Positions 1-64,000 of a stretch of 64,000 bases of DNA are shown here, piece after piece; within the stretch, counting starts at the first letter, position 1, and each line of letters opens with the position of its first letter. The position numbers were made by a program, and so were the translations under genes. The DNA lies in the NCBI GenBank assembly GCA_963578775.1, contig CAUZEG010000002.1:9423-73422 (forward strand). Reading direction: 5' to 3'. Below the pieces are notes generated by a model, which was not told where the DNA came from, ran no database searches, and worked only from the letters and a program-made list of their open reading frames with translations. The stretch is from Myxococcales bacterium. GTDB lineage: Bacteria > Myxococcota_A > UBA9042 > UBA3505.

Positions 1-3000
1 CAGAAGGGCCAATACTGCTCGTAATCCGAGAAAGCATTGCGAACGATCTCGTAGGTGTCCGCACCCTCATCCCAGACATCGCAAGTCGGGCTGTAGCCAA
101 CCTGTTCATCCGAACAGAAGCGGTAGGGCACCATCGCACCATTATCCGTGCAGAAATCTCCATGGAAGTAATGCTCGCAATATTGTCCTTCGCCACAGAT
201 GCCGGCATCCGACGAGCAATCTTCGCCCGTGGCAAGCCCTTCCAGGCCCACGTTTTGACGGGACTGAATCTTCGAAGCATCACCCCCGAAAATCGACGGG
301 ATCTCGGTGTAATGGACTCTCCGGAACAGACGTTCCACGGGATCGCGATCTTGAAGGAATAAGGGGCTATTCGCCGGATCCATACTGGATGGATCGTTCA
401 TGTAATTCCAGACACCGGAGTAATCTGGAGCCTCTGTGAACTGCTCCACGACCTGTCCATAGGCATATTTGATGGCCGCACTGTCATAATGACCAACGCC
501 TTCAAATCGCGCGTTGAACTTGGCGCCGTAATCCATGACGGTCGAGCCTTGCATCTGGCGCATGCTATTGCCACCCTGGGCCAGGGTTTCGTCACCGAAG
601 GGACCACCAATCGGTGTCCATGTTCCACCCACGGTCTGGCCGCGAGCATCCCAGTATTCTGGGAAGTAGTTCATGGCGTCGGTCGACCCTTCAAAGTTGT
701 GACGTAGACCCAGCGTATGGCCTACTTCGTGTTCGGCTACGCCTTTGTAGATCTGGGCCCAGAGCTCTGCCTCAAAAGTATCGCGAAGCTCCTGAATACG
801 CTGCTTGATAGCCTCTTGGGTCTGGAAAACACGGTTGTCCTTCGTGGGCCACCAGAGGGCCTTGGGAAGATACACTGCGTTCGGGCTGGTAAGATCTACA
901 CGCCGAATCTCCTGTGCAAGAGAATCAATAACACTTCGAGTGCTGCAGTTCTCGGCATCGGCGGTCGCAGCTACCGGGAACTCACAGAAGCCTGTGCCGC
1001 CATTGCACTCAAGTCCGGCACCCGTACAATCCGCTTCTGTGGTGCAGCTTGGGAAGGCGCAGTAGTTGTTGTCGCCACAGGTCAGGCTACCGTCGACGGA
1101 ACCTGAAATGTACTTATAGCAGTCATCATCAACCTGGCAGGGACCAAGGGGGAGTTCGTTCACGAGCGTACATACCGCGTCGTCGTACTTGGTCTTATAC
1201 TCATTTGCCAGACCCAGGATGGCGCCGTCCGCAAACTCGGCCAGATACAGATTCTTCTCCATCTGTCCGCGGTAGTAATCCATCCGTTCGAGGTAACCAC
1301 CGTGATGCTTGAATGAAGCAAGGCTGTATTCCTTCTGCTCGTCCTCGGTAAGGGCCACACCGCTACCTACGCGTGGGTCCTTGAATAGAAGACGCAGATA
1401 ATCACCACCGATGATGGCTTCCAGTTCTGGAGCATCGTGGAGGCGGGCCAAACGCTGGCGTGCAAAGTCCTGGTCCGTCTGACTAGGACCGTTGACCTGC
1501 AATCGGAAACGGACATCATCCCCAAGCATACCGCTGGCAAGATCCTTAGCCTGGTCAAGCGTGTAGAAGGGGGGCTCTCCGTTGGACTTCAAACGCTTAA
1601 CCTGATTCGCCTCGCTTATAGCGTCTGCGTATTCCACCTCTCGCCAGTCTTTCACACCAGCAAGAAGCTCGATGGCGTCGATTGCTGTATGAGCGCCAAT
1701 CTTCATGGGCGCAACATAGTTGTAGGCTGCGGCCGAGATAATCTCTCCCGTAAGCGGATCCGCGGAGGAAGGTCCATATCCATACAGCCCGGCCTGAAGC
1801 GGCTCCGTTACAGCGTGAAGGAAATTGTAGCGAAGATCGCCGTTCTCATGGGCGCGTCCCATATCCTTGCAGTAGGTCTGGCAATAGCTTTCACTGGAAC
1901 CGGAATGGCATGCCTTGGTTCCGGTGGCAGCATTGGCCTCGGCATCGCTATTCTCGCAGAGGATGAACATGGGGAAGTCCCAGGTCTTTCCGGTACGAGT
2001 TTCTGCCACCTCATCGAATGGGGCAGCCCAATCCGCGGCAAGTTCGAGGCTCACCTGGACCAGAGCACGCGGGAAGTTCTTGTTCATATAGTACACGATG
2101 GGTCGGGGAGTCATCGCGTCGTAGTCGAGATTTCCATCCTCACCCACGATGTACTCTTCCCAGATGCGGTGACGATTCGCCTGGCGGCTGGCGCCGCTAT
2201 CAGTCAGCCCGTAGTTACAGTTGTAGGTATGGCGCTCCGTACGGAAATACCCGAACCGGTTCATATGCCGGTCATCATAACTGAGCGCAACATAGTCGGA
2301 CGCATGACCGTCAAGGGCCTTGTCCACGCGCAGCAGGGATGTGCGCATAGCGATCTGCTCACTGACGCACTCATACACACCGCCGGTATACCATGGATAG
2401 TACCAGCAGTAGGGGATCATGCCGAAGCCTGCATAATAGGTCGTGAGACCTTCAAGGACATGATGCGTCGTAAAGTCAATGTAGGCCACCGTATCGGCAT
2501 CATTGGATGCATTCCCAAAGGCATCCTCAATCCGGATACCCAGGCCATCGGCGCTCGATTCACCCTCATAAATGGTGAATGCTGCGTTACTGTTTACACC
2601 CGCGTTGTACGCAACCGGCACCTGGTTGGCCGAGAAATCAACGCGTATATAATCACGATCTGCCCAGTAGCGGTCGCTTGTGTTCTCACTTATGACATTC
2701 GTTTTCTCGCCGGTCGTGGCGTTGTATTCCTTCTGAATGTCAAAGTGGCTTGAAATCGACCAGGCCGCGACAGGAGCTCCTCGGTAGACAACCACCGGAA
2801 CGGTACGCTGCTCACCACAGACCTCGATAGTACGGGTGACGAGTTTCCGCAGCGAGGCAGCGTTGAGTCCAGACTTCAGCTGTGCTTCCGAAACGTCGGG
2901 ATTGCACCACTCAAGATCCTGGATAGTGATCTCCTCGTCCACGGACGAATCGAAGTTCCGGCATAAGGGGACATCCTTATCGGAACGGAAGCCAACAACA

Positions 3001-3284
3001 CCCGCATCTTCGGCGAACTCATAGGTCCGGTAGAAGTAGAGGGTATCTTCCTGGATCTCGAAGACCCCTCGCTCCATGGGATCCATCGCACCGATAAACG
3101 TATAGGCGCCCGTTGCGGGTGAATCGACAACCGTGCTTCGCAGGTACCACTCACCTTGTAAGAGGTCCTTTTGAATGGCGTTCGGCTGTACACGGTCAAT
3201 CTCGCCCATATCCTGTGCGCAACCCGCGAACAGAAGGAGAGTCAACAGAGTGAAAAGAAGTGAAATGGTGCGGATGGATTTCAT
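1..3284 (-). CDS. Giant secreted metzincin-type zinc metallopeptidase lipoprotein, paralog of the downstream 1777-aa protein. It is 5'-complete and 3'-truncated by the window edge, so it is not in the ORF track (no stop in window).
   Basis: Manual minus-strand translation from ATG at 3284 gives MKSIRTISLLFTLLTLLLFAGCAQD, a lipobox. That is followed by ...DLLQGEWYLRSTVVDSPATGAYTFIG..., alignable to the N-terminus of ORF 3352..8685. The same frame near 660-760 encodes EHEVGHTLGLRHNF (HEXXHXXGXXH) and ...GSTVMDYGAKF (Met-turn candidate). The frame stays open to position 1. Confidence 0.75.
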   Translation of the reverse strand, partial: MKSIRTISLLFTLLTLLLFAGCAQDMGEIDRVQPNAIQKDLLQGEWYLRSTVVDSPATGAYTFIGAMDPMERGVFEIQEDTLYFYRTYEFAEDAGVVGFRSDKDVPLCRNFDSSVDEEITIQDLEWCNPDVSEAQLKSGLNAASLRKLVTRTIEVCGEQRTVPVVVYRGAPVAAWSISSHFDIQKEYNATTGEKTNVISENTSDRYWADRDYIRVDFSANQVPVAYNAGVNSNAAFTIYEGESSADGLGIRIEDAFGNASNDADTVAYIDFTTHHVLEGLTTYYAGFGMIPYCWYYPWYTGGVYECVSEQIAMRTSLLRVDKALDGHASDYVALSYDDRHMNRFGYFRTERHTYNCNYGLTDSGASRQANRHRIWEEYIVGEDGNLDYDAMTPRPIVYYMNKNFPRALVQVSLELAADWAAPFDEVAETRTGKTWDFPMFILCENSDAEANAATGTKACHSGSSESYCQTYCKDMGRAHENGDLRYNFLHAVTEPLQAGLYGYGPSSADPLTGEIISAAAYNYVAPMKIGAHTAIDAIELLAGVKDWREVEYADAISEANQVKRLKSNGEPPFYTLDQAKDLASGMLGDDVRFRLQVNGPSQTDQDFARQRLARLHDAPELEAIIGGDYLRLLFKDPRVGSGVALTEDEQKEYSLASFKHHGGYLERMDYYRGQMEKNLYLAEFADGAILGLANEYKTKYDDAVCTLVNELPLGPCQVDDDCYKYISGSVDGSLTCGDNNYCAFPSCTTEADCTGAGLECNGGTGFCEFPVAATADAENCSTRSVIDSLAQEIRRVDLTSPNAVYLPKALWWPTKDNRVFQTQEAIKQRIQELRDTFEAELWAQIYKGVAEHEVGHTLGLRHNFEGSTDAMNYFPEYWDARGQTVGGTWTPIGGPFGDETLAQGGNSMRQMQGSTVMDYGAKFNARFEGVGHYDSAAIKYAYGQVVEQFTEAPDYSGVWNYMNDPSSMDPANSPLFLQDRDPVERLFRRVHYTEIPSIFGGDASKIQSRQNVGLEGLATGEDCSSDAGICGEGQYCEHYFHGDFCTDNGAMVPYRFCSDEQVGYSPTCDVWDEGADTYEIVRNAFSDYEQYWPF

Positions 3285-3351
3285 CGGTCCAACTCCAGCA
3301 AATGCGTAACGGGTGTTTTCAGAGATTCGTTGATTCATCATCATGGCCTCC

Positions 3352-6300
3352 TCAATACCCAACGGTTCCGTAGATTTCATTAAGAGAGCGGAGGATTTCA
3401 AGGCTCTCAATCAGTTCCTTGAGTTGGGCCTCCAACTTGAGCTTGGGCTCGCCAATTGCCGCCTCCCAGCTCGTCTTCAAAGCGTTCGCCTTTTCCAGCA
3501 TCCGGTAGGCGACCTCAAATGGGGCGCGTTCACCGTACTCATTGGCGTACAGATAGTTGTTGCTCAAGGCCGCGTAGGTCTTTTGCCCAAACGGATCGTC
3601 GAACGTGATCTTATTTACACCGGGGTTCGAATCGAATTGGGAACCATTACCCTCGTAGGTGATGGCCATCGCGTCCGTAAAGGTCGGGTCGAATCCCGCT
3701 GGCAGGTAGGACAGGCCGTACACTGCTGCAAAGAGCTTGAACGAGAAGTCATCGATAGAGGGAGCAACAACCGGTCCAAGAGAATGGCTCTCTTCAAGGG
3801 CTTCTTCATGGCTCGAACCACCGATAACCGGCCGTGGCACGAACACCCCGTCCTGTTCCGCACCGGCGAATAACTCATACTCATCCGCGACGATACCACC
3901 CAGAACATTGGTCAACTCGATCTGGTAAAGGGTGTTGAAACCAATGGACGTTGCACCACGAACACCGAGTTCAGACACGAAGTCAGAGGTGAAGTAGGCG
4001 GTAGAGTCCGTAAGGGTAAGAAGCGACGCAACTTTTTCCCAGAAACTCCCGATCCATACCGCTTGCGTGAAGTCGTAATATCCACCGCTGGTATTGAACT
4101 GGGTGTAGGGGAACTTCCCTAATCCGACCGGAATATCAAGCTCACTACCCGGTTCGCCGGTGTCGAAGCTGAAGTTCTCATAGGTCCCAGTGTCATTATT
4201 ATATTGGTATGACCCCGGTGATGGACTGGAGATCAGTTCCGTCAGGTACTGGAAGGCGACTTCTGACGTCACACGTAACGTACGACCATCGTACGGTGCA
4301 TCTTTCCAGTTCGCGAACCAGAGGTAGTCCTTAAAGATGTGGTAATACAGGGCATAGTACTGACCGGCATGCCCAAGCTGAGTCATATAGCGGTCGAGAA
4401 TGCGGGAGAAATAGTAGCTGGCGCTGCCGTACCGACCAAATCCGTAACGCTCACGTTTGAAAGCGTCAAAGATGTAGTAGTACTGCAGGCTATTCATTGA
4501 GTGATAGCTCATCTCGCCGATATCCACCCCAGTGTCGAAGTAATAGCAACCCAGATTGCCACGGTACTCGTCGTAGCAGGCCCGGTACGGCACCTCGATA
4601 TAGGTGAAATCCAACTCATCACGGATGTAGTTACTGGCCATCTGGTGTTCATAGGTGACCTGTTCCCAGGGAACCGTCACTCGCGACAGATTCTCCTTCA
4701 CTCCGATAAAGTTCTCGAGATGACCAAATCCACTGCTGGTCGTACCCGCGTAACGCCACCAGGATGTGTCCTTTACGTACGCAAAGACATTCGGAGGATA
4801 GTTGTAGTAATCCGCTGCGTTCTCGACGTATTTCTCGAGTTGACTCGTGTCATGATAGACTTCGATCATCTCGCCATAGCCGGCCTTGATCGCCGCTCGG
4901 TCATATTTACCGAGGCCATGAATATCCGAGTTGAAACGGCCACCGTAGTCCATAACCGTGCTGTACTGATATTCCGTTCGGCGGGCGTCTCGCTCGCCTT
5001 CCGTCATATAGGACCGTGGTGCAAACTTTTTGATCGGCTCAATCACCGTTTCTGTATAGGCGGCAACAACGATGTTCCCATCGCTATCACTGCACGCAGA
5101 CTCGGTGCAGTATTCGCCCTCGCCACAATCGCCTGTCTGCGTACACGAGCGGGTCGTACCACATTGATTCGTGGCCGTATCGCAAGTAAGCCCAGCCACA
5201 CAGGAGCCATCACTTGCACAAGGGACCTCGTAATCGATAGGTCCTTCACAATAGCCCGTCTTTGTGTCTGTCACGTCGACACAGAAGCTTCCAGCGGAAC
5301 CTTCCGGGTCACCACAGCTAAGACCACTACTGCAGTCAGAGTCATTGATACATTGAACAAAGGAACAGGTTTCAGACCAACCCGGTGTTTCGCACCAGTT
5401 GTCGTTTTGGCATAACACGAGCTCCTTCTCACGAATATCGAAGTACTCATCCTTGAAGTTGAATATATCGTTGGATCCCGAGAAGTTGTGTCGTAACCCT
5501 ATCGTATGCCCAACTTCATGCTCAATGACGCCGCCATAGATATGTTGTTCAAGGGCAACGCGGAGGTCTTCACCTGACAGTCCTTGATCATCTTTGAGGG
5601 CCTTCGCCAGACCATAGATGGAGTCATCGATGAAATCGGCCATAAACAGGCAGGTGTTGTTCTTCGCGTTCGTCAACATGCGCATACGCTCATGCTCAGC
5701 CTTTACTGCACTCTGAGTACCCCAGGTAAGCGGGCTCACCTTTTTCAGGGCCTCTGCGTCCAACGCGGCGCCTGGCTCCAGCTGACCGCCAGACAATGCA
5801 ACCACAATCTCGTTGTTGATCATCATCTGTTCAATCTTCGTACCCTTGATGCGATTGAAACGGGCCTCCAGTTGCTCCTGTGTCGGGAAACCGCCCAACA
5901 CTTCACCGAGAAGTTGTTTCCGGTATTCCTCATCGGAATGGAAGCGCCACAGTTCTGGTGCCTCATGGGGCATCATCATCCGCATGGGTGCGGCCGGCTG
6001 CCTGCTGGTCAATGCCATTACCGCCGGGCTCGAAGCCGGTAACTTGTCCGTTGGACGCGTTGCTGGAGTAAATTCGCCTGGCATCTGAAGCCCGGCATGC
6101 ATGGTACCAATCTCGTTTTCCTCAAGGCTCTTCAGGAAATCCTTAACGTACTTACCCGAGATGGTGTCGTCGACAGATAGATCTCCATGAACCAGGTCCA
6201 TAAGATCGCGAGCCCACTGGCTATAGGTACGAAGTGGTGCACCATAGATATTCGCCGCTGCAAAATACAGCTCACCGGTCTGCGGATCCGCCGCCGACGG

Positions 6301-8685
6301 ACCATAACCGAGGGGGCTCGACATATGCGCTTCGTGAATATAGTACACGAGATTATAGCGAGCATCGCCGATCTTCTTCCGGCTATTCGGGTTGGCCGGG
6401 TCATCACCACAAGCATTGTGCGAATCACCGACGTCATCGGTCCAGGTGTACCGACAGTCATCGTACAGACCCCAGCTACAGTTCTTGTTGGAGTTAAAGG
6501 CCGCTTTATCGGCATCGGACCAGGAGTCCACATTACTACCATTATTCTTGTCGACCAGCTCATAGCCCGCATCGGTCCAATAGCCGGTAAACTGATTCCG
6601 GCAAAGCACGTAGGCCGGAGGAATGGAGTCCTTGATCGCCTCAACCTCGGCTAGATCTGCGGCCGTGATCTCGGGCATGGAACCCACGCAACGACCAAGG
6701 CCACCGGAATGGAAGCAGGTCACATCCTGGCGACCATTTCCATCCACCAACTTCACAGAATGCATACCGTTATAGCCGGCGTTGATGAATCCTGAGTCCT
6801 GGCCAAGGGCGAGTGCGTCCGAACGTCGGCTACCATTGATAACCACGTTCTGCGAACTATGGTCCGTCAACATATTCACGACACGAATTCCCTGATCTCC
6901 AGCAAGACCATCAGGCCCGGTCAAAAGGCTTGATTGGGCTTTCGCCAGAACACCACCACCATATACGAAGAGGTAGATGTTCGAAGTTTCAAAGACCACA
7001 TTGGTAAGCTCGGCACCGTCACCACCCTCCACGTGGGCCGAGATGGTGAACTTACCGGTATCGAATACCGCGTAATCCTCGTAGTTATTGCTGGGGTCAA
7101 ACTCTACACCAGCCGCAGCATCAATCCCGCCGATCTTGAAATCGACAGAAGACGTATTTGGATCCGCGTTCACGAAGCGAACCAGTGATTTGCCCGCGTG
7201 AACGTTGGATGGGGGATACTTGGCATCGTTGGTTACGATGGATTTCACACTATCACCGTCATTATAGACGATGACGGTACGGCCCTTGGGCTGCGGAACA
7301 TCCAGATCTACGACCTGGGCAAATGTCGCAATATCAGTACTACAGTCGGCGTCGGTGTCACAGAATCGTGTCAGCAACATACCGCCGCTCTCGGAATCCC
7401 GACGGTCCCAGTACAGCATCCAGGCGATGGTATCACTGAAGATATCATTCCATCCGTCCGCCATCTCGTAGGTCTCGTCCATCAGATACTCGGGGAAGTC
7501 TGCCGATAAATGGTAGATGATGGGTTTCACACCTCGACCTTCGTCAAAGCGTTGGCTCGGACGCTTCAGTCGACGACGCTTACATTCCCCACCTACAAAC
7601 CACTCTTCCTGGTAGCAGAACTGCTGCGCGTCGGTGTCGCAATCGGAGTCAACGTAACAGTCCGAAGCACCTTCAACGTCTTCAAAATTCCAGACCTGAC
7701 GCCAGAGATTCCAGCGATTGATCTTCTGGTCACGACCCGCATAGGTAAGCCCCGAATTCTCGGAGTAGGTGTACCGCTCGGTCATGAAAAAACCAAACTT
7801 CTCCTGATGGAAGGAGTTGTGCCATAGCTTCGCGTTATAGGTCGGAACTGGATCCACGCGCTTAAAGCTATAACGGGCCTTCACCACGCCACCGGCGCAG
7901 TCACCCGACGCCAGGGTATAGACACTGCAATAGCCGGAGGACTGGGGCTCCGCGAAGAACTTGACCACAAAGCTGATATAGTCCTCGGTTATCTCTGGCC
8001 GGTCCGGATTGTCCTCACCCTCTACTTCCTGGACAAAGTAGGGCACGCTATTTGTGGGCATACGACCAACTACGAACTCGAAGTCGTTGATCGCATTTTC
8101 GGACCAGTCCACTCGCATGGACTCCCGCTGATACCAGGGAACGTCGACTGAGTTTTCTTCAATCACATTGGACTGTTCACCCGTCTGCGCATTGTATTTT
8201 CGCTTTACATCGAAGTGCTTTTCGATCGTGAAGGCCACAATCGGCTGACCCACAAACATCTCCATGAAGTCGTTGTCGGGATTGCTATCCGTCATAGCCT
8301 TACGGTCCCAATATCTCCGAATCTGGCGTTTGTGGTAGTCCTTTTCCGCACCCTCAAGCGTCTCCGTAACCGGATACGCTACAAGGTGGTTTTCCTGCAC
8401 ATCCCATACGATCTTTGGGTTTGCACCAAAGGACATCTCACCAACGAAGGTAAAGGCTACGCCATAGGGTACCTCGGTAATGGTACGAACCATGTACCAC
8501 ATACCCTGGAGGTCCTTTTTGTTCACGATATTCGGTTGCGACCGATCAATATCACCAACATCTTCGGTGCAGCCAAATCCACCCGCTAGGCAGACAACAA
8601 GGATAAGAAAAAACGAACGAATTTTCTGAAGACTATTGTGGAACATTCCGTTCTCCTGATTTCCCGGTTTGGGATTCGAGTTCAA
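3352..8685 (-). CDS. Giant (1777 aa) secreted metzincin-type zinc metallopeptidase lipoprotein with a Cys-rich module inserted in the catalytic domain.
   Basis: ORF track. N-terminal lipobox LAGGFGC. HEVGHTIGLRHNF (HEXXHXXGXXH) encoded near 5477-5513. STVMDYGG (Met-turn candidate) near 4945-4968. Dense CxxxxC repeats lie between them. A paralog sits immediately downstream. Confidence 0.8.
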   Translation of the reverse strand: MNSNPKPGNQENGMFHNSLQKIRSFFLILVVCLAGGFGCTEDVGDIDRSQPNIVNKKDLQGMWYMVRTITEVPYGVAFTFVGEMSFGANPKIVWDVQENHLVAYPVTETLEGAEKDYHKRQIRRYWDRKAMTDSNPDNDFMEMFVGQPIVAFTIEKHFDVKRKYNAQTGEQSNVIEENSVDVPWYQRESMRVDWSENAINDFEFVVGRMPTNSVPYFVQEVEGEDNPDRPEITEDYISFVVKFFAEPQSSGYCSVYTLASGDCAGGVVKARYSFKRVDPVPTYNAKLWHNSFHQEKFGFFMTERYTYSENSGLTYAGRDQKINRWNLWRQVWNFEDVEGASDCYVDSDCDTDAQQFCYQEEWFVGGECKRRRLKRPSQRFDEGRGVKPIIYHLSADFPEYLMDETYEMADGWNDIFSDTIAWMLYWDRRDSESGGMLLTRFCDTDADCSTDIATFAQVVDLDVPQPKGRTVIVYNDGDSVKSIVTNDAKYPPSNVHAGKSLVRFVNADPNTSSVDFKIGGIDAAAGVEFDPSNNYEDYAVFDTGKFTISAHVEGGDGAELTNVVFETSNIYLFVYGGGVLAKAQSSLLTGPDGLAGDQGIRVVNMLTDHSSQNVVINGSRRSDALALGQDSGFINAGYNGMHSVKLVDGNGRQDVTCFHSGGLGRCVGSMPEITAADLAEVEAIKDSIPPAYVLCRNQFTGYWTDAGYELVDKNNGSNVDSWSDADKAAFNSNKNCSWGLYDDCRYTWTDDVGDSHNACGDDPANPNSRKKIGDARYNLVYYIHEAHMSSPLGYGPSAADPQTGELYFAAANIYGAPLRTYSQWARDLMDLVHGDLSVDDTISGKYVKDFLKSLEENEIGTMHAGLQMPGEFTPATRPTDKLPASSPAVMALTSRQPAAPMRMMMPHEAPELWRFHSDEEYRKQLLGEVLGGFPTQEQLEARFNRIKGTKIEQMMINNEIVVALSGGQLEPGAALDAEALKKVSPLTWGTQSAVKAEHERMRMLTNAKNNTCLFMADFIDDSIYGLAKALKDDQGLSGEDLRVALEQHIYGGVIEHEVGHTIGLRHNFSGSNDIFNFKDEYFDIREKELVLCQNDNWCETPGWSETCSFVQCINDSDCSSGLSCGDPEGSAGSFCVDVTDTKTGYCEGPIDYEVPCASDGSCVAGLTCDTATNQCGTTRSCTQTGDCGEGEYCTESACSDSDGNIVVAAYTETVIEPIKKFAPRSYMTEGERDARRTEYQYSTVMDYGGRFNSDIHGLGKYDRAAIKAGYGEMIEVYHDTSQLEKYVENAADYYNYPPNVFAYVKDTSWWRYAGTTSSGFGHLENFIGVKENLSRVTVPWEQVTYEHQMASNYIRDELDFTYIEVPYRACYDEYRGNLGCYYFDTGVDIGEMSYHSMNSLQYYYIFDAFKRERYGFGRYGSASYYFSRILDRYMTQLGHAGQYYALYYHIFKDYLWFANWKDAPYDGRTLRVTSEVAFQYLTELISSPSPGSYQYNNDTGTYENFSFDTGEPGSELDIPVGLGKFPYTQFNTSGGYYDFTQAVWIGSFWEKVASLLTLTDSTAYFTSDFVSELGVRGATSIGFNTLYQIELTNVLGGIVADEYELFAGAEQDGVFVPRPVIGGSSHEEALEESHSLGPVVAPSIDDFSFKLFAAVYGLSYLPAGFDPTFTDAMAITYEGNGSQFDSNPGVNKITFDDPFGQKTYAALSNNYLYANEYGERAPFEVAYRMLEKANALKTSWEAAIGEPKLKLEAQLKELIESLEILRSLNEIYGTVGY

Positions 8686-8725
8686 ATATTGTCGACATCT
8701 CGTCCAGACGAGATCATCTTGCGTT

Positions 8726-9736
8726 CTAATAGGTTCCCGTAAGGGCTAGATAGAATGTGGTTCGATTCGAGTTCGGTGAAATGAAGTCGAAAAACGGGAA
8801 CCGAATCGAGCTGTTGTCGGATGTAAGCGGCGACTGTCCCGTCGAAGCACCAAACGACATCAGAAGTTCTTTTTTGGGTGTCTGCCATGACAAATCGATT
8901 GTCGATTGCGTCAGATCACGAACACCACGGCCAGTGTCACCATTTTCAGGGGTCAGCCCATCGTCGTTCTCCGCCGAATATGTGAAGTACTTCACGAAGA
9001 CATAGTCAAAGGTGAGATAGAGCTTCGACGGCAACGTAAACATTACGGTGCCACGATTCAGCCATGAAAACTCAACATTTCGACCGCCTATCGCAATAAC
9101 TCCACCAAGATCTTCATTTCCCTGGTCACGTGCAAAGGCGACTCCAAGATCGGCATCAACCGTGGGACTGGTATACCGATTGAAGTTCTTTCCTGCCCGC
9201 GTTTCGTAAAAGAACATGGCCTTTTTATAGGTGTATCTAAACTTCCCGCCCACTCGAATCACAGCCAGGCGATTCGCGTACCGTGATGCCAGAGACGTCC
9301 CCACAACCCCGGAGACATACGGTGTAAGGGAAACCCCCAGGGATGGGAACTTGTACATATTATTATGCACATAACCCAACTCCAGATCGCCGAGCATTAT
9401 CTGGTTTGGCGTCGTGGTTGAGCTCTCGTAATTCTGGACCAGCTCCTGGCTGACCGAGAATTTCAGATAGGCTTGACGTTTGTCGCCTTCAATGCGCCAG
9501 AACGGGTTCACCGATACGGCCACCAGGTCGTACGCGCGTTGATCCGATCCAGCTACGAAGGTGCCGAGGCCAAGCGTATTACTGAGGGCAACTCGCCCCC
9601 CGAACTTGGACTTGGCCTTATCATCCTTGGACTTTTCCTGTTCGTCTAAAACAGCGCTCTGACCCAGAGCTACCTGCGACGCCAGGGGCGCAACCACCAG
9701 AGAAAAAACAAACACCAGTCGTACAAAGTTCTTCAA
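8726..9736 (-). CDS. Outer-membrane beta-barrel protein (hypothetical), first gene of the OMP-metzincin cluster.
   Basis: Signal peptide MKNFVRLVFVFSLVVAPLASQVALGQS. Alternating beta-strand-like sequence. C-terminal ...LALTGTY with a terminal aromatic. 40 nt upstream of the metzincin gene on the same strand. Confidence 0.5.
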   Translation of the reverse strand: MKNFVRLVFVFSLVVAPLASQVALGQSAVLDEQEKSKDDKAKSKFGGRVALSNTLGLGTFVAGSDQRAYDLVAVSVNPFWRIEGDKRQAYLKFSVSQELVQNYESSTTTPNQIMLGDLELGYVHNNMYKFPSLGVSLTPYVSGVVGTSLASRYANRLAVIRVGGKFRYTYKKAMFFYETRAGKNFNRYTSPTVDADLGVAFARDQGNEDLGGVIAIGGRNVEFSWLNRGTVMFTLPSKLYLTFDYVFVKYFTYSAENDDGLTPENGDTGRGVRDLTQSTIDLSWQTPKKELLMSFGASTGQSPLTSDNSSIRFPFFDFISPNSNRTTFYLALTGTY

Positions 9737-10098
9737 AACAAGCTCCCAGAACAGCTAACGTTTTTGAGAATCGAGAGACAGACGGACAAGCGCACTCTGC
9801 ACTCGCTATATACTCGGGGGAGCGGGAGTTGTACTGTTTCGCCCTTCCGCATGTCAACCGTTCTCGTGCTCGATGTTGTAATACAGGCTTCCCTCGGGTC
9901 GAGGGGTGAATCCTTCGACCCGGCAACCCAGCGCGAGACTCTACGATTCACCCGCTACATTCGCAAAGGTCATGCCAAAACACAGGCACCAGGGAAAAAC
10001 GTGTAAACCACTGAAAACACATGTCTTTACCAGATGTGCCAGACCGGGCTTATGTGTGCAGAATGTCTACAGTGTTCGTTTTTGCACGCCTGGCCGAC
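9737..10098. promoter_or_regulatory. Intergenic region. Likely promoter of the OMP-metzincin cluster and 3' end of mpl. Contains an 8-bp inverted repeat, cgggtcga...tcgacccg.
   Basis: 362-bp non-coding gap upstream of the minus-strand OMP gene. The inverted repeat is near 9893-9930. No functional assay is possible here. Confidence 0.25.
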
Positions 10099-11532
10099 TC
10101 AGTCCTGAAGTCGCTCCACTAAACGCAGGGGAAGTCCAAGAAAATTCCGGCCGCTCATAAATAGAACGACATCGCCACTACGTACCTCCGCTTCAAGCAC
10201 CTTCAGAATAGTATCCGCATCCGGAATGAAGCGAGCATGTATACCATTCTCCCGCAGATCGGCCGCCAACAGATCCGCGTCAAGACACTCCTCGACAGGA
10301 AGGCCATCATCCTTCTCCAGGGGACGAACAAAGATCACCTCGTCCGAGCCGTGAAAGGAATCCACATAGGTCTTCTGGAAAAGACGACGACGACTGGTGT
10401 TGGATTCGGCCTCAAATAAGGCCCATAGCCGGCGCTCCGGAAATTGGGTACGGATGGCTGCGATGGTTTCTCGAACGGCCGTCGGATGGTGGGCGTAATC
10501 CTGCAATACCCGGATTCCACGTGGTTCGCCCTGCAGCTCCTGCCGCCTCCGCACCCCGGGAAAGACAGGCAATGCTGCTCGAAGGGCTTCCACGTCGGCT
10601 CCTTCGGATACGGCGATACTTATGGCAGCCACTGCGTTCCATACATTATGGCGTCCGGGTTGGGGCAACTCGAAGAACCCCAGATCTCTACCTTCGTAGA
10701 TAAGCCGAAAGCGCGTCCGATCGGCCTGATTGGCGAGCCGCACATCCGTAGCGAAGGCGTCGAGGTTATTCGCATCGCCCTCAATACCGTAGAGACAGAT
10801 CCGTGCCGGTCCGTAGCTGGCGGCCGCCCGTGCCTCCTCATCGGCCCCGTGGACCCACAACTGGTCGTTCGGATTGAACAAGGCGGAATAGGTGCGAAAA
10901 GCTCGTCGCACCGCATCAAAATCACGGTAGATATCCGCGTGATCGAATTCTACCGAGGTCAGGATTCCTATACGCGGACGATAGTGGACGAATTTGGGCC
11001 GCTTATCGAAATAGGCGGTATCGTATTCATCCGCTTCCAGAACAAAGTGAGGACCTGTACCGGCGCTCAGTCCACTTTCAAAGCCGATGGGCACCCCGCC
11101 AATCATATAGCCAGGATCGAGGCCGGCCTGTTTCAGCAGCCAGACCAGTATGGATGTGGTCGTGGTCTTTCCGTGTGTTCCTGCGACCGTGATGGATCGG
11201 CGTTGGCTGAGGAACATGTCCGATAGAAGTTCCGGCAGGGATATATGTGGAAGCCCAAGCCTGCGCATCGCGACGGCTTCCGGATTGGTTCGGCGCGTAA
11301 TATTACCCACCAGAACCAGCTCGGGAGACTCTTCCGTTATGTTTTCCTCGGCAAAGCCCAGAATTACATTCACGCCCGCATTTGCAAGGCGATCAGACAT
11401 GGGTGGATAGCAATCACGATCCGATCCACGCACCTCGTGGCCCTGCTCTTTCAAGAGACAGGCAATACCACCCATGACGGAGCCGGCAACGCCTATGATA
11501 TGTATGGACCGGCTCTGTTGAAAATCGATCAT
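10099..11532 (-). CDS. mpl: UDP-N-acetylmuramate:L-alanyl-gamma-D-glutamyl-meso-diaminopimelate ligase (murein peptide ligase, Mur ligase family).
   Basis: HIIGVAGSVMGGIACLLKEQGHEVRGSD... and VAGTHGKTTTTS (Mur ligase P-loop). Overall colinear with E. coli Mpl. Confidence 0.8.
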   Translation of the reverse strand: MIDFQQSRSIHIIGVAGSVMGGIACLLKEQGHEVRGSDRDCYPPMSDRLANAGVNVILGFAEENITEESPELVLVGNITRRTNPEAVAMRRLGLPHISLPELLSDMFLSQRRSITVAGTHGKTTTTSILVWLLKQAGLDPGYMIGGVPIGFESGLSAGTGPHFVLEADEYDTAYFDKRPKFVHYRPRIGILTSVEFDHADIYRDFDAVRRAFRTYSALFNPNDQLWVHGADEEARAAASYGPARICLYGIEGDANNLDAFATDVRLANQADRTRFRLIYEGRDLGFFELPQPGRHNVWNAVAAISIAVSEGADVEALRAALPVFPGVRRRQELQGEPRGIRVLQDYAHHPTAVRETIAAIRTQFPERRLWALFEAESNTSRRRLFQKTYVDSFHGSDEVIFVRPLEKDDGLPVEECLDADLLAADLRENGIHARFIPDADTILKVLEAEVRSGDVVLFMSGRNFLGLPLRLVERLQD

Positions 11533-11583
11533 CGGCCCAGCATAGCCTACCTGTACACGAGGGCAAACACCGGCTCCGGGACG

Positions 11584-13218
11584 TCAGAAATCCCAGAAGA
11601 CATCGACACCATTCAATAGGATGGGCCCCACATCGGAATCCGCGCTCACCAGACCATCGCCTGGAAAAAATAGTACCGTCTTCGTTGCGATTGAGAACGT
11701 GTCGTGCAGACGATAATCAAGGCCCAGTCTGGCCTCCACACCATAGAATCCGCCCCCGCCCGGTGTATTTTTGCTGGTCATCGCCCAGGACCCCATCGCC
11801 GACAGATCAATGCCCAGGGCGTGGCGGCCCCGGAGAATATCAAAGCCCAGGGTCGGGCCTACGTACACGGTGTTCGTGGCGGCCCCGAACAGGTAACGAT
11901 AGAGCACCTCGTCAACGAAAAAGCTTGGATGGGCGATGAACTGTTCAAAGGTCTTATTCTGCGAATACTCGGTCTGCGTATTGTAGATTTCGGTCGATGG
12001 CGCCACTGTATTGCTCCCATCGAGCACCCCCACATACGTGCCTTCCGGTTCGCCCGTGGCAAAGCCCGTATCCAGTCGTGCGCGTATACGGCCTGTCGAA
12101 TAGGTGGCCCGGAGTGCACCGGCAAAGGCCTGCACATCGCGGGAAAGACCTTCGTCTGAAAAGGCCTGGGTCTGGGCAATGTCCCCAAGAATGGCTTGTA
12201 ATTCGAGACCGACCGCCAGGTGGTGGCCATCTGCGGGCCAGCCCTCAGCATGAAGGTAGAGTCCGGGATACCAGAGGTCCGCATTCCGTGGGATATAGGC
12301 AATGCAATCAAAACTCGTCTGGGGTCCGGTACCCGCTGCATCTTCGACACAGGCCCCGGGATCGAGAGCCTGATCGGATTGCCGGCCAGCACTCCGCATG
12401 CGGAGACGGACCGTCCAATCGAAGAGCCACCCATTGGCTAGTCGCGCGGCACGTCTTCGGTTTCGCTCCTCGAAGGGCGTACGCAACGCACCAGATAGTT
12501 CCACCAGAAACTCGCTCACATCATCCGTCTGATCGAGGTCATAAGGTTGTCCTGCAACAAACTGTCCCCGCTCGCTGGTGAACCCCTCTCCTGGCCGACG
12601 CCACGCGATACGAGTCCCCATATCGAATAGATCCGTACGAAGGTCGATGCCATCGACCAGGGTCTGCACATCGCAGTCGGAACATTCTCCATCGTTCTCC
12701 GACAAGCCCAGACCGAAGTGTTCCGGCATTCGGCCCATCCGCACCCAGAGGCGCGAGAAGGGTTCCCATGTCCCATATAGGTAGGGAACTCGAACACTGT
12801 CGCTGGGATGATCTCCGTCAATGCGTACAAGGGAATCGGGAGATTCCTGGCCATGAAAACCTATCCCTGTTCCCGCCTGGATGTTCCCAAATGCATCAAG
12901 CGCCATAGATACAGAAAAGGTGTCGGAGATATGAAATTCGGGGCGGTAGCGAAGTCTCATATCGCTTATCCAGCCCATACGCTCGACCCCAGCACCCGCC
13001 GATCCAAACCCGAGACTGTTACCACCCAGGCCATTGTCTACGAAGGTGTTTCGCGTGCGTATGGTACCGCTATGAACCACATACACCAGACCTCTCGGAA
13101 TATGTACATCCGTGGACTCGGCCGCCCCCGTATCAGCCCAGACAGGAGATTCCAGCACAGGAAACACCATTACCAGGAGGGACAGCACGACCAGGAATCG
13201 TAGGAACAAACTCTTCAC
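11584..13218 (-). CDS. Outer-membrane beta-barrel protein (hypothetical).
   Basis: Signal peptide MKSLFLRFLVVLSLLVMVFPVLESPVWA. C-terminal ...VDVFWDF, the aromatic terminal residue typical of OMPs. Confidence 0.5.
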   Translation of the reverse strand: MKSLFLRFLVVLSLLVMVFPVLESPVWADTGAAESTDVHIPRGLVYVVHSGTIRTRNTFVDNGLGGNSLGFGSAGAGVERMGWISDMRLRYRPEFHISDTFSVSMALDAFGNIQAGTGIGFHGQESPDSLVRIDGDHPSDSVRVPYLYGTWEPFSRLWVRMGRMPEHFGLGLSENDGECSDCDVQTLVDGIDLRTDLFDMGTRIAWRRPGEGFTSERGQFVAGQPYDLDQTDDVSEFLVELSGALRTPFEERNRRRAARLANGWLFDWTVRLRMRSAGRQSDQALDPGACVEDAAGTGPQTSFDCIAYIPRNADLWYPGLYLHAEGWPADGHHLAVGLELQAILGDIAQTQAFSDEGLSRDVQAFAGALRATYSTGRIRARLDTGFATGEPEGTYVGVLDGSNTVAPSTEIYNTQTEYSQNKTFEQFIAHPSFFVDEVLYRYLFGAATNTVYVGPTLGFDILRGRHALGIDLSAMGSWAMTSKNTPGGGGFYGVEARLGLDYRLHDTFSIATKTVLFFPGDGLVSADSDVGPILLNGVDVFWDF

Positions 13219-13416
13219 GAACCATCTCTATGCCAGGAGGAATCAGCCCTATAACAGGATTGTTTCGTGCGTGCATCTTCCCTATGAAATCCAAGGGGAA
13301 GTTCCAGCTACTCTTGACGGCATGGCTCGCCGGGTAGTATTTCGCGAGCGTCAGTGAAACAATATAATTATATTAAGAGATGAGTTCGGATTCCCTGTGC
13401 CAAGGCAACGCTCGAG
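13219..13416. promoter_or_regulatory. Divergent intergenic region between the OMP gene (-) and the ccmE-like gene (+). Likely holds promoters for both.
   Basis: 198-bp gap with an AT-rich stretch (aatataattatattaagag) just upstream of the plus-strand gene. Confidence 0.3.
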
Positions 13417-14178
13417 ATGGACAACAAAGAAAAACAATCTGAGACTTCTATGGCTTCCCGTACACGGCGCGACGGGACCACGAAACGAAAGCTTCCGGTC
13501 TTTCCGATCATTATCGCGGCCCTTATTGGGGTGATCGCGGCTCTTATCGTGGGCTTCAGCCTTCGTGGAAGTACCAAGAACATTGAAGTGGCTGACTTGA
13601 CTCGGGATGCGGACAGTTATCTTGGTGAACGCGTAAAGATCCAGGGAACGATCGCTGGCCACTGGACCGAAAAGAACTCTCGGGACATCTTCATTCAGCT
13701 ATCGGGAGAAACCGGCGAAGAGGTCGTATTCCATTACACAAAACCACTGCCGGATCCCTACCAGAAGAATCGTATCGCGATAGCGGAGGGAGTGTTCATC
13801 GACGGGATACGAATTGACCCCAAAAAGGTACAAGACGTCGAAAAGACGGGGCTGTTACTGGCCCAGGTCACCGGTATGCCAGAGGGAGACGCCATTGACC
13901 TGGTCTCCAACCCTACAGCCATCACGGCCTATGGAACATCGGTAACGCTTTCTAACGAGCGGAAGTTGTCCATCCCCAAGGATGCCTATGAGAAGGTCAA
14001 GACATTCACAGGGGGATCGGACACGTCTCAAACGCTGGCCGGTATCAGCTATACCCGCTTCATCGAAGGGCGGCGGCTTACCGTCAAATGCCCCTCCAAA
14101 TATGTTCGGGAAGGTGTGAGCCCGGAACAATACGAAGAGTACAAGGACAAATACCCCGAACACGTGCCCCAGAGTTAG
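13417..14178 (+). CDS. CcmE-like membrane-anchored OB-fold protein, a variant cytochrome c maturation heme chaperone homolog with a C-terminal extension.
   Basis: N-terminal TM helix LPVFPIIIAALIGVIAALIVGF. The segment LRGSTKNIEVADL...GERVKIQGTIAG...IFIQLSGETGEEVVFHYTKPLPDPYQKNRIAIAEGVF is alignable to E. coli CcmE (LRSNIDLF...IRLTGTVMPG...[36 protein letters not shown]). Sits directly upstream of ccmF. The canonical HxxxY is absent. Confidence 0.5.
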   Translation: MDNKEKQSETSMASRTRRDGTTKRKLPVFPIIIAALIGVIAALIVGFSLRGSTKNIEVADLTRDADSYLGERVKIQGTIAGHWTEKNSRDIFIQLSGETGEEVVFHYTKPLPDPYQKNRIAIAEGVFIDGIRIDPKKVQDVEKTGLLLAQVTGMPEGDAIDLVSNPTAITAYGTSVTLSNERKLSIPKDAYEKVKTFTGGSDTSQTLAGISYTRFIEGRRLTVKCPSKYVREGVSPEQYEEYKDKYPEHVPQS

Positions 14179-14189
14179 GACGCTAACCT

Positions 14190-17100
14190 ATGCATGTGTT
14201 TGGACAGGTATTGCTTGGTCTCGGATTTCTGGCTTCTCTGGCCTATGCTGGAACCGCCTTTCTAGGTGCCCGCTTTCGCCGTCAGAACCTCCTCGACGCG
14301 TCACGATACGGTTTGTACGCCCTGGCCGGAATGTTCTGGGGTATATCTCTGCTGCTATCCTACGCCTTTCTCACCCATGACTTTTCCAACACCTACGTTG
14401 CCGCGTACAGCGATCGGGGGATGAGTAATCTGTATCTTCTCTCCGCCTTCTGGGGAGGGGAAAAGGGTGCGCTGTTGCTATGGGTTACCTCCCTGACCAC
14501 ATTTTCGGCGATTTCGATCCACAGCAACCGACATAAGGACCCACGCTGGATTGGTACCACCACAGGGATCCTGCTCCTATGCATCGCCTTCTTTGAGATG
14601 CTGATGGTGTTTGAGTCGAACCCCTTTTCCACCTGGCTTACTTTCGGGGGGCCAGCCGATGGCCAGGGGATGAATCCGGTCCTGCAGAATGTGACGATGA
14701 TGATCCACCCGCCAAGTCTGCTGACGGGATTTATCTGTTTCACGATCCCATTTGCCTACGGATTGGGAGCACTGATCGTTGGTAAGCTCGATACAGAGTG
14801 GATTCGTGTAACCCGTGTCTGGACCATCATCTCGTGGCTATTCCTATCGGTGGGCCTCATCCTGGGTGGCTTATGGGCCTACCAGGAACAGGGTTGGGGC
14901 GGTTACTGGATGTGGGACCCGGTCGAGAACGCCGGATTGATACCATGGTTCACCGCGACCGCATTCTTGCATAGCGTGATGATCCAGGAACGCCGCGGCA
15001 TGTTGAAGCGTTGGAACGCGATCCTGCTTTGCCTCACATTTCTGCTGACGATCTTTGGGACGTTCCTTACCCGAAGTCAGTTGATTGCATCCATCCATGC
15101 CTTCGCGGATAGCAAACTCCCCTACTATTTCCTGTCGTATATGTTGGTCATCGCGACCGTCAGTTTTCTGGCCATCCGAAAACGATGGGACGCGTTGAAG
15201 AGTGAACATCGGATCGAGTCTTTCTGGTCCCGTGAGTCCTTCTTCATCTTAAACAATGTCATGCTGGTTTCCTGTTCGTTCATCGTGATCTACGGAACCC
15301 TGTTCCCGAAGATCAGCGCCTCGCCAGGATTTCGTCGCGTCGTCAACAACACATTCATCGACGGATACAACGTAACTATAGGGCGAATCCTCCCCAATAT
15401 GAGTCAACTGACACAATCCTCCGATCTGGGTCAGGACTTCTTCAACACCGTCATTCCACCCGTAGCGCTATGTCTTCTGTTCCTGTCGGCCGCTGGCCCG
15501 ATCATCGCCTGGCGCCGAGCCACGGTTACAAATTTCCGGAAGAACTTTGTCGCCCCTCTCTTATGGGCAATTATTCCAACGCTGGTAACGATTGGCTTTT
15601 TCGTAAACCGCACCTTTGAACAACTTACCTTCAAAGGCCTGTCCGAATCGGAAGCCTGGACAGCCCTATGGGCGGGGACCGGTCAGCTTGAAGTCTATGT
15701 GTATCTGACCTTTTACCTCTGTTATTTCGTCATCGCTTGCATCATAATGGAGTACATGAGGGCCATCGCCGTTCGTCGCCAGAGCACGGGAGGCTCCAGA
15801 CTCAAACACGCCCTTATACTCACCCTGAAGGCACGCCGGAGATTCGGCGGCTACATTGTGCATCTGGGGATGGTTCTATGTTTCTTCGCCTTTGCCGGAA
15901 CGGCGATGAAAACATCGTTCAAGAATAAGATGTTGCACCCTGGAGGTACCGTCACTCTGCATGACTATCGTGCAACGCTGGCCCGAATGGACTTCGAGTA
16001 TGAATCCGAAGGGAGGTTCCTGGCCACGAAAGCTACCGTAGTGGTCACACAGCGAAACGAACCCTTCAATCGTCGCATCATCCATAGTTTCTCCCGTGCT
16101 CTGGAAGCTAAAGGAATCGATCGGGCCGTCATTCGGGCGAAGGATGGGTTCGCCAAACTCCAGATCTATCTTCCCGATCCAGACCAGAGGCATCGGCTTC
16201 TGGCGGCCGGCCTTATCAGGACGGAATTCGAATCCAATTTTGATGAACTCGAAAAAGACATCCGACCCGATGCCGATCCGCCGGTCTTTGCCCACCGCTA
16301 TCGGTATAAACATGAGAAGGCCCTGGAGCTGGCACGACTACCGGATGGTCGGCCCGCGTATATGTTCTATGTGCGCGAGTTAAAAGCCCGGCTGGCACAG
16401 CTCGAATCCCTCGGCATCAAAGGCCGTGTGGATATGTCGAACCCGGATGTGTTGAACGTCGACTTCGAAACCCTGGAGCATATGCAGCGCTACGAGGCCG
16501 ATGTGATGCCTCTTGCAGAGCACCTTCCAGATTCCTACAGCATTCGTGAAGGGCTTGCCTCATTCCGGCTCCTGATCGCCGACAATGCGGCCAATATCAT
16601 GGAAGGATCTTCGCCGAAGAAGTCCGACACCAAGCTCGGCGATTTGGGCGAAAGCCCTACTCTCCCCACTCTGTTTGCAGCCGCCGAAAAGACACTCGAT
16701 GCGTTGAACCCGAATATTGACTGGGCCACAGGATTCGAGGCAAAAAACGCCCTTGGTATCGACCGGGCCAAACGGCTGAAGAAAACCAGTCAGCTTCTCA
16801 ACCGACTGGAATACCAGGCTCTCATCCTACCCGTCGATCGTTTCGAATCGCAATCCAAGGCCGAGAACCAGGCCTGGACCGAACTGAGCCGTGCGCTCCG
16901 CAACCGTAGTCTCCCATGGATACGTGTCATACTCGTGGGGCCCGGTGCCGAATCCGCGCAGACTCTGCTGGGAAATATGGGGATACGGACCTATATTGCT
17001 CGAACCGCCCAGGAGTTCGAAGCGGAATTACGGGCCGCGACCGTCAACATCATCCCGGTGGAGATCATACCTACAGGCATCGGAAGCGTGATGATCCCCG

Positions 17101-18263
17101 AGGTACGAGTCTACGAGAAGATTGGCTCGTCCCAGAGTGCGGAGACCATGACAACCGAGATCGCAGTGGAGTCCCATCTGCTCTGGGACGTCTATATATC
17201 GATGCGTCCGTCGCCGGATTATCGCGGCCTGAGCATGGACGGCTTCTTGAACCCGCTGGTTTCATTTCTGTGGCTGGGAGCGATCATTATGGTTTTGGGG
17301 GCTTCCATAGCCGTTCTACCCAACTCGGCGGTCATGTTTCTCTGGCGCCGACGAGACGAAGAAAGCACGGCTGGACCAACCCACTCGTCCAGTTCGGGAA
17401 GGAGCCGTATAAGCGTATTACCCTGGTTGGCGATTCTAGCGGTCGGCCTGTTCATGTTCACGCAGCTGGCCTTCGCCAGTCCGGCGGCACAGGATTCAGC
17501 TACACCCACACAACAACTGTCAGCATCCGATCCGGTCGATGTTCCTCCATCGCGGCTGGAGGTGATGTCTGAGTACCTGTTCTGCCCGGATCAACAGGTC
17601 GGGTCCTGGATGGTTCACCCGGACCGGACCTTAAATCGTTGTCCCACGGCGGAAGGGCGTAATGTGCGCCATATCTTGCAGACGATCCTTGACGAAAACC
17701 AGGCCTGGGATGTGCACACGACAAAGGGCCGATTTCTGGTATTGGAAAATCTGATAAAAATCGACCGATCGACCCCCGGCGGCGGTCAGATCGACACCTT
17801 ATTACGAGTTCCCCAGGCAAAGTTCAACAGCATCTGGAACCGTACCAAATGTCTCTGTGGCTGCGCACATATCCTCATGCATTGTGGTGCCGAATGTGGA
17901 CCAGCAGGCCATCGCTGGCGACCACGGTTTCGCCAGATGTTGACGGCCGGCTACACCACCCAGGACGTTCGTAGGGATTATGCAGAATACTATGGGGCGG
18001 ATGCCGATGGCTTTGTGAGCCAGGGTGAGATCGACAAGCACAAAAAGGGGACCGGGCCGCCCATCGCTCGGATCCTGTTATTCCTGGTTGTCGGAGTCGC
18101 TGCTGTGGTGCTGGTGCTCAGCAATCGATTCGCATCCACTTCGAGAAAAAAGAAGTCGAATGCAGCTCTGGCTCCCTTGCCCGGCGATGAGCCAAAAAGC
18201 GAAGGTGAAGAGCTTGGACTCATCGACGACCTTCTCAATGATATTGATGACCCCTTAAGCTGA
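14190..18263 (+). CDS. ccmF: Cytochrome c-type biogenesis protein CcmF (heme lyase, WWD domain). It has a greatly expanded periplasmic region and a fused C-terminal CcmH-like domain plus a TM anchor.
   Basis: WGGYWMWDPVENAGLIPWF (WWD motif). Multi-TM N-terminal half typical of CcmF/NrfE. The C-terminal part, ...RFRQMLTAGYTTQDVRRDYAEYYGADADGFV, then the TM segment ARILLFLVVGVAAVVLVL, resembles CcmH (EGKSxxEIVDYMVARYGDFV + TM). Total 1357 aa versus about 650 for typical CcmF. Confidence 0.75.
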   Translation: MHVFGQVLLGLGFLASLAYAGTAFLGARFRRQNLLDASRYGLYALAGMFWGISLLLSYAFLTHDFSNTYVAAYSDRGMSNLYLLSAFWGGEKGALLLWVTSLTTFSAISIHSNRHKDPRWIGTTTGILLLCIAFFEMLMVFESNPFSTWLTFGGPADGQGMNPVLQNVTMMIHPPSLLTGFICFTIPFAYGLGALIVGKLDTEWIRVTRVWTIISWLFLSVGLILGGLWAYQEQGWGGYWMWDPVENAGLIPWFTATAFLHSVMIQERRGMLKRWNAILLCLTFLLTIFGTFLTRSQLIASIHAFADSKLPYYFLSYMLVIATVSFLAIRKRWDALKSEHRIESFWSRESFFILNNVMLVSCSFIVIYGTLFPKISASPGFRRVVNNTFIDGYNVTIGRILPNMSQLTQSSDLGQDFFNTVIPPVALCLLFLSAAGPIIAWRRATVTNFRKNFVAPLLWAIIPTLVTIGFFVNRTFEQLTFKGLSESEAWTALWAGTGQLEVYVYLTFYLCYFVIACIIMEYMRAIAVRRQSTGGSRLKHALILTLKARRRFGGYIVHLGMVLCFFAFAGTAMKTSFKNKMLHPGGTVTLHDYRATLARMDFEYESEGRFLATKATVVVTQRNEPFNRRIIHSFSRALEAKGIDRAVIRAKDGFAKLQIYLPDPDQRHRLLAAGLIRTEFESNFDELEKDIRPDADPPVFAHRYRYKHEKALELARLPDGRPAYMFYVRELKARLAQLESLGIKGRVDMSNPDVLNVDFETLEHMQRYEADVMPLAEHLPDSYSIREGLASFRLLIADNAANIMEGSSPKKSDTKLGDLGESPTLPTLFAAAEKTLDALNPNIDWATGFEAKNALGIDRAKRLKKTSQLLNRLEYQALILPVDRFESQSKAENQAWTELSRALRNRSLPWIRVILVGPGAESAQTLLGNMGIRTYIARTAQEFEAELRAATVNIIPVEIIPTGIGSVMIPEVRVYEKIGSSQSAETMTTEIAVESHLLWDVYISMRPSPDYRGLSMDGFLNPLVSFLWLGAIIMVLGASIAVLPNSAVMFLWRRRDEESTAGPTHSSSSGRSRISVLPWLAILAVGLFMFTQLAFASPAAQDSATPTQQLSASDPVDVPPSRLEVMSEYLFCPDQQVGSWMVHPDRTLNRCPTAEGRNVRHILQTILDENQAWDVHTTKGRFLVLENLIKIDRSTPGGGQIDTLLRVPQAKFNSIWNRTKCLCGCAHILMHCGAECGPAGHRWRPRFRQMLTAGYTTQDVRRDYAEYYGADADGFVSQGEIDKHKKGTGPPIARILLFLVVGVAAVVLVLSNRFASTSRKKKSNAALAPLPGDEPKSEGEELGLIDDLLNDIDDPLS

Positions 18264-19458
18264 TATTTCGGCTACGCACCGAGACCATCAGGAATAAGAC
18301 GACCAACAGGGCCCATGGAATAGACCCCCGCGGGCCCCGCTTACATCCACCCGAGTCACCGCCAGGCCCCGTTGGCCCGGTCCATGGCGTCTGGTCCAGG
18401 AGTCCTGCCTCGCCGCCATAATGGTACCAGTCGAGGTCGCAGGCCACGGACTCCTCGTCGGTAGACGCACAGGTCGAGCCAGGGCCTCCTAGTTGCTTCA
18501 TAGAGAAGAGCGGAGTGTCGTCGGAACGCACAACGTCGAATGGACCGTTCAACCTCAACACACCATTCAATTGGCAGACATATACATAGGCCCCCACGGC
18601 CTGGAGGCACGTCCAATCCACTGTCGTGCCTTGTTGAATGGAGAAGGCGCTGCCGTCGTCCTGAACCAGAGCACTCTTCCCATCCGCGATGAGCACAAGA
18701 TTCGCCCCCAATTCGACCGGTCCCATAAGATTCTCGAAGACCTCGGTGGATGGGAGCCATTCATCATTTTCGGCCAACTCCGGATCCGAGCGTACCCGGA
18801 CTAGAATTCGTCCTTCAGTCGTACTCGCGACCAACCAGGCCGTACCGTCCTCTTCAATATGGCGTACACTCAAATAGCTCCAATCTCCGCCCAGGCTAGA
18901 ACTCGACGCAGACCAGCCCTCACTCGGCAGGCCCGTAGCGGGCAACGAGGCCTGCCATACCTGGGGTGTCGGTCGAGCCCCGGCTACCACGACCACTCCA
19001 GGGGCCCCGGCTTGAAGCACCAATGTGTCGGGTGCAAAGCCCAGCGCATCCGCATCACCCGGGAATATAGTCTCGATTCGTACCAGCCAATCCGAGCCAA
19101 AGCTGACGAGTGCACCCGAGTTCTCGTCTCCTCCAAGCACATAAAACCGGCTCTGCACCCAACCAACGTCTCGGGGATAACCAAGCTCTGCGGGCATCTC
19201 GACCTCGTCAAAGGTACAACCGCCGTCGCTAGACGCGCGGACAACGCCCCCACCCAACGACACCAGCTCAAGCCCATTCGACGACACTGCGAATTGCGCC
19301 ATTTCATAACCGCCCCAACGAGACGGACAACCATATCGGTAACTGCCATCCGCATTCGCATGCGCCAGGCCAATATTCAGCCGAATGAGATGGGGATAGG
19401 ACTCGTCCACAACCTGGTTGGCACGGCTATCCTCATTCGAATCCAACAAGATTTCCAA
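18235..19458 (-). CDS. BNR/Asp-box repeat beta-propeller protein with a C-terminal Cys + hydrophobic + Arg tail (MYXO-CTERM-like sorting signal). The true N-terminus probably lies upstream of the track's TTG start, to about 19575.
   Basis: Asp-box motifs SSDGGCTF, EEDGTAW and QDDGSAF. C-terminal ...GGDSGGCKRGPRGSIPWALLVVLFLMVSVRSR. The in-frame upstream segment encodes a signal-peptide-like LRRRALNAILGTIFCLWTTFVFAHGAAPAP with no ATG/GTG/TTG. Confidence 0.55.
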   Translation of the reverse strand: MEILLDSNEDSRANQVVDESYPHLIRLNIGLAHANADGSYRYGCPSRWGGYEMAQFAVSSNGLELVSLGGGVVRASSDGGCTFDEVEMPAELGYPRDVGWVQSRFYVLGGDENSGALVSFGSDWLVRIETIFPGDADALGFAPDTLVLQAGAPGVVVVAGARPTPQVWQASLPATGLPSEGWSASSSSLGGDWSYLSVRHIEEDGTAWLVASTTEGRILVRVRSDPELAENDEWLPSTEVFENLMGPVELGANLVLIADGKSALVQDDGSAFSIQQGTTVDWTCLQAVGAYVYVCQLNGVLRLNGPFDVVRSDDTPLFSMKQLGGPGSTCASTDEESVACDLDWYHYGGEAGLLDQTPWTGPTGPGGDSGGCKRGPRGSIPWALLVVLFLMVSVRSRNISLRGHQYH

Positions 19459-19529
19459 TGGGGCGGGTGCTGCACCATGGGCAAAGACGAATGTCGTCCA
19501 AAGACAGAAAATCGTACCAAGAATGGCGT

Positions 19530-21173
19530 TCAGGGCTCGTCTCCGAAGGCAAGCCCGCAGGACTCGAGATCCGAATTACAGGTTCCATCCAGTATATATG
19601 GCTTCATGCATTGGTAGAACCCCTCGTATTCCTCACTGCACGTTGCAAATACGCAGGTCTGTGGATTGTCACAGGTGGCAAAACAGGCGGACAGTTCTCC
19701 CAGCTCCGTGGGGCAAACCGGTGCTGCGCATGTTGCCATCGGCAAGGTCAGGCATTGTGCACAGTCCAGGCCGGAGTTGATGACGCATCCAAGGAAACAG
19801 GTGGAATCCTCACAACTGACAATACAACTATCCGCGCCCGTACAGACGGCCAGGTCCTCGTAAAACGGAAGGGCAACCGCCAGGTAGGCCAGGCACATCT
19901 CATCCCGGGTTCCATCGCCCCAGGAGACCAGCTTGGGCTCCTGCTGCTCCCCATTGACGACCGGCTGATTCTCTACACTATTGTCATAGGTACATGACAA
20001 ACGAACCACATCGTTGAGTTCGGTATCGAGATACGAGTCGTCAGGAAATGAATAGGCCTGCTGCCAGTTGAAATCCCAATCCGGGATATTAACCAGGCAA
20101 TGGCTTTGGTCGCCTCGAAGAAGATCGATACGAATTTCACTTCCCAGGGTGTGCATATGCGGGGTCACCGCGATAATGCGTCCGCCAGCTGGTACGGGGA
20201 AGTCTCGAACCTCCTCCCAGCTTGCTTCATGGGGCGGAATCGAGATGCCCAGATGAGGATACGGTAGGATCTCGACCAGATATTCAGGGGTCGTTCCGCT
20301 GGGCAGGGTCCAAAAACCAACCTGGGTCCGATCCGCCGGAGCCGGGCCTTCAAAGTTCAACACATTGAAATGCATCTGCATGACAATGCGGGATCCGGCC
20401 GGAATGCGAATGGCCATATTGTCAGGAAATACCTTTGGGACTGAGCCCGGAACCCAGCCACCAAGTGTCTCACCTGTACCTACGATGGGACTTCCAAAAC
20501 AGGTATAACCCGCACCTTCTTCCGCGGCATCCAGCTGTTCCATGGCAGCAATATCGTAGTCGGGAACAAGATATAGCAATACATGGTGCACCAGCTCGGC
20601 TTGGTCCGGAAAGACCCAGGAACTGGTCAAGAACGTATCTTCTTCAAAGGTATACGGCAGCGGTAGACAGCGATAATCGTCCGGTTTGTTTACATCGGGA
20701 GTGTAATCTACGCCCGCATCCAACATGAGGTCCGGCTCCCCAGTCGGTGCCGTGGGGCTGATGTCCGGGGCCACATAGTCGTCTGGGTTTCCCTCGAGCG
20801 TACCATTCTCCGCCCAGGTCGCCAGAGCATTGAGGTCTTCATCCGACAGGCCACGATGATCCGCGAGCGGATAGCAATCGTCGGCGGGCATCCATGGCGG
20901 CATTCTACCGGCCGAAGCGCTAGCACTCACAAGGTTCGCCATATCTCGGACTACTTCATAACTCGTCAGAGCGAACGGACCGATGCTGCCTTCCTGGTGA
21001 CAAGTCGTGCAATTTTTTTCCATAAGGGCGCGAATCGCCCCGTGGTAGGTGGGTCCGGTTGCCGTTGCATCGGTGGTTGGCTCCTCGGTTGAGGACTTCG
21101 TGCACGACGTCAATGTCGAGAGCATCGCTATCAGAACGATCACGACAGATAAAGCATGTGTTTTCTGATTCAT
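19530..21173 (-). CDS. Lipoprotein fusing an N-terminal c-type cytochrome domain (CxxCH) to a PHM/DBH-like type-2 copper monooxygenase domain, with a C-terminal Cys-rich repeat tail.
   Basis: Lipobox LSTLTSC. Heme motif NCTTCHQEG. CuH-like VHHVLLY and MQMHF. CuM-like VTPHMHTLG and DEMCLAYL, compared with PHM HHMLLFGC / HTHxLGK / EMC. C-terminal CxxxC-rich tail. Confidence 0.6.
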   Translation of the reverse strand: MNQKTHALSVVIVLIAMLSTLTSCTKSSTEEPTTDATATGPTYHGAIRALMEKNCTTCHQEGSIGPFALTSYEVVRDMANLVSASASAGRMPPWMPADDCYPLADHRGLSDEDLNALATWAENGTLEGNPDDYVAPDISPTAPTGEPDLMLDAGVDYTPDVNKPDDYRCLPLPYTFEEDTFLTSSWVFPDQAELVHHVLLYLVPDYDIAAMEQLDAAEEGAGYTCFGSPIVGTGETLGGWVPGSVPKVFPDNMAIRIPAGSRIVMQMHFNVLNFEGPAPADRTQVGFWTLPSGTTPEYLVEILPYPHLGISIPPHEASWEEVRDFPVPAGGRIIAVTPHMHTLGSEIRIDLLRGDQSHCLVNIPDWDFNWQQAYSFPDDSYLDTELNDVVRLSCTYDNSVENQPVVNGEQQEPKLVSWGDGTRDEMCLAYLAVALPFYEDLAVCTGADSCIVSCEDSTCFLGCVINSGLDCAQCLTLPMATCAAPVCPTELGELSACFATCDNPQTCVFATCSEEYEGFYQCMKPYILDGTCNSDLESCGLAFGDEP

Positions 21174-21243
21174 AGGGCCCTCGTCATGGATTTCATCGCT
21201 GCGATTCTAGTGGATCCACAGGCCGAAAACCAGCGAGATTTAC

Positions 21244-22575
21244 CTACAACCGCTCAATCTTGGGCGAACGGATGCCTGTCGTCAGGTTTCGAGCATCGAA
21301 GATCGCCTGAGAATGCTCTACGATAACGTTGGGTACAAAGCTCTCGTGATCCGTCAAGATTACGACCAGATCGGCTTGTCGCAGACTTCCTTCCGACAAC
21401 TCTACCGAACCGTACTCCTGGTCCCCAATCATAAGGGTGTCCACATGGGGATCATGGTACTTGATACTCGCTCCCTGTTCGACCAGTTCGGTCATGACAT
21501 CAACGGCCGGGGACTCTCGCACATCGGAGACGTTCTTCTTATAGGCAACCCCAAGAATCAGGACCTGGGCTGCACGCACGGCCAGGCCCCGATGGTTTAG
21601 CATGCCCGAAATCCGTGACACCACATGCCGAGGCATGGAGCGATTGATGTCATCCGCCAGATCAATGAACCGGGCCTGCGCTCCCTCTCCGCGCATTTTC
21701 CATGAGAGATACAAAGGGTCGACAGGTATACAATGTCCGCCGATCCCCGGCCCCGGATAAAAGGGCATATAGCCAAATGGCTTTGTGGCCGCCGCATCCG
21801 TCACTTCCCAGACATCGACGCCCAGGCCCTGGCAGATCAATGCCATCTCATTCGCAAGTCCGATATTTACCGACCGAAAGGTATTCTCCATAAGCTTTGT
21901 AAGCTCCGCCGTGATGGGCCGACCTACGCGGACAATCTGCTCCACAATGGTGCCATATAGGCTGGCACATAACTCCGTACAAGCGTCCGTAACTCCACCA
22001 ACGATCTTTGGAGTATTCGCGATCGTCCATACAGCATTCGCCGGATCCACACGTTCCGGACTCGACGCCACGAATACAGTGGACCCCACCTCGAAGCCTG
22101 CTGTTTCGACCATCGGCACCAGAAGCTCTTCCGTGGTCCCTGGGTAGGACGTGCTTTCCAATACAATGAGCTGCCCGGCCCGAAGATGAGTCGCAATCTG
22201 ATCGAGAGCTCCTCGAATAAAGGACATATCCGGATCCCTCGTCTTTCGAAGCGGGGTGGGCACGCAGATACTGATCGTGCTGGATTCACCCAGTCGGTCC
22301 ATATCGGTGGTGGCATGGAATCGACCCGATTCCACCGCGGCCGCTACCAATGCAGAGTCGATGTCGAGCACATAGGATTCCCCATTCCTAAGTGCCGCAA
22401 CCCGCTCTTCATCGATATCGAAGCCCAGTACAGAAAACCCGGCCTCTACAAAGTGCAAAGCCAGGGGCAGCCCCACATAGCCAAGTCCCACTACACCAAT
22501 ACAGGCCGAGCGATCATTCAGGGCAGCCTGTAGTGTTTCGAAGTAGTTGTTTTGTTTGCTCATGGCATCGCCCAT
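21244..22575 (-). CDS. UDP-N-acetyl-D-mannosamine/glucosamine 6-dehydrogenase (nucleotide-sugar dehydrogenase, WecC/WbpA family).
   Basis: N-terminal Rossmann motif IGVVGLGYVGLPLA. CVPTPLRKTRDPDMSF...LIVLESTSYPGTTEE, alignable to E. coli WecC. Catalytic GGHCIPVDP. Confidence 0.8.
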   Translation of the reverse strand: MGDAMSKQNNYFETLQAALNDRSACIGVVGLGYVGLPLALHFVEAGFSVLGFDIDEERVAALRNGESYVLDIDSALVAAAVESGRFHATTDMDRLGESSTISICVPTPLRKTRDPDMSFIRGALDQIATHLRAGQLIVLESTSYPGTTEELLVPMVETAGFEVGSTVFVASSPERVDPANAVWTIANTPKIVGGVTDACTELCASLYGTIVEQIVRVGRPITAELTKLMENTFRSVNIGLANEMALICQGLGVDVWEVTDAAATKPFGYMPFYPGPGIGGHCIPVDPLYLSWKMRGEGAQARFIDLADDINRSMPRHVVSRISGMLNHRGLAVRAAQVLILGVAYKKNVSDVRESPAVDVMTELVEQGASIKYHDPHVDTLMIGDQEYGSVELSEGSLRQADLVVILTDHESFVPNVIVEHSQAIFDARNLTTGIRSPKIERL

Positions 22576-22753
22576 CGTGGAGACTCTGGCCTAGCAATGT
22601 TATGCAACGTGCGCAAGATCAGGCTCCGAAACTCCGGCGGAGTTGACCGGGAAATGGATGACTCTGTGATTGGGGATTGGATCGCAAAACAAAGAAATGC
22701 CGGGCATCGTGGATGCCCGGCATTTCTGGTCTCACAGGCCTGAATCGGCGTGA

Positions 22754-25171
22754 TTAATTGCAGCTCGTGGAGCAGCCCTCGGCCGGAAGGCCAAGACCAT
22801 CCACTACATTGCCACATGAACCCGAATCACAGGTTCCGGTGGCTGCACAATCGGCAACACAACGGAAATTCTGGTTCAGTTGGGTACCGGTGTTCGAGCA
22901 GACATATCCAGATTGGCAGTCTGTATGAACTTCACAGGGTATGCAGGTGCTATCCAGGGGAAGGCACTTGTAGAGCGAGGCTGACAGGGCCGGGTCTTCA
23001 CGAGGAATCGCCACTTGAGCAAGACAGCCAGTTCCCGGAACATCCGAACAACTGGTAGCATCCGCCGGATCACAGAAAGTGCTGCAGACACCGCCAGCAG
23101 CGGTCTGTTCACATAACAGGCTCTTGCACTCGTAGTACGCTTCACAGGATTGGCCGGGAAGCTTGGAGGCCTGGGCACCATTGCTGTCCAGGTTGCTCAT
23201 GCACAGGAACTCCACTGTCGCCGCAACATCGGGGTTGCTGGCAATAGCGGTAGCGTAGCAGGTCTCGGAGGCCGCGTCACAGACACTCGTATCACCAACA
23301 CCCGCGGTCGCTGTCCCACAGTCCGACAAGCTCGAGGCCGGATCTTCTGGCCGACAGATGGAGACGTACAGGTCGTCTTTGACGTCCGCGCTTCCATTGG
23401 AAGAGAAACGAATCGCCTGGCATACACCGCTGGCATTGGCGGCTTCGCCATTCAGCATCTCGACATCGACCGGGCAATCGGCAGTGCTACTACATACGGA
23501 GAAGCAGCTTGGTACGGTCTCACCGTCACCACTCGTGTAGAAGTTCAAGCACATGCCATTAACACACCAGTTGCCTGTGTCCGCACCACATTTGTCGCCA
23601 TGGTCACCCGTGACGGCCGCATTCTCGGAAGAGGTGCAATAGAACTTGAATTCCGCACCACCGGCCGCAGCATCTACCTGCGTCGGCGTACAGAACTCGC
23701 CAGGCACGGTGCAGTCAGAATCTCCACCACACTCGGTCAAATCACCTTCGTGCTTAATGGGCTGACAGACATTCAAGGACATGAATGCATCACCGGCATC
23801 ACCGTAGAACTCGTTGTCGTTCAAATCGATGGGGAAGGTCTCCACACCACAGATCTGTTTGCCAGCGGCGCAATCGGTATCACTCAAACAATGCGTGCTG
23901 CACATACCGTTGGTACACCAGATCGGATTCTCACAGACGTCGCCGGGGAAATCATCATTGGAGTTGAAGTCACAGGCTGCGCCCACCGGAACGGAATTGT
24001 CGGGCTTACGCAGACAGATGTGATCCCAATCGGCCAATTCCGGGGTATCTTCGCCATTGTAGAAGGTGCGGCAGAAGAAGTTCGGGTCGACACAATCGTC
24101 GTTGATGTCGCAGTTCTTACCAAAGCAGGTTCCGGCTCGAAGTTCGGGGGGACCCGAGGAAAGCAGGAAGTCCTGCTCACAGAACCATGGTGAACAATCG
24201 GTAGCGTTCTCACAGGACGCCGCCGCGTTGTTGTCGCAAGAACCATCCGTGCAACCCACACCTTCCGGGAAACAGAGGCTATCATCGGAACCACAGGCTG
24301 CCGAGCAACCAATTCCGATGCCGAAGCAGAGTCCCTCTGTACAGTAGGCCAGGTCGGCGTTGTAGAAGATCGCAGGATTGTGCGGGTTGTTCTCACAGAA
24401 CTCGGATGCACCCTTACCACCCGCAATCGCCGTTCCACAATAGAAGTCCGTGATTCCAAGGATGGTGTGAATCTTACAAGCCTCGCCCACCGGACAATCG
24501 GAGGATACAGTACAAGATTTGAAATCGGTACCTGCAGTACACTGGGTGAAGTCTTGTTGCCCAGCCTGCGGATTCGTCACACGTACACATTTGTAGGCAT
24601 CGCCATAGGGGCCTGCCGGGGCCGCGCCAGCGCAAAGGCTGTCGCCATCTTCCACGCCATCCGGCACCGCGTCGCCATTAATATTGTTTACCGCGTCATC
24701 CGCTGCACTCATGGTGCATTGCTTGAGACAGACCGGCTCGCCAAATACCACATTGCAAGAGCCTTCGGCACATTGCTGGTCGAGGCATTGGAGGTAGGTT
24801 AACAGCGCATTCTGATCACTGAAATCTTCGGGTTCCTTATCTGCACATTCGGGTGATACGAAACACTCTTCACCGTATGCAACGGTTCCGACGATATCCT
24901 GCTCGCAGCTTCCCTGGGCGGTACAGGTAGCTCCCGGGCCACAAAGACCACAGATTCCACCGCAGCCGTCTGGACCGCAGGCTTTTCCATCACATTGGGA
25001 CTCGCACGTCGGTGTGTCTGTTTGCACATCTTCGGAAACATCCGGCGTGCCGTCATCCGTGCCTACCACGTCAGAAGTAACATCTTCTTCCGGTTTGGTG
25101 TCTCCACCGCAACCAGGAGCGACAATAAATGTCAGAAAACAAATAGCGAAAAGAAAACAACTGCGCTTCAT
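22754..25171 (-). CDS. Large extremely cysteine-rich secreted lipoprotein with tandem myxo-type Cys-rich repeats.
   Basis: Probable start is the internal ATG at 25171, with GGAGG 7 nt upstream, giving MKRSCFLFAICFLTFIVAPGCGG (lipobox). More than 100 Cys in recurring xDCxxGxxC / CxxGxC modules. Ends ...GCSTSCN. The ORF track extends it to 25216. Confidence 0.7.
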   Translation of the reverse strand: MKRSCFLFAICFLTFIVAPGCGGDTKPEEDVTSDVVGTDDGTPDVSEDVQTDTPTCESQCDGKACGPDGCGGICGLCGPGATCTAQGSCEQDIVGTVAYGEECFVSPECADKEPEDFSDQNALLTYLQCLDQQCAEGSCNVVFGEPVCLKQCTMSAADDAVNNINGDAVPDGVEDGDSLCAGAAPAGPYGDAYKCVRVTNPQAGQQDFTQCTAGTDFKSCTVSSDCPVGEACKIHTILGITDFYCGTAIAGGKGASEFCENNPHNPAIFYNADLAYCTEGLCFGIGIGCSAACGSDDSLCFPEGVGCTDGSCDNNAAASCENATDCSPWFCEQDFLLSSGPPELRAGTCFGKNCDINDDCVDPNFFCRTFYNGEDTPELADWDHICLRKPDNSVPVGAACDFNSNDDFPGDVCENPIWCTNGMCSTHCLSDTDCAAGKQICGVETFPIDLNDNEFYGDAGDAFMSLNVCQPIKHEGDLTECGGDSDCTVPGEFCTPTQVDAAAGGAEFKFYCTSSENAAVTGDHGDKCGADTGNWCVNGMCLNFYTSGDGETVPSCFSVCSSTADCPVDVEMLNGEAANASGVCQAIRFSSNGSADVKDDLYVSICRPEDPASSLSDCGTATAGVGDTSVCDAASETCYATAIASNPDVAATVEFLCMSNLDSNGAQASKLPGQSCEAYYECKSLLCEQTAAGGVCSTFCDPADATSCSDVPGTGCLAQVAIPREDPALSASLYKCLPLDSTCIPCEVHTDCQSGYVCSNTGTQLNQNFRCVADCAATGTCDSGSCGNVVDGLGLPAEGCSTSCN

Positions 25172-25323
25172 TGGAAGTACCTCCAAACGTTGCCTATATA
25201 GCAATATTCGTTGCACGGGAAAGTTACCCCTCGACTGAGGGAGCGCGCATCGTAGGCAGCTAGAACGTCCGTGTCAAGCCTCAATATAAGATTTTTTTCA
25301 ACCGGTGAATGGTATGGAGTCCG

Positions 25324-26175
25324 TCATTTACGGAGTACATCGAGAATGCGTGGTAAATCCCGGAAATTCACCGTCTGGCTGGTCCAGAGCTGCCATGCTT
25401 CCATGGCCTGTCCGATCAGCATCGGAAGTCCATCCGAGAGCGGTTTTAGCCCATATTGACGGGCCGTCTGCATGAATAGCGTATCCACGATCTTGGAGCC
25501 ATACACCAGATCCACAGCGGGTACTCCCGGGTAGGCCTGGAGCACGGGCCCCAGTACCCGTTCAATTATGTCCCGATCCGTATCTTCCAGCCCAAGAGAG
25601 GTACAGTGAACCACCAGGTCCAGTTTCTCGGATGAGTCGGAACGATGATACGGAACGATTCGCTTTACATCGAGATCGCAAATCCGCTGAAGTCGCTCAG
25701 AGCTCCGGTTGAAAACGAGAACCTGTCGTACGCCCCGGTCAAATAACGACGATACGACCGCCCGCGCCGCGCCGCCCGCTCCAAGGACCAGAACACGAGC
25801 CTCGTCCAGCTGTAGACCTAGATAGTCTAGCATCATCGCGAATCCCACCACATCGGTGTTGTGGGCAACGAAGCCCTCCGCAGTCCGAACCAACGTATTG
25901 GCCGCTCCGATCGTTGCTACATCATCGGACACGCCAGATACATGGGCCAGAATTCGTTCTTTGTAGGGTACGGTAACATTCACGCCAACCAGTCCCGGAA
26001 CCGTTAGAAGATCGGCTACCGCTGACCCCAGTTGTCCAGGCGCTACATCCCGAAGCTCGTAGCAAAACGACTTGGCACTCGTCTGTGCAAGGATCTCAAA
26101 AATGTCTGGAGAGAGAGAATGAGCAACCGGATGCCCTACTAGAACAGCCGTTGGTTCTACGCCCGACTCTCGCAT
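25324..26175 (-). CDS. aroE: Shikimate dehydrogenase.
   Basis: VGHPVAHSLSP, NVTVPYKE, NTD, and LVLGAGGAARAV (NADP Rossmann). Confidence 0.85.
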   Translation of the reverse strand: MRESGVEPTAVLVGHPVAHSLSPDIFEILAQTSAKSFCYELRDVAPGQLGSAVADLLTVPGLVGVNVTVPYKERILAHVSGVSDDVATIGAANTLVRTAEGFVAHNTDVVGFAMMLDYLGLQLDEARVLVLGAGGAARAVVSSLFDRGVRQVLVFNRSSERLQRICDLDVKRIVPYHRSDSSEKLDLVVHCTSLGLEDTDRDIIERVLGPVLQAYPGVPAVDLVYGSKIVDTLFMQTARQYGLKPLSDGLPMLIGQAMEAWQLWTSQTVNFRDLPRILDVLRK

Positions 26176-27128
26176 CAGCCCGCCTCGCCTTCCAACGCCG
26201 TACGGGCCGCGATTATATCTGCCTGAATCTGCGCCACCAGCGCATCCACACCGTCAAAACGTTTCTCTGCCCGTAACCGCTGTACGAACTCCAGACGCAC
26301 CGCCTGGCCATGGAGGTGCGGATGCTCTCCCTCCAACAGATGTACCTCTAGAACAGGCTTCCGCGTAGTCAGAGGTTCAAAGGTCGGTTTCTGGCCCAGG
26401 TTTGCCACCCCGGGAAACATTTGAAGCGGATTCGATTCGAACTGAACCATTACTGCGTACACTCCCAGAGCCGGGATTACCTGTTTTCTGTAATCAATAT
26501 TCGCAGTGGGTATACCGATGGTTCGCCCCCGCCCGTCCCCATGAACAACCGTTCCATAGACATCGTATGGCCTTCCCAACCAGCGGATAGCCCGATTCAC
26601 TTCCCCGGCTTGCAGCAACCGCCGCAGACCCGATGAGGAGATCTTTTCTGCACCATCAAGAACCGGATCCACCTGTATCACTTCAAAGCCGCTTTCTTGC
26701 CCACAGGTCCGTAAGAGCTCCGTATCACCGGCCCGGTTCTTCCCAAAACGAGTATCCGGACCCGCCACGAAGGTGACCGGGTGTAAGGGGCCCAGGATAA
26801 AGGTTTCCAGAAATTCCTTCGGGGACAACTCGGCAAGTTCCCTGGTGAACTCAATGACAATCACATGGTCTATGCCCGCGCTTTCCAGTTGCATAACCCG
26901 GCGCGATATTGGAACCAGTACCGGGATCTCTTGTTCGGGGCGTAGGACGTTCGCTGGGTGCGGGTCAAAGGTCAGAAGCACGGATGCGCAGCCGTGAGAC
27001 TCGGCTTGTTTAATTACCGCCTCCACCAACGCCTGGTGTCCCAGATGAAAGCCATCAAAATTTCCCAGTGTGACTACCGATGCGGCTAATTCCACCGGAC
27101 TGATATAGGACGAACTCTGGGTCATCAT
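26175..27128 (-). CDS. ribF: Bifunctional riboflavin kinase / FMN adenylyltransferase.
   Basis: GNFDGFHLGHQ (nucleotidyltransferase motif). C-terminal riboflavin kinase region GxVVHGDGRGRTIGIPTANI. Confidence 0.85.
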   Translation of the reverse strand: MMTQSSSYISPVELAASVVTLGNFDGFHLGHQALVEAVIKQAESHGCASVLLTFDPHPANVLRPEQEIPVLVPISRRVMQLESAGIDHVIVIEFTRELAELSPKEFLETFILGPLHPVTFVAGPDTRFGKNRAGDTELLRTCGQESGFEVIQVDPVLDGAEKISSSGLRRLLQAGEVNRAIRWLGRPYDVYGTVVHGDGRGRTIGIPTANIDYRKQVIPALGVYAVMVQFESNPLQMFPGVANLGQKPTFEPLTTRKPVLEVHLLEGEHPHLHGQAVRLEFVQRLRAEKRFDGVDALVAQIQADIIAARTALEGEAG

Positions 27129-27159
27129 TCACGCATCATATGAAGGGTAGTTCGACTTT

Positions 27160-27200
27160 TCTGGACCAAAAACACAGCGACCCCACCTTTCGGCGGGGTC
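27160..27200 (-). terminator. Candidate rho-independent terminator downstream of the tRNA pair on the minus strand.
   Basis: On the minus-strand RNA: GACCCCGCCGAAAGGUGGGGUC (9-bp stem with 1 mismatch, 4-nt loop, 27179-27200), followed by GCUGUGUUUUUGG (U-run = plus-strand aaaaa at 27168-27172). Confidence 0.4.
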
Positions 27201-27206
27201 GTTTCG

Positions 27207-27280
27207 GGTACCCCGTACGGGATTCGAACCCGTGATACCGGCGTGAGAGGCCGGCGTCCTAACCGCTAGACCAACGGGGC
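27207..27280 (-). tRNA. tRNA-Glu (anticodon CUC).
   Basis: Manual fold of the reverse complement: acceptor GCCCCGT/ACGGGGT (G1.U72), D-stem GTCT/GGAC, anticodon stem CCGGC/GCCGG with loop CUCUCAC (U33, anticodon CUC, A37), T-arm ACGGG-TTCGAAT-CCCGT. Similar to E. coli tRNA-Glu. Confidence 0.8.
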
Positions 27281-27290
27281 ACAAACAAAG

Positions 27291-27363
27291 GGTTCGGGGA
27301 CGAGGATTCGAACCTCGACTAGCGGCACCAGAAGCCGCCGTCCTGCCATTAGACGATCCCCGA
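27291..27363 (-). tRNA. tRNA-Gln (anticodon CUG).
   Basis: Manual fold: acceptor TCGGGGA/TCCCCGA (U1-A72, typical of bacterial tRNA-Gln), D-stem GTCT/GGAC, anticodon stem GCGGC/GCCGC with loop UUCUGGU (anticodon CUG), T-arm CGAGG-TTCGAAT-CCTCG, discriminator A then CC. Confidence 0.8.
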
Positions 27364-27401
27364 ATCGTGTTGCCGTAGGTAGCCAAAACCACCGAACGCT
27401 G

Positions 27402-27842
27402 TCAAGACGCCTCTTCACTGGCTTCTACGCCAGCGGAACGGTCGCTCCATTCGATAATCGATAAAGGAGCACCGTCTCCATGACGATGACCAACCTTCAG
27501 CACACGGGTATACCCGCCGGCGCGATCCGTAAACCGGGGACCGAGGTTGTCGAACAGCTTGGCCAGCGCGTCCTTGGACGTGCGAGTCAATATTGTTCCT
27601 TTCGACGTCTGGATCTTCACCGTCTGGTTGAACAACATGGTCTGCGCACGACGTCGTGCATGGAGGTCACCTCGCTTTGCCAGGGTAACCAACCGATCGG
27701 CAAGTCGTTTCAACGCTTTGGCTTTGACATCTGTCGTCGTAATCCGCTCATCAAGGACCAGAGATGTCAGAAGATTCCGAAACATCGCTCGTCGATGTGC
27801 TGTCGAGCGGCCAAGTTTCTTTCCGGCTTTGCGGTGACGCAT
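27402..27842 (-). CDS. rplQ: 50S ribosomal protein L17.
   Basis: MRHRKAGKKLGRSTAHRRAMFRNL... is the canonical L17 N-terminus. Confidence 0.95.
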   Translation of the reverse strand: MRHRKAGKKLGRSTAHRRAMFRNLLTSLVLDERITTTDVKAKALKRLADRLVTLAKRGDLHARRRAQTMLFNQTVKIQTSKGTILTRTSKDALAKLFDNLGPRFTDRAGGYTRVLKVGHRHGDGAPLSIIEWSDRSAGVEASEEAS

Positions 27843-27869
27843 GATTACTTCTCCATCAGGTTTCTTTGC

Positions 27870-28859
27870 TCAGTCGAAGTCCGGGGCATCGGCAGGATCA
27901 AACCCATCGATTTCCATATTGAGCGTAAGATTCATGCTCGCCAGAATCTCTTTGATCTCTTTGAGGGACTTGCGACCAAAATTCTTTGTCTGCAACAGAT
28001 CATCTTCCGTTTTCTGAACCAGTTCTCCGATATGTCGAATATTGGCGTTCTTCAAGCAGTTCGCACTCCGTACGCTCAGCTCAAGATCATCAACTAGACG
28101 ATACAGGTCTTCACTCAACTGTGGCTCTTCCGTATCCGCCTCTTCTTCCTTCATCTCGGCCAGGTATTCCTGATCACCCGTGAACACCCGGAACTGATCT
28201 CGAAGAATCGCTGCGGCAAAGCCCACCGCCTCTTCGCCACTAATGGAACCATTCGTCCAAATCTCGAGGACGAGTTTGTCATAATCCGTTCGTTGGCCTA
28301 CGCGAGCAGGGGCAATACGATAATTAACCCGGCGAATGGGGCTGTAGATGGAATCTACAGCAATGTAGTTCGCGGGGTCGTCGTCCGTCTTGTTTTCCTC
28401 GGCCACGGCATAACCAACACCAGTGCCGGTATTAAGCCGCATCGTGAGATGCCCACCCTCATTTACAGTGGCGATGTAGTGATCGGGATTAAGAACAGTA
28501 ACGGTACCCGGTACATTCATGTCACCAGCGGTAATGCGCGCAGGACCACTAATATCGATAATAAGTTCCTGTGGCTCCCATACGTCGGTGCCAATCTGAA
28601 TGCCCTTTACGTTCAAGATGATGGAAGCTACATCTTCCACGATGTTGGGTAGAGCACTGAACTCATGCAATGCACCTTCGATATTAATCCCTTTGATAGC
28701 CGCACCTGGGATGGATGAAAGCATCACCCGTCGCAAGGCGTTACCAAGGGTCGTTCCATAGCCCCGCTCCAGCGGTTCAACGGCAACCTTAGCGTAATTA
28801 TTGGCCGTCTCGACTTGCAATTCACGGGGACGAATAAAGTTACTCAAATTAGTCAACAT
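27870..28859 (-). CDS. rpoA: DNA-directed RNA polymerase subunit alpha.
   Basis: ...VAVEPLERGYGTTLGNALRRVMLSSIPGAAI... and position after rpsK. Confidence 0.95.
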   Translation of the reverse strand: MLTNLSNFIRPRELQVETANNYAKVAVEPLERGYGTTLGNALRRVMLSSIPGAAIKGINIEGALHEFSALPNIVEDVASIILNVKGIQIGTDVWEPQELIIDISGPARITAGDMNVPGTVTVLNPDHYIATVNEGGHLTMRLNTGTGVGYAVAEENKTDDDPANYIAVDSIYSPIRRVNYRIAPARVGQRTDYDKLVLEIWTNGSISGEEAVGFAAAILRDQFRVFTGDQEYLAEMKEEEADTEEPQLSEDLYRLVDDLELSVRSANCLKNANIRHIGELVQKTEDDLLQTKNFGRKSLKEIKEILASMNLTLNMEIDGFDPADAPDFD

Positions 28860-28972
28860 GCCTGGGATCCTCCTGGTAGCTGAACTCGACGTCAGTACCG
28901 ACTACTTACTGCTTTAGATTCTTATTGCGGCTTCTGGAGCCGTAAACACTTCAATACCTACCCAAAATATTC

Positions 28973-29362
28973 TTACACTCGACGCTTCTTACGCGGGCGG
29001 CAGCCATTATGAGGAATTCCTGTGACGTCACGTATCACAGTAATCTTCAATCCAGCTGCAGCCAGGGCACGAATGGCCGCTTCACGGCCACTACCAGGTC
29101 CTTTAACCTGCACGACGATAGTTTTCATTCCATGGTCCATAGCTGCCTTTGCAACGTCCTGGCCGGCAAGTTGGGCGGCGAAAGGAGTGCTCTTTCGAGA
29201 CCCCTTGAACCCGACCTTTCCTGCACTGGCCCATGCGACCGTGTTTCCCATCATGTCCGTGATCGTGATCAACGTGTTGTTGAACGTCGAGCGAACGTGT
29301 GCGATTCCATTCGGAATGTTCTTCTTTATCTTCTTTTTGCCAGAACGGCGTGGACCAGCCAT
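28973..29362 (-). CDS. rpsK: 30S ribosomal protein S11.
   Basis: ...[18 protein letters not shown]...[14 protein letters not shown]... Confidence 0.95.
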
Positions 29363-29375
29363 AGCTTAGTTCCTC

Positions 29376-29756
29376 TCATTTACCCGGTGTTTTCTTTCCC
29401 TTGACAGCCGTCCGTCTCGGACCTTTACGAGTTCGCGCATTCGTATGAGTGCGCTGCCCTCGTACCGGCAACCCGCGACGATGACGTAGGCCGCGATAGC
29501 AACCTAGATCCATCAAGCGCTTGATATTGGATGTAACCTCGCGACGGAGATCACCTTCGATGGTGTAGTCCGCGTTGATGATATTACGAATCCGAATTGT
29601 CTCATCTTCATTCAACTCGCTGATCTTCTTCCAAGGATCTACTTGAGCCTTTTCGGATATGATCATCGCTGTGTTTTGACCGATCCCATAAATCCGCGTC
29701 AAAGCTATCGCAACAGCTTTTGTGGCTGGAAGATCAATCCCTGCAATACGTGCCAT
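29376..29756 (-). CDS. rpsM: 30S ribosomal protein S13.
   Basis: [10 protein letters not shown]...ALTRIYGIG... Confidence 0.95.
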
Positions 29757-29780
29757 CGTTCTTACCTTCTTCTCGTTAAA

Positions 29781-29894
29781 TCATCCCTGACGCTGTTTGT
29801 GGCGTGCAATCTCGCAGATTACACGAACCACGCCACGGCGCTTGATGATCTTACATTTGTCACAAATTTTCTTTACTGATGCTCGGACCTTCAT
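29781..29894 (-). CDS. rpmJ: 50S ribosomal protein L36 (38 aa; not in the ORF track because it is under 60 aa).
   Basis: Manual translation: [37 protein letters not shown]. Confidence 0.9.
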
Positions 29895-29917
29895 TGGATC
29901 CTCCTACTCTCTCTCTA

Positions 29918-31246
29918 TTACCCGCGTCGACCGCGGACTTTCACACGTCCCCCAACAAGTCCATCGTAGGACCGGTTGATGAGCTGTGCTTCAATTTGTT
30001 GGGCCGTGTCTAGCGCCACACCAACGACGATGAGAAGCGCGGTTCCTCCAAAATAGAAAGGAACATTGAACTCGGTTTGCATATAGGTTGGGAGTACACA
30101 AACGGCAGACACATAGACTGCCCCACCAAAAGTAATTCGACCGAGTACTCGATCGATATACTCAACGGTTTTCTTTCCTGGCCGTACACCGGGAATGAAC
30201 CCACCGACGCGCTTGATGTTTTCGGCTACATCAACGGACTTGAATGTTACCGCCGTATAGAAGTAGCAGAAGAAAATAATCATCGCGACGTAGATCACAT
30301 TATAGAGACTGGCGCCCGGAATAAGGGCGTTCTGGACCTTGATCGCCCACTCGTTACCCGGAAAGAAGGTGGTCAGGATCCCGGGGAACATCAAGATGGA
30401 CGAAGCAAAGATGGGTGGAATAACGCCCGCCATATTGACCTTGAGGGGCAAGGTGCTGGTACGCCCACCGTATACTTTTCGACCTACGACCTTCTTGGCG
30501 TAGTGGACGGGAATCCTACGATGTGCCCGTTCAAAGAAGACGATCGTTGCACAGACGGCATAGATAATGACCGCCAGGATGATGACGGTCGTCGCCCTCA
30601 TCTCACCGCCGCCTAGCACGGACTGCTCAAACGTCTGGTAGATCGCACTGGGCAACCCCGCAACGATCCCAGCAAAGATCAAAAGACTTATCCCGTTGCC
30701 AATTCCGTGTTCGGTAATCTGCTCGCCCATCCACATAAGGAACATGGCGCCACCGGTAAGGGACACAACGGTCACAAAGGTGAATAGCATGGCGTTATCG
30801 AAGACCACGATTCCGGTGGTCCCCTGGGCCGCATTCATCGATCGAAGATACACACTGACTCCAAGGCCTTGAACCAGGGAGATCGCTACGGTCGCATAGC
30901 GGGTATATTGGTTGATCTTCTGCCGCCCGGTCTCGCCCTCTTTTTGGAGCGCTTCGATATGCGGTATAACCACACCCAGCAACTGGAAGATAATCGATGC
31001 CGAGATGTAGGGCATGATTCCCAACGCGAAAATCGACAACTGCTCGATGGCACCACCACTGAACATATTGAAAAGTCCCAGGAAACCCTGTCCTTGATCC
31101 TGCATGAAGTTCTGCATGATCGACCGGTCAACACCTGGGATCGCGATAAACACACCTACCCGGTACACACCCAGTAACGCGATTGTGTACAGGATCCGTT
31201 TCTTCAGTTCGGGGATCTTCCCGAGTGTGTCTACTCCACTAGCCAC
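29918..31246 (-). CDS. secY: Preprotein translocase subunit SecY.
   Basis: 442 aa, 10 TM helices. ...[16 protein letters not shown]... and position between rplO and rpmJ. Confidence 0.95.
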
Positions 31247-31685
31247 TGATCACCTCAACATTGCCACCAGCGGCCTCGATTTTGGCTGCTGCGCTCTTGG
31301 ACGCCTTATGCACTCGAAGGGTCAGTTTCTTATCAACCTCACCCGAACCCAACAACTTGACCTTGCGGCCACGTCGTACCAGCCCGGCGGCAGCCAACTC
31401 GTCTGGACCGATTTCGGCGCCTGCATCAAAACGTTTCATCTGAAACAGGTTCACGATATCAAACTCAACACGAAATGGATTCTTGAAGCCATGCTTGGGA
31501 AGACGACGGTAAAGGGGCATCTGGCCACCTTCAAACCCGATCGGAACACCACCACCGGAGCGACTATTCTGTCCCCCGTGGCCCCGACCAGATGTCTTAC
31601 CGTTCCCGCATCCCGGGCCTCGACCGACCCGGCTGCGAGTCCGCTTCGAACCTTTGCACGGTTTCAGATTACTCAATTCGCTCAT
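31239..31685 (-). CDS. rplO: 50S ribosomal protein L15.
   Basis: [37 protein letters not shown]... Confidence 0.95.
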
Positions 31686-31704
31686 CGTTCAATCTCCTTG
31701 GCAC

Positions 31705-31896
31705 TCACGCCGCATCCACGCGTACAAGATGCATCACATGACGCACCATTCCACGAATCATCTCTGAATCGTTGTGTTCGCGACTCGCGCCAATCTTATG
31801 AAGCCCCAAAGCCTGGAGCGTCTTGCATTGTTTCGGCTTACGACCATACGGACTGCCTTCCAATGTAATCTTAATCTTTGCGTTCTTCTTGGCCAT
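31705..31896 (-). CDS. rpmD: 50S ribosomal protein L30.
   Basis: MAKKNAKIKITLEGSPYGRKPKQCKTLQALGL... begins at an internal Met of track ORF 31705..31959. The track's longer N-terminus would overlap rpsE. Confidence 0.85.
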   Translation of the reverse strand: MAKKNAKIKITLEGSPYGRKPKQCKTLQALGLHKIGASREHNDSEMIRGMVRHVMHLVRVDAA

Positions 31897-31903
31897 GACG
31901 TTT

Positions 31904-32431
31904 CTACTCCAAGCCGAGGACACGAGCGCTGGACATTCCCCGCCGTGATCCCGCCTCACTGGCCGTAATCAGCCGCGAAAGTCCCTCGAACGTCGCACGT
32001 ACAACATTATTGGGGTTCCGCGAATTGATGATCTTGGTCAACACATTCTTATAACCAGCCACCTCAAGGATCGGGCGGACAGCACCACCGGCGATAACAC
32101 CAGTACCCGGTGCTGCTGGCTTCAAGACCACACTGGCCGCACCAAATTTACCGATGATGGTATGCGGCAACGTCCCGTTAAGAAGGGGTACGTCGATCAT
32201 ATCACGCCGAGCTCGCTCAGAAGCTTTCCGGATCGCTTCCGGTACTTCATTCGCTTTGCCATGACCCCAGCCGACCTTTCCGGCACCATCGCCAACCACA
32301 ACAAGAGCAGTAAAGGAGAAACGACGTCCACCTTTTACGACCTTGGACACTCGACCAATATTGATCACGCGATCGTCAAAATCATCCGACGCGGCTCGGC
32401 CTCTTTGTTCCATATTTCGCTTCATTGTCAC
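31904..32431 (-). CDS. rpsE: 30S ribosomal protein S5.
   Basis: ...[35 protein letters not shown]... Confidence 0.95.
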
Positions 32432-32470
32432 GGTTCGTCTCCCTAATCCATTCCGTAGTTAAGCCATCGA

Positions 32471-32851
32471 TTAAAACTCGAGGCCAGCCTCGCGTGCGCC
32501 TTCCGCCAACGCTTTTACTCGTCCGTGATAAAGGAAACCATTTCGGTCGAACACGACCTTCTTGATTCCTTTTTCCTTACAACGCTCCGCGACAAGTTTC
32601 CCAACCGACTTAGCCACATCGGACTTCGAGGTTGTCTCCAGTCCTTCTCGTGCTGCGGCTTCACGACTTGATGCCGCCACCAACGTTACAGCCGTTTCAT
32701 CGGATCGGTTGTCATTAATCAGTTGCGCATAAATATGCGTATTGGATCGAAACACCGACAGTCGGGGCTTTTCTGACGTACCCAGCACATTCTTGCGAAC
32801 ATGCTTCTGACGTCGGATTCGGGCGTTATATCTTCGATTCTTGGTAGCCAC
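32471..32851 (-). CDS. rplR: 50S ribosomal protein L18.
   Basis: ...[33 protein letters not shown]... Confidence 0.95.
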
Positions 32852-32866
32852 AACGGCCTCCTTTCC

Positions 32867-33400
32867 TTAGCCGGCAGTTTTTCCAACTTTGATACGAACA
32901 TACTCATTCTCATATCGGATCCCTTTACCCTTATAGGGCTCCGGGGGGCGTACTCGACGAACCTGGGCTGCAAATTCACCCAAAGCCTGCTTGTCGATAC
33001 TTTCCAGATAGATGAGTGTGTTCTTGTCTACTTTTACAGAGATGCCCTCAGGCACAGGCATCTCGACCTGATGCGAATACCCCACGCTGAGGGTCAGTTT
33101 ATTTCCACTGGCTGCGGCTCGATAACCGGTACCGATGATCTTCAGGTTCTTTTGAAAACCTGCCGATACACCGACCACCATATTGTTCAGCAGAGCTCTT
33201 GCAAGACCGTGATACGCTCGTCCCTGGCCATTATCTGCTGTCGGTTTTACTACAACTCTGGACTCTTCCTGTTCAAAGGAAACCGCGCGGAATTCCCGCG
33301 ACAAAACGCCCCGAGGTCCCTTAACGGTAATCGAAGTCCCGTCGATCTTCACATCGACGCCGCTTGGTATTTCTACTGGTGTATTTCCAATACGAGACAC
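32867..33400 (-). CDS. rplF: 50S ribosomal protein L6.
   Basis: MSRIGNTPVEIPSGVDVKIDGTSITVKGPRG... Confidence 0.95.
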   Translation of the reverse strand: MSRIGNTPVEIPSGVDVKIDGTSITVKGPRGVLSREFRAVSFEQEESRVVVKPTADNGQGRAYHGLARALLNNMVVGVSAGFQKNLKIIGTGYRAAASGNKLTLSVGYSHQVEMPVPEGISVKVDKNTLIYLESIDKQALGEFAAQVRRVRPPEPYKGKGIRYENEYVRIKVGKTAG

Positions 33401-33426
33401 GATTCTTCTCCTTCATCTGGTCGAGA

Positions 33427-33831
33427 TCACCAGACCTCACACATGACTTCGCCACCTACATTGGCTGCGCGGGCTGCTTTGTCGGTCATAACTCCCTGGG
33501 GAGTCGAAATAACCGAAATGCCCATGCCATTGTAGACACGAGGAATATCTTTGGCCCCACGATAGACGCGCCGCCCCGGCTTACTTATTCGCCGAAGACC
33601 GGTAATGGTTCCATGCTGGATATCCCGATACTTCAGGTCCACATGAAGCACTTTTCCCTTTTCTCCATCGAGTAGGAAATAGTCCGTAATGTATCCCTCG
33701 TCCTTCAGGATCTCCGCGATGCGATGCTTTACCTTACTGGATGGCATCTCAACGCTATCCTTTCGAACCAGAAGAGCATTCCGGATGCGCGTAAGCATAT
33801 CTGCGATTGGGTCTGTTGTTGGTATCGACAT
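33427..33831 (-). CDS. rpsH: 30S ribosomal protein S8.
   Basis: ...[27 protein letters not shown]... Confidence 0.95.
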
Positions 33832-33848
33832 AATTTACTCCTAAGAAC

Positions 33849-34034
33849 TCACCAGGAGGCCTTTGTTACGCCAGGAATCTTGCCTTCAAGGGCCAGAGTT
33901 CGAAAACAGATCCGGCAAATGCCGAACTTTCTGTAGACTGCATGGGCTCGACCACACTGAAGACACCGTTTTACCCGGCGTACCTCAAACTTCGGATCGC
34001 GTTTCACCGCCTCCATTTGTGCTTTCCTAGCCAC
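33849..34034 (-). CDS. rpsZ: 30S ribosomal protein S14 type Z (zinc-binding, 61 aa).
   Basis: ...[22 protein letters not shown]... Confidence 0.9.
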
Positions 34035-34051
34035 GATAACCTCCTAAATCC

Positions 34052-34594
34052 TCAATTCTTTCGGAAGGGAAAGCCGAGTAGCTCAAGAAGCGCTCGACTT
34101 TCTTCGTCCGTATTGGCTGACGTATTGATACAGATATTCATACCCTTCACTTTCTCGACGGTGTCATAATCCACCTCCGGAAAGATCAACTGTTCCTTGA
34201 TTCCAAGGGTGTAGTTTCCTCGACCATCAAAAGCCTTGGTGGAGCATCCTCGGAAATCCCGAACGCGCGGTAACGCGATATTGATGAGTCGATCGAGAAA
34301 TTCGAACGCTTGCTGCCGACGCAAAATCACGGACACGCCGATCGGCATTCCTTCGCGCAACTTAAACGTCGCTACCGACCTCTTAGCGCGCTGTATAATC
34401 GGCTTTTGCCCAGCAATGGCTGTCATCTGCACAACCCCGGCCTCAATGAGCTTCGGGTTCTGAATCGCCTCACCCAACCCCATGTTCAAGACAACCTTCG
34501 TGATCTTAGGTACCTGCATCTTGTTCCGATATTGGAACTTCCCGATCAGGGTGGGAACAACTTCGCTGGTATATTTCGTAAATAATGTGGTCAT
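34052..34594 (-). CDS. rplE: 50S ribosomal protein L5.
   Basis: ...[16 protein letters not shown]... Confidence 0.95.
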
Positions 34595-34648
34595 TTCATG
34601 ACTCCTCGACCCCGGTTTCCGAACGGGTGCCTCGCCAAAATACTTTAT

Positions 34649-35017
34649 CTATAGGTCCTGGTCGGTCTTCCTGAGGAAGCGTACTCGCTTCATTTTTCCG
34701 GCTTCATTGGCTTCACGGCGAATTCCGACACGGCTCGCCGTACCATCTCCTCCGACCACCATTAGATTGGATAATGCGATGGGAATTTCTTTCTTAACAA
34801 TTCCACCCCGCGGGTCTTTTTCGCTCGGCTTGCTGTGCTTGTCATACTCGTTCACACCTTGAACCAGAGCGCGCGCTCTGGTCGGGAAGACACGGAGCAC
34901 TTCTCCCTGCTTTCCACGGTCCTTACCGGTAAGCACAACAACCGTATCGCCTTTCTTGATCTTCGGCTTTAAGACCGGCTGTGTTCTAATTTTTGCTTTT
35001 CTCTTCGCCATGTCCAA
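34649..35017 (-). CDS. rplX: 50S ribosomal protein L24 (the N-terminus may start a few codons later).
   Basis: ...KIKKGDTVVVLTGKDRGKQGEVL... Confidence 0.9.
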   Translation of the reverse strand: MDMAKRKAKIRTQPVLKPKIKKGDTVVVLTGKDRGKQGEVLRVFPTRARALVQGVNEYDKHSKPSEKDPRGGIVKKEIPIALSNLMVVGGDGTASRVGIRREANEAGKMKRVRFLRKTDQDL

Positions 35018-35020
35018 CTC

Positions 35021-35389
35021 CTAGAGAACTTCCGGTGCGAGAGACACAATTTTCATGAACTGTAGACCTCTCAATTCACGGGCCACCGGACCGAAGATAC
35101 GTGTACCAATCGGCTCTTTGTCGGTTGTGATCAGAACGGCCGCGTTCTCATCAAACTTGATGTAGCTTCCGTCAGATCGGCCCACTTCTTTGGTGGTACG
35201 GACGATAACCGCTCGCATTACATCGCCCTTCTTTACCTTGGCACGAGGCATAGCTTCCTTCACGCTGACAACAATCACATCGCCCAATGTGGCATAGCGG
35301 CGTCTGGATCCGCCCAGGACCTTGATGCACTGGAGCCGCTTGGCTCCCGAGTTATCGGCCGCGGCGAGTACTGTCTGCATTTGAATCAT
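35021..35389 (-). CDS. rplN: 50S ribosomal protein L14.
   Basis: [28 protein letters not shown]...[12 protein letters not shown]. Confidence 0.95.
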
Positions 35390-35423
35390 TGATGCCTCCG
35401 TTCAGGATCTACTGGTTACCTGT

Positions 35424-35687
35424 TTAAACCTGAACAAACTTGCGTATCGTCTTGATCACGCGCCATGTCTTATGACGTGACAATGGCCGTGACTCCTGGA
35501 TCATGACGAGATCACCGACTTGACCTTCGTTCTCTTCGTCATGGGCCATATACTTCTTCTGGCGCGTAATGATCTTATGGTAACGCGAGTGCTTAACCTG
35601 CCGCTCGACCTGAATCACAACGGTCTTATCCGCCTTATTGGACACGATCGTACCAGTTAACTGTTTCTTATGGCGTGAATCGGACAT
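35424..35687 (-). CDS. rpsQ: 30S ribosomal protein S17.
   Basis: ...KQLTGTIVSNKADKTVVIQVERQVKHSRYHK... Confidence 0.95.
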   Translation of the reverse strand: MSDSRHKKQLTGTIVSNKADKTVVIQVERQVKHSRYHKIITRQKKYMAHDEENEGQVGDLVMIQESRPLSRHKTWRVIKTIRKFVQV

Positions 35688-35689
35688 GG

Positions 35690-35917
35690 TTATTGCTCCT
35701 CACCGACCGTAGTCGTTTCGGTCACGGCCAGTTCGGCGCGACGCTTCTTCTCCGTTAGAATACGAGCCACATCCTTGCGAAGATGGCGAGCTCGACTGGT
35801 GTCGGCCAATTCGCCCATCGTCTTCGAAACCCGTGTCTCAAACAAGGACTGTCGTGCGTTCAACTCTGCACCTGCGAGTTGTTGGTCGTTCATCGCTCTG
35901 ATTTCGTCGAGCTTCAT
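35690..35917 (-). CDS. rpmC: 50S ribosomal protein L29.
   Basis: [29 protein letters not shown]... Confidence 0.9.
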
Positions 35918-36333
35918 AGAATGATCTCCCGTTTCTTAAGAAAGCGCGTCTTAAACGGAATCTTGTGTGCAGCCAGACGGAACGCTTCGCGAGCGTCCTC
36001 TTCTGGAACACCATCGATCTCATACATGACCGTTCCTGGCTTTATCTTTGCCATCCAGTATTCCACCGGCGCTTTACCTTTACCTTGACGAGTCTCCATA
36101 GGTTTCTTCGTCATGGGATGATGGGGAAAAACTCGAATCCATATCTTGCCGCCACGTTTAACATGACGGGTCATTGCTACACGTGCCGCCTCAAGCTGAC
36201 GGGCCGTAAGAAAGCCTGGCGTAAGAGCCTGCAACCCAAAGGCCCCGAAGGAAACCTCTCCACCGCGCCAAGCGGTACCGCGATTTCGGCCCCGCTGCTG
36301 CTTCCGCCATCGTGTTCTATTGGGTGCTAACAT
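35914..36333 (-). CDS. rplP: 50S ribosomal protein L16.
   Basis: [30 protein letters not shown]... Confidence 0.95.
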
Positions 36334-36367
36334 AACTTATCTCCAGGTTCGCCAGTTCCCGTCCATA

Positions 36368-37036
36368 TCAGGACGAGTGCTGCCTCGTGGTCTGGGCTTC
36401 TTCCTGCTCGGCCACCAGGATGTCGCCGCGGTATAACCAGCATTTCACACCGATAACACCGTAGGTTGTACGCGCCAGGGCGAAACCGTAATCTACATCG
36501 GCTCGTAGGGTATGAAGCGGAACCCGGCCCTTGCGGTACCATTCCCGGCGTCCCATCTCGGCGCCACCCAGGCGTCCAGAGCACTGGACTTTAACTCCCT
36601 GGGCACCAAACTTCAACGACGTGAGAACAGATTTCTTCATGGCCCGGCGGAAGGAGACACGGCGTTCAATCTGAACGGCGATTCCTTCAGCCACCAATTT
36701 CGCATCCAGTTCCGGGCGACGAATCTCGACCACGTCCAGGAACACTTTACATCCCGTCAACGCAGTCACTAAAGCCTTCATTCCTTCCGCCTCTACGCCT
36801 TTCTTACCGATCACAAGCCCCGGACGCGCCGTATGAATTCGAATCTTCACGATGGTCGTCTGCCGCTCGATCTCTACGGTACTTATACTCGCATGGCTAA
36901 GACGTTTCTCGATCAACTTACGGATCTTGAGATCTTCATCGAGCTTTTGCTTAATATTCTTCTCGTCAAACCACCGCGAGAGCCACGGTCGAATATATCC
37001 GAGACGAAATCCGTATGGATGTACTTTCTGACCCAA
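36368..37036 (-). CDS. rpsC: 30S ribosomal protein S3.
   Basis: [23 protein letters not shown]... Confidence 0.95.
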
Positions 37037-37054
37037 AACAGCCTCCTAAGCCAT

Positions 37055-37432
37055 TCACTGATCCGCAAGCACCAGGCCGATTTCGACATGGCTGCTAAGA
37101 CGTTTGATTGGAGTTGCGCGACCATGCGCCCGGGGTCGCCACTTACGCATGAAGGGTGGACCCTGGTCGACAGTCACAGTTTGGAGCCACAATGTGGCTT
37201 CGGATAGGTTCGGATTGCCCCGCTTCGCATTTGCCACCGCAGATCGGAGCACCTTCAGAAGTACACCAGCACCACGATTCGGCATGAGCATAAGAGTGCT
37301 TTGTGCATCGAGCACAGGCTTATTACGAATCAGATCCGCAATGGCCCTGACCCTACGTGGACCGAGCTTCGCGTAACGCAAGCGAGCGGTCGACACATAG
37401 TTATTGGCATTTTTGTTCAAGCTCATAACCAT
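37055..37432 (-). CDS. rplV: 50S ribosomal protein L22.
   Basis: ...ARLRYAKLGPRRVRAIADLIRNKPV... Confidence 0.95.
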   Translation of the reverse strand: MVMSLNKNANNYVSTARLRYAKLGPRRVRAIADLIRNKPVLDAQSTLMLMPNRGAGVLLKVLRSAVANAKRGNPNLSEATLWLQTVTVDQGPPFMRKWRPRAHGRATPIKRLSSHVEIGLVLADQ

Positions 37433-37440
37433 TCACTCCT

Positions 37441-37719
37441 TCAACGGACCTTGGCCTTTCGGTCACCGGCATGCCCGGAGAACATACGGGTGGGTGAGAA
37501 CTCACCTAGTTTGTGACCAACCATGTTCTCGTTGACGAACACGGGAATGAACTTCCTACCGTTGTGTACTGCGAAACGCATTCCGACCATCTGGGGCAGA
37601 ATCGTAGAACGGCGAGACCATGTCTTTATGATCTTTTTGTTGCCGCCTTCTATCGCAGCGTCAACTTTCTTTGTCAGGTGTTGGTCCACAAAAGGACCTT
37701 TTTTAATTGACCGTGGCAC
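37441..37719 (-). CDS. rpsS: 30S ribosomal protein S19.
   Basis: [15 protein letters not shown]... Confidence 0.95.
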
Positions 37720-37731
37720 GGGATTTCCTCA

Positions 37732-38559
37732 TCACTTCTGGTTACGTCGTTTCACAATGTATTGATCAGTCTTGGGATTCTTACGTGTCTTCCGCCCCTT
37801 CGTGGGCTTACCCCAGGGACTGACCGGATGACGACCACCACTGGTGCGGCCTTCGCCACCACCGTGTGGATGATCGACGGGGTTCATAGCAACACCGCGG
37901 ACTGTGGGCCGTATGCCCAGCCAACGAGAACGACCGGCCTTACCGATATGTATGCGATCATGCTGCACGTTTCCTACGACACCAATGGTGGCACGGCAGC
38001 GAACCGGAACCTTCCGAAGTTCGCCCGAGGGCAGGCGCAACAACGCGTATGATCCTTCCTTCGCTACCAATTGGGCCGAGGTCCCTGCGGACCGGGCCAG
38101 CTGACCGCCTTTACCGGGCTTCATTTCTATATTGTGGACCACCGTACCCAGAGGCATCGAATTCAAGGGCATGGCGTTCCCAATCTGGATATCTGCCTTG
38201 AGAGCGCTGACTACTGTCTGGCCTACTTCCAACCCATCGGGAGCCAGAATGTATCGTTTTTCGCCATCGACGTAATAGAGCAACGCGACACGGGCGGAAC
38301 GATTCGGATCATATTCGACTGCTGCTACGCGCGCGGGTACACCATACTTATTTCGCTTGAAATCGATAAGTCGATAACGACGCTTGTGCCCACCACCCTT
38401 GTGGCGACAGGTAATCCGACCATTATTATTTCTTCCACCAGTCTGTTTGAGCGGAGCCAGAAGCTTAGCTTCCGGGCGTGACTTCGTTATTTCAGCGAAG
38501 TCCGAACCCGTCATATTCCGTCGGCCTGGGGAAGTTGGTTTATATTTCTTGATACCCAT
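37732..38559 (-). CDS. rplB: 50S ribosomal protein L2.
   Basis: [14 protein letters not shown]...[18 protein letters not shown]... Confidence 0.95.
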
Positions 38560-38562
38560 CGT

Positions 38563-38850
38563 CTAGCTCACGTTCAAGGATTCGATCTCTTGACCTTCAC
38601 CGATTCGAACAACGGCTTTTTTCCAGTTTGGCCGCTTGCCTATTTTTTTCCCAAAGCGCTTTTTCTTGCCGCGCATAATGCTCGTCGTCACATGTTCAAC
38701 ATGAACGCCAAAGATCTGTTGGACTGCTTCACGAACATCGCTCTTCGTCGCGGCCATAGCCACTTCAAATGCGTACTGTCGGTTCTGAAGTCCGATCTGG
38801 GTCTTCTCAGTTTGGAGAGGCCTGCGGATTATGGCGTATAGATCTTTCAT
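38563..38850 (-). CDS. rplW: 50S ribosomal protein L23.
   Basis: ...IIRRPLQTEKT... and position between rplD and rplB. Confidence 0.9.
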   Translation of the reverse strand: MKDLYAIIRRPLQTEKTQIGLQNRQYAFEVAMAATKSDVREAVQQIFGVHVEHVTTSIMRGKKKRFGKKIGKRPNWKKAVVRIGEGQEIESLNVS

Positions 38851-39470
38851 TGGCCCAAACGTTTCTCTACTTCTTCCACGGCTGCTGCGGAAATGATCAA
38901 AACTTCATGCCGAAGAACATCATAAACATTGAGTCCATCTACCTGTAAGAAGCTGCTTTTCGGCAGATTCTTGGACGAACGACTCAGTTGTTCATTAGGT
39001 CCATCGACAAGGAGCGCGCCATTTACACCAAAACCGTTAATAATTTCAAGTACGTTTTTTGTTCGGATCTCATTCATGGCTAAATTGTCGACCACAAACA
39101 CCTTGTTTTCCGCTGTACGGGAAGACAATGCGCCCATTAGCGCGGCCTTCCGAACCTTCTTCGGAACCGTGTAGCCCCAGTCCTTTTGTTGGGGACCAAA
39201 AACCACACCACCGCCTCGTAAAAGCGGTGATTTCCGAGCGGATCCTCGCCGAGCACGCCCCGTTCCTTTTTGGCGAAACGGTTTTTGCCGACTTCCGGCG
39301 ACGTCGGAACGGCTCTTTACTGTCGCCGTTCCTGCACGACGCTTGGCGAGTTGCCAACGTACGACTTCATGAAAGAGATGAGGTTTGACCTCGGCACCAA
39401 ATACGGCATCCGAAAGCATGGTCTTCCCGACCTTCTCACCTTTATTATTATATAGTGTTACTTCTGGCAT
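38847..39470 (-). CDS. rplD: 50S ribosomal protein L4.
   Basis: ...[33 protein letters not shown]..., alignable to E. coli L4 ([30 protein letters not shown]). Confidence 0.95.
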
Positions 39471-39479
39471 CGGTTCACC

Positions 39480-39791
39480 TCAAGCCTTGATCTCTACGTC
39501 TACACCAGCTGCCAAATCCAGACTCATCAACGAGTCCAACGTCTGGGCGGTTGGTTCAACAATGTCGATGAGACGCTTATGAGTCCGCACCTCGAACTGC
39601 TCTCGGCTCTTCTTGTTGACATGGGGCCCCTTAAGTACCGTGTAACGACTGATCGCCGTGGGAAGCGGCACTGGCCCTACAATCTGAGCGCCTGTCGTCC
39701 GAACCGTATCAATAATGTCCGATATCGATTGGTCCAGGAGCTTATGATCGTACGCCTTAAGACGAATTCTGATTCTGGAGACTGTTGACAT
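39480..39791 (-). CDS. rpsJ: 30S ribosomal protein S10.
   Basis: ...[16 protein letters not shown]...[13 protein letters not shown]...[22 protein letters not shown]... Confidence 0.95.
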
Positions 39792-39827
39792 TTTTTACCT
39801 CTTTTTACCCGTATCGAATGGTTATTC

Positions 39828-41903
39828 CTAACCACGTTTATCCAATATCTTCTCGGCGACTGTTGTCGGCACTTCCTCGTAATGATCAAATTGCATCGTA
39901 TAGGTGGCCCGGCCCTGGGTGGTCGAACGCAAATCCGTGGCGTACCCGAACAGGTTGGCCAACGGCACCATAGCTCGAATGATCTGTAGGGCGTCCCGAC
40001 TCTCCATCCCGGAGACCTTTCCTCGGCGCCCATTCAGATCGCCCATGACATCACCCACATATTCCTCCGGAGAGACAATTTCGAGACTCATCACGGGTTC
40101 CAATAAGTACAAGCTGGCTTTTCGTACTGCCTCACGGAATCCCATTGCACCAGCGACTCGAAAGGCGATCTCCGAAGAGTCCACGTCATGGTAGGAGCCA
40201 TCCACCAACCGTACGGTGACGTCAACCATCGGATACCCGGCGAGAACGCCCGTTGACATGGCTCCCTTTACACCGACCTCTACCGCAGGAATATACTCAC
40301 GCGGAATGGAACCACCGGTGATCTGGTTATCAAAGATAAAGCCTTCTCCGGGAGCGCTGGGCTCAATGTTCAAGACGACATGGGCGAACTGTCCACGGCC
40401 ACCGGTTTGCTTTTGGTGTTTGTAGTTTGCCTTTGCCGGTTTCCGAATAGTCTCTCGATATGCAACCTGGGGTCGTCCTACGCGCGCGCCTACCTTGAAC
40501 TCTCGTAGCAGGCGTGAACAGACGATCTCCAAATGGAGCTCCCCCATTCCGGACAGCACCGTTTGAGCTGTCTCCTCGTTGTAGGCGATATTCAGTGAAG
40601 GATCTTCCAGGTGTAGACGCCCCAATGCATGGGATAGGCGCTCATTATCTGCCTTGGTTTCGGGCTCGATAGAAACGGAGATAACCGGTTCCGGGAAATC
40701 CATCGACTCAAGAGCAACCGGTCGCTTTGGGGACGAGATCGATTCGCCTGTAACCGAATTCTTCAATCCCACAACGGCTACTATATCGCCAGCATACGCC
40801 TCTTTCAGCTCCTCACGCTTATTGGCGTGCATTCGCATAAGCCGCCCGACTCGTTCCTTTCGATTACGACGGACATTCAACACGGAATCACCCGTTCGAA
40901 GAACTCCGGAATAGATCCGTAAGAAGGAGAGCTGCCCAACGTAGGTGTCATTCATGATCTTGAACACCAACGCAGATAGAGGTTCCGCATCGTCGCTTCG
41001 GCACTCTACTTCCGTCTTATTGTACGGATTGGTGCCCTTGATTGGAGGTAACTCCAATGGCGAGGGCAGGTAAGCGATGACGGCATCAAGTAGGCCCTGT
41101 ACACCCTTGTTCTTAAACGCAGACCCGCATAAAACGGGTGTGATTTCCATTGCCAGGGCGCCTTTTTTGATTGCCGTGGCGATCAATTCAATCGGGATAT
41201 CGGTTTCATCGAGGTAGGCCTCCATCAACTCATCGTCGATGTCGGATAACCCTTCGAGCATGGTCTGGCGGGCAGCCTTCGCCTCGTCTTCCAGATCGGC
41301 CGGGATATCAACAATTTCGAACTCAGCCCCGAGCGTCTCATCATTGAAGACATACGCCTTCATGGTGAGGAGATCGACGTAGCCCTTGAAGTCGGCCTCG
41401 GCACCATACGGGATCTGAATTGGAATTGGATTGGTGGCGAGTCGAGCTCGCATCATTTCCAGAACTCGGGGGAAATCGGCTCCGACCCGGTCCATCTTGT
41501 TGACGAACGCAATCCGTGGCACGCCATATCGATCGGCCTGGCGCCATACTGTCTCCGATTGGGGCTCTACGCCTCCAACCGCACAAAATACAGCAACGGC
41601 CCCATCCAGTACGCGGAGACTACGCTCTACTTCAAGCGTGAAATCAACATGCCCAGGAGTATCGATAATATTGATCTGGTGATCATTCCACTCACAGGTC
41701 GTGGCGGCCGACGTGATAGTAATACCACGCTCCTGCTCCTGCTCCATCCAGTCCATGGTCGCAGTTCCCTCATGCACCTCACCAATACGATGCGCCCGAC
41801 CGGTATAGTACAATACACGTTCGGTGGTAGTCGTCTTGCCTGCGTCAATATGGGCCATAATGCCGATATTACGTACGCGAGGTATTGGGAAACTACGTGC
41901 CAC
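39828..41903 (-). CDS. fusA: Elongation factor G.
   Basis: GTG start at 41903 gives (M)[34 protein letters not shown]...[22 protein letters not shown]. The track's ATG at 41963 adds 20 unlikely N-terminal residues. Confidence 0.9.
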
Positions 41904-42030
41904 AAAGAACTCCAGTCCACAGAACGAATCTGCTTGCACCCTTGAAAGGAAAAACACCCACACCCGCTGACCTGGAAGGGCGCCCCTATGTGACGGAGAC
42001 CGCTGGCCAGTTAATCAACAAGCTAGATAA

Positions 42031-42501
42031 TTACCATCGATAGTGTGCAAATGCTTTATTCGCCTCCGCCATACGATGAACATCATCTCTCTTCTTGACC
42101 GCCGAACCACGGAGGTTCGCCGCATCCAGAAGTTCCGCTGCCAAACGTTCCGCCATGGAACGACCACTACGACCACGTGCAAATCCAACCAACCAGCGGA
42201 TGGACAGGGATACTTGTCGAGCCGGACGTACCTCAATCGGTACCTGGTAAGTCGATCCACCCACACGCCGGGATTTTACTTCAACCTGTGGGCGGACGTT
42301 TTCAACCGCCTTCTTGAACAGGTCCAAGCCATCCTGACGCGCACGAGTTTCCATCAGTCCGATAGCCTCGTACAACACGTTCTCGGCCGTAGACTTCTTT
42401 CCACCGATCATAAGCCTGTGAACGAACTGCGTTACGAGCGCGTCCTTATACTTGGGATCGGGAAGAACTTTCCGCTTGGGTACCTCTCTACGTCTCGGCA
42501 T
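42031..42501 (-). CDS. rpsG: 30S ribosomal protein S7.
   Basis: [18 protein letters not shown]... Confidence 0.95.
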
Positions 42502-42526
42502 CTTATTGCTCCTACATCATTCCCAA

Positions 42527-42895
42527 TCAGGATTTTTTCGCGCCATACTTGGAACGACTCTTTTTGCGCCCATCAACGCCTGAAGCGTCAAGATGACCTC
42601 GAACGATATGATAACGAACGCCTGGTATATCCTTTACACGACCGCCACGAATCAACACGAGCGAATGCTCCTGAAGATTGTGTCCCTCACCCGGGATATA
42701 GGCGGTTACCTCGATCCCATTGGTCAAACGAACGCGAGCAATCTTCCGCAGAGCTGAGTTGGGCTTCTTCGGTGTGGTCGTGTACACACGAACACATACG
42801 CCACGCTTCTGTGGACAGGATTGCAACGCGGGTGAAGTCGATTTCGACTTCATACGTTTACGTCCTTTTCGGACAAGCTGGTTAATCGTTGGCAC
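42527..42895 (-). CDS. rpsL: 30S ribosomal protein S12.
   Basis: [13 protein letters not shown]...[10 protein letters not shown]... Confidence 0.95.
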
Positions 42896-43188
42896 TTGGT
42901 ACCTCGAAATCTCAAGAACGATACGTGTAAAAATTCTCTAACGCCTCACTACCGTCTCGTGTAAACCATCATATTGACGCACGCACACGAGGCAGCGCTT
43001 CTGCGAGGGTGCGGGATTATAGGCAGGGGCCTTACCTTGTCAAGCGGCAATTCCAGTACGACGAGGCATTGCAGGGGATCTCGGTGATGCGAACTGGAGA
43101 ATGATTTCGGGGGAACAGGGCCCACCCGGTACGATCGCGGTATGAAGATCCTCGGGATTTTGGACCGGTATGCGTCAAGTCAACGGTT
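42896..43188. promoter_or_regulatory. Intergenic region upstream of rpsL. Likely the str-operon promoter/leader.
   Basis: 293-bp non-coding gap preceding the first gene of the long minus-strand r-protein cluster. Confidence 0.3.
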
Positions 43189-44976
43189 TTATTTCAATCG
43201 CTTCCGTAACCCCATCAACGAGACTAAAAACAGAAAAGCGCTGAGCCCAGTGAAGGAAATTAGCAACTGACTCCAGACTTCGTCCGCGCTCGCTCTTGAA
43301 ATGCTGGTCGCAATCGCCAAACCAGCCGTAAGGATGCCATAACCCACAACTTTCGCCGACATTCCTATGATTCCTATGAACTCCCGCGATTCCACCAATC
43401 GAACGCGAGTTCGACCACCCGCCATTTGCTTCAGTACCTTTCGGAGTTCCATGGGGAGGCCAACGGCTTGTATCAACCAGTCTCGACCGGTCTCCACCAT
43501 GAACGATGACCAGTCTCGTTCTTCACCAAGGACGAACTCTTCGGCATAGGGCCCCACAATCGCCACGGGTTCGAGCTTCGGATCAAGTACGGTACAGATG
43601 CCCGTTAACAGAATAATCGTTCGTTCGAGGAGAACCCATTCGCGGGGAACTTTGAACATCTCACCAAGTTCCCGCAGTCCCAGATGCATATGCCGCAGAT
43701 CGGCCAGAATCTCACGACCGGTCTCAGGCTTCAGGCGAATATTGTCGAGTTTCAACGTCTCAAGTCGGACATGGTCGGCAACCTTGTCCTGAAAATAGCG
43801 AATCACCTCTTCGAACCGTTCTTCCTTCGCGTTCGGAGCAACAAAGCCCATCTTTCGAAGCGCGCCGAAGACAGCGTCCACGTCCTGGTTCAAGGCTCCA
43901 CGCAGGTACTCCACCATACCTTCGCGCATCTTAGAGCTAACCCCACATACCGCTCCAAAATCGATAAGAGCGATACGTCCATCCCGCATAACAAGGATGT
44001 TCCCGGGGTGGGGATCTGCATGATATCGACCGTGGTGAAAGATCTGCTTACAGTAGGCGTGAAGCAGATTCACGGCGATCTCGTGGCGATCCAGCCCGAG
44101 TGCATCCAGTTGGGTCACCCGGGTGATTTTCACTCCGTCCATCCAGGTGCAGGTAAGAACACGACGGGTGGAATGGGACCAGATGACATCCGGGAACACC
44201 ATGACCGGGTCATCCGCAAAATTGCCGGCAACCTCCGTGAGATTCTCTGCTTCATGCCAGAAATTCAATTCCTCGCTGATGATTCCCTTCATCTCACGGT
44301 GAACGTTGTATAGTCCTTGTTGCGGGAAGAAGAAACCAACGATCTTGATCATTCGACCTAGAATTTTCAGGTCCCGCGTCACGAGCCCTTCCACGCCGGG
44401 ATACTGGATTTTCACAGCAACCTTTTGACCGTCCGACAAACGGGCCACATGTACCTGTCCAAGACTGGCGGCCGCTACCGCATGGGGACGGATCTCAACA
44501 AAGTGGTCCTCCACCGGGCCGCCAAGTTCAGACTCCAATACGGTACGCATTTCCTTAAAGGTGCGTGGGGGCACCCTATCCTGAAGTCCTTCCAGCTCCG
44601 TCCGAAACTCTTCGGGTAGAAAGTTCGCGAGGACGCTCACCATCTGACCTATCTTGATAAACAGGCCTCGAAGATCTTCGATCAACTGACGCAAACGAAC
44701 GGAACTTCGTATATGTAGAGCAGCCAACTTCGCACGATGTCGTTCCGGTGCCATGAACGGACTACGGAAGCGAAGCCAGACATAGGACCAGACTACTCGC
44801 CAGGTAACCCAATAGGCATAGATAGACCGAAGGACGATTACATTTCGTACGAGGCGCCTTTTCCAGGAGTCCTGTTCGTCCACAACATCGTCAAAATCCG
44901 TCGCCTCGGCGTCTAGCAACGACACCACATTCGACTCGTCCTCCACCGTCGGACCGGGGACTGAGGACATCGTCAT
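43189..44976 (-). CDS. ubiB: ABC1/UbiB-family atypical protein kinase (ubiquinone biosynthesis-associated).
   Basis: ...LGQVHVARLSDGQKVAVKIQYPGV..., ...HADPHPGNILV..., ...IDFGAV..., and C-terminal TM segments. Confidence 0.75.
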   Translation of the reverse strand: MTMSSVPGPTVEDESNVVSLLDAEATDFDDVVDEQDSWKRRLVRNVIVLRSIYAYWVTWRVVWSYVWLRFRSPFMAPERHRAKLAALHIRSSVRLRQLIEDLRGLFIKIGQMVSVLANFLPEEFRTELEGLQDRVPPRTFKEMRTVLESELGGPVEDHFVEIRPHAVAAASLGQVHVARLSDGQKVAVKIQYPGVEGLVTRDLKILGRMIKIVGFFFPQQGLYNVHREMKGIISEELNFWHEAENLTEVAGNFADDPVMVFPDVIWSHSTRRVLTCTWMDGVKITRVTQLDALGLDRHEIAVNLLHAYCKQIFHHGRYHADPHPGNILVMRDGRIALIDFGAVCGVSSKMREGMVEYLRGALNQDVDAVFGALRKMGFVAPNAKEERFEEVIRYFQDKVADHVRLETLKLDNIRLKPETGREILADLRHMHLGLRELGEMFKVPREWVLLERTIILLTGICTVLDPKLEPVAIVGPYAEEFVLGEERDWSSFMVETGRDWLIQAVGLPMELRKVLKQMAGGRTRVRLVESREFIGIIGMSAKVVGYGILTAGLAIATSISRASADEVWSQLLISFTGLSAFLFLVSLMGLRKRLK

Positions 44977-45605
44977 TCGCTCTTCCTTGTCTTTTTATGG
45001 GAAGCTGCCGCCTTCTTGGCCTTGGCCCGCGCACTCTTTTTCGCCCTTGCCGAAGCTTTTCGCTTATGCGCTTTTTTCTTTTTCTGCACGTTCTTGGGGG
45101 TCTGTGTTTCGACCGTCTCTTTTGGAGCGGGCTCTTTTTCCGAGACCGATACCTCGGACTTGGCTTCATCATCGATGATATTCACACCGACTTTCGCCTT
45201 GATTTCCGGCTTAACCAGACGTTTGTCATTGGGGATGAAGCGAACTTCCGCACGAACCTCTAGACTGAGACTCGTGAGGATCTTCTGGAGTTCTTTTCCA
45301 AGATCCACGTGCTGTAAAAAATCATTCAGCTGTCGCCCGATGACCGCAACGACTTCGTCCTTGACGCTATCGATGGTGCGGACCGCATAACTCATCGCAT
45401 CCTTGGGAACGAGGTTTGCCACGATCGCCTTTACGGTTTCTTCACTGATCATGTTCTGAATGACCGTTCGCATGCGCTCTTCGCCACTACCAACGCTACG
45501 AACTTTATTGGAGACCGTCCGCCAGATGCGATCGGTGAGATCCCCCGTATCCGTTTTCTTTGCGTCCGCACTGTCTGCGGATGTCTGTTCTTCTTCGATG
45601 GTCAT
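44973..45605 (-). CDS. Hypothetical protein with a lysine/alanine-rich histone-H1-like C-terminal tail. Translationally coupled to ubiB (ATGA overlap).
   Basis: The C-terminal 50 aa are ...KKKKAHKRKASARAKKSARAKAKKAAASHKKTRKSE. The stop overlaps the ubiB start by 4 nt. Confidence 0.5.
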   Translation of the reverse strand: MTIEEEQTSADSADAKKTDTGDLTDRIWRTVSNKVRSVGSGEERMRTVIQNMISEETVKAIVANLVPKDAMSYAVRTIDSVKDEVVAVIGRQLNDFLQHVDLGKELQKILTSLSLEVRAEVRFIPNDKRLVKPEIKAKVGVNIIDDEAKSEVSVSEKEPAPKETVETQTPKNVQKKKKAHKRKASARAKKSARAKAKKAAASHKKTRKSE

Positions 45606-46028
45606 CAGCTCATTCTCCAGTTCGGACGATAGGAACAGGGTAGCTCGTCTGTCAATGGTCCTACCATCATTCGATCCCCGTATACCAATAAATCCGATCG
45701 CTGGTAGCTATCCATCTCTTTCGAGATCAACACGGGGAAAACACGGCCTTTTCCATATTGCCTGAGACAACACATACAATATTTATTAATAGGCGTTTCT
45801 CCATCCTGCGTGTTTTGCTCTGAGGAGGACAGTAAACCGGCCATTCATCGCAGAACTCCTCGACGCATACCTACCGCCAGAAAACGTCCCTCCTGTAACG
45901 GCTACACCCGTGGAAGGGCCAGTAACTACAACGAATATCAAACTGGAAATTGACGGCGCGGTTTCAAGATCGCTAGCATGCTTCCGCAAACAAATTTGGA
46001 TATGGCCTGGGTTGAAAGAGAAAAATCG
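45606..46028. promoter_or_regulatory. Divergent intergenic region. Likely promoters for the K-rich-tail/ubiB operon (-) and the clan-CD peptidase-like/OMP operon (+).
   Basis: About 420-bp gap with an AT-rich segment (acacatacaatatttattaatagg, 45771-45795). Confidence 0.3.
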
Positions 46029-48644
46029 ATGAATAAATTTGCTTTACACATTGCATACACTTTTCTGTTCTGTCTTCTAGCCTCCGCGTGCGGGTCCTCT
46101 GGGTCCGATGCAAATACAGACAATGGCAGTAATAAGGATCTAGCAACAGATTCGAGCGGGTCCGTCGATAGTAACGAGGACGTAGGAGCCGACAGCGCGG
46201 CTTCGGATGTAGGCGATACGACGGGCGAAGATATCCCCACCACCACGGACGTACCGACGGGAACCGACGTACCCAATCCGGATGATACGGGTACTCCACC
46301 TACGGATACAGGACAATTCGCATTTGGGGACGAGCCCGAGTTCGCAGACCTGTTTATCCAGATTATTGGGCCCACCGGCAAACCCAACGGCACCAATATT
46401 TCGGGGCTTATGCCCCTGAGCGGACTCCTGTTCGGGGAAGCCACATCGATCACCTGGACTGCTGAGGGTGGAGCAACCGGCCAGATCACACCCGGTCGAT
46501 TCTGGAATTCGGGCCCGATTCAGCTGAACCCGGGGGACAATACGATCACTGTGACCGCGCTTAGTGCAGACGGACAGGAATCATCCGACCAGGTCGTGAT
46601 CACCTACAATCCGGGATTTCAGTTTGGTGCCTACCTTGAAATCCAGCCGCCGCAGATCTTCATCGACAAAACGACGGATATGCGCGCATCAATCGCGATG
46701 GGAAGCTACGGTACCTACGATGCCAGCACCGTAAAACTCCACCGGGTCGACGGCGACGGTACGATCATCGAAACACTCGCAAATATGAAAGACGATGGCC
46801 AGGTCGCTGCGACCTGTGACGAAATCGAAGGCGATGGAGTGTTCTCCACTTGTATGACCCGTTCACCGACCCAACCCGGAGACCTACGTTTCCGCGTGAC
46901 CGTAGAGGTCCCAATGGATCTCAGTGTATACGACGCGTATTCGCCCGTAACCGCCATCGACGTAATCCCACCGGTTTCCCCGGGTGTCTGTCAGTCCGTC
47001 GTTCAGCTGACCACCACGGCCCGCACAACCTACGAGAATCGAATTGCGGACGGGCAAAGCCACGAAGATGCACAGGCGGCCGCTCTATCTGTCTTCACAA
47101 ATTATGGTGAAGTCACACAGGCTGGGACCAGCCCCGATGGTTATGGCCTTTGGATGCGACATGAAAGTGGCCTCCTGGGAGTCGTCGGTCTGGCTCCTGA
47201 TGGCTATCGAAGCGGGGACACCGGAACGACCAGCGGTGGTATCACCAATCTCTCGAATCAACGATCTCTATTGAGTCGCCATTCGATGGTTTATGCCCCG
47301 TATCGGGAAAACCTTGGAACCTTGGATGAATCGATCGGTATCCGAAGTTCCCTGGAAGGTGTCGAATGTCCGCCATTCAACGTCCAGGAGTTCACAGATT
47401 CCGCTGCTCAATTGGCCACGCTCCGCACCCTGTACGAATTCGGTGTCATCGCGTTCGCGACACACGGCGAGGTGATGTTCAATGGGATGGACCCGGCCAT
47501 GGCAAACTCCTATGGGTGGGAAAATGAAGGTGCCCAGGAGGTCCTCTGGACTGGAGAAGAAATCAATTGTTCCAACCTGTCACCGAACACCCCCTACTGC
47601 GAATCCGAGGGCGATTGCCCCACGGGATCTGCATGCGTCGCGGTCAAGATTACGGCGGGTAATATTGAGGGGCGCTGCGTGGATTTCCGACATGGCGATC
47701 TGCTAAACGGACGCGTCGCGTTGAGTCCCGACCGATATGTGGTGCTGCCCTCTTTTATTTCCCATTATGCTCACCGTGATTATCCAGAAAGCCTGATCTA
47801 CCTGGGGGCTTGTCGGACCATGATGAATGGGACTCTGGCCGCCGCGTTCTTCGCGAATGGGGCGATAAGTATCGCAGGATACTCCGACTATGTGACCGAG
47901 TCTTTTGTGGAAGAACAGGGAACATACCTATTCAGCGAGCTACTCCTGAAAAACGAAGATACTGGACAGGGCATCAATCAGACGGGAGACGTCTTGCCGG
48001 GCTCCATCGAAGATCCCGACACCGGCGGAAAGTTCTGGATGTTCGGAGCGCAGAACCTCTCCATTATGAACGCAGATCTGGTGAACCCGTCGTGGGAAAA
48101 TGGCGGGATTGCCGGTTGGGATCATGATGGTGATGGTCGCGTCATCTCGCAACTGGGATGCTATGCGCCGGTCCAGGGGAAATACATGGGGTTATTGAGT
48201 ACTGGTCTCGGATTCACCAAGCAGACAGGCGAGCTATCGCAACGATTCTGCATACCGAAGGACAAGACCGAGCTACGAATTCGGTGGCGTTTCATGTCGG
48301 AAGAATTTCCGGATTTCTGCGGCAGTATCTTCCAAGATGAATTCCGTGCCACCCTGGAAGGTGATCTGGGTGAAATGGATGTGGTCAACGTCTGGGTCGA
48401 CTCCCTATGCCAACCATCTCTGTGCCCGTTCACAGAAGCCTGCGGGATTCACTACGTTGGATTGGACCAGGCCTGTGTCGCCTTCGATCAAGGCGATGTC
48501 TGGACTACTCCGTGGCGAGAAGCTGTCATCGACATAACACCCTTTGCTGGCGAAGGGCCCACCATCTTAAGGCTGTTCGCCTCCGACCAGGGTGACTCCA
48601 TCTACGACACGGTGATTCTACTCGATGACATCCGGTTCAAATAG
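46029..48644 (+). CDS. Large secreted lipoprotein with a putative clan-CD (caspase/gingipain/CHAT-like) cysteine peptidase core and a C-terminal choice-of-anchor-like beta-sandwich domain.
   Basis: Start at the internal ATG 46029 gives MNKFALHIAYTFLFCLLASACGSS (lipobox). Candidate His/Cys dyad: hydrophobic strand + HG (VIAFATHGE, about 47452-47472) and hydrophobic strand + AC (LIYLGACRTMMNG, about 47805-47830). C-terminal NPSWENGGIAGWDHDGDG. Confidence 0.4.
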   Translation: MNKFALHIAYTFLFCLLASACGSSGSDANTDNGSNKDLATDSSGSVDSNEDVGADSAASDVGDTTGEDIPTTTDVPTGTDVPNPDDTGTPPTDTGQFAFGDEPEFADLFIQIIGPTGKPNGTNISGLMPLSGLLFGEATSITWTAEGGATGQITPGRFWNSGPIQLNPGDNTITVTALSADGQESSDQVVITYNPGFQFGAYLEIQPPQIFIDKTTDMRASIAMGSYGTYDASTVKLHRVDGDGTIIETLANMKDDGQVAATCDEIEGDGVFSTCMTRSPTQPGDLRFRVTVEVPMDLSVYDAYSPVTAIDVIPPVSPGVCQSVVQLTTTARTTYENRIADGQSHEDAQAAALSVFTNYGEVTQAGTSPDGYGLWMRHESGLLGVVGLAPDGYRSGDTGTTSGGITNLSNQRSLLSRHSMVYAPYRENLGTLDESIGIRSSLEGVECPPFNVQEFTDSAAQLATLRTLYEFGVIAFATHGEVMFNGMDPAMANSYGWENEGAQEVLWTGEEINCSNLSPNTPYCESEGDCPTGSACVAVKITAGNIEGRCVDFRHGDLLNGRVALSPDRYVVLPSFISHYAHRDYPESLIYLGACRTMMNGTLAAAFFANGAISIAGYSDYVTESFVEEQGTYLFSELLLKNEDTGQGINQTGDVLPGSIEDPDTGGKFWMFGAQNLSIMNADLVNPSWENGGIAGWDHDGDGRVISQLGCYAPVQGKYMGLLSTGLGFTKQTGELSQRFCIPKDKTELRIRWRFMSEEFPDFCGSIFQDEFRATLEGDLGEMDVVNVWVDSLCQPSLCPFTEACGIHYVGLDQACVAFDQGDVWTTPWREAVIDITPFAGEGPTILRLFASDQGDSIYDTVILLDDIRFK

Positions 48645-49743
48645 CATCGGAATCCAATCTGCCTTCAAACGAGCCCTGTTTTGCGTCGTTCTGATTGGCT
48701 CCTCGGCGTTGAATATCCGCGCATATGCCGGCTCATCCATGCGCACTCTGGCGGTACGCAATCTGGCGCCAGGCGGTAGCGGAATCTCGTTTGGGATCCG
48801 GCTGTCCGGCTCTCCCATGGAGGCGATCACCAAACAGGCCATCGCCGACGCCAAAGCACAAAACCCCCAGGTCGAACCGGTCTTCGACGTTCTCAAACAG
48901 GTCGATCCAGCTCCCCTGCAACAACTGAATATGAGTCAGATCCAGACGGAGCTACTCGCAATTCCCGGCCTTACTACCGCCCAGAAAGAGGCCATATCCG
49001 ACCTACCTCTCAACGAGCAGACCAAACAACAGGTACTCGCCGTACTGGAGATCCTCCAGGACAAAGAGGAGAGCTTCGCCTTTGCTGCATCTCCCTATGC
49101 GCAGATTCGATTCTCCGGCGGTATGCTAACGGCCGCCGTTCCCTTCGCTGCGTTCTATTTATCGGAGAGCACCGCCTACTCTATGGGCAATGTGAACCTG
49201 GACCTGCGCTTCTCCCACACCACACCCGGTCCTGCGTCTATTGGTCTGGCCTATGGGATTCATCTATACGCACCGACCGGAACCGAACGTGCCAACTCCA
49301 TAGCACTCAATAATGTGCTTGAAGGACCGGCGTACCTTCACGAATACCTGACTCCAGCAGTATATATAGTGCTAGCCGCGGACATGACGATCTTGAGTTT
49401 CATCGCCCATGGTGAAGTTGTACCCATGTTCGCGGTCCGTGGTTCTCCGGCCCAGGACCTGATGATCTATGGACGCTACGGATTCGGACTTGGCCTCAAC
49501 CTGGCGATTTTAAAAGCCCAGGTCGAAGTCGCCGCTACAAATAGCCTGAAATCTGCAAAGGCCTTTGAGACGATGGTGCTGTTGGCAAGTCTTGGCTTTG
49601 ATCTGGCGATACTTAGAACCCAGATTGGAGTCCAACTACCGCTCATCCCTATCGACTCCAGCGCCGCCGGGGCATTGCCAAGCGCGGACTTCAGTAGTGC
49701 ACCAGATTATACCCTGGTGCTTAATATGGAGTTTGGCTTCTAG
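48625..49743 (+). CDS. Outer-membrane beta-barrel protein (hypothetical). Overlaps the preceding gene by 20 nt, consistent with an operon partner.
   Basis: Signal peptide ...KRALFCVVLIGSSALNIRAYA. C-terminal ...LVLNMEFGF (terminal Phe). Confidence 0.5.
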   Translation: MTSGSNSIGIQSAFKRALFCVVLIGSSALNIRAYAGSSMRTLAVRNLAPGGSGISFGIRLSGSPMEAITKQAIADAKAQNPQVEPVFDVLKQVDPAPLQQLNMSQIQTELLAIPGLTTAQKEAISDLPLNEQTKQQVLAVLEILQDKEESFAFAASPYAQIRFSGGMLTAAVPFAAFYLSESTAYSMGNVNLDLRFSHTTPGPASIGLAYGIHLYAPTGTERANSIALNNVLEGPAYLHEYLTPAVYIVLAADMTILSFIAHGEVVPMFAVRGSPAQDLMIYGRYGFGLGLNLAILKAQVEVAATNSLKSAKAFETMVLLASLGFDLAILRTQIGVQLPLIPIDSSAAGALPSADFSSAPDYTLVLNMEFGF

Positions 49744-49760
49744 GTCTGGCTTCGGCCTGA

Positions 49761-50633
49761 TCACAAGTTGGGAACTGGCAAAAGTTCCGAATAATGTTCC
49801 GCCAACCAGGCACAGTCGGCTTCAGCATGCAGTCGTACCATCGTGAAATAGCTCTTTGCCGGATCCGGATCGACCACTGCAGACGGGTTTAACTCCTTCA
49901 ACTGGGCTGGCATGGATTCGAGCACAACCTGCTCCGTAGATACCGTTAGAATACCGGTGATGGTGTTCGCAGCAACGGCTTTTCCAACGAGCTCCGTTAA
50001 ATCTCGTTGCACAATATAGAGTTCTCCCGACGGAAAGCCGTCCAGCCGAATCGTCATCCCGGGATGTCCATCGCCGTCCTGGTCGATCACCCGGGGATCA
50101 TCAGGCGATGTTGGTAACTCCTCGGTTTCCGGGTCGGTCAGGCCGGTCAGCCCCGAAAGGGCGAGATGTTTCTCTGCGTTGTAGTCGAATGAGTCCGAAT
50201 CGTCTGCCGTATACGTTCCTGCCCGTGTATAGGAGTCGAGACCATCCACGTAGGCCTGCGGAATCACCGTTGTGGTTGGAACCTGTGGTGGCGACTCGTT
50301 CACAACCGCACATACTTCATGGGAAATCACCAGCGCAGTACCATTTTGTTCGTGGTGAACCAGATGATAGGTGAACACACGAAGCGCCATCGGCTGCGTC
50401 CCCGGCAGGGTTGCAATCAATGCCGTCACCTGTAGTTCGCCCCAGACACCCGACACATCATCGGACGGCGGGGAGACATCCGACGCTTGCAGGTCCTCCC
50501 CGTTGGTCTCTGGCCCTATGTCCACAACGACCTGATCCGCTGTGTCTGTCACATCCTCCTGGGTGCCTCCATTGCCACAAGCCGAGAGAGCAAACACCCA
50601 AACGGCCCAGAACCCAACTCTTCCCATTCTCAT
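49761..50633 (-). CDS. Hypothetical acidic lipoprotein.
   Basis: MRMGRVGFWAVWVFALSACGNGG (lipobox). Asp/Glu/Pro-rich mature N-terminus. Confidence 0.5.
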   Translation of the reverse strand: MRMGRVGFWAVWVFALSACGNGGTQEDVTDTADQVVVDIGPETNGEDLQASDVSPPSDDVSGVWGELQVTALIATLPGTQPMALRVFTYHLVHHEQNGTALVISHEVCAVVNESPPQVPTTTVIPQAYVDGLDSYTRAGTYTADDSDSFDYNAEKHLALSGLTGLTDPETEELPTSPDDPRVIDQDGDGHPGMTIRLDGFPSGELYIVQRDLTELVGKAVAANTITGILTVSTEQVVLESMPAQLKELNPSAVVDPDPAKSYFTMVRLHAEADCAWLAEHYSELLPVPNL

Positions 50634-50646
50634 CTCCCGTCTAATT

Positions 50647-52170
50647 CTAATGCCACATGGAGAGGCTCAACCCTGCGCCGAAGACCCAACCATTACTTGT
50701 AAAACCCGGATATCCCGGGTTGTTGGTCTGCAATCCCAGACCATCCTCAACCGCTTCGGTTGGATTGGTCGCATCGAGAACGGTTACCCCGTTTTCCGGA
50801 TCATGATCGGGAAACTCGTCCTTTATCTCTGCATCCACCTTGGTCACGCTGCGCTCCAGGAGGTGATGGACTTGAAACTGGAGACCAACCGATACCGGCA
50901 TCCCAACCCACGACGACCGAAACTCAATCCCACCACCCATTCGAACGCGGGCATTATCTACATAATTTGTGCGGCCATCCTGCGACAGAACTGGACTGGG
51001 AATATATCCAAGACTCACCCCCCCAGAAATGTCCGGACTATGGTACTGAACGATGACCGTCCCCGAAAATATGTCACGCCAATTGTCGGGTTCGGTTGAT
51101 CCGATTGGATTGCCGGCCTCGCCGTGACGGTTACGATATTGCGACCATCGTGCATATAGACCTTCTGCCCCGATGACCAGCCCCGTACCGGTCTTCTTCG
51201 TCTGGTCCCAGGCCAATCCGATCCCAATCCTCTGGGGCTCATATCCATAGGTGAATTGATACTCCTGGACAATTGTATCCTCACCCGCCGGGTAGGGGTA
51301 ATTCCAGAGCATCAGTTCATTTGAACCCTTAAGGGGGTTCTCGGTGGGCGCATGCCATGTCAATCCAACGCGGGTCTGTGGTGTTGGGGTCGCCGCGATG
51401 CCCAGATAGGGTGTGACACCATTCTCCACGGAAATATCCGAGTTGAGCAGCACATGGCTCTGATCCAGGCCATCGGGTACATAGACGGGTGTTGAAGCAC
51501 GGGTATGCATCTCCATCGAGGCCCCCACCCCGACGGCCAGCCAAGGCATAATCCTCGCTCCCAACCCGAAGCAGACACTGGTCATAAGAAGTCGATCACC
51601 ATAGAGCTCGTGATGCAGCCGGTTGGAGAAATACTGTTCCCGTTCATCCGTAAACGAGGCCCTTTGGACCTGGATATTGGTCGCGGGTAACAGAGCATAG
51701 ATACCCAGAGCAAAACGCGAATCCATAAATTTTCGGACCAGCCCCAGGCTCAAGTACGGACGAACATCCTCTCCCACCGGGTCGGTTCGCGGAATTAGAT
51801 CATCCGACGCAAGGGGGGGCATCGTCAAAGGCACCTGTGTACCATCGTCGAACACAAGGATATGATAGATGCTATCCGCCACATCCGTGGCCGCCGGCTT
51901 GGGCGACCGCTGAATAGAAAGCTGTGTGCCAACAGCCATAAAACTCAAATCCAGGGACCGTTTCGCATCCACCAACAGCGCCGGGTTGAAATAGGTCACG
52001 GCGCTGTTGGAACCAATGGTCCGGATACCAAAGAAACCGTGTCCGGTGGGTGCCCCCAGAAGCTCCAGCACACTGGAGGCCTGGGCTCCCACCGGAAGCA
52101 GGGTCGTCAACCCGAGTACACCGGCCACGATAGCCTTTCGCATCGCGGATGCCGGTGTGCTCTTCCTCAT
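50647..52170 (-). CDS. FadL/TodX/OmpP1-family outer-membrane hydrophobic-compound transporter (putative).
   Basis: Start is likely the internal Met (MRKSTPASAMRKAIVAGVLGLTTLLPVGAQA) rather than the track start at 52236. N-terminal G..G...NPALL motif (GHGFFGIRTIGSNSAVTYFNPALLVDAKR), compared with E. coli FadL SGLGRAYSGEGA...SRNPALITMFDR. C-terminal ...MWH. Confidence 0.5.
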   Translation of the reverse strand: MRKSTPASAMRKAIVAGVLGLTTLLPVGAQASSVLELLGAPTGHGFFGIRTIGSNSAVTYFNPALLVDAKRSLDLSFMAVGTQLSIQRSPKPAATDVADSIYHILVFDDGTQVPLTMPPLASDDLIPRTDPVGEDVRPYLSLGLVRKFMDSRFALGIYALLPATNIQVQRASFTDEREQYFSNRLHHELYGDRLLMTSVCFGLGARIMPWLAVGVGASMEMHTRASTPVYVPDGLDQSHVLLNSDISVENGVTPYLGIAATPTPQTRVGLTWHAPTENPLKGSNELMLWNYPYPAGEDTIVQEYQFTYGYEPQRIGIGLAWDQTKKTGTGLVIGAEGLYARWSQYRNRHGEAGNPIGSTEPDNWRDIFSGTVIVQYHSPDISGGVSLGYIPSPVLSQDGRTNYVDNARVRMGGGIEFRSSWVGMPVSVGLQFQVHHLLERSVTKVDAEIKDEFPDHDPENGVTVLDATNPTEAVEDGLGLQTNNPGYPGFTSNGWVFGAGLSLSMWH

Positions 52171-52241
52171 TCGCTCTCCAACCTGTTCTGGCCCGTAGTC
52201 GAACTTTGCCACAGTACTCTGGAGACTCCAAACCACGCAAC

Positions 52242-54302
52242 CTACCTACGGCTTTTCTTTCGTTTCCGGGGTCGCCGTAACTGGGGCGCGGCAGAGCCAG
52301 CCGATCCGGGTTGTAACCCCAAAGCCGCTTCTTCCAGTCGATTGAGTTCGTCCCGTAACCGAGCCGCACGCTCGAAATCCAGGTCATGAGCCGCTTGCCA
52401 CATATCGTCACGTAGTTCGCCACAACGAACCTTTACTGCGGCTTGATCGTTGACATCCAGACCAGAGCTATCTTCAGAGGCCATCGCAAAACGGTCGCCC
52501 ATATCTCGAACCGGCTTAACAATCGACGTCGGCGTAATACCTTCAACCCGGTTTCGCTCATGCTGTAGGACACGCCGGCGTTCCGTCTCGTCAAGGGCAA
52601 TACGCATAGAACCCGTGATCTTATCTGCATACATAATGACCTCGCCGCCCACATTTCGCGAGGCACGTCCGATGGTCTGAATCAATGACCGTACACTCCG
52701 AAGGAACCCCTCCTTGTCAGCATCTAAGATGGCCACAAGCGAAACCTCGGGTATGTCGAGACCTTCCCGCAGCAGATTGATCCCCACCAGAACATCGAAC
52801 TCGGCATTTCGCAGTCCGCGAATGATTTCCATCCGCTCCAGGGTATGAATGTCGCTGTGCATATATCGAACCCGAACACCCAGTTCATGGTAATACTCGG
52901 TGAGGTGTTCCGCGAGGCGCTTAGTCAAAGTCGTTACAAGCACCCGTTCCTTCCGCTCAACACGTTGGCGGATCTCGAATAGCAGATCGTCGACCTGGTT
53001 CTTGACTGGGCGTACCGATACGGTCGGATCCAGCAGACCCGTCGGACGTACGATCTGCTGGACCACCTGGCCTCCTGTTCGCTCAAGCTCGTAGTTACCA
53101 GGAGTAGCGCTGACGTATGTCACCTGGTTGATTCGCTGCACGAACTCTTCGAACATAAGGGGGCGATTATCCAAGGCCGACGGAAGTCGAAACCCATGTT
53201 CGACAAGCGTTTCCTTCCGAGACCGATCGCCTCGCCACATGGCCCCAACTTGAGGAACCGTCACATGGCTCTCGTCGATGAACATAAGATAATCATCGGG
53301 AAAATAATCCAATAGGGTGGGAGGGGCATCCCCCTCCTTGCGACCGGTCATATGCCGACTATAGTTTTCGATTCCATTGCAATGCCCGGTTTGCTCCATC
53401 ATCTCCAAATCGAACATGGTCCTCTGCTCGAGACGCTGCGCCTCAAGTAGCTTGTCCGCATCTCGCAAGGCTCGCAGGCGCTCGCCCAGTTCCAGACGAA
53501 TCGATTGTATGGCACGCTCTCGGTGCTCCGCGAAGGTCACATAGTGGCTGGCCGGAAAGATGGCGACCTTGTCACACTCGGTCGTTACCGATCCCGTAAG
53601 AGGGTCAAAGCTCGCGATCCGGTCGATCTCATCTCCAAACCATTCGATTCGAATCGCGTCTACATCTTGCGAGGCGGGCACGATCTCGAGCACATCGCCG
53701 CGAACCCGAAACATGCCACGATACAGATCATAGTCGTTTCGCTCGTACTGGATCTCCACAAGCTTACGAATGATCGTATCCCGATCTACGGTCTGGCCCT
53801 TCTCCAACTGTACCAGAAGTCCATAATAGGCCTCCGCACTACCGATACCGTAGATGCACGAAACACTGGCAACGATAATTACATCCCGTCGGGTCAGAAG
53901 AGACTGGGTGGCCGCATGTCGCATACGATCAATCGTGTCATTGATCATTGCGTCCTTCTCAATAAATGTGTCGGTTACCGGTACATACGCTTCCGGTTGA
54001 TAATAATCATAATACGAGACGAAATATTCGACGGCGTTCTCAGGAAAGAGCTCTCTAAATTCCTGGTAGAGTTGGGCCGCCAGAGTTTTATTCGGCGCCA
54101 AGACCAGTGATGGTCGCCCCATCTCTGCAATGACATGGGCCATTGTGAACGTCTTGCCGCTACCCGTTACGCCCAGCAACACCTGTTCAGTCAAAGCCTC
54201 GGGGGCGGTGTCCGTGGCCTCGAAAGCGGATACAAGCGCACGAATTGCCTCGGGTTGATCTCCCCGGGGCGTATGGTCAGTTTGCAATGAAAAAATCGAC
54301 AT
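52242..54302 (-). CDS. uvrB: Excinuclease ABC subunit B.
   Basis: ...[14 protein letters not shown]...; ...YVSATPG...; C-terminal UVR domain ...LEEAAL... Confidence 0.95.
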
Positions 54303-54479
54303 CGATCACCTGGTGGTCCGCTTCGTCACTTCGCCCCCGCGTTGGGCCCTCAACCATCCGTAAGATATCCAGACGCATATGGACAGCAATTCATGCCCTT
54401 GCGATGTATTAGTACCTTGACACCTACTGTTTCGCCATGCTAGCCGGGGGACCCCTCTTTTAGTAGCCCCGTCAGATTC

Positions 54480-54953
54480 ATGCTCATATTATCTGAGTTC
54501 AGCCAAGTACAGGCCAAATTGCTGGTGTCTGGAATGGTCGATGTGGACAAAACTATTTTCGTCCAACTCGCGATCTTTCTAGTGCTGATCGTGCTTTTGA
54601 AGGTCATTCTCTACGATCCCTTTCTCAAGCTCGAAGAAACGCGTGAGGAAGCAACCACGGGAGCCAGAGAGACCGCTGCCAAGGTTCGTGTGCAATGCAG
54701 AACCCTGGAGAAGGACATTGAAGAGAAGATCAATGACGCCCGGTTGCAAGGAACCCAATTACGAGACGAACTCAAAGCCGCGGGGCAACGGGTCGCCGAC
54801 GAACAGGTGCAGGACACCCGTACGAAAACAGACGAAAGTGTCCGCGCTGAGTTGATGGAATTGAAGGCCGCCGAATCGGGAGCTCGGGCCGTACTATCCA
54901 CCGAGGCACGACGGCTTGCCGATCTCGCCGCCGACCGGATTCTCGAGGGTTGA
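54480..54953 (+). CDS. atpF: F0F1 ATP synthase subunit b' (second b-type subunit).
   Basis: Single N-terminal TM helix IFVQLAIFLVLIVLL, then a long charged coiled-coil. First gene of the atp cluster. Confidence 0.7.
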   Translation: MLILSEFSQVQAKLLVSGMVDVDKTIFVQLAIFLVLIVLLKVILYDPFLKLEETREEATTGARETAAKVRVQCRTLEKDIEEKINDARLQGTQLRDELKAAGQRVADEQVQDTRTKTDESVRAELMELKAAESGARAVLSTEARRLADLAADRILEG

Positions 54954-55522
54954 TCATGCGCATTGTCATCTTCACACTCCTGGGACTTCTGACACCGAGT
55001 CTGGCGTTTGCGAGTGGAAGTTCGTTTGACGCGCTTACATTCTGGGGCTTCGTCGTAAACTTCCTTGTCCTTGTGGGACTCGTCGTCTTTTTGACCCGCA
55101 AAAAGATCCAGGGCTTTTTCGCCCACCGGAGCTGGAGCGTCGGTAAAGAGCTGGAGGAAGCCCAGGCCGTCTACACGGAGGCGCAGGAACTCCTGAAGAC
55201 ATATGAAGAGCGCATCGGCGACCTCGACGCCGAGAGCCAGAAGATTCTTGCGCAATTCCGAGCCGATGGCGAGAGCGAAAAGAAGCGCATTATCGAAGAA
55301 GCACAACGTGAATCGGGGCGCCTACAGAAAGAGGCACAGTTCCGTATTCAGCAAGAGGCGAAGAATGCCCGCGAGCGGCTTCTGAAGGAAGTCGTCCCCA
55401 TCGCATTGGAACAAGCCGAAGAGGCCATCAAAGGTCGGCTGGACGGTACGACCCGCGATCGATTGATTGCGGAAGGAATCGAGCAGTTGAAACAGATTAA
55501 ACCCGAACAGGTCATCCACTAA
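54950..55522 (+). CDS. atpF: F0F1 ATP synthase subunit b.
   Basis: N-terminal TM FWGFVVNFLVLVGLVVFL, then a coiled-coil (EEAQ...KEAQ repeats). The ATGA overlap with the upstream b' gene indicates coupling. Confidence 0.8.
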   Translation: MIMRIVIFTLLGLLTPSLAFASGSSFDALTFWGFVVNFLVLVGLVVFLTRKKIQGFFAHRSWSVGKELEEAQAVYTEAQELLKTYEERIGDLDAESQKILAQFRADGESEKKRIIEEAQRESGRLQKEAQFRIQQEAKNARERLLKEVVPIALEQAEEAIKGRLDGTTRDRLIAEGIEQLKQIKPEQVIH

Positions 55523-55543
55523 CCACGGTCGAAGGTCCCCATC

Positions 55544-56092
55544 GTGCAACATCGTCGCATTGCAAAACGCTACGCTCGCTCTCTCTTCCTGGCTGGGAAA
55601 AAGTCCAAGCTAACGGATACGTTCGAACAAGAGTTGGCACTGTTTGGGACGGTGGTACGCGATACGGCGGGGTTGGTAGAATTCCTCAGTAATCCGACCC
55701 AGTCGGCCCAGAGGAAGTCCGAACTCTTCGCAACCGTGACGAAAAAGAACCCGGTGAGCGAAGATTTTCAACGCTTTCTGGATCTGCTCGTTACGAATGA
55801 GCGAGCACAGCTTCTTCCCCAGATCCATATAGAATTTCAAGAACTCTTGAATAAGGAACGGAAAGCCCTTCAAGGAACCGTCGGATCGGCTACCCCGCTC
55901 ACAAGCGAACAATTACAGAATATCACTACGGCTCTGGAGTCGAGCACAGGATATTCCGTAGAGCTCGAAAACTACGTGAATGAAGACTTTATTGCGGGGT
56001 TCCGCGTAGAGGTGGGCGATGTTGTCCTGGACAACACCGTCGCAGGTCAACTGAACCAGCTGACAGAGAACCTCTTAAAGGCATCCCTGTAG
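55544..56092 (+). CDS. atpH: F0F1 ATP synthase subunit delta (OSCP).
   Basis: ...IAKRYARSLF... at the N-terminus. Position between b and alpha. Confidence 0.85.
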   Translation: MQHRRIAKRYARSLFLAGKKSKLTDTFEQELALFGTVVRDTAGLVEFLSNPTQSAQRKSELFATVTKKNPVSEDFQRFLDLLVTNERAQLLPQIHIEFQELLNKERKALQGTVGSATPLTSEQLQNITTALESSTGYSVELENYVNEDFIAGFRVEVGDVVLDNTVAGQLNQLTENLLKASL

Positions 56093-56151
56093 TGCCGTAT
56101 GCACTACAAAACAACCCCAACGAACGACTGACAACATCGAGGTTGTAGCAA

Positions 56152-57696
56152 ATGGAACTCAAGATTGGTGAAATCACAAGCGTTCTCGAATCGCAGATCA
56201 GCGCGTATAATCGCGAGATCGATGTGGAAGAAACCGGCACCGTGATCATGGCCGGTGATGGCATTGCACGCGTACACGGGCTGAAGAAAGCGCAGGCTGG
56301 AGAACTCGTGGAACTACCCCATGACGTGAAAGGCGTTGTGTTGAACCTTGAAGAGGACAATGTGGGCCTCGCCCTCTTCGGAGAAGTCGAAAAGATCTCC
56401 GAAGGGACAATCGTCAAACGATCGGGTCGTATTCTGGACGTTCCGGTGGGTAAAGCCCTGCTCGGACGCGTAGTCAACTCCCTTGGTGAACCACTGGACG
56501 GAAAAGGCCCAATCGAAACGGACGACCGACGCCTCGTGGAAATCAAAGCTCCGGGTATCGTAAGTCGAAAGAGCGTACACCAGCCGCTACAAACTGGACT
56601 CAAAGCAATCGATGCCCTCGTCCCCATCGGACGAGGACAACGCGAACTGATCATTGGTGATCGCCAGACTGGAAAGACGGCCGTGGCAATCGACACCATC
56701 ATCAATCAGAAGAAAGGTTTTGACTCCGGCGACCCGGTTTATTGCATCTACGTCGCTGTAGGCCAGAAGCAGTCCACCGTCGCGCAGGTGGTGTCCACCC
56801 TCGAACAACATGGCGCGATGGCCTATACCACCGTCGTAGCAGCGACCGCAGCGGAAGCGGCCCCCATCCAGTTCTTTGCGCCGTACAGTGGCTGCACCAT
56901 GGGTGAGTATTTCCGGGATAACGGAATGCATGCACTCATTATTTACGATGATCTCAGCAAACAAGCGGTCGCCTATCGCCAGCTTTCTCTGTTGCTTCGC
57001 CGACCACCGGGTCGTGAGGCCTTTCCTGGCGACGTCTTCTATCTTCATAGTCGACTTCTGGAACGCGCCGCCAAGCTCAGTGATGAATGCGGCGGGGGTT
57101 CGCTGACGGCTCTGCCCATCATTGAAACACAGGCGGGGGATGTGTCGGCATATATCCCCACCAATGTGATTTCTATTACCGATGGTCAGATTTTCCTCGA
57201 AACGGACCTCTTCTTCAAAGGGATCCGACCCGCCATCAACGTGGGCTTATCCGTAAGTCGTGTGGGTGGTAACGCCCAGACAAAACTGGTGAAGAAAATC
57301 GCGGGGACCGCACGTCTCGAGCTGGCCCAGTACCGGGAGTTGGAAGCATTCTCCCAGTTCGCATCCGATCTCGACCCATCGACTCGAAAGCAACTCGAAG
57401 GTGGTGCTCGCCTTACGGAAATCCTGAAACAGAACCAATATGCACCTCTTCCATTCGAGAAGCAGGCCCTGATCCTATGGGCCGCCACGGCCCCGGAGGA
57501 GTATCTGATGAAGTACTCGATCAACGATCTCGAACGCTATGAGAAGGAGCTCTACGACTTCGTCGACAGCCGCCACGCGGATCTTCTTAAGGAGATGCGG
57601 GATGTCGGCGCTTTCACCGATCCTATCAAAGAAAAGATGACGGCCGTGCTTACGGAGTTCGACGGCATCTTCCAAGTCGGCGACAAAGCCGCGTAA
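56152..57696 (+). CDS. atpA: F0F1 ATP synthase subunit alpha.
   Basis: ...[19 protein letters not shown]... (P-loop) and overall alpha-subunit sequence. Confidence 0.97.
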
Positions 57697-57716
57697 TGCG
57701 TTGATGGAGTTAACGT

Positions 57717-58610
57717 ATGGCCTCCCTTAAAGAACTTCGTACTCGGATTCAATCCGTAAAGAACACGCAGAAGATCACCAAAGCCATGAAAATGGTGGCG
57801 GCTTCGAAACTGCGCACGGCCCAGGAGCGTCTGGAACGAATGCGCCCCTATGCCCATGGTGTACATGATATGATAGCCCAGGTCGCATGTCGGGCCGAAG
57901 AGGGAGATCACCCACTTCTGGAACGACGACCGCGCAAGCGAGCCCAGATTCTGGTTCTAACGAGTGATAGGGGGCTTTGCGGCGGCTTTAACAGTGCGAT
58001 CCTGAAGAAAACGCAGGCCTATCTGGATGGGGTGACTGAGAACGCAAGCGAAGAAGTTGCAAGAGACGAGCACGAATATCTTGAGCTGGCTCTCATCGGG
58101 AGAAAAGCCATCGAGTACTTCAAGCGCCGTGATTATGAGGTTCGACAAACCTATCTTGAAGTGCTCATAGCCCCGTCTCTTGAAAAAGCCGCAGATATCG
58201 GAAGTAATCTTGTGGGGGATTACGTAGACGGAAAGCTCGACGCGGTCTACGTGGTCTATAACCAGTTCAAGAGCGCAATCAATCAGGAATTGGTTGTGGA
58301 ACAGGTGCTACCCATCGTGCCAAGTCTTGCCGATGTGTCCAAACCGATCGACTTCAAGTATGAGCCAAGTAAACGAGCGGTTTTGGATAATCTGCTTCCC
58401 ATGTATGTGAATGTCGAGATCTTCCGAATGGTCCTGGAGTCTCTCGCCAGTGAGATGGGAGCTCGCATGACGGCCATGGATAATGCCACCCGGAATGCAA
58501 CCGAATTGATCGACAAACTAACCTTGAATTACAACCGGGCCCGCCAAGCTGCCATCACAACAGAGCTGATGGAGATTACAAGTGGTTCCGAAGCCCTTAA
58601 GCAATCATAG
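57717..58610 (+). CDS. atpG: F0F1 ATP synthase subunit gamma.
   Basis: MASLKELRTRIQSVKNTQKITKAMKMVAASKLR... Confidence 0.95.
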   Translation: MASLKELRTRIQSVKNTQKITKAMKMVAASKLRTAQERLERMRPYAHGVHDMIAQVACRAEEGDHPLLERRPRKRAQILVLTSDRGLCGGFNSAILKKTQAYLDGVTENASEEVARDEHEYLELALIGRKAIEYFKRRDYEVRQTYLEVLIAPSLEKAADIGSNLVGDYVDGKLDAVYVVYNQFKSAINQELVVEQVLPIVPSLADVSKPIDFKYEPSKRAVLDNLLPMYVNVEIFRMVLESLASEMGARMTAMDNATRNATELIDKLTLNYNRARQAAITTELMEITSGSEALKQS

Positions 58611-58615
58611 CGTGA

Positions 58616-60040
<1,425 letters not shown>

Positions 60041-60066
60041 TCGGGACGACCTGTGGAGACGAACTG

Positions 60067-60480
60067 ATGAAAGCCAGAGGATTACATCTCACAATCAATA
60101 CACCCCATGGGATGAAGTATGACGGGGATGTCGAGGCTGTCCGCCTGATTACCGGCCTGGGGCAGGTTGAAGTGCGTCCGGATCATGAACCAATGATCAT
60201 GACTTTGGACATTGGTGAGGCCAATCTTTTATCGTCTGGAAATCAAGAAAATATGGCTCTCAATTTGGGCTATGTGGAGATCCTGGATAACCGCGTCGAA
60301 ATCGTCACAGAGTCGGCCGAGGCCAGCGCTGACATCGATGTTGACCGGGCCCAGAAATCCAAAGAGCGAGCCGAGAAACAGCTCGCTGAGCTTGATCCAA
60401 TCGTCGATGTGGAGCGCTACAAGCTGGTAGAGGACAAGATCGAACGCGCCACCGTTCGTATCGCTGTGGCGTCCCAATAA
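60067..60480 (+). CDS. atpC: F0F1 ATP synthase subunit epsilon.
   Basis: Start at the internal ATG 60067 (MKARGLHLTINTPHGMKYDGDVEAVRL...). The track's ORF from 59986 would overlap atpD by 55 nt. Confidence 0.85.
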   Translation: MKARGLHLTINTPHGMKYDGDVEAVRLITGLGQVEVRPDHEPMIMTLDIGEANLLSSGNQENMALNLGYVEILDNRVEIVTESAEASADIDVDRAQKSKERAEKQLAELDPIVDVERYKLVEDKIERATVRIAVASQ

Positions 60481-60488
60481 GGCCGTCG

Positions 60489-61724
60489 TTACTCCAGGGT
60501 TGGACCACCGCGCCAGCCAAAGCGCGCGTCTGCCGTTCGACCAAGCTCGTTCTTGCAGATGAGACCGGCGGCCACACCTACGATCAGTCCTCCCAGATGG
60601 CACCAATGATCGACGAGGCTGCTATCGTCCATGAAAAGCTCCGTCGCGTTGATCAACGTATTCAAGACGAGAAAGGCCCCGCCCAATAACGTCCCGGTGG
60701 TATACCGCATGGGAATTCGGCCGTAACGAGAAGCAAACCACAGGCCAAGAAACAACGACATTCCTGCAATTCCAGCCACAGAACCACTGGCACCGATGGT
60801 GAATAAGTCCTCATGCCCAGCCACATTCTTGTAGGCAATGCTCGCGGCTGCTCCCCCAAGAGTACAGGCGACGTAAACAGCAATGAAACGAACGGGACCA
60901 AGTATCCGTTCGAGAATGTGCCCCACAAGGAGCAGGCTCAACATATTGTAGAGAATGTGCTGTACCCCACCATGGAGGAAACCATAGGTGATCCAGGAGC
61001 GAAAGGATGTCCATGTGAAATCAAGATTCCCGTCCACTCCATAGTCCTTGGCCCATGCAAAGCGCTCCTCCTGTGGCAGCTCCTGCCAATACATAAAGAC
61101 TGCGATGCAAGCCGCGATAATCGCGACAACTGCCCATGGAAAATTGGTTCGGAACATCGCCCGAAATGCACGGGCCAGAGATCGTTCCGCACGAACGGCA
61201 GCCTGCACTTCTCGTAGAGCCGTGACTTCAGCCAGAAGATCCAGGCGGTCGACCCAACGAGGTTTGCCCCCCGGACTCCCCAGATGTTTCAACAAACGCC
61301 GACGGGACATCTGCATCAAGCGCCAGAAATAGCGTCGAAGATCACGGATCTGCTGGGAGGTAAAGCCCATCGAATCGAGCCTTTCTCGCGCCACGGTTCG
61401 TAGATTCTCGGGTAATTGCTGGTTCTGGGCTGCCAGCCATAAGGAAGGTGGGGACGCGGACTGTTGAAGATATTCTTCGATATCCGAAGATTGAACCCCC
61501 CCCAGTCTCTGATGCCACGCCAGCCGGGATGGATACGGCAGACCGTTCCATACAGCCCAGGCGACTGTCGGCCCGTGTAGCCGCGTGAGAATTCGAGTCT
61601 GACCCACCAGGGTCGGACCTTTCAAATGCTCTTTGGCTGCTCGTTCGCTGCTACATCTGGGACAGAGCCCAGTTCGCGGGTCGAGTTCATCTCCACAAAC
61701 GAGACATGTACCTTTCGGGGGCAT
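60489..61724 (-). CDS. Rhomboid-family intramembrane serine protease with an N-terminal zinc-ribbon.
   Basis: N-terminal CLVCGDELDPRTGLCPRCS (CxxC...CxxC). Rhomboid catalytic GASGSVAGIAG (Ser) and ...HLGGLIVGV (His) within a multi-TM C-terminal half. Confidence 0.8.
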   Translation of the reverse strand: MPPKGTCLVCGDELDPRTGLCPRCSSERAAKEHLKGPTLVGQTRILTRLHGPTVAWAVWNGLPYPSRLAWHQRLGGVQSSDIEEYLQQSASPPSLWLAAQNQQLPENLRTVARERLDSMGFTSQQIRDLRRYFWRLMQMSRRRLLKHLGSPGGKPRWVDRLDLLAEVTALREVQAAVRAERSLARAFRAMFRTNFPWAVVAIIAACIAVFMYWQELPQEERFAWAKDYGVDGNLDFTWTSFRSWITYGFLHGGVQHILYNMLSLLLVGHILERILGPVRFIAVYVACTLGGAAASIAYKNVAGHEDLFTIGASGSVAGIAGMSLFLGLWFASRYGRIPMRYTTGTLLGGAFLVLNTLINATELFMDDSSLVDHWCHLGGLIVGVAAGLICKNELGRTADARFGWRGGPTLE

Positions 61725-61890
61725 TCCAACCTCGGTGGATAACCAACACGGCTACAATCTGCGCTGAATATAGTCCCGGGCGGAACCCGACGCAACCACC
61801 CCCTCCCGGATGCAAGCTCCGAGAGTACCGGTTTACAGTTTCCGCTACGTGCCCTAGATTCAGCACTGTTCCCCATTTGGACGACTCATC

Positions 61891-63543
61891 ATGCGATTCG
61901 CATTATGCCAGATAAACCCCCTCGTCGGGGCCATCGAAGAGAATACGAAAACGATAGAACAAGTGGTGGCCCAGGTCGGATCACAGGCCGACGTATTGGT
62001 TTTCCCGGAGTTGGCCGTGCCCGGCTACCCCCCCACCGATGCTGTCTTTCGCGATGACTTTCGTTCGCGTTGCGGTGTTGCCAATGAACAACTCGTCCGT
62101 CATACCGCGGATCGGGACATTATCCTGGTATTTGGGACCATGGTGGAAGCCGATACAAAACGTTCGGCACGTTGGGCCAACGGCGCGATCGTCGCTCGAG
62201 GCGGAGAAATCATAGGGACCGCCAGAAAAAAACTGCTACCTACCTACGCCGTCTACGATGAAGCCCGCTTCTTCGAACCCGGCCACGGCGCTCCCTGTGT
62301 AGTAGATATCGGCTCCATCCAACTCGGTATCGCTATCTGTGAAGATTTCTGGTTGGTCTCCGATCCGACAGACTTCCGGTGTTATGGACAGGATCCGGGC
62401 ATGGAGATGAAAAAGCAGGGTGCGAACCTGCTGATCAATCTCTCGGCCTCCCCCTGGCATCGCGGGAAAGTCCAGGAACGTGATGATGTGGTCGCCAGCG
62501 TCGCACAACGAACCGGTCTACCGATCCTGTACTGTAATCTGGTGGGTGGTAACGACGATCTGATCTTCGACGGTCGATCTCTGGCCTGGAACCCAGCTGG
62601 AGAACAAATCGCTCGGGCCAAGCCGTACCAGAAAGATATATTGATCCTTGAGGCCGCAGATGATGGAGCCATCACCCCCTCGTTCCAGAATCTTCCGCCC
62701 GAAATTGAGGACGACTCGTCTCGGGACGGTGTCGAGGCGCTCGCACTCGGGCTCCGAGACTTCTGTCAGAAATGTGGTGTGCAGTCCGTATTGGTCGGAC
62801 TATCAGGCGGTATTGACTCCGCAGTAACAGCTTCCCTGGCCGTCTATGCTCTGGGAGCGAGTCGGGTAAAGGCCGTCTCCATGCCGAGTTCGCTTAGCTC
62901 CGATGAGACCCAGAGCGATGCCGCAACAATCGCGAAGCAGCTTGGAATCGCATTTGAAACCATCCCCATTGCCGAATTGGTCAAGACCTATACACAGGTA
63001 ATTGAAACGGCGACTGGCGTGCCCCTTAGCGGCCTGCCACTGGAGAACCTGCAAGCACGACTGCGGGGTGTTCTACTGATGGCGCTTTCCAATCGCGACG
63101 GCTCTCTGGTTCTAGCGACGGGTAATAAGTCCGAACTGGCTACCGGTTACTGCACCCTATACGGCGACATGGTGGGTGGACTCGCGGTTCTAGGAGATCT
63201 GCTCAAACACGAAGTGTACGCTGCGGGACGCGCTCTCGATGAGGTCCTGGGCCAATCCATGATTCCAGAATCCGTATATCGGCGAGCACCTACGGCCGAA
63301 TTAAGTCCGAATCAACGCGATTCCGATTCGCTCCCACCCTACGATGTGCTCGATGAATTCGTACACAACTACATCGTACACTGCCAGTCGCCTGAATCTG
63401 CGGCTCCCCCGGGCCTCGATGGGCCACGGTGGGCCCGTGTTATTGAACGGATGGACTTCAAAAGACACCAGGCTCCGCCAATACTTCGGGTATCCGCGCG
63501 GGCCTTTGGACGCGGCCGGCAGACAATGGTCGCAAAGGGATGA
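61891..63543 (+). CDS. nadE: Glutamine-dependent NAD+ synthetase (N-terminal CN-hydrolase domain + NAD synthetase domain).
   Basis: MRFALCQINPLVG...FPELAVPGYPP (nitrilase-type glutaminase). LSGGIDSAV (PP-loop ATP pyrophosphatase). Confidence 0.9.
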   Translation: MRFALCQINPLVGAIEENTKTIEQVVAQVGSQADVLVFPELAVPGYPPTDAVFRDDFRSRCGVANEQLVRHTADRDIILVFGTMVEADTKRSARWANGAIVARGGEIIGTARKKLLPTYAVYDEARFFEPGHGAPCVVDIGSIQLGIAICEDFWLVSDPTDFRCYGQDPGMEMKKQGANLLINLSASPWHRGKVQERDDVVASVAQRTGLPILYCNLVGGNDDLIFDGRSLAWNPAGEQIARAKPYQKDILILEAADDGAITPSFQNLPPEIEDDSSRDGVEALALGLRDFCQKCGVQSVLVGLSGGIDSAVTASLAVYALGASRVKAVSMPSSLSSDETQSDAATIAKQLGIAFETIPIAELVKTYTQVIETATGVPLSGLPLENLQARLRGVLLMALSNRDGSLVLATGNKSELATGYCTLYGDMVGGLAVLGDLLKHEVYAAGRALDEVLGQSMIPESVYRRAPTAELSPNQRDSDSLPPYDVLDEFVHNYIVHCQSPESAAPPGLDGPRWARVIERMDFKRHQAPPILRVSARAFGRGRQTMVAKG

Positions 63544-63630
63544 TTACGACGCTCTAAACATGCTCGCCGAATAGCACCAATTCCTGCTATAGAGGCGGCG
63601 GCTGATGACTTGCGCAGAATGAGGCCTCGA

Positions 63631-64000
63631 ATGACCTTCAAAAGCACAACGCGGAAGCAGATATTTCAGACCACGGTAAAGGGAATTAAACGAACCGTAA
63701 CCCCTACCCGGTCCGTCACCGAGCAGTTTGTGAAAACGATCGTGGCGTCCCTGAGTGAGCTGAAGTTATCGCAACTGCCGCAGACGGCCATTCAGTTAAT
63801 GGCAAATCATGGGCTTGGGTATGTAAACACCCCACCCGATGGCGACATTGGCGTGCAAGTCGTTAACGACAAAATTTCCCTGGGCGGCCAGGATGTTCCC
63901 ATCACCTTTGTACAAACCTGGATGCCAGACCAGCCGTTCATCTTTGATACCGTTCTTCTAAGCCTGACGAATGTCGGCTGCAAACCGACATACTCCGTAA
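63631..64000 (+). CDS. Hypothetical protein, 5' part only; the ORF runs off the window end.
   Basis: ATG at 63631, open through 64000 (MTFKSTTRKQIFQTTVKGIKRTVTPTRSVTEQF...). Not in the track because there is no stop in the window. Function not recognisable. Confidence 0.4.
   Translation, partial: MTFKSTTRKQIFQTTVKGIKRTVTPTRSVTEQFVKTIVASLSELKLSQLPQTAIQLMANHGLGYVNTPPDGDIGVQVVNDKISLGGQDVPITFVQTWMPDQPFIFDTVLLSLTNVGCKPTYSV

Follow-up and report, generated by a model that had tools for sequence, protein, structure and literature searches.

Organization of the locus

The 64-kb stretch of DNA analyzed here (hereafter the window) carries on its forward strand a pair of genes for cytochrome c maturation, ccmE and ccmF, the coordinates and features of which are given in Table 1. 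The ccmE open reading frame begins with ATG and encodes a membrane-anchored CcmE of 253 aa followed by a stop codon, and the start codon of an 85%-identical ortholog aligns with position 13417. A single TM segment is seen both as a hydropathy peak (aa 31-49) and as an AlphaFold helix (aa 29-49), and a basic cytoplasmic stretch, RTRRDGTTKRK, lies just before it. Strands beta1-beta5 of the periplasmic OB fold that follow include the LPDPY...R...G block common to all CcmE. The codons of the two residues of interest in the CPSKY motif occupy nt 14089-14091 (Cys225) and nt 14101-14103 (Tyr229). The C-terminal tail is kept in relatives, reading REGVSPEQYEEYKDKYPEHVPQS in the window protein and REDMSKEEYEDYLRKNPDHIEPRS in the relative P0003.

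Table 1. Features of the ccmE-ccmF locus, in positions of the window.
Feature	Position	Strand	Evidence
ccmE gene, predicted Cys-type (CPSKY, System I*), with internal insertion	13417..14178	+	ORF, Pfam CcmE, family alignment, ortholog start
N-terminal signal-anchor TM helix (aa 29-49)	13501..13563	+	hydropathy, AlphaFold helix
Periplasmic OB-fold strands beta1-beta5 (aa 54-133)	13576..13815	+	Pfam PF03100, AlphaFold, Foldseek
Lineage-specific 83-aa insertion (aa 133-215) in the beta5-beta6 hairpin	13813..14061	+	alignment gaps, spacing, model
Last OB strand beta6 (aa 216-224, IEGRRLTVK), pairs with beta5	14062..14088	+	AlphaFold, alignment, Pfam coverage
CPSKY motif, Cys225 and Tyr229	14089..14103	+	alignment, family profile, published signature
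Flexible acidic/aromatic C-terminal tail (aa 230-253)	14104..14175	+	relatives' alignment
ccmF (1357 aa)	14190..18263	+	Pfam, NCBIfam, 6zmq match, clade alignment

The ccmF gene starts 11 nt downstream of ccmE, and the two are probably co-transcribed. Its product, the partner heme lyase, is a CcmF/NrfE-family protein according to both Pfam and NCBIfam; the core aligns with the CcmF of T. thermophilus (6ZMQ; E=4.5e-59) and the WWD motif is intact (WGGYWMWDPVENAGLIPW…FLHS). The same arrangement, with ccmF directly downstream of ccmE, is found in the ortholog, in P0003 and P0004 (both on short contigs), and in 22 of the 38 clade genomes. The window CcmF has an enlarged periplasmic domain, and its C-terminus is extended by a Cys-rich segment, after which comes a TM helix. 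An expansion of ~165 aa over a 652-aa CcmF is clade-wide; when compared with 14 clade CcmFs, those of the window and of L008, the genome locus of the ortholog, are alone in having a further ~175 aa at aa ~790-930. Matches of the C-terminal extension to Pfam CcmH were weak (E=0.14-0.2 in the window), as they were in the 3 of 7 clade members that matched (best E=0.023), and a profile search of the PDB with this extension returned nothing relevant to CcmH.

A stand-alone ccmH was not found within the 64-kb window, nor were ccmA, ccmB, ccmC, or ccmD among its 36 scanned long ORFs (at least 150 aa). Separation of ccmE from the remaining ccm genes is not unusual in this clade: at locus L014, for example, a typical CcmE of 174 aa (Pfam score of 75.9 bits) is encoded without any ccm neighbor. 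Further, the gene at 19530-21173 specifies a protein whose N-terminal part is a c-type cytochrome domain (CXXCH), so that the organism has clients for cytochrome c maturation. No promoter-like site or Rfam family was detected around ccmE, and the one terminator-like site near the gene, on the minus strand, is no more than shuffled sequences give.

Assignment to the Cys-type CcmE family

The Pfam CcmE profile (PF03100) matched the native protein over aa 57-130 (profile positions 6-80 of 99; E=1.3e-4) with a score of 22.7 bits against a curated cutoff (gathering threshold) of 24.6 bits. The ortholog scored 25.5 bits, above that cutoff, and when aa 128-215 were spliced out of the window protein the score was 27.7 bits and the coverage extended to profile positions 6-97 of 99. 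The OB core is divergent, as is evident from the 22.7 bits of the native protein versus the 75.9 bits of a typical clade member, and the NCBIfam CcmE match was faint. Searches of the PDB by phmmer with either the native or the spliced protein gave marginal matches to CcmE (E=0.3-1.2), and a family profile was therefore needed. Built from 22 normal-length relatives and searched against solved structures, this profile recovered the CcmE of E. coli (1SR3 and 8CE8 chain E; E ~3e-16, with 2.6e-16 given for E. coli), of Shewanella (1J6Q; E = 6e-16), and of D. vulgaris (2KCT; E = 9e-12). Entry 2KCT is the D. vulgaris structure of a CcmE of the System I* type. That the gene encodes a CcmE homolog, as had been proposed from the letters of the sequence in a first-pass annotation, is thus borne out by the family profile, by Pfam, and by the adjacency of ccmF here and in relatives.

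The OB region can be aligned with that of the Shewanella CcmE up to LPDPYQKNRIAIAEGVF, which pairs with its Shewanella counterpart; hydropathy, this alignment, and PF03100 agree with the first-pass annotation on the TM anchor and on the extent of the alignable OB region. The residues right after LPDPYQKNRIAIAEGVF include no His or Cys. Among these residues, LLAQVTGMPEG, which is indeed present, had been taken as the counterpart of E. coli LAKHDENY, whereas the family profile puts TVKCPSKY there: it aligns ltVKCPSkY onto E. coli VLAKHDENY, with the Cys on His130 and the Tyr on Tyr134. In the window protein this motif is part of RRLTVKCPSKYV. It comes directly after the last barrel strand (…RRLTVKCPSKY…), as it does in ~200 ordinary relatives, and the nonamer LTVKCPSKY is an invariant signature of the ordinary 140-200-aa CcmE of uncultured Myxococcota. 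In an alignment of 26 CcmE sequences, V223, K224, C225, P226, S227, and Y229 are invariant, as are G77, P112, D113, R119, and G125. The earlier choice of the CPSKY Cys and Tyr as the candidate heme-binding motif agrees with this invariance.

Cys225 is the predicted site of covalent heme attachment, equivalent to His130 of E. coli, and Tyr229 would correspond to Tyr134. The heme-attachment position is therefore a Cys and not the His of the canonical HxxxY, and at the level of sequence the window protein shows every feature by which the Cys-type CcmE family is recognized. CcmE of System I* occur in Desulfovibrio, other delta-proteobacteria, Chloroflexi, and archaea. The replacement of His by Cys in CcmE defines System I*, which was first noted in archaea and Desulfovibrio, and the majority of Cys-type CcmEs, mostly from delta-proteobacteria, carry CPSKY (Stevens et al., 2011; PMC3601427). 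The absence of CcmH belonged to the original description of System I* and is no longer considered defining; about a third of the organisms with a Cys-type CcmE also have CcmH (PMC3601427). In M. acetivorans (Methanosarcina acetivorans), heme attachment depends on the Cys of CXXXY (PMC9084895). We infer from family membership that the window CcmE likewise binds heme covalently. The gene is in all probability a Cys-type (System I*, CPSKY) CcmE of uncultured marine Myxococcota, the sole departure of which from its family would be an insertion in a hairpin.

Distribution and conservation of the insertion

Only two proteins came out of a word-indexed search: that of the window (P0001, with its start called at Met12) and an 85%-identical ortholog (P0002) encoded by RS415, a 'Myxococcales bacterium' MAG of Red Sea origin. 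An exhaustive search with phmmer (HMMER) of 1.84 billion representative proteins gave 28 hits. Three giant hits (P0012, P0018, and P0023), which are highly repetitive RTX-like or repeat proteins, were rejected as spurious. Nearly all of the other hits are 131-199 aa in length and are matched in two stretches, ~14-133 and ~209-251 of the window protein, and all non-spurious relatives close the OB domain with …[LI]TVKCPS[KR]Y…. Such relatives include P0003 (43% identity), which reads LPDPFKEGRTAIVEGELRENAKIEASRLTVKCPSKYKREDMSKEEYEDYLRKNPDHIEPRS and has no insert, and the second-closest relative, P0004, a protein of 186 aa from JGI marine metagenomes (43% identity). The ~83 extra residues (aa 133-215) are confined to the window protein and P0002 and form gap columns in 24 of the 26 aligned sequences, while aa 216-253, comprising the last strand, the motif, and the tail, are colinear with all other aligned family members. 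The first-pass annotation had described CPSKY as displaced into a C-terminal extension of 95 aa; the matches in two blocks show instead an internal insertion of 83 aa, and the motif looks distant in the linear sequence because this insertion lies in the hairpin that precedes it.

Larger surveys gave the same picture. A scan of 185,579 species genomes (GTDB) for [LI]TVKCPS[KR]Y identified 38 CcmE loci, almost all from MAGs of uncultured Myxococcota. Counted from PDx[FY] to the Cys, the spacing amounts to 29-37 aa for 37 of them; the one exception, with 113 aa, is the RS415 ortholog L008, and the window protein has 113 aa as well. A profile search of 5.8 billion proteins gave 214 hits, and among the best 120 of these the length is 100-206 aa with the exception of the two insertion bearers (242 and 250 aa); those of the best 120 that are named by their source are called CcmE.

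Nei-Gojobori comparison of the window gene with its 85%-identical ortholog indicates strong constraint on the OB core (aa 51-127; identity 94%, dN 0.034, dS 1.771, dN/dS 0.019) and on beta6 together with the motif and tail (aa 216-253; identity 95%, dN 0.034, dS 1.06, dN/dS 0.032). For the insert (aa 128-215; identity 74%, dN 0.197) and for its first part (aa 128-180; identity 85%, dN 0.105), dS is saturated and dN/dS is not computable. Conservation of amino acids in the face of saturated synonymous change argues that the insert, with the exception of a variable linker at ~aa 193-206, is also under purifying selection. It is present in frame in independent assemblies from two lineages (TARA/ENA, the NCBI MAG RS415, and a Logan SRA assembly). 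The insert had no match in Pfam, no homologs beyond the ortholog cluster were found in the exhaustive search of 1.84 billion proteins, and scanning metagenomes with peptides of the insert led only to the contig of this same ortholog.

The borders of the insert carry a quasi-repeat, FIDGIR / FIEGRR, which leaves an uncertainty of a few residues in where the boundary falls. This quasi-repeat may be what is left of an insertion that involved duplication. An internal duplication of the OB fold, an idea that arose from FIDGIR/FIEGRR and from LPDPYQK/IPKDAYEK, was rejected, since hhalign of the insert against the CcmE profile returned a probability of 0.14% and the model described below places helices, and not an OB fold, in the insert. 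A different insert of ~25 aa with four Cys is carried by P0004 at the same hairpin, which indicates that the beta5-beta6 site tolerates insertions.

Structural model

A model of the full-length protein was generated with AlphaFold2 from the alignment of 26 sequences and has a mean pLDDT of 80. Barrel strands are modelled at aa 54-57, 72-84, 91-96, 102-107, and 120-133. In this model the sixth strand of the barrel is supplied by aa 210-223, a long strand that pairs with 120-133 and runs straight into CPSKY. Both strands of the hairpin are lengthened to ~14 residues, forming a stalk that bears the insert at its tip. When the model was compared with the PDB by Foldseek, CcmE structures were among the top hits, beside generic OB folds, with a target TM-score of 0.64 and an rmsd of 2.3 A for 1j6q/1lm0; 8ce8_E was also recovered. 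The insert itself is modelled as a small alpha/beta module composed of helices 141-152 and 156-164, short strands within 170-185, and helix 190-198. It should be noted that the pLDDT of 61-88 for the insert is obtained in the full-length model only and that this part of the model rests on two insert-bearing sequences. Predicted alone (AlphaFold, two sequences), aa 120-223 reach a pLDDT of 32, and the modelled fold of the insert is for this reason tentative.

Alternative readings of the gene

The first-pass annotation had raised the possibility of a paralog that does not bind heme, and a related account would be a decaying gene that merely keeps its OB fold. Either is highly unlikely. The heme-binding motif is invariant, purifying selection on the core and motif is strong (dN/dS of 0.02-0.03), and ccmE forms a tight and conserved pair with a ccmF that is intact; these observations speak against both accounts, even though the native protein falls below the Pfam threshold, has a divergent OB core, and contains a large insertion. 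The lack of ccmABCD nearby, within the 64-kb window, also counts in their favor. However, other ccmE of Myxococcota, such as that of L014, are also found away from the remaining ccm genes, and the nearby gene at 19530-21173 encodes a protein with a CXXCH cytochrome domain.

An extremely unlikely alternative is a third variant of CcmE, in which a complete OB fold devoid of the heme-binding residue would be followed by a new C-terminal domain of ~95 aa to which CxxxY has been relocated, as the first-pass annotation had suggested. Matches to relatives of normal length lie on either side of aa 133-215, and LTVKCPSKY together with the tail is colinear with the C-terminus of every relative. What speaks for such a variant is the linear sequence, in which no His or Cys occurs after LPDPYQKNRIAIAEGVF, CPSKY is found ~95 aa further on, and IDGIRIDPKKV loosely mimics the genuine last strand, IEGRRLTVKCPSKYV. 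Nevertheless, position 97 of the 99 in the Pfam profile is reached only after aa 128-215 are spliced out, and the AlphaFold barrel is completed by aa 210-223 paired with 120-133. Moreover, the second (Cys) variant has CPSKY as its published signature (PMC3601427), so that the supposed third variant corresponds to a Cys-type CcmE already described, with its motif in the normal structural position.

That the mature protein lacks the 83-aa segment, this being an artefact of assembly or frameshift or an intein-like or other excised element, is scarcely credible. The segment has no homologs anywhere searched and is bordered by a quasi-repeat, but independent assemblies of two lineages, 85% identical in protein sequence, carry it in the same frame, its amino acids are conserved despite saturated synonymous change, intein junction residues are lacking (the insert starts IDPK and ends YTRF, followed by IEG), and the full-length model predicts that it is folded.

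Comparison with known CcmE proteins

Earlier work on the CcmE of System I* includes that of Allen et al. (2006) and of Goddard et al. (2010). As a Cys-type CcmE, the window protein resembles its System I* counterparts in having a TM anchor and an OB barrel, CPSKY after the last strand with the Tyr retained, a similar C-terminal tail, and linkage of its gene to ccmF. It differs from them in the 83-aa insertion at the hairpin tip, which is absent from the relatives of 131-199 aa and from the profile hits of 100-206 aa, in a more divergent OB core, and in a partner CcmF of twice the normal length. With the HxxxY-type CcmE of E. coli and Shewanella (1SR3, 1J6Q, and 8CE8 chain E) it shares the fold and topology (Foldseek target TM-score of 0.64), the LPD(L/P)(F/Y) block, and the position of the heme-attachment residue, whereas it has Cys instead of the heme-binding His and, in addition, the insertion. 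P0004 shares IEGxxLTVKCPSKY, a ccmF directly downstream, and extra residues at the same hairpin; its insert, however, is only ~25 aa long, includes four Cys (CQSDGRCSGTLGPCKTTKDC), and shows no sequence relationship to that of the window protein. The motif is thus a known Cys-type motif in its normal place, and the feature not described before is the hairpin insertion.

Putative roles in heme delivery

Judging from what is established for the family, CcmC, together with CcmABD encoded elsewhere, would load heme covalently onto Cys225, with Tyr229 serving as the presumed axial heme ligand. Holo-CcmE would then pass the heme on to CcmF, whose gene starts 11 nt downstream, and CcmF would attach it to CXXCH apocytochromes. 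A strand of ~14 residues spans roughly 45 A, so that the insert should lie about this far from Cys225, and at such a separation it is unlikely to touch the heme or to join in heme chemistry. Additionally, His and Cys are absent from it and the one Met it has is not shared by the ortholog, leaving it with no conserved His, Cys, or Met. As to its role, the insert would most likely act as a scaffold or a protein-protein contact specific to this lineage.

A speculative candidate for its partner is the CcmF periplasmic domain, which is larger by ~175 aa in the two lineages that bear the insert. A more elaborate scenario would have the 83-aa module and the ~175-aa CcmF segment arise together as a dedicated interface for CcmE-CcmF docking or for handling apocytochromes, which, along with a putative CcmH-like module fused to the C-terminus of CcmF, would make the pair a compacted, two-gene sub-variant of the System I* synthetase. 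We consider this scenario unlikely. The co-occurrence of the insert and the CcmF expansion represents one evolutionary lineage and therefore proves nothing.

Implications

The assignment as a Cys-type CcmE removes an apparent anomaly, in that the window protein would not represent a third type of heme attachment by CcmE. The beta5-beta6 hairpin accepts insertions, which may be useful for the engineering or tagging of CcmE; the PDx[FY]-to-Cys spacing across it, usually 29-37 aa, exceeds this by ~25 aa in one relative and reaches 113 aa in the window protein. For uncultured marine Myxococcota, the picture is one of dispersed ccm genes and of heavily decorated ccmE-ccmF pairs with extra periplasmic modules. 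If these modules interact, they would offer a natural handle on the poorly understood handover of heme from holo-CcmE to CcmF.

Enlargement and C-terminal extension of CcmF

At 1357 aa, the CcmF encoded in the window (14190-18263, + strand) is roughly double the normal size. Its periplasmic domain (aa ~574-1023), which lies C-terminal to the TM helix carrying His558, is greatly enlarged. Relative to a 652-aa reference CcmF, an expansion of ~165 aa is common to the Myxococcota relatives, and a further ~175 aa (aa ~790-930), without detectable homologs, occurs only in the window and in L008, the locus of its 85%-identical CcmE ortholog. The CcmE insertion, too, is carried by these two lineages.

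Additionally, CcmF is fused to a C-terminal extension that is kept in one subclade of relatives (loci L008, L011, L015, L016, L019, L020, L023, and L030) and that includes a periplasmic Cys-rich domain (…TKCLCGCAHILMHCGAECGPAGHRWRPRFRQMLTAGY…) between two TM helices. The topology of the extension is CcmH-like, and the Pfam CcmH model matched it weakly, both in the window (E=0.14-0.2) and in 3 of 7 subclade members (best E=0.023). A PDB profile search with the extension did not find CcmH, and the extensions of relatives lack CxxC. A CcmF-CcmH fusion is possible.

Features of the ccmEF region (window coordinates)
Feature	Window position	Strand	Residues	Remarks
Giant secreted protein	3352-8685	-	1777 aa	
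Conserved hypothetical	11584-13218	-	544 aa	Signal peptide; flanks ccmEF
Quasi-repeat FIDGIR	13798-13815			TTC ATC GAC GGG ATA CGA; CcmE insertion border
Quasi-repeat FIEGRR	14062-14079			TTC ATC GAA GGG CGG CGG; other CcmE insertion border
CcmF TM helix			aa 555-573	Carries His558
CcmF TM helix			aa 1076-1094	Ahead of extension's Cys-rich domain
CcmF C-terminal extension	17520-18260	+	aa 1111-1357	Fused to CcmF
CcmF second TM helix of extension			aa 1292-1310	Followed by acidic tail
Conserved hypothetical	18235-19458	-	407 aa	C-terminal TM helix; flanks ccmEF
Heme c/Cu-monooxygenase-like protein	19530-21173	-	547 aa	

Insertions in the CcmE hairpin

The β5-β6 hairpin of CcmE is an insertion hot spot. 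Its length varies by 5-8 aa among other clade members, and the quasi-repeat bordering the window insertion, also found in the ortholog, may have been left by a duplicative insertion, or it may simply represent two paired stalk strands. A related marine CcmE of 186 aa (P0004; L006 415-975 and L007 414-974) has an insert of ~25 aa in the same hairpin; this insert differs from that of the window and holds four cysteines (CQSDGRCSGTLGPCKTTKDC).

Genomic neighborhood of ccmEF

The 547-aa neighbor is an unusual heme c/Cu-monooxygenase-like fusion. Its N-terminus bears a c-type cytochrome motif, CTTCH, and matched Cytochrome_CBB3 and Cytochrom_C weakly; a C-terminal copper type II monooxygenase domain (PF03712, E=1e-8) is also present, and the C-terminus is rich in Cys. 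In the contigs of the ortholog its gene keeps synteny with ccmEF. Synteny with the ortholog extends to both flanking hypotheticals, neither of which matched Pfam, and to the gene for the 1777-aa protein (ortholog contig L001), in which Pfam recognized no more than a short Met-zincin (DUF4953) stretch and, below its cutoff, DUF4397. The ORF for the 407-aa hypothetical (18235-19458) is convergent with ccmF and shares 29 nt with its 3' end.

In another Myxococcota MAG (L014, 3837-8480), a normal CPSKY CcmE of 174 aa stands alone, its gene preceded by one for a 1357-aa M23-peptidase-domain protein. That this locus contains no ccm neighbors shows that ccm genes are dispersed in Myxococcota.

Follow-up and report, generated by a model that had tools for sequence, protein, structure and literature searches.

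In the window analysed, a 64,000-nt stretch of DNA from an uncultured marine myxobacterium, one uninterrupted reading frame of 1357 aa on the forward strand (positions 14190-18263) encodes a complete CcmF followed by a C-terminal domain that, judged by sequence and profile comparison, is a divergent relative of CcmH. CcmF and CcmH normally form a complex as two subunits. We consider it probable, with a chance of about three in four, that this ORF is the heme lyase of a System I* pathway, which has a Cys-type CcmE, and that both subunits are supplied from one frame (Table 1). The ORF is a genuine variant of known machinery, overlooked by standard annotation, and not a new type of system.

Table 1. 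Features of the ccmE-ccmF locus, with positions in the window
Feature	Residues (aa)	Position	Strand	Basis
ccmE, heme chaperone; ends 11 nt upstream of ccmF		13417..14178	+	Pfam CcmE, alignment with relatives
CcmF membrane core	1-570	14190..15899	+	Pfam PF01578 and PF16327; 6zmq match, E 1.2e-57
Enlarged periplasmic domain, 453 aa	571-1023	15900..17258	+	Alignment of homologues, AF2 model
Extension shared by the family: tandem pair of homologous ~65-aa alpha-beta-beta-alpha units	~622-688, ~716-784	16053..16541	+	hhalign, AF2 secondary structure
Lineage-specific insert, ~185 aa, predicted helical	~768-955	16491..17054	+	Alignment, HMMER, AF2
Last CcmF transmembrane helix	1024-1042	17259..17315	+	Hydropathy; equals CcmF_C end in relatives
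Arg-rich cytoplasmic linker	1043-1075	17316-17414	+	Follows last CcmF helix
Extra signal-peptide-like helix, ends AFA	1076-1096	17415..17477	+	Hydropathy, A-x-A statistics
Module 1, probable degenerate CcmH-like duplicate	1118-1205	17541..17804	+	Family alignment, hhalign, AF2
Module 2, divergent CcmH homologue	1206-1290	17805..18059	+	phmmer, hhalign, HMM
C-terminal membrane anchor and acidic cytoplasmic tail ending LIDDLLNDIDDPLS, stop	1292-1310 (anchor)	18063..18263	+	Hydropathy 2.97

Integrity and distribution of the long reading frame

An assembly or frameshift artefact that merged separate ccmF and ccmH genes is an extremely improbable source of the long ORF: the unusual length is the sole prompt for the idea, and nothing in its favour was found. 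A 1349-aa homologue of the same architecture (P0001; 82% identity, 100% coverage) lies on four contigs from independent Tara Oceans assemblies, where the neighbouring genes are identical in order (full synteny). In addition, of the 120 CcmF homologues closest to the ORF, which derive from Myxococcota MAGs, 46 have the CcmH-like extension. Comparison of the ORF with P0001 gave a dN/dS of 0.03 in the core and 0.12 in the insert; the CcmH-like module has 0.055 and the tail 0.22, and every segment, the linker included, is under purifying selection (dN/dS 0.03-0.22). The synteny of P0001 in independent assemblies, together with these ratios, refutes an artefactual join. The frameshift or stop that the first-pass annotation had named as able to undo the fusion is not seen: the frame is open and P0001 shares its architecture.

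The same annotation had called a CcmF-CcmH fusion unusual, which is less true than it appeared given the frequency of the extension among the closest CcmFs and the occurrence of Pfam-recognised CcmF_C and CcmH in one protein in unrelated metagenome fragments, these being known from contig-end fragments only. Among the papers searched, none describes a natural CcmF-CcmH fusion.

CcmF core and enlarged periplasmic domain

Residues 1-570 form a complete CcmF, in agreement with the initial assignment of the N-terminal half from its WWD motif (WGGYWMWDPVENA, aa 236-248, nt 14895-14933). Both CcmF/NrfE Pfam domains exceed their gathering cut-offs: Cytochrom_C_asm (PF01578) matches at aa 92-296 (E 1.7e-34, 119.8 bits against a cut-off of 29.9) and CcmF_C (PF16327) in three stretches (E 5.9e-31, 108.3 bits against 28.7), while the Thermus thermophilus CcmF structure 6zmq aligned to aa 42-375. 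The core has four histidines, His173, His261, His303 and His558, which we take to be P-His1, TM-His1, P-His2 and TM-His2 by E. coli CcmF numbering. The whole-protein NCBIfam cut-offs (TIGR00353 / TIGR03145) were not reached (328.5 bits against 569 and 326.3 against 927), and the NCBIfam match falls into three pieces because inserted periplasmic sequence interrupts it.

This periplasmic domain, flanked by the TM-His2 helix and the last CcmF helix, has 453 aa, compared with 268-279 aa in 38 of 40 aligned homologues. The hydrophilic stretch of ~500 aa (aa ~560-1080) described in the first-pass annotation is real but somewhat shorter by hydropathy and alignment (aa 571-1023), and the enlargement is likewise real, although alignment, hhalign and HMMER resolved the proposed single extra module into three layers: the canonical CcmF sheet, a pair of tandem ~65-aa units common to the family and a private insert of ~185 aa. 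The two tandem units match each other in hhalign (97%, E 1.1e-10), and the family-shared parts are modelled by AF2 as beta strands and alpha/beta units with pLDDT ~90. The private insert has pLDDT 31-47 and an alignment occupancy of 2/41, and P0001 was the sole relative found to cover it among 1.84 billion representatives searched with HMMER.

Topology of the C-terminal region

A single transmembrane segment had been proposed after the hydrophilic stretch; two were found, the last CcmF helix and a further helix (aa 1076-1096) that resembles a signal peptide, with a signal peptidase I site predicted at its end, between A1096 and S1097 (AFA/S). An A-x-A motif ends the hydrophobic core in 37 of the 47 family members, where shuffles give an expectation of 16.9, and the segment before the helix has a mean net charge of +1.7. 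Beyond it follow a Cys-rich domain of ~195 aa, which is placed in the periplasm because hydropathy and the Arg-rich cytoplasmic linker indicate its orientation, and then the final helix and acidic tail that the first-pass annotation had correctly recognised. The tail ends DDLLNDIDDPLS, similar to the RLDDELxxLD with which Pfam-positive CcmH relatives end, and it also lies inside the HMM match described below. With helices at aa 1076-1096 and 1292-1310 and a positive segment before the first, the region has the topology of CcmH.

Homology of the C-terminal domain to CcmH

Links through Pfam-positive CcmH proteins and profile comparisons indicate that the C-terminal ~260 aa are homologous to CcmH, at a level below the Pfam threshold. 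The resemblance to CcmH noted initially therefore stands as profile homology, but the direct Pfam match proposed at the time fails: isolated C-terminal pieces scored 11-12.5 bits for PF03918 (E 0.09-0.2), whose cut-off is 25 bits, and the whole 1357-aa protein gave no match to it. Only one of 47 family members has any Pfam CcmH match, a weak one, and NCBIfam gave nothing. When aa 630-1357 were used in an exhaustive phmmer search, the hits included P0147, a stand-alone protein (E 2e-5, over query aa 1213-1346), as well as the CcmF-end fragments P0157, P0165, P0166, P0168, P0138 and P0194. All of these bridge proteins pass Pfam CcmH with 42-72 bits, P0147 having 72 bits, and CcmF_C is also matched in six of the seven, three of which reach the 28.7-bit cut-off.

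Comparison of the 47-sequence family profile with the bridge proteins in hhalign gave 98% (E 6.4e-14), and an HMM built from them matched aa 1209-1354 with 50.5 bits (E 8.7e-15), this ORF being its sole match in the window; both values are to be read with the bridge proteins having been chosen by similarity to the query and with Cys-rich motifs being able to inflate profile scores. The stretch that had been aligned to CcmH by eye (RFRQMLTAGYTTQDVRRDYAEYYG) is the one that profile comparison aligns to CcmH, and KCLCGCAHILMHCGAECGP in the ORF closely resembles RCVCGCAHSLNECGTECGP in P0147.

The domain consists of two modules. Module 2 lacks the canonical LRCxxC of CcmH and has KCLCGC...CGAEC instead (KC1221-L-C1223-G-C1225-AHILMH-C1232-GAE-C1236); it is helical in the AF2 model of the C-terminal domain, which has pLDDT 90.7. 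Module 1 is probably its degenerate duplicate, with an hhalign match to CcmH of 91% (E 9.5e-7, 43 columns) and AF2 pLDDT ~95. Across the 47-member family, the invariant cysteines are Cys1132 and Cys1151 in module 1 and only Cys1223 and Cys1236 in module 2, while the cysteines aligned to the canonical pair (1221 and 1225) are kept in 25 members and lost from module 2 in 21. Extra cysteines are retained in module 1 only in 21 relatives, in module 2 only in 14, in both in 11 and in neither in one, so 46 of the 47 have them in at least one module.

These patterns also bear on an alternative in which the C-terminal domain does not work as a CcmH but is a Cys-rich structural or metal-binding domain of the PCYCGC type that has the motif alone in common with CcmH variants; it might then, for instance, handle metal, stabilise the enlarged cap or bind one particular substrate. 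The lack of a CxxC motif would suit such a domain, as would the presence of just four invariant cysteines, two in each module, an arrangement compatible with structural disulfides, and PCYCGC (PF13798) has weak matches in nine of 47 family members (best E 1.7e-4), against the one for CcmH. The CcmH fold is a three-helix bundle, as in Pseudomonas aeruginosa 2HL7; a Foldseek search of the whole two-module domain against a PDB library, for which small helical bundles are hard targets, returned nothing below E 3.9, and the family profile found no CcmH among PDB sequences. System I* can also function without CcmH (PMC3601427). We nevertheless regard this alternative as unlikely, since the CcmH match runs beyond the Cys motif through the helices, the anchor and the acidic tail, the topology and position are those of CcmH, and Pfam-recognised CcmH is joined to CcmF at the same place in other lineages.

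Gene neighbourhood

The product of the adjacent ccmE scores slightly below the Pfam CcmE cut-off (E 1.3e-4, 22.7 bits against 24.6) and contains the motif TVKCPSKY, which is invariant as TVKCPS(K/R)Y in an alignment with the CcmEs of five relatives. It has 253 aa, compared with 250 aa in the genome context of P0001 and 159-186 aa in other relatives, and carries an insert of ~85 aa that co-occurs with the ~185-aa CcmF insert in both members that have them; neither insert is present in four other relatives checked. As the paired inserts are found in a single lineage, they count as one evolutionary event. The operon of one relative comprises ccmE, a long ccmF, a 463-aa gene, ccmA, ccmB and ccmC, with no separate ccmH or ccmG. 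Separate ccmH and ccmG genes are also absent from the window, as are ccmABC and ccdA. A CxxCH-bearing protein with a Cu2_monoox_C domain is encoded 1.3 kb downstream on the other strand.

Still less likely than a PCYCGC-type domain is that the ORF encodes an NrfE-like lyase dedicated to a single special substrate, for instance a very large or non-standard heme-binding protein, and not the general CcmF of the cell, in which case the enlarged cap and inserts would be substrate-specific. Its position directly after ccmE, and inside a ccmE-F-A-B-C operon in the relative, is a housekeeping arrangement; moreover, the window has no second CcmF, and neither nrfA nor a non-standard heme motif was seen close by. 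The points that would fit such a lyase are the nearly equal, sub-cut-off NCBIfam scores for NrfE and CcmF/NrfE, the CxxCH-bearing protein downstream and the precedent of specialised CcmF paralogues beside giant multiheme cytochromes in ANME archaea (PMC9012536).

Proposed function and implications

In the proposed System I* heme lyase, a complete CcmF core with an enlarged periplasmic cap is followed by the last CcmF helix and a positive cytoplasmic linker. The signal-peptide-like helix is indicated to put the Cys-rich domain, whose distal half is a diverged CcmH homologue, in the periplasm, and the C-terminal helix anchors it, with an acidic tail after it as in stand-alone CcmH relatives. The CcmH-like part may hold the CXXCH cysteines of the apocytochrome and keep them reduced beside the WWD/heme site, in a fixed 1:1 proportion to CcmF; the covalent link between the two is the sole, and indirect, sign of their association. 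Signal peptidase I may cut after AFA1096 to give separate CcmF and CcmH-like polypeptides, and the CcmF insert (aa 768-955) and CcmE insert may form a matched docking surface. A bolder version, which we put forward tentatively and consider rather doubtful, is that the heme-lyase step has been rebuilt as a self-contained module, with an ORF cut at a conserved internal signal-peptidase site, two redundant CcmH-like paralogue modules, either of which could carry the reactive cysteines, and matched CcmE/CcmF inserts as a private docking interface.

The fusion leaves the known logic of cytochrome c maturation unaltered, while the complementary cysteine loss and the paired inserts offer hypotheses on the acting cysteines and the CcmE docking site. 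CcmH-type domains can hide below Pfam and NCBIfam thresholds in long CcmFs, so statements that System I* has no CcmH need to be rechecked at profile-profile sensitivity. If the rebuilt-module version were true, reports that System I* bacteria have no CcmH would in part reflect an annotation artefact.

Comparison with known systems

The ORF shares with System I CcmF/CcmH (E. coli, 6zmq, 2HL7) the WWD domain, the four conserved histidines and the membrane core, and with CcmH a membrane-anchored, periplasmic, Cys-rich helical partner, its topology and, as far as profiles indicate, homology. It differs in that both partners come from one reading frame and in that the CcmH-like part is below the Pfam threshold, has CxCxC...CxxxC in place of LRCxxC, is preceded by a degenerate CcmH-like module and retrieved no CcmH structure in the fold search. 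6zmq has 660 aa in total, of which its periplasmic domain presumably accounts for roughly 100 aa, whereas the periplasmic domain alone has 453 aa here.

System I* was reportedly described by Allen et al. 2006 and Goddard et al. 2010. This variant Ccm of Desulfovibrio, other delta-proteobacteria and archaea is defined as lacking CcmH, yet about one third of such bacteria have one (PMC3601427, PMC9084895), and in its CcmE CxxxY, typically CPSKY, replaces HxxxY (PMC3601427). The locus shares with it a CPSKY-type CcmE, a delta-proteobacterial/Myxococcota lineage and a relative's operon without separate ccmH or ccmG, but has a CcmH-like domain, hidden as a sub-threshold extension of CcmF.

With P0194, P0165, P0138 and P0157, the ORF has the same join of last CcmF helix, signal-like helix, Cys-rich CcmH, anchor and ...DDELxxLD tail, and with the metagenome fusions and P0147, a stand-alone five-Cys CcmH variant, the pattern C-x-C-G-(x)-C...C-x(1-3)-C. 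The fusions and P0147 contain one CcmH module each, which Pfam recognises (42-72 bits), whereas the family of the ORF differs from the metagenome fusions in its added upstream module, far greater divergence and enlarged periplasmic domain.

Structural and biochemical work on CcmF/H has been hampered by CcmH being separate and loosely bound. System II was made tractable by the natural CcsBA fusions of Helicobacter, Wolinella and Bacteroides (PMC10663686). CcsBA belongs to a different system, its partner CcsB is not a thiol-redox protein and the added parts are non-homologous, but in both cases cytochrome c synthase subunits that are usually separate are fused in some lineages and a periplasmic cap lies over the heme site. 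A natural CcmF-CcmH fusion could make System I tractable in the same way.

Architecture of the long CcmF and its relatives

The query is a single unbroken ORF of 1357 codons, and its membership of the CcmF family is secure on the basis of sequence comparison. Pfam recognised Cytochrom_C_asm at aa 92-296 (E 1.7e-34) and CcmF_C in three stretches (E 5.9e-31), and the NCBIfam CcmF/NrfE models matched strongly (~328 bits), yet, being fragmented, these matches fell short of the whole-protein cut-offs. Thermus thermophilus CcmF (6zmq), the sole solved relative, aligns to aa 42-375 (E 1.2e-57). These PF01578/PF16327-type matches and the structural relative bear out the first-pass annotation of an N-terminal CcmF with a WWD motif (WGGYWMWDPVENA, aa 236-248). 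His558 sits in a helix matching the TM-His2 region, and His173, His261 and His303 share their numbering with the E. coli CcmF ligands. Hydropathy agreed with the layout first described, save for a second helix between the large hydrophilic region and the C-terminal domain, where one had been noted. The 3' end of the gene overlaps that of a convergent ORF by 29 nt; at L001, a relative's locus, the equivalent overlap is 41 nt.

Features of the long ccmF gene, its neighbours in the window and two genes at relatives' loci (dN/dS is query versus P0001)
Feature	Position	Strand	Description	dN/dS
Long ccmF	14190-18263	+	1357 aa
CcmF core	up to aa 570		hydropathy	0.03
Hydrophilic stretch (periplasmic domain)	aa 571-1023		hydropathy	0.06 (shared part)
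Family-wide extension	16053-16541	+	within periplasmic domain
Lineage-specific insert	aa ~768-955		query and P0001 only	0.12
Helix	aa 1024-1042		followed by Arg-rich linker (hydropathy)
Linker				0.18
Second helix	aa 1076-1096		followed by ~195 hydrophilic residues (hydropathy)
Module 1	aa 1118-1205		upstream half of 195-aa domain
Module 2	aa 1206-1290			0.055
Very hydrophobic helix	aa 1292-1310		followed by acidic tail (hydropathy)
Acidic tail				0.22
ccmE	13417-14178	+	253 aa; 11 nt upstream of ccmF
3' overlap	18235-18263		ccmF with convergent ORF
Convergent ORF	18235-19458	-	407 aa
Secreted protein with CTTCH motif	19530-21173	-	547 aa
Secreted HExxH protein	3352-8685	-	1777 aa
Cys-rich secreted protein	22754-25216	-	820 aa
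TIGR04551-like protein	11584-13218	-	544 aa; divergent, upstream of ccmE
Membrane protein gene of L011	11528-12919 (L011)	+	463 aa; between long ccmF and ccmA
Gene after ccmF in L013	4214-5932 (L013)	+	572 aa

A fusion of this kind could be an artefact of a frameshift. The best homologue, P0001, is a 1349-aa protein from a Red Sea Myxococcales MAG with 82% identity over 100% of the query, and its gene is present on four contigs from independent assemblies. Shared neighbours include genes for a Mur ligase, a TIGR04551-family protein, CcmE, the long CcmF, a 434-aa protein, a Cu2_monoox_C protein and a UDP-glucose dehydrogenase. Codon-level comparison of the two genes showed saturated synonymous change and low dN/dS in every segment. 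Together with the synteny of P0001, this rules out a frameshift artefact, and the intact fusion ORF of the first-pass annotation therefore stands.

The 120 closest proteins are all CcmFs, mostly unnamed, and the named sources are largely Myxococcota MAGs. Comparing their lengths, as had been proposed, gave three classes of about 870-930, about 1100-1250 and about 1350-1380 aa. Piecewise BLAST detected a homologue of the C-terminal extension in 46 of the 120, while members of the ~880-aa class carry neither this extension nor a CcmH-like gene adjoining ccmF. CcmF_C is also found fused to a Pfam-recognised CcmH in public metagenomes, so databases already contain the architecture as such; a fusion unique to the query is thus ruled out, and it is less unusual than the initial description had it. 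A literature search found no paper on a natural CcmF-CcmH fusion, and a large CcmF family, largely from Myxococcota MAGs, with a hidden duplicated CcmH-like domain appears to be new. A genome scan with a 7-sequence alignment found the P0001 genome only. A word-indexed protein search with aa 630-1357 returned nothing at E<=0.001, although P0001 (74% identical there) is in the same database; this reflects search sensitivity rather than absence, as exhaustive HMMER recovered relatives.

The C-terminal domain is a diverged, probably duplicated CcmH homologue

The CcmH-like nature of the C-terminal domain was supported as homology but not as a direct Pfam match. Isolated C-terminal pieces scored 11.3-12.5 bits against Pfam CcmH (E 0.09-0.2; cut-off 25), the whole query protein had no CcmH match, and NCBIfam gave nothing. 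Among the 47 aligned members of the domain family (window 17541-18065 in the query), one showed a weak Pfam CcmH match and nine a weak match (best E 1.7e-4) to the PCYCGC domain PF13798, of unknown function, a hint of a possible relationship between PCYCGC proteins and the five-Cys CcmH variants. The family profile had no match among PDB sequences, and a Foldseek search of PDB with the confident AF2 model of the domain (pLDDT 90.7, pTM 0.87) gave nothing below E 3.9.

The link to CcmH came from an exhaustive search with aa 630-1357, which found P0147, a stand-alone 163-aa protein (E 2e-5 over aa 1213-1346), and the contig-end fragments P0157, P0165, P0166, P0168, P0138 and P0194. All seven passed Pfam CcmH with 42-72 bits; the six fragments also matched the end of CcmF_C within the same polypeptide, three of them (P0165, P0194 and P0138) reaching the cut-off of 28.7 bits. 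When a canonical CcmH (P0196, LRCVVCQNES...) is aligned as well, the P0147 motif RCVCGCAHSLNECGTECGP lies opposite KCLCGCAHILMHCGAECGP of the query. Because a word-indexed search with P0147 yielded only one further CcmH, an eight-sequence CcmH alignment was used in place of a broad one. Module 2 of the family matched these eight sequences with 98% probability (hhalign, E 6.4e-14), and an HMM built from the CcmH set matched the query alone among the window ORFs (aa ~1209-1354, 50.5 bits, E 8.7e-15), spanning the helices, membrane anchor and acidic tail. We conclude that the domain is a true, strongly diverged CcmH homologue, with the caveats that the bridging CcmH sequences were chosen by similarity to the query and that Cys-rich motifs can inflate profile scores.

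Module 1 also matched CcmH (hhalign, 91%, E 9.5e-7, 43 columns) and, more weakly, module 2 (47%, E 1.9e-4); it is probably a degenerate duplicate of the CcmH-like module. Four cysteines, two in each module, are invariant across the 47 sequences (1132 and 1151; 1223 and 1236). Extra cysteines are kept in module 1 only in 21 members, in module 2 only in 14, including the query, in both in 11 and in neither in one. We infer that each invariant pair forms a structural disulfide and that either module can house the reactive cysteines. This complementary cysteine pattern appears to be new.

A signal-peptide-like joint

In the helix preceding the CcmH-like part, a hydrophobic core follows positively charged residues and closes with a small-x-small pattern, AFA|SP. 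The linker is otherwise unconserved in the family, yet 37 of 47 members have A-x-A where the hydrophobic core ends; shuffles gave an expectation of 16.9. In the stand-alone P0147 the equivalent place is taken by a normal N-terminal signal peptide (AVA|QP), which fits an origin in which ccmF would have been fused to a ccmH bearing its signal peptide. The pattern points to continued cleavage by signal peptidase I at the predicted AFA site, but is no proof of it. Such a conserved internal signal-peptide-like joint appears to be new.

A layered periplasmic domain

The periplasmic domain comprises 268-279 aa in 38 of 40 aligned homologues and 453 aa in the query and P0001; in the homologue P0094 it comprises 348 aa, with what appears to be a ~75-aa additional insert at the site of the query's insert. 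In an AF2 model from 24 sequences, the shared parts (pLDDT ~90) have the canonical beta strands at their two ends together with alpha/beta units, and the lineage-specific insert (modelled at aa ~790-940, pLDDT 31-47) is helical by prediction. The family-wide extension is a ~65-aa alpha-beta-beta-alpha unit duplicated in tandem (hhalign unit versus unit, 97%, E 1.1e-10), to which the lineage-specific insert has no relation detectable by hhalign. This layering, seen in the homologue alignment and the hhalign units, rules out a single foreign module for the ~500-aa hydrophilic stretch. BLAST of the domain against itself found no repeats, Foldseek of its AF2 model against PDB gave nothing meaningful, and exhaustive HMMER with aa 630-1357 against 1.84 billion representatives covered aa ~630-957 with P0001 alone. 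By its position, the insert would enlarge the heme-site 'cap' that has been discussed for both CcmF and CcsBA (PMC10663686).

Gene context and the System I* pathway

The ORF upstream of ccmF encodes CcmE (Pfam E 1.3e-4) with a TVKCPSKY motif that is invariant in the CcmEs of five relatives. This Cys-type motif of System I*, a variant Ccm pathway, has been described (PMC3601427) and shown to be functional (PMC9084895). The window CcmE and that neighbouring P0001 (250 aa) contain an insert of ~85 aa before the last beta strand, which is absent in four other relatives; CcmEs adjoining insert-less long CcmFs are 159-186 aa. As the CcmE insert is seen beside the insert-bearing CcmF only, the two inserts co-occur, though in one lineage only, and their pairing appears to be new. 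At L014, another relative's locus, CcmE carries a shorter Cys-containing insert (~25 aa) at the same site.

No other ccm genes were found in the window by a WWD regular expression, Pfam analysis of ten further ORFs, or CcmH and family HMMs on all ORFs. The operon of a relative, L011, runs ccmE, long ccmF, a 463-aa gene, ccmA, ccmB, ccmC and small ORFs; neither ccmH nor ccmG occurs in it as a separate gene. The 463-aa membrane protein has no Pfam match. Two helices, the first of them N-terminal, flank a cytoplasmic loop of coiled-coil character and are followed by ~300 periplasmic residues. The protein is a possible CcmI-like accessory factor, and no homologue of it was found within the window. 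In the relative L013, the gene after ccmF encodes a protein with ABC_tran, which may be an L011-type protein fused to CcmA.

Several other window genes were also noted. The 547-aa secreted protein, whose L001 orthologue matches Pfam Cu2_monoox_C, has an N-terminal CTTCH heme-binding motif and appears to combine a cytochrome c domain with a copper-monooxygenase-like one, making it a likely client of the Ccm system 1.3 kb away. The 1777-aa secreted protein has a zinc-metalloprotease-like HExxH motif (EHEVGHTIGLRHNF) and Cys-rich stretches, and its L001 orthologue gives weak DUF4953 and faint DUF4397 matches. The 820-aa secreted protein is very Cys-rich and without family assignment, its 812-aa L001 orthologue having no Pfam match. 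The 544-aa protein scores 174 bits against NCBIfam TIGR04551 (cut-off 300), and the place of its gene is conserved in L001.

By function the query is probably the CcmF/CcmH lyase of a System I* pathway. Canonical CcmH carries LRCxxC, whereas the query domain has a five-Cys variant, C-x-C-G-(x)-C...C-x(1-3)-C; as both this motif and the Pfam CcmH threshold set it apart, we class the domain as a divergent CcmH homologue and not as a canonical CcmH.

Follow-up and report, generated by a model that had tools for sequence, protein, structure and literature searches.

A gene on the minus strand of the 64,000-nt stretch of DNA analysed here (the window) encodes a 547-aa lipoprotein that joins, in this order, a lipobox signal peptide, a cytochrome c domain, a two-copper core like that of PHM and DBH, and a tail with 16 cysteines. 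By homology the protein belongs to the copper type II monooxygenase (PHM/DBH/TBM) superfamily. The reading that we prefer, with a probability of about 0.6, is that of an envelope enzyme, held by a lipid anchor, whose fused cytochrome c feeds a PHM-type CuH/CuM pair for O2 activation and substrate hydroxylation. It builds on homology, fold, ligand conservation, the lipobox, family size and gene neighbourhood, each of which was observed directly.

Domain architecture and predicted metal sites

The ORF has exactly the coordinates given in the first-pass annotation and contains every motif quoted there, namely LSTLTS-C23, NCTTCH, VHHVLLY, MQMHF, VTPHMHTLG and DEMCLAYL. A GAGG-like Shine-Dalgarno sequence precedes the ATG by 6-7 nt, and no second copy of the gene was found within the window. 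Conservation was assessed in an alignment of 49 homologues with 36-74% identity to the 547-aa protein. Residues C54, C57, H58, M90, H195, H196, H267, H338, H340 and M425 are invariant in this alignment, and since the ligands are invariant over such a range the motifs are not chance matches. The signal peptide ends in ...MLSTLTS-C23, in agreement with the lipobox pattern [LVI][ASTVI][GAS]C, and position -1 is A, G or S across the homologues. The linker behind the lipid-anchored Cys is short and poorly ordered here, and variable, often long and acidic, in relatives. The features are collected in Table 1.

Table 1. Positions of the gene, its domains and metal-site residues, and of neighbouring genes in the window
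Feature	Coordinates	Strand	Remarks
Whole gene, 547-aa lipoprotein	19530..21173	-	ATG start; stop codon 19530-19532
Signal peptide and lipobox, residues 1-23 (L-T-S-C23)	21105..21173	-	From sequence; Cys in 47/49 homologues
Low-complexity tether, residues 24-40	21054..21104	-	pLDDT <50 at residues 25-30
Class-I-like (PccH-like) c-type cytochrome domain, residues about 41-135	20769..21053	-	
CxxCH haem c motif, C54-T-T-C57-H58	21000..21014	-	Invariant, 49/49
Met90 (GRMPPW), candidate distal axial haem ligand	20904..20906	-	M90, P91 and W93 invariant
PHM-like N-terminal beta-sandwich (CuH domain), residues about 145-295	20289..20741	-	PHM alignment, fold matches
CuH ligands H195/H196; H267	20586-20591; 20373-20375	-	Invariant
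PHM-like C-terminal beta-sandwich (CuM domain), residues about 296-437	19863..20288	-	PF03712, 35.3 bits
CuM ligands H338-M-H340; M425	20154-20162; 19899-19901	-	Invariant
C-terminal helical domain with 16 conserved Cys, residues 438-547	19533..19862	-	Helices, pLDDT 79-98
Partner gene, secreted beta-propeller	18235..19545 (listed as 18235-19458)	-	Probable operon partner
CcmE-like gene; CcmF-fusion gene	13417-14178; 14190-18263	+	Context; haem c maturation

Pfam cytochrome models scored below threshold for the 547-aa protein itself (Cytochrome_CBB3, 22.0 against 27; Cytochrom_C, 18.4 against 21.3). Among the relatives, 41 of the 49 matched Cytochrome_CBB3 at E<=0.01, the best at 5.4e-6, and a profile of residues 36-135 matched almost exclusively solved c-type cytochromes, about 40 in the PDB. 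The top matches were PccH (4RLR, 1.5e-4) and CcoP (1.8e-4), and further ones were ScyA, cytochrome cA, c6, c552 and cytochrome c subunits of bc1. Because the relatives and the family profile match cytochromes in this way, the sub-threshold scores indicate a divergent member in which the motif itself is intact. The invariant Met of GRMPPW (M90) aligned onto the MPSW of CcoP, whose Met we take to be an axial haem ligand. A cytochrome c fold was recovered for the domain, with PccH as the closest structural match at about 15% identity. Profile and motif together identify the N-terminal domain as a divergent cytochrome c of class I (PccH-like, His/Met), in which haem c would be held covalently at C54 and C57. 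The prerequisites for haem c are present in the form of a lipoprotein export signal and of CcmE and CcmF genes within the window. In Geobacter, PccH carries electrons in the periplasm with a single haem, and haems of its type can have a low potential, -35 mV (PMC13591261).

For the copper core, two Pfam models had been proposed as a check in the first-pass annotation, and one of them was recovered directly: Cu2_monoox_C (PF03712) scored 35.3 bits against a cutoff of 23 and was matched in all 49 relatives. PF01082 was not reported for the 547-aa protein at E<=1, yet it was found in 24 of the 49 family members at E<=0.01. Likewise, a single-sequence search of the PDB with the 547-aa protein returned nothing relevant, and only the family profile reached PHM (E about 8e-12) and human DBH (3e-6). 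In the profile alignment VHH falls on PHM V106-H107-H108 and QxH on Q170-x-H172 at the CuH site, while at the CuM site HxH falls on H242-x-H244 and DEMC on D312-E313-M314-C315. Thus H195, H196 and H267 correspond to PHM H107, H108 and H172, and H338, H340 and M425 to H242, H244 and M314; the PHM numbering was verified through Y79 and C81 within the same alignment. The correspondence anticipated for these six ligands was therefore borne out, and neither of the two refuting outcomes looked for, a lack of any Cu2_monooxygen HMM match and misaligned ligands, was found.

Agreement with PHM extends beyond the ligands. The residues equivalent to PHM Y79 and Q170 are Y166 (47/49) and Q265 (49/49), and two PHM disulfides have exact counterparts, C81-C126 in C168-C224 and C293-C315 in C393-C426. 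Fold comparison returned the two-domain beta-sandwich (PHM/PNGase F-like), with PHM as the best structural and sequence relative, although the identity to PHM in the fold matches is only 17-18%. This kinship, and a Y or F at the position of PHM Y318 in 45 of the 49 homologues, would suit a true bacterial peptidylglycine alpha-hydroxylating enzyme that starts the C-terminal amidation of secreted peptides. We consider such a function very unlikely. The position of R240, which in PHM makes the salt bridge to the glycine carboxylate, is T, A, L, V or S in the 49 homologues and that of N316 is L or I, no PAL-like lyase gene occurs among the recurrent neighbours of 80 loci, and the identity is low. 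As both anchors are replaced, chemistry and substrate are not transferable from PHM; the absence of the peptidyl-glycine anchors together with that of a linked PAL-like gene led us to reject PHM orthology and to keep superfamily membership. The substrate is predicted to be something other than a glycine-extended peptide bound in the PHM manner.

The Cys-rich tail described in the first-pass annotation is present, with 16 cysteines in residues 443-538, and the last 110 residues are predicted with high confidence (pLDDT 79-98) as a bundle of short helices. These cysteines are conserved in 44-45 of the 49 homologues. Four relatives are without the tail, and a tail-less subgroup of 430-480 aa was seen in the exhaustive HMMER search described below. 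No Pfam family was found for the tail, and in a PDB profile search its resemblance to twin-CX9C proteins (Mdm35, NDUFA8) was non-significant (E 0.18-0.4). An HMM of the tail matched only the C-termini of family members and no other type of protein, which marks the tail as a family-specific module.

In total the protein has 25 cysteines: one for the lipid anchor, two for the haem and 22 others. C99, from the cytochrome domain, and C358, from the CuM domain, are each present in 47 of the 49 homologues and are missing from the same two sequences. This co-loss, which may represent a single evolutionary event, suggests a putative C99-C358 inter-domain disulfide that would fix the haem domain onto the catalytic core.

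Family distribution and gene neighbourhood

A word-indexed search of 5.8 billion proteins yielded 545 homologues, mostly full length (540-620 aa) and mostly from metagenome-assembled genomes of Myxococcota. An exhaustive HMMER scan over 1.84 billion 50%-identity representatives returned 4,303 proteins at E<=1e-30, 12,647 at E<=1e-10 and 22,783 at E<=1e-3. With one genome per GTDB species, 523 loci were obtained. The 80 of these that were listed are almost all from Myxococcota (Myxococcales, Polyangiaceae, Nannocystaceae, Sandaracinus, Bradymonadia and Lujinxingiaceae), and among them two family copies per genome are common. The nearest relative (74% identity) belongs to a Tara Oceans MAG of Myxococcales from the Red Sea. 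Source databases label the homologues as 'hypothetical', 'mono/diheme cytochrome c family protein' or 'monooxygenase', NCBIfam has no model for the family, and no report of a bacterial cytochrome c-PHM fusion was found in the full-text literature, with few subscription journals covered. In bacteria the family cannot be called rare, yet it is unstudied. Bacterial members of this fold had been described as rare and poorly characterised; the first half of that statement does not survive the counts given above (about 4,300 clusters at E<=1e-30, and 523 loci when each species is represented by one genome), while the second stands, as no characterised member or paper was found.

A gene for a secreted beta-propeller was the only specific recurrent neighbour in the 80 loci. 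It lies directly downstream, and its 5' end overlaps the monooxygenase stop codon in another frame. A homologue is directly adjacent in 17 of the 80 loci; of the 63 loci whose flanks are long enough to judge, 15 have it (about 24%). We regard it as the probable operon partner of the monooxygenase gene. Upstream, a strong terminator-like hairpin at 22727-22693, ahead of the ugd-like gene, makes it possible that ugd, the monooxygenase gene and the partner form one transcription unit.

The reading frame of the partner is open through a signal peptide, and as this region has no ATG, GTG or TTG the start codon is uncertain; the partner of the 74% relative has GTG/TTG within its signal-peptide region. 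The signal peptide here ends in ...VFA, followed by HGAAPAP, and the family pattern is ...A followed by HG(P/A)APA; cleavage at this point would leave a mature N-terminal His. Several Cys and a W-x-H-(F/Y)-G-x-E-x-G motif are conserved in the partner family, as is the MYXO-CTERM-like pattern of the C-terminus (GGCKRGPRGSIPWALLVVLFLMVSVRSR in the window), with Gly-Cys (GGC), a hydrophobic stretch and an R-rich end. One partner homologue was named a MYXO-CTERM protein by JGI. No MYXO-CTERM or other NCBIfam model matched the partner at E<=0.1, nor was there a Pfam match, and word-indexed searches found only 6 and 4 homologues. The AF2 model is a beta-propeller (pLDDT 79.5) that matches generic propellers only.

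The mature N-terminal His and the conserved His353 of the partner possibly resemble a histidine-brace-like pair. Such a copper link, and the several paralogues per genome, could be taken to mean that the 547-aa protein is a non-catalytic copper- or haem-binding envelope protein for metal buffering or storage, or a pseudo-enzyme. That would leave the conservation of catalytic-site residues beyond the ligands (Q265 and Y166 at the frequencies given above, and DEMC) and the selection maintained over more than 4,000 clusters to be accounted for, and we hold it to be extremely unlikely.

The first-pass annotation had also drawn attention to ccm genes within 1.3 kb. The distance is correct, the end of the CcmF-fusion gene being 1.27 kb from the monooxygenase gene, and the two genes are convergent on opposite strands with another gene between them. 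The 74% relative has the same order of ribF, aroE, a Cys-rich lipoprotein gene, ugd, the monooxygenase gene, the partner, ccmF, ccmE and murC; the whole region is syntenic there, so that nothing specific can be read from the adjacency. In four more distant homologues the surrounding genes are completely different, none of the loci of P0006, P0038, P0069 and P0077 has ccm genes nearby, and clustering of all flanking ORFs of the 80 loci gave no recurrent ccm neighbour. Based on the contexts of five homologues and on these clustered flanks, ccm linkage was rejected. A function as part of the neighbouring ccm locus, to which the short distance and the shared arrangement in the 74% relative had pointed, is effectively refuted by the opposite orientation, by the regional synteny and by the lack of a recurrent ccm gene. 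The Ccm system is required in trans for haem maturation. The earlier reading was thus largely right about the identity of the domains, and it erred on rarity and on the weight given to the ccm adjacency.

Other neighbours were less informative. An OmpR-type regulator/kinase pair adjoins the family gene in about 7-11 of the 80 loci, and none is found in the window. A copper-sensing two-component system was considered and rejected: the NCBIfam matches of the pair are generic and below cutoff (the best is RstAB-like), with heavy-metal models far below, so no copper-specific inference can be drawn. Ser/Thr kinases and ECF sigma factors also recur near the loci; since Myxococcota have many of both and their positions vary, they were set aside as background. 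On the whole, little of the genomic context is conserved, and no pathway can be guessed from it.

Proposed mechanism and alternatives

In the mechanism that we propose, the enzyme would be tethered by its lipid anchor in an oxidising envelope, facing the periplasm or at the cell surface. CuH would be held by H195, H196 and H267 and CuM by H338, H340 and M425, with CuM as the site of O2 binding and substrate C-H hydroxylation. The N-terminal monohaem cytochrome c (C54xxC57H58, Met90) would pass single electrons, drawn ultimately from the respiratory chain or from periplasmic cytochromes, to the copper pair. The adjacent beta-propeller, where it occurs (about a quarter of loci, the present one among them), and the 16-Cys helical tail would probably serve in docking, substrate presentation or metal delivery. 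Occupancy of the haem and copper sites, the direction of electron flow, monooxygenase chemistry and cellular location are all predictions of this model.

The donor role of the cytochrome is argued from its constant fusion in the family and from the redox-input modules added in relatives. The cytochrome region is present in all complete proteins among the best 150 HMMER matches, and larger relatives bear extra cytochrome c domains, AhpC-TSA/Redoxin/Thioredoxin_8 modules or EF-hands. The putative C99-C358 staple joining the domains and the precedent of the copper nitrite reductases discussed below argue in the same direction. The presence of a fused cytochrome c also argues for a donor other than ascorbate.

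The same domain could instead serve O2, NO or redox sensing, regulation or structure, with the copper core being active with a diffusible small reductant. This would fit PccH, the closest structural match, being an unusual low-potential cytochrome, and the putative staple being on the CuM domain and not on CuH, where electrons from ascorbate enter in PHM; the OmpR-type two-component systems beside some members hint at regulated expression. A cytochrome fusion that is near-universal among thousands of clusters is harder to reconcile with it, extra cytochrome c or thioredoxin-like modules suit electron supply better than sensing, and ascorbate is, to our knowledge, not a typical metabolite of the bacterial periplasm. 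We therefore judge a diffusible reductant to be unlikely.

The peroxiredoxin-like (AhpC-TSA/Redoxin) domains fused to some relatives raise another option, in which electrons from cytochrome c would reach O2 or H2O2 at the coppers without organic hydroxylation, in an oxidase or in peroxide/ROS handling. No substrate-related neighbours were found and the PHM substrate anchors are missing, as might be expected of such an activity. On the other hand, the full CuH/CuM ligand set is strictly kept, Met included, as are the residues matching Y79 and Q170, which coupled monooxygenases typically have, and the members of the PHM/DBH fold known to us are all C-H hydroxylases. An oxidase or peroxide role therefore appears improbable.

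Our preferred reading of a cytochrome c-fed hydroxylase can be extended, more tentatively. The family may constitute a large class of respiratory-chain-driven envelope C-H hydroxylases in which a fused cytochrome c, possibly stapled by a disulfide, takes the place of ascorbate as donor to a non-coupled two-copper site. Their substrate would be a new one, other than peptidylglycine, met at the cell surface of predatory Myxococcota. At some of the loci the enzyme might work with the MYXO-CTERM-like beta-propeller, whose N-terminal His may bind copper as a chaperone or as a second redox site. We put this forward as a possibility with the odds against it.

Relation to known copper monooxygenases and haem donors

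PHM and DBH are the textbook non-coupled binuclear copper monooxygenases, and the animal forms take their electrons from ascorbate. The entry of electrons at CuH and their passage to CuM across about 11 A of solvent have long been debated, and almost all of the work has been done on animal enzymes with a diffusible reductant. If our reading is true, a tethered and spectroscopically visible haem donor would make the electron-transfer step directly measurable, for example by flash or stopped-flow methods, in a family that lends itself to expression in bacteria with a Ccm system, as the glycosylated animal enzymes do not. It would also mean that PHM/DBH chemistry is widespread in bacteria and runs on the respiratory chain instead of ascorbate, and a hunt for a new class of substrates could begin, in a family with thousands of sequences and no assigned function. 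What is new is that one family combines a PHM/DBH core with a lipid anchor, a disulfide-rich tail and, as the probable donor, a tethered c-type haem. The MYXO-CTERM-like beta-propeller gene that overlaps the 3' end, adjacent in about 24% of the loci judged (15/63), is new as well.

The protein differs from each of the systems to which it can be compared. PHM (PDB 1PHM, 1SDW, 1OPM), at 17-18% identity, is ascorbate-dependent, whereas the protein described here is bacterial, lipid-anchored and fused to a cytochrome c; it has the 16-Cys helical tail in addition and lacks the PAL partner and the R240 and N316 residues. Among DBH, tyramine beta-monooxygenase and MOXD1 (PDB 4ZEL), the N-terminal domain of DBH is a DOMON beta-sandwich, where we find a helical CxxCH cytochrome, and the C-terminus of DBH is a dimerisation domain, where we find a disulfide-rich helical module.

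Cytochrome c-tethered three-domain copper nitrite reductases follow a like design, in which a periplasmic copper enzyme carries its cognate donor, a class I cytochrome c, as a covalent fusion (PMC13324648). These enzymes offer an analogy only, being unrelated cupredoxin T1/T2 trimers with the cytochrome at the C-terminus, which carry out nitrite reduction and not O2 activation. Unlike the fused domain seen here, PccH of Geobacter sulfurreducens (PDB 4RLR) is soluble and stands alone; the identity is about 15%. Donation of single electrons by a haem domain to a mononuclear copper oxygenase outside the cytoplasm is familiar from the cytochrome domain of cellobiose dehydrogenase and the CYBDOM proteins, which feed LPMOs. 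In those systems the haem is b-type, the folds bear no relation to ours and the donor is a protein distinct from the oxygenase, but the concept is one that they share with the fused protein described here.

Possible cysteine pairing and diversity of the monooxygenase family

Both Cys99, in the cytochrome domain of the monooxygenase, and Cys358, in its CuM domain, are missing in P0049 and P0061, the sole homologues in which either residue is absent. This joint loss suggests an inter-domain disulfide between the two. Larger relatives (P0228, P0230, P0247 and P0248) carry the cytochrome c-PHM unit together with fused extra modules, namely additional cytochrome c domains, AhpC-TSA/Redoxin/Thioredoxin_8 domains or EF-hands. 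Many Myxococcota encode two or more diverged family paralogues per genome, with 35-45% identity to each other's class (locus pairs L008/L071, L009/L054, L019/L074, L024/L067 and L077/L080, among others). Only one family copy was found in the 64-kb window.

Gene neighbourhood and transcription

The strong terminator-like hairpin lies between the gene for the Cys-rich lipoprotein and the ugd-like gene. Since it is located upstream of the latter, the ugd-like, monooxygenase and beta-propeller partner genes may be co-transcribed as one unit. The partner gene converges with that of the CcmF fusion, their 3' ends overlapping by 29 bp. CcmF domains span only approximately the first 630 residues of the fusion; the remaining ~700 residues gave no Pfam match, and within them lie a Cys-rich stretch and, at the C-terminus, a TM segment. 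The 74% relative keeps the long fusion (1,349 aa), the Cys-rich lipoprotein in unchanged position (807-812 aa), which had no Pfam match in the window, and the 544-aa ORF, adjoining murC.

Features of the window around the monooxygenase gene
Feature	Position	Strand	Remarks
ORF, 336 aa	8726-9736	-	no Pfam match
ORF, 544 aa	11584-13218	-	no Pfam match
CcmF fusion	14190-18263	+	1,357 aa, unusually long
Partner gene	18235-19545	-	signal-peptide stretch overlaps monooxygenase stop codon in a different frame
Mature partner protein	18238-19479	-	beta-propeller with MYXO-CTERM-like tail
Cys358 codon	20098-20100	-	CuM domain
Cys99 codon	20875-20877	-	cytochrome domain
Terminator-like hairpin	22693-22727	-	16-bp stem and T-run
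Cys-rich lipoprotein	22754-25216	-	820 aa, predicted, extremely Cys-rich

An OmpR-type response regulator and HAMP-HisKA kinase pair adjoins the monooxygenase gene in approximately 7-11 of the 80 listed loci (L010, L026, L049, L054, L082, L084 and L086). At L049 the order on a single strand is regulator, kinase, monooxygenase, propeller. NCBIfam matches of these pairs were generic and below cutoff, and no such pair was found within the window.

Start site and mature form of the partner protein

The partner has a conserved signal peptide (RRRALNAILGTIFCLWTTFVFA|HGAAPAP), which is missing from the 403-aa product called by JGI and NCBI. No ATG, GTG or TTG was found in the signal-peptide stretch in the window, only CTG and ATT, whereas GTG/TTG is present there in the 74% relative. 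This may reflect initiation at a non-canonical codon, translational coupling or an error in the called start.

The predicted mature N-terminus is a histidine, within a conserved AHG(P/A)APA. His353 is nearly invariant and falls inside a W-x-H-(F/Y)-G-x-E-x-G motif. That the partner binds copper is pure speculation, and the N-terminal histidine and His353 together recall histidine-brace copper sites.
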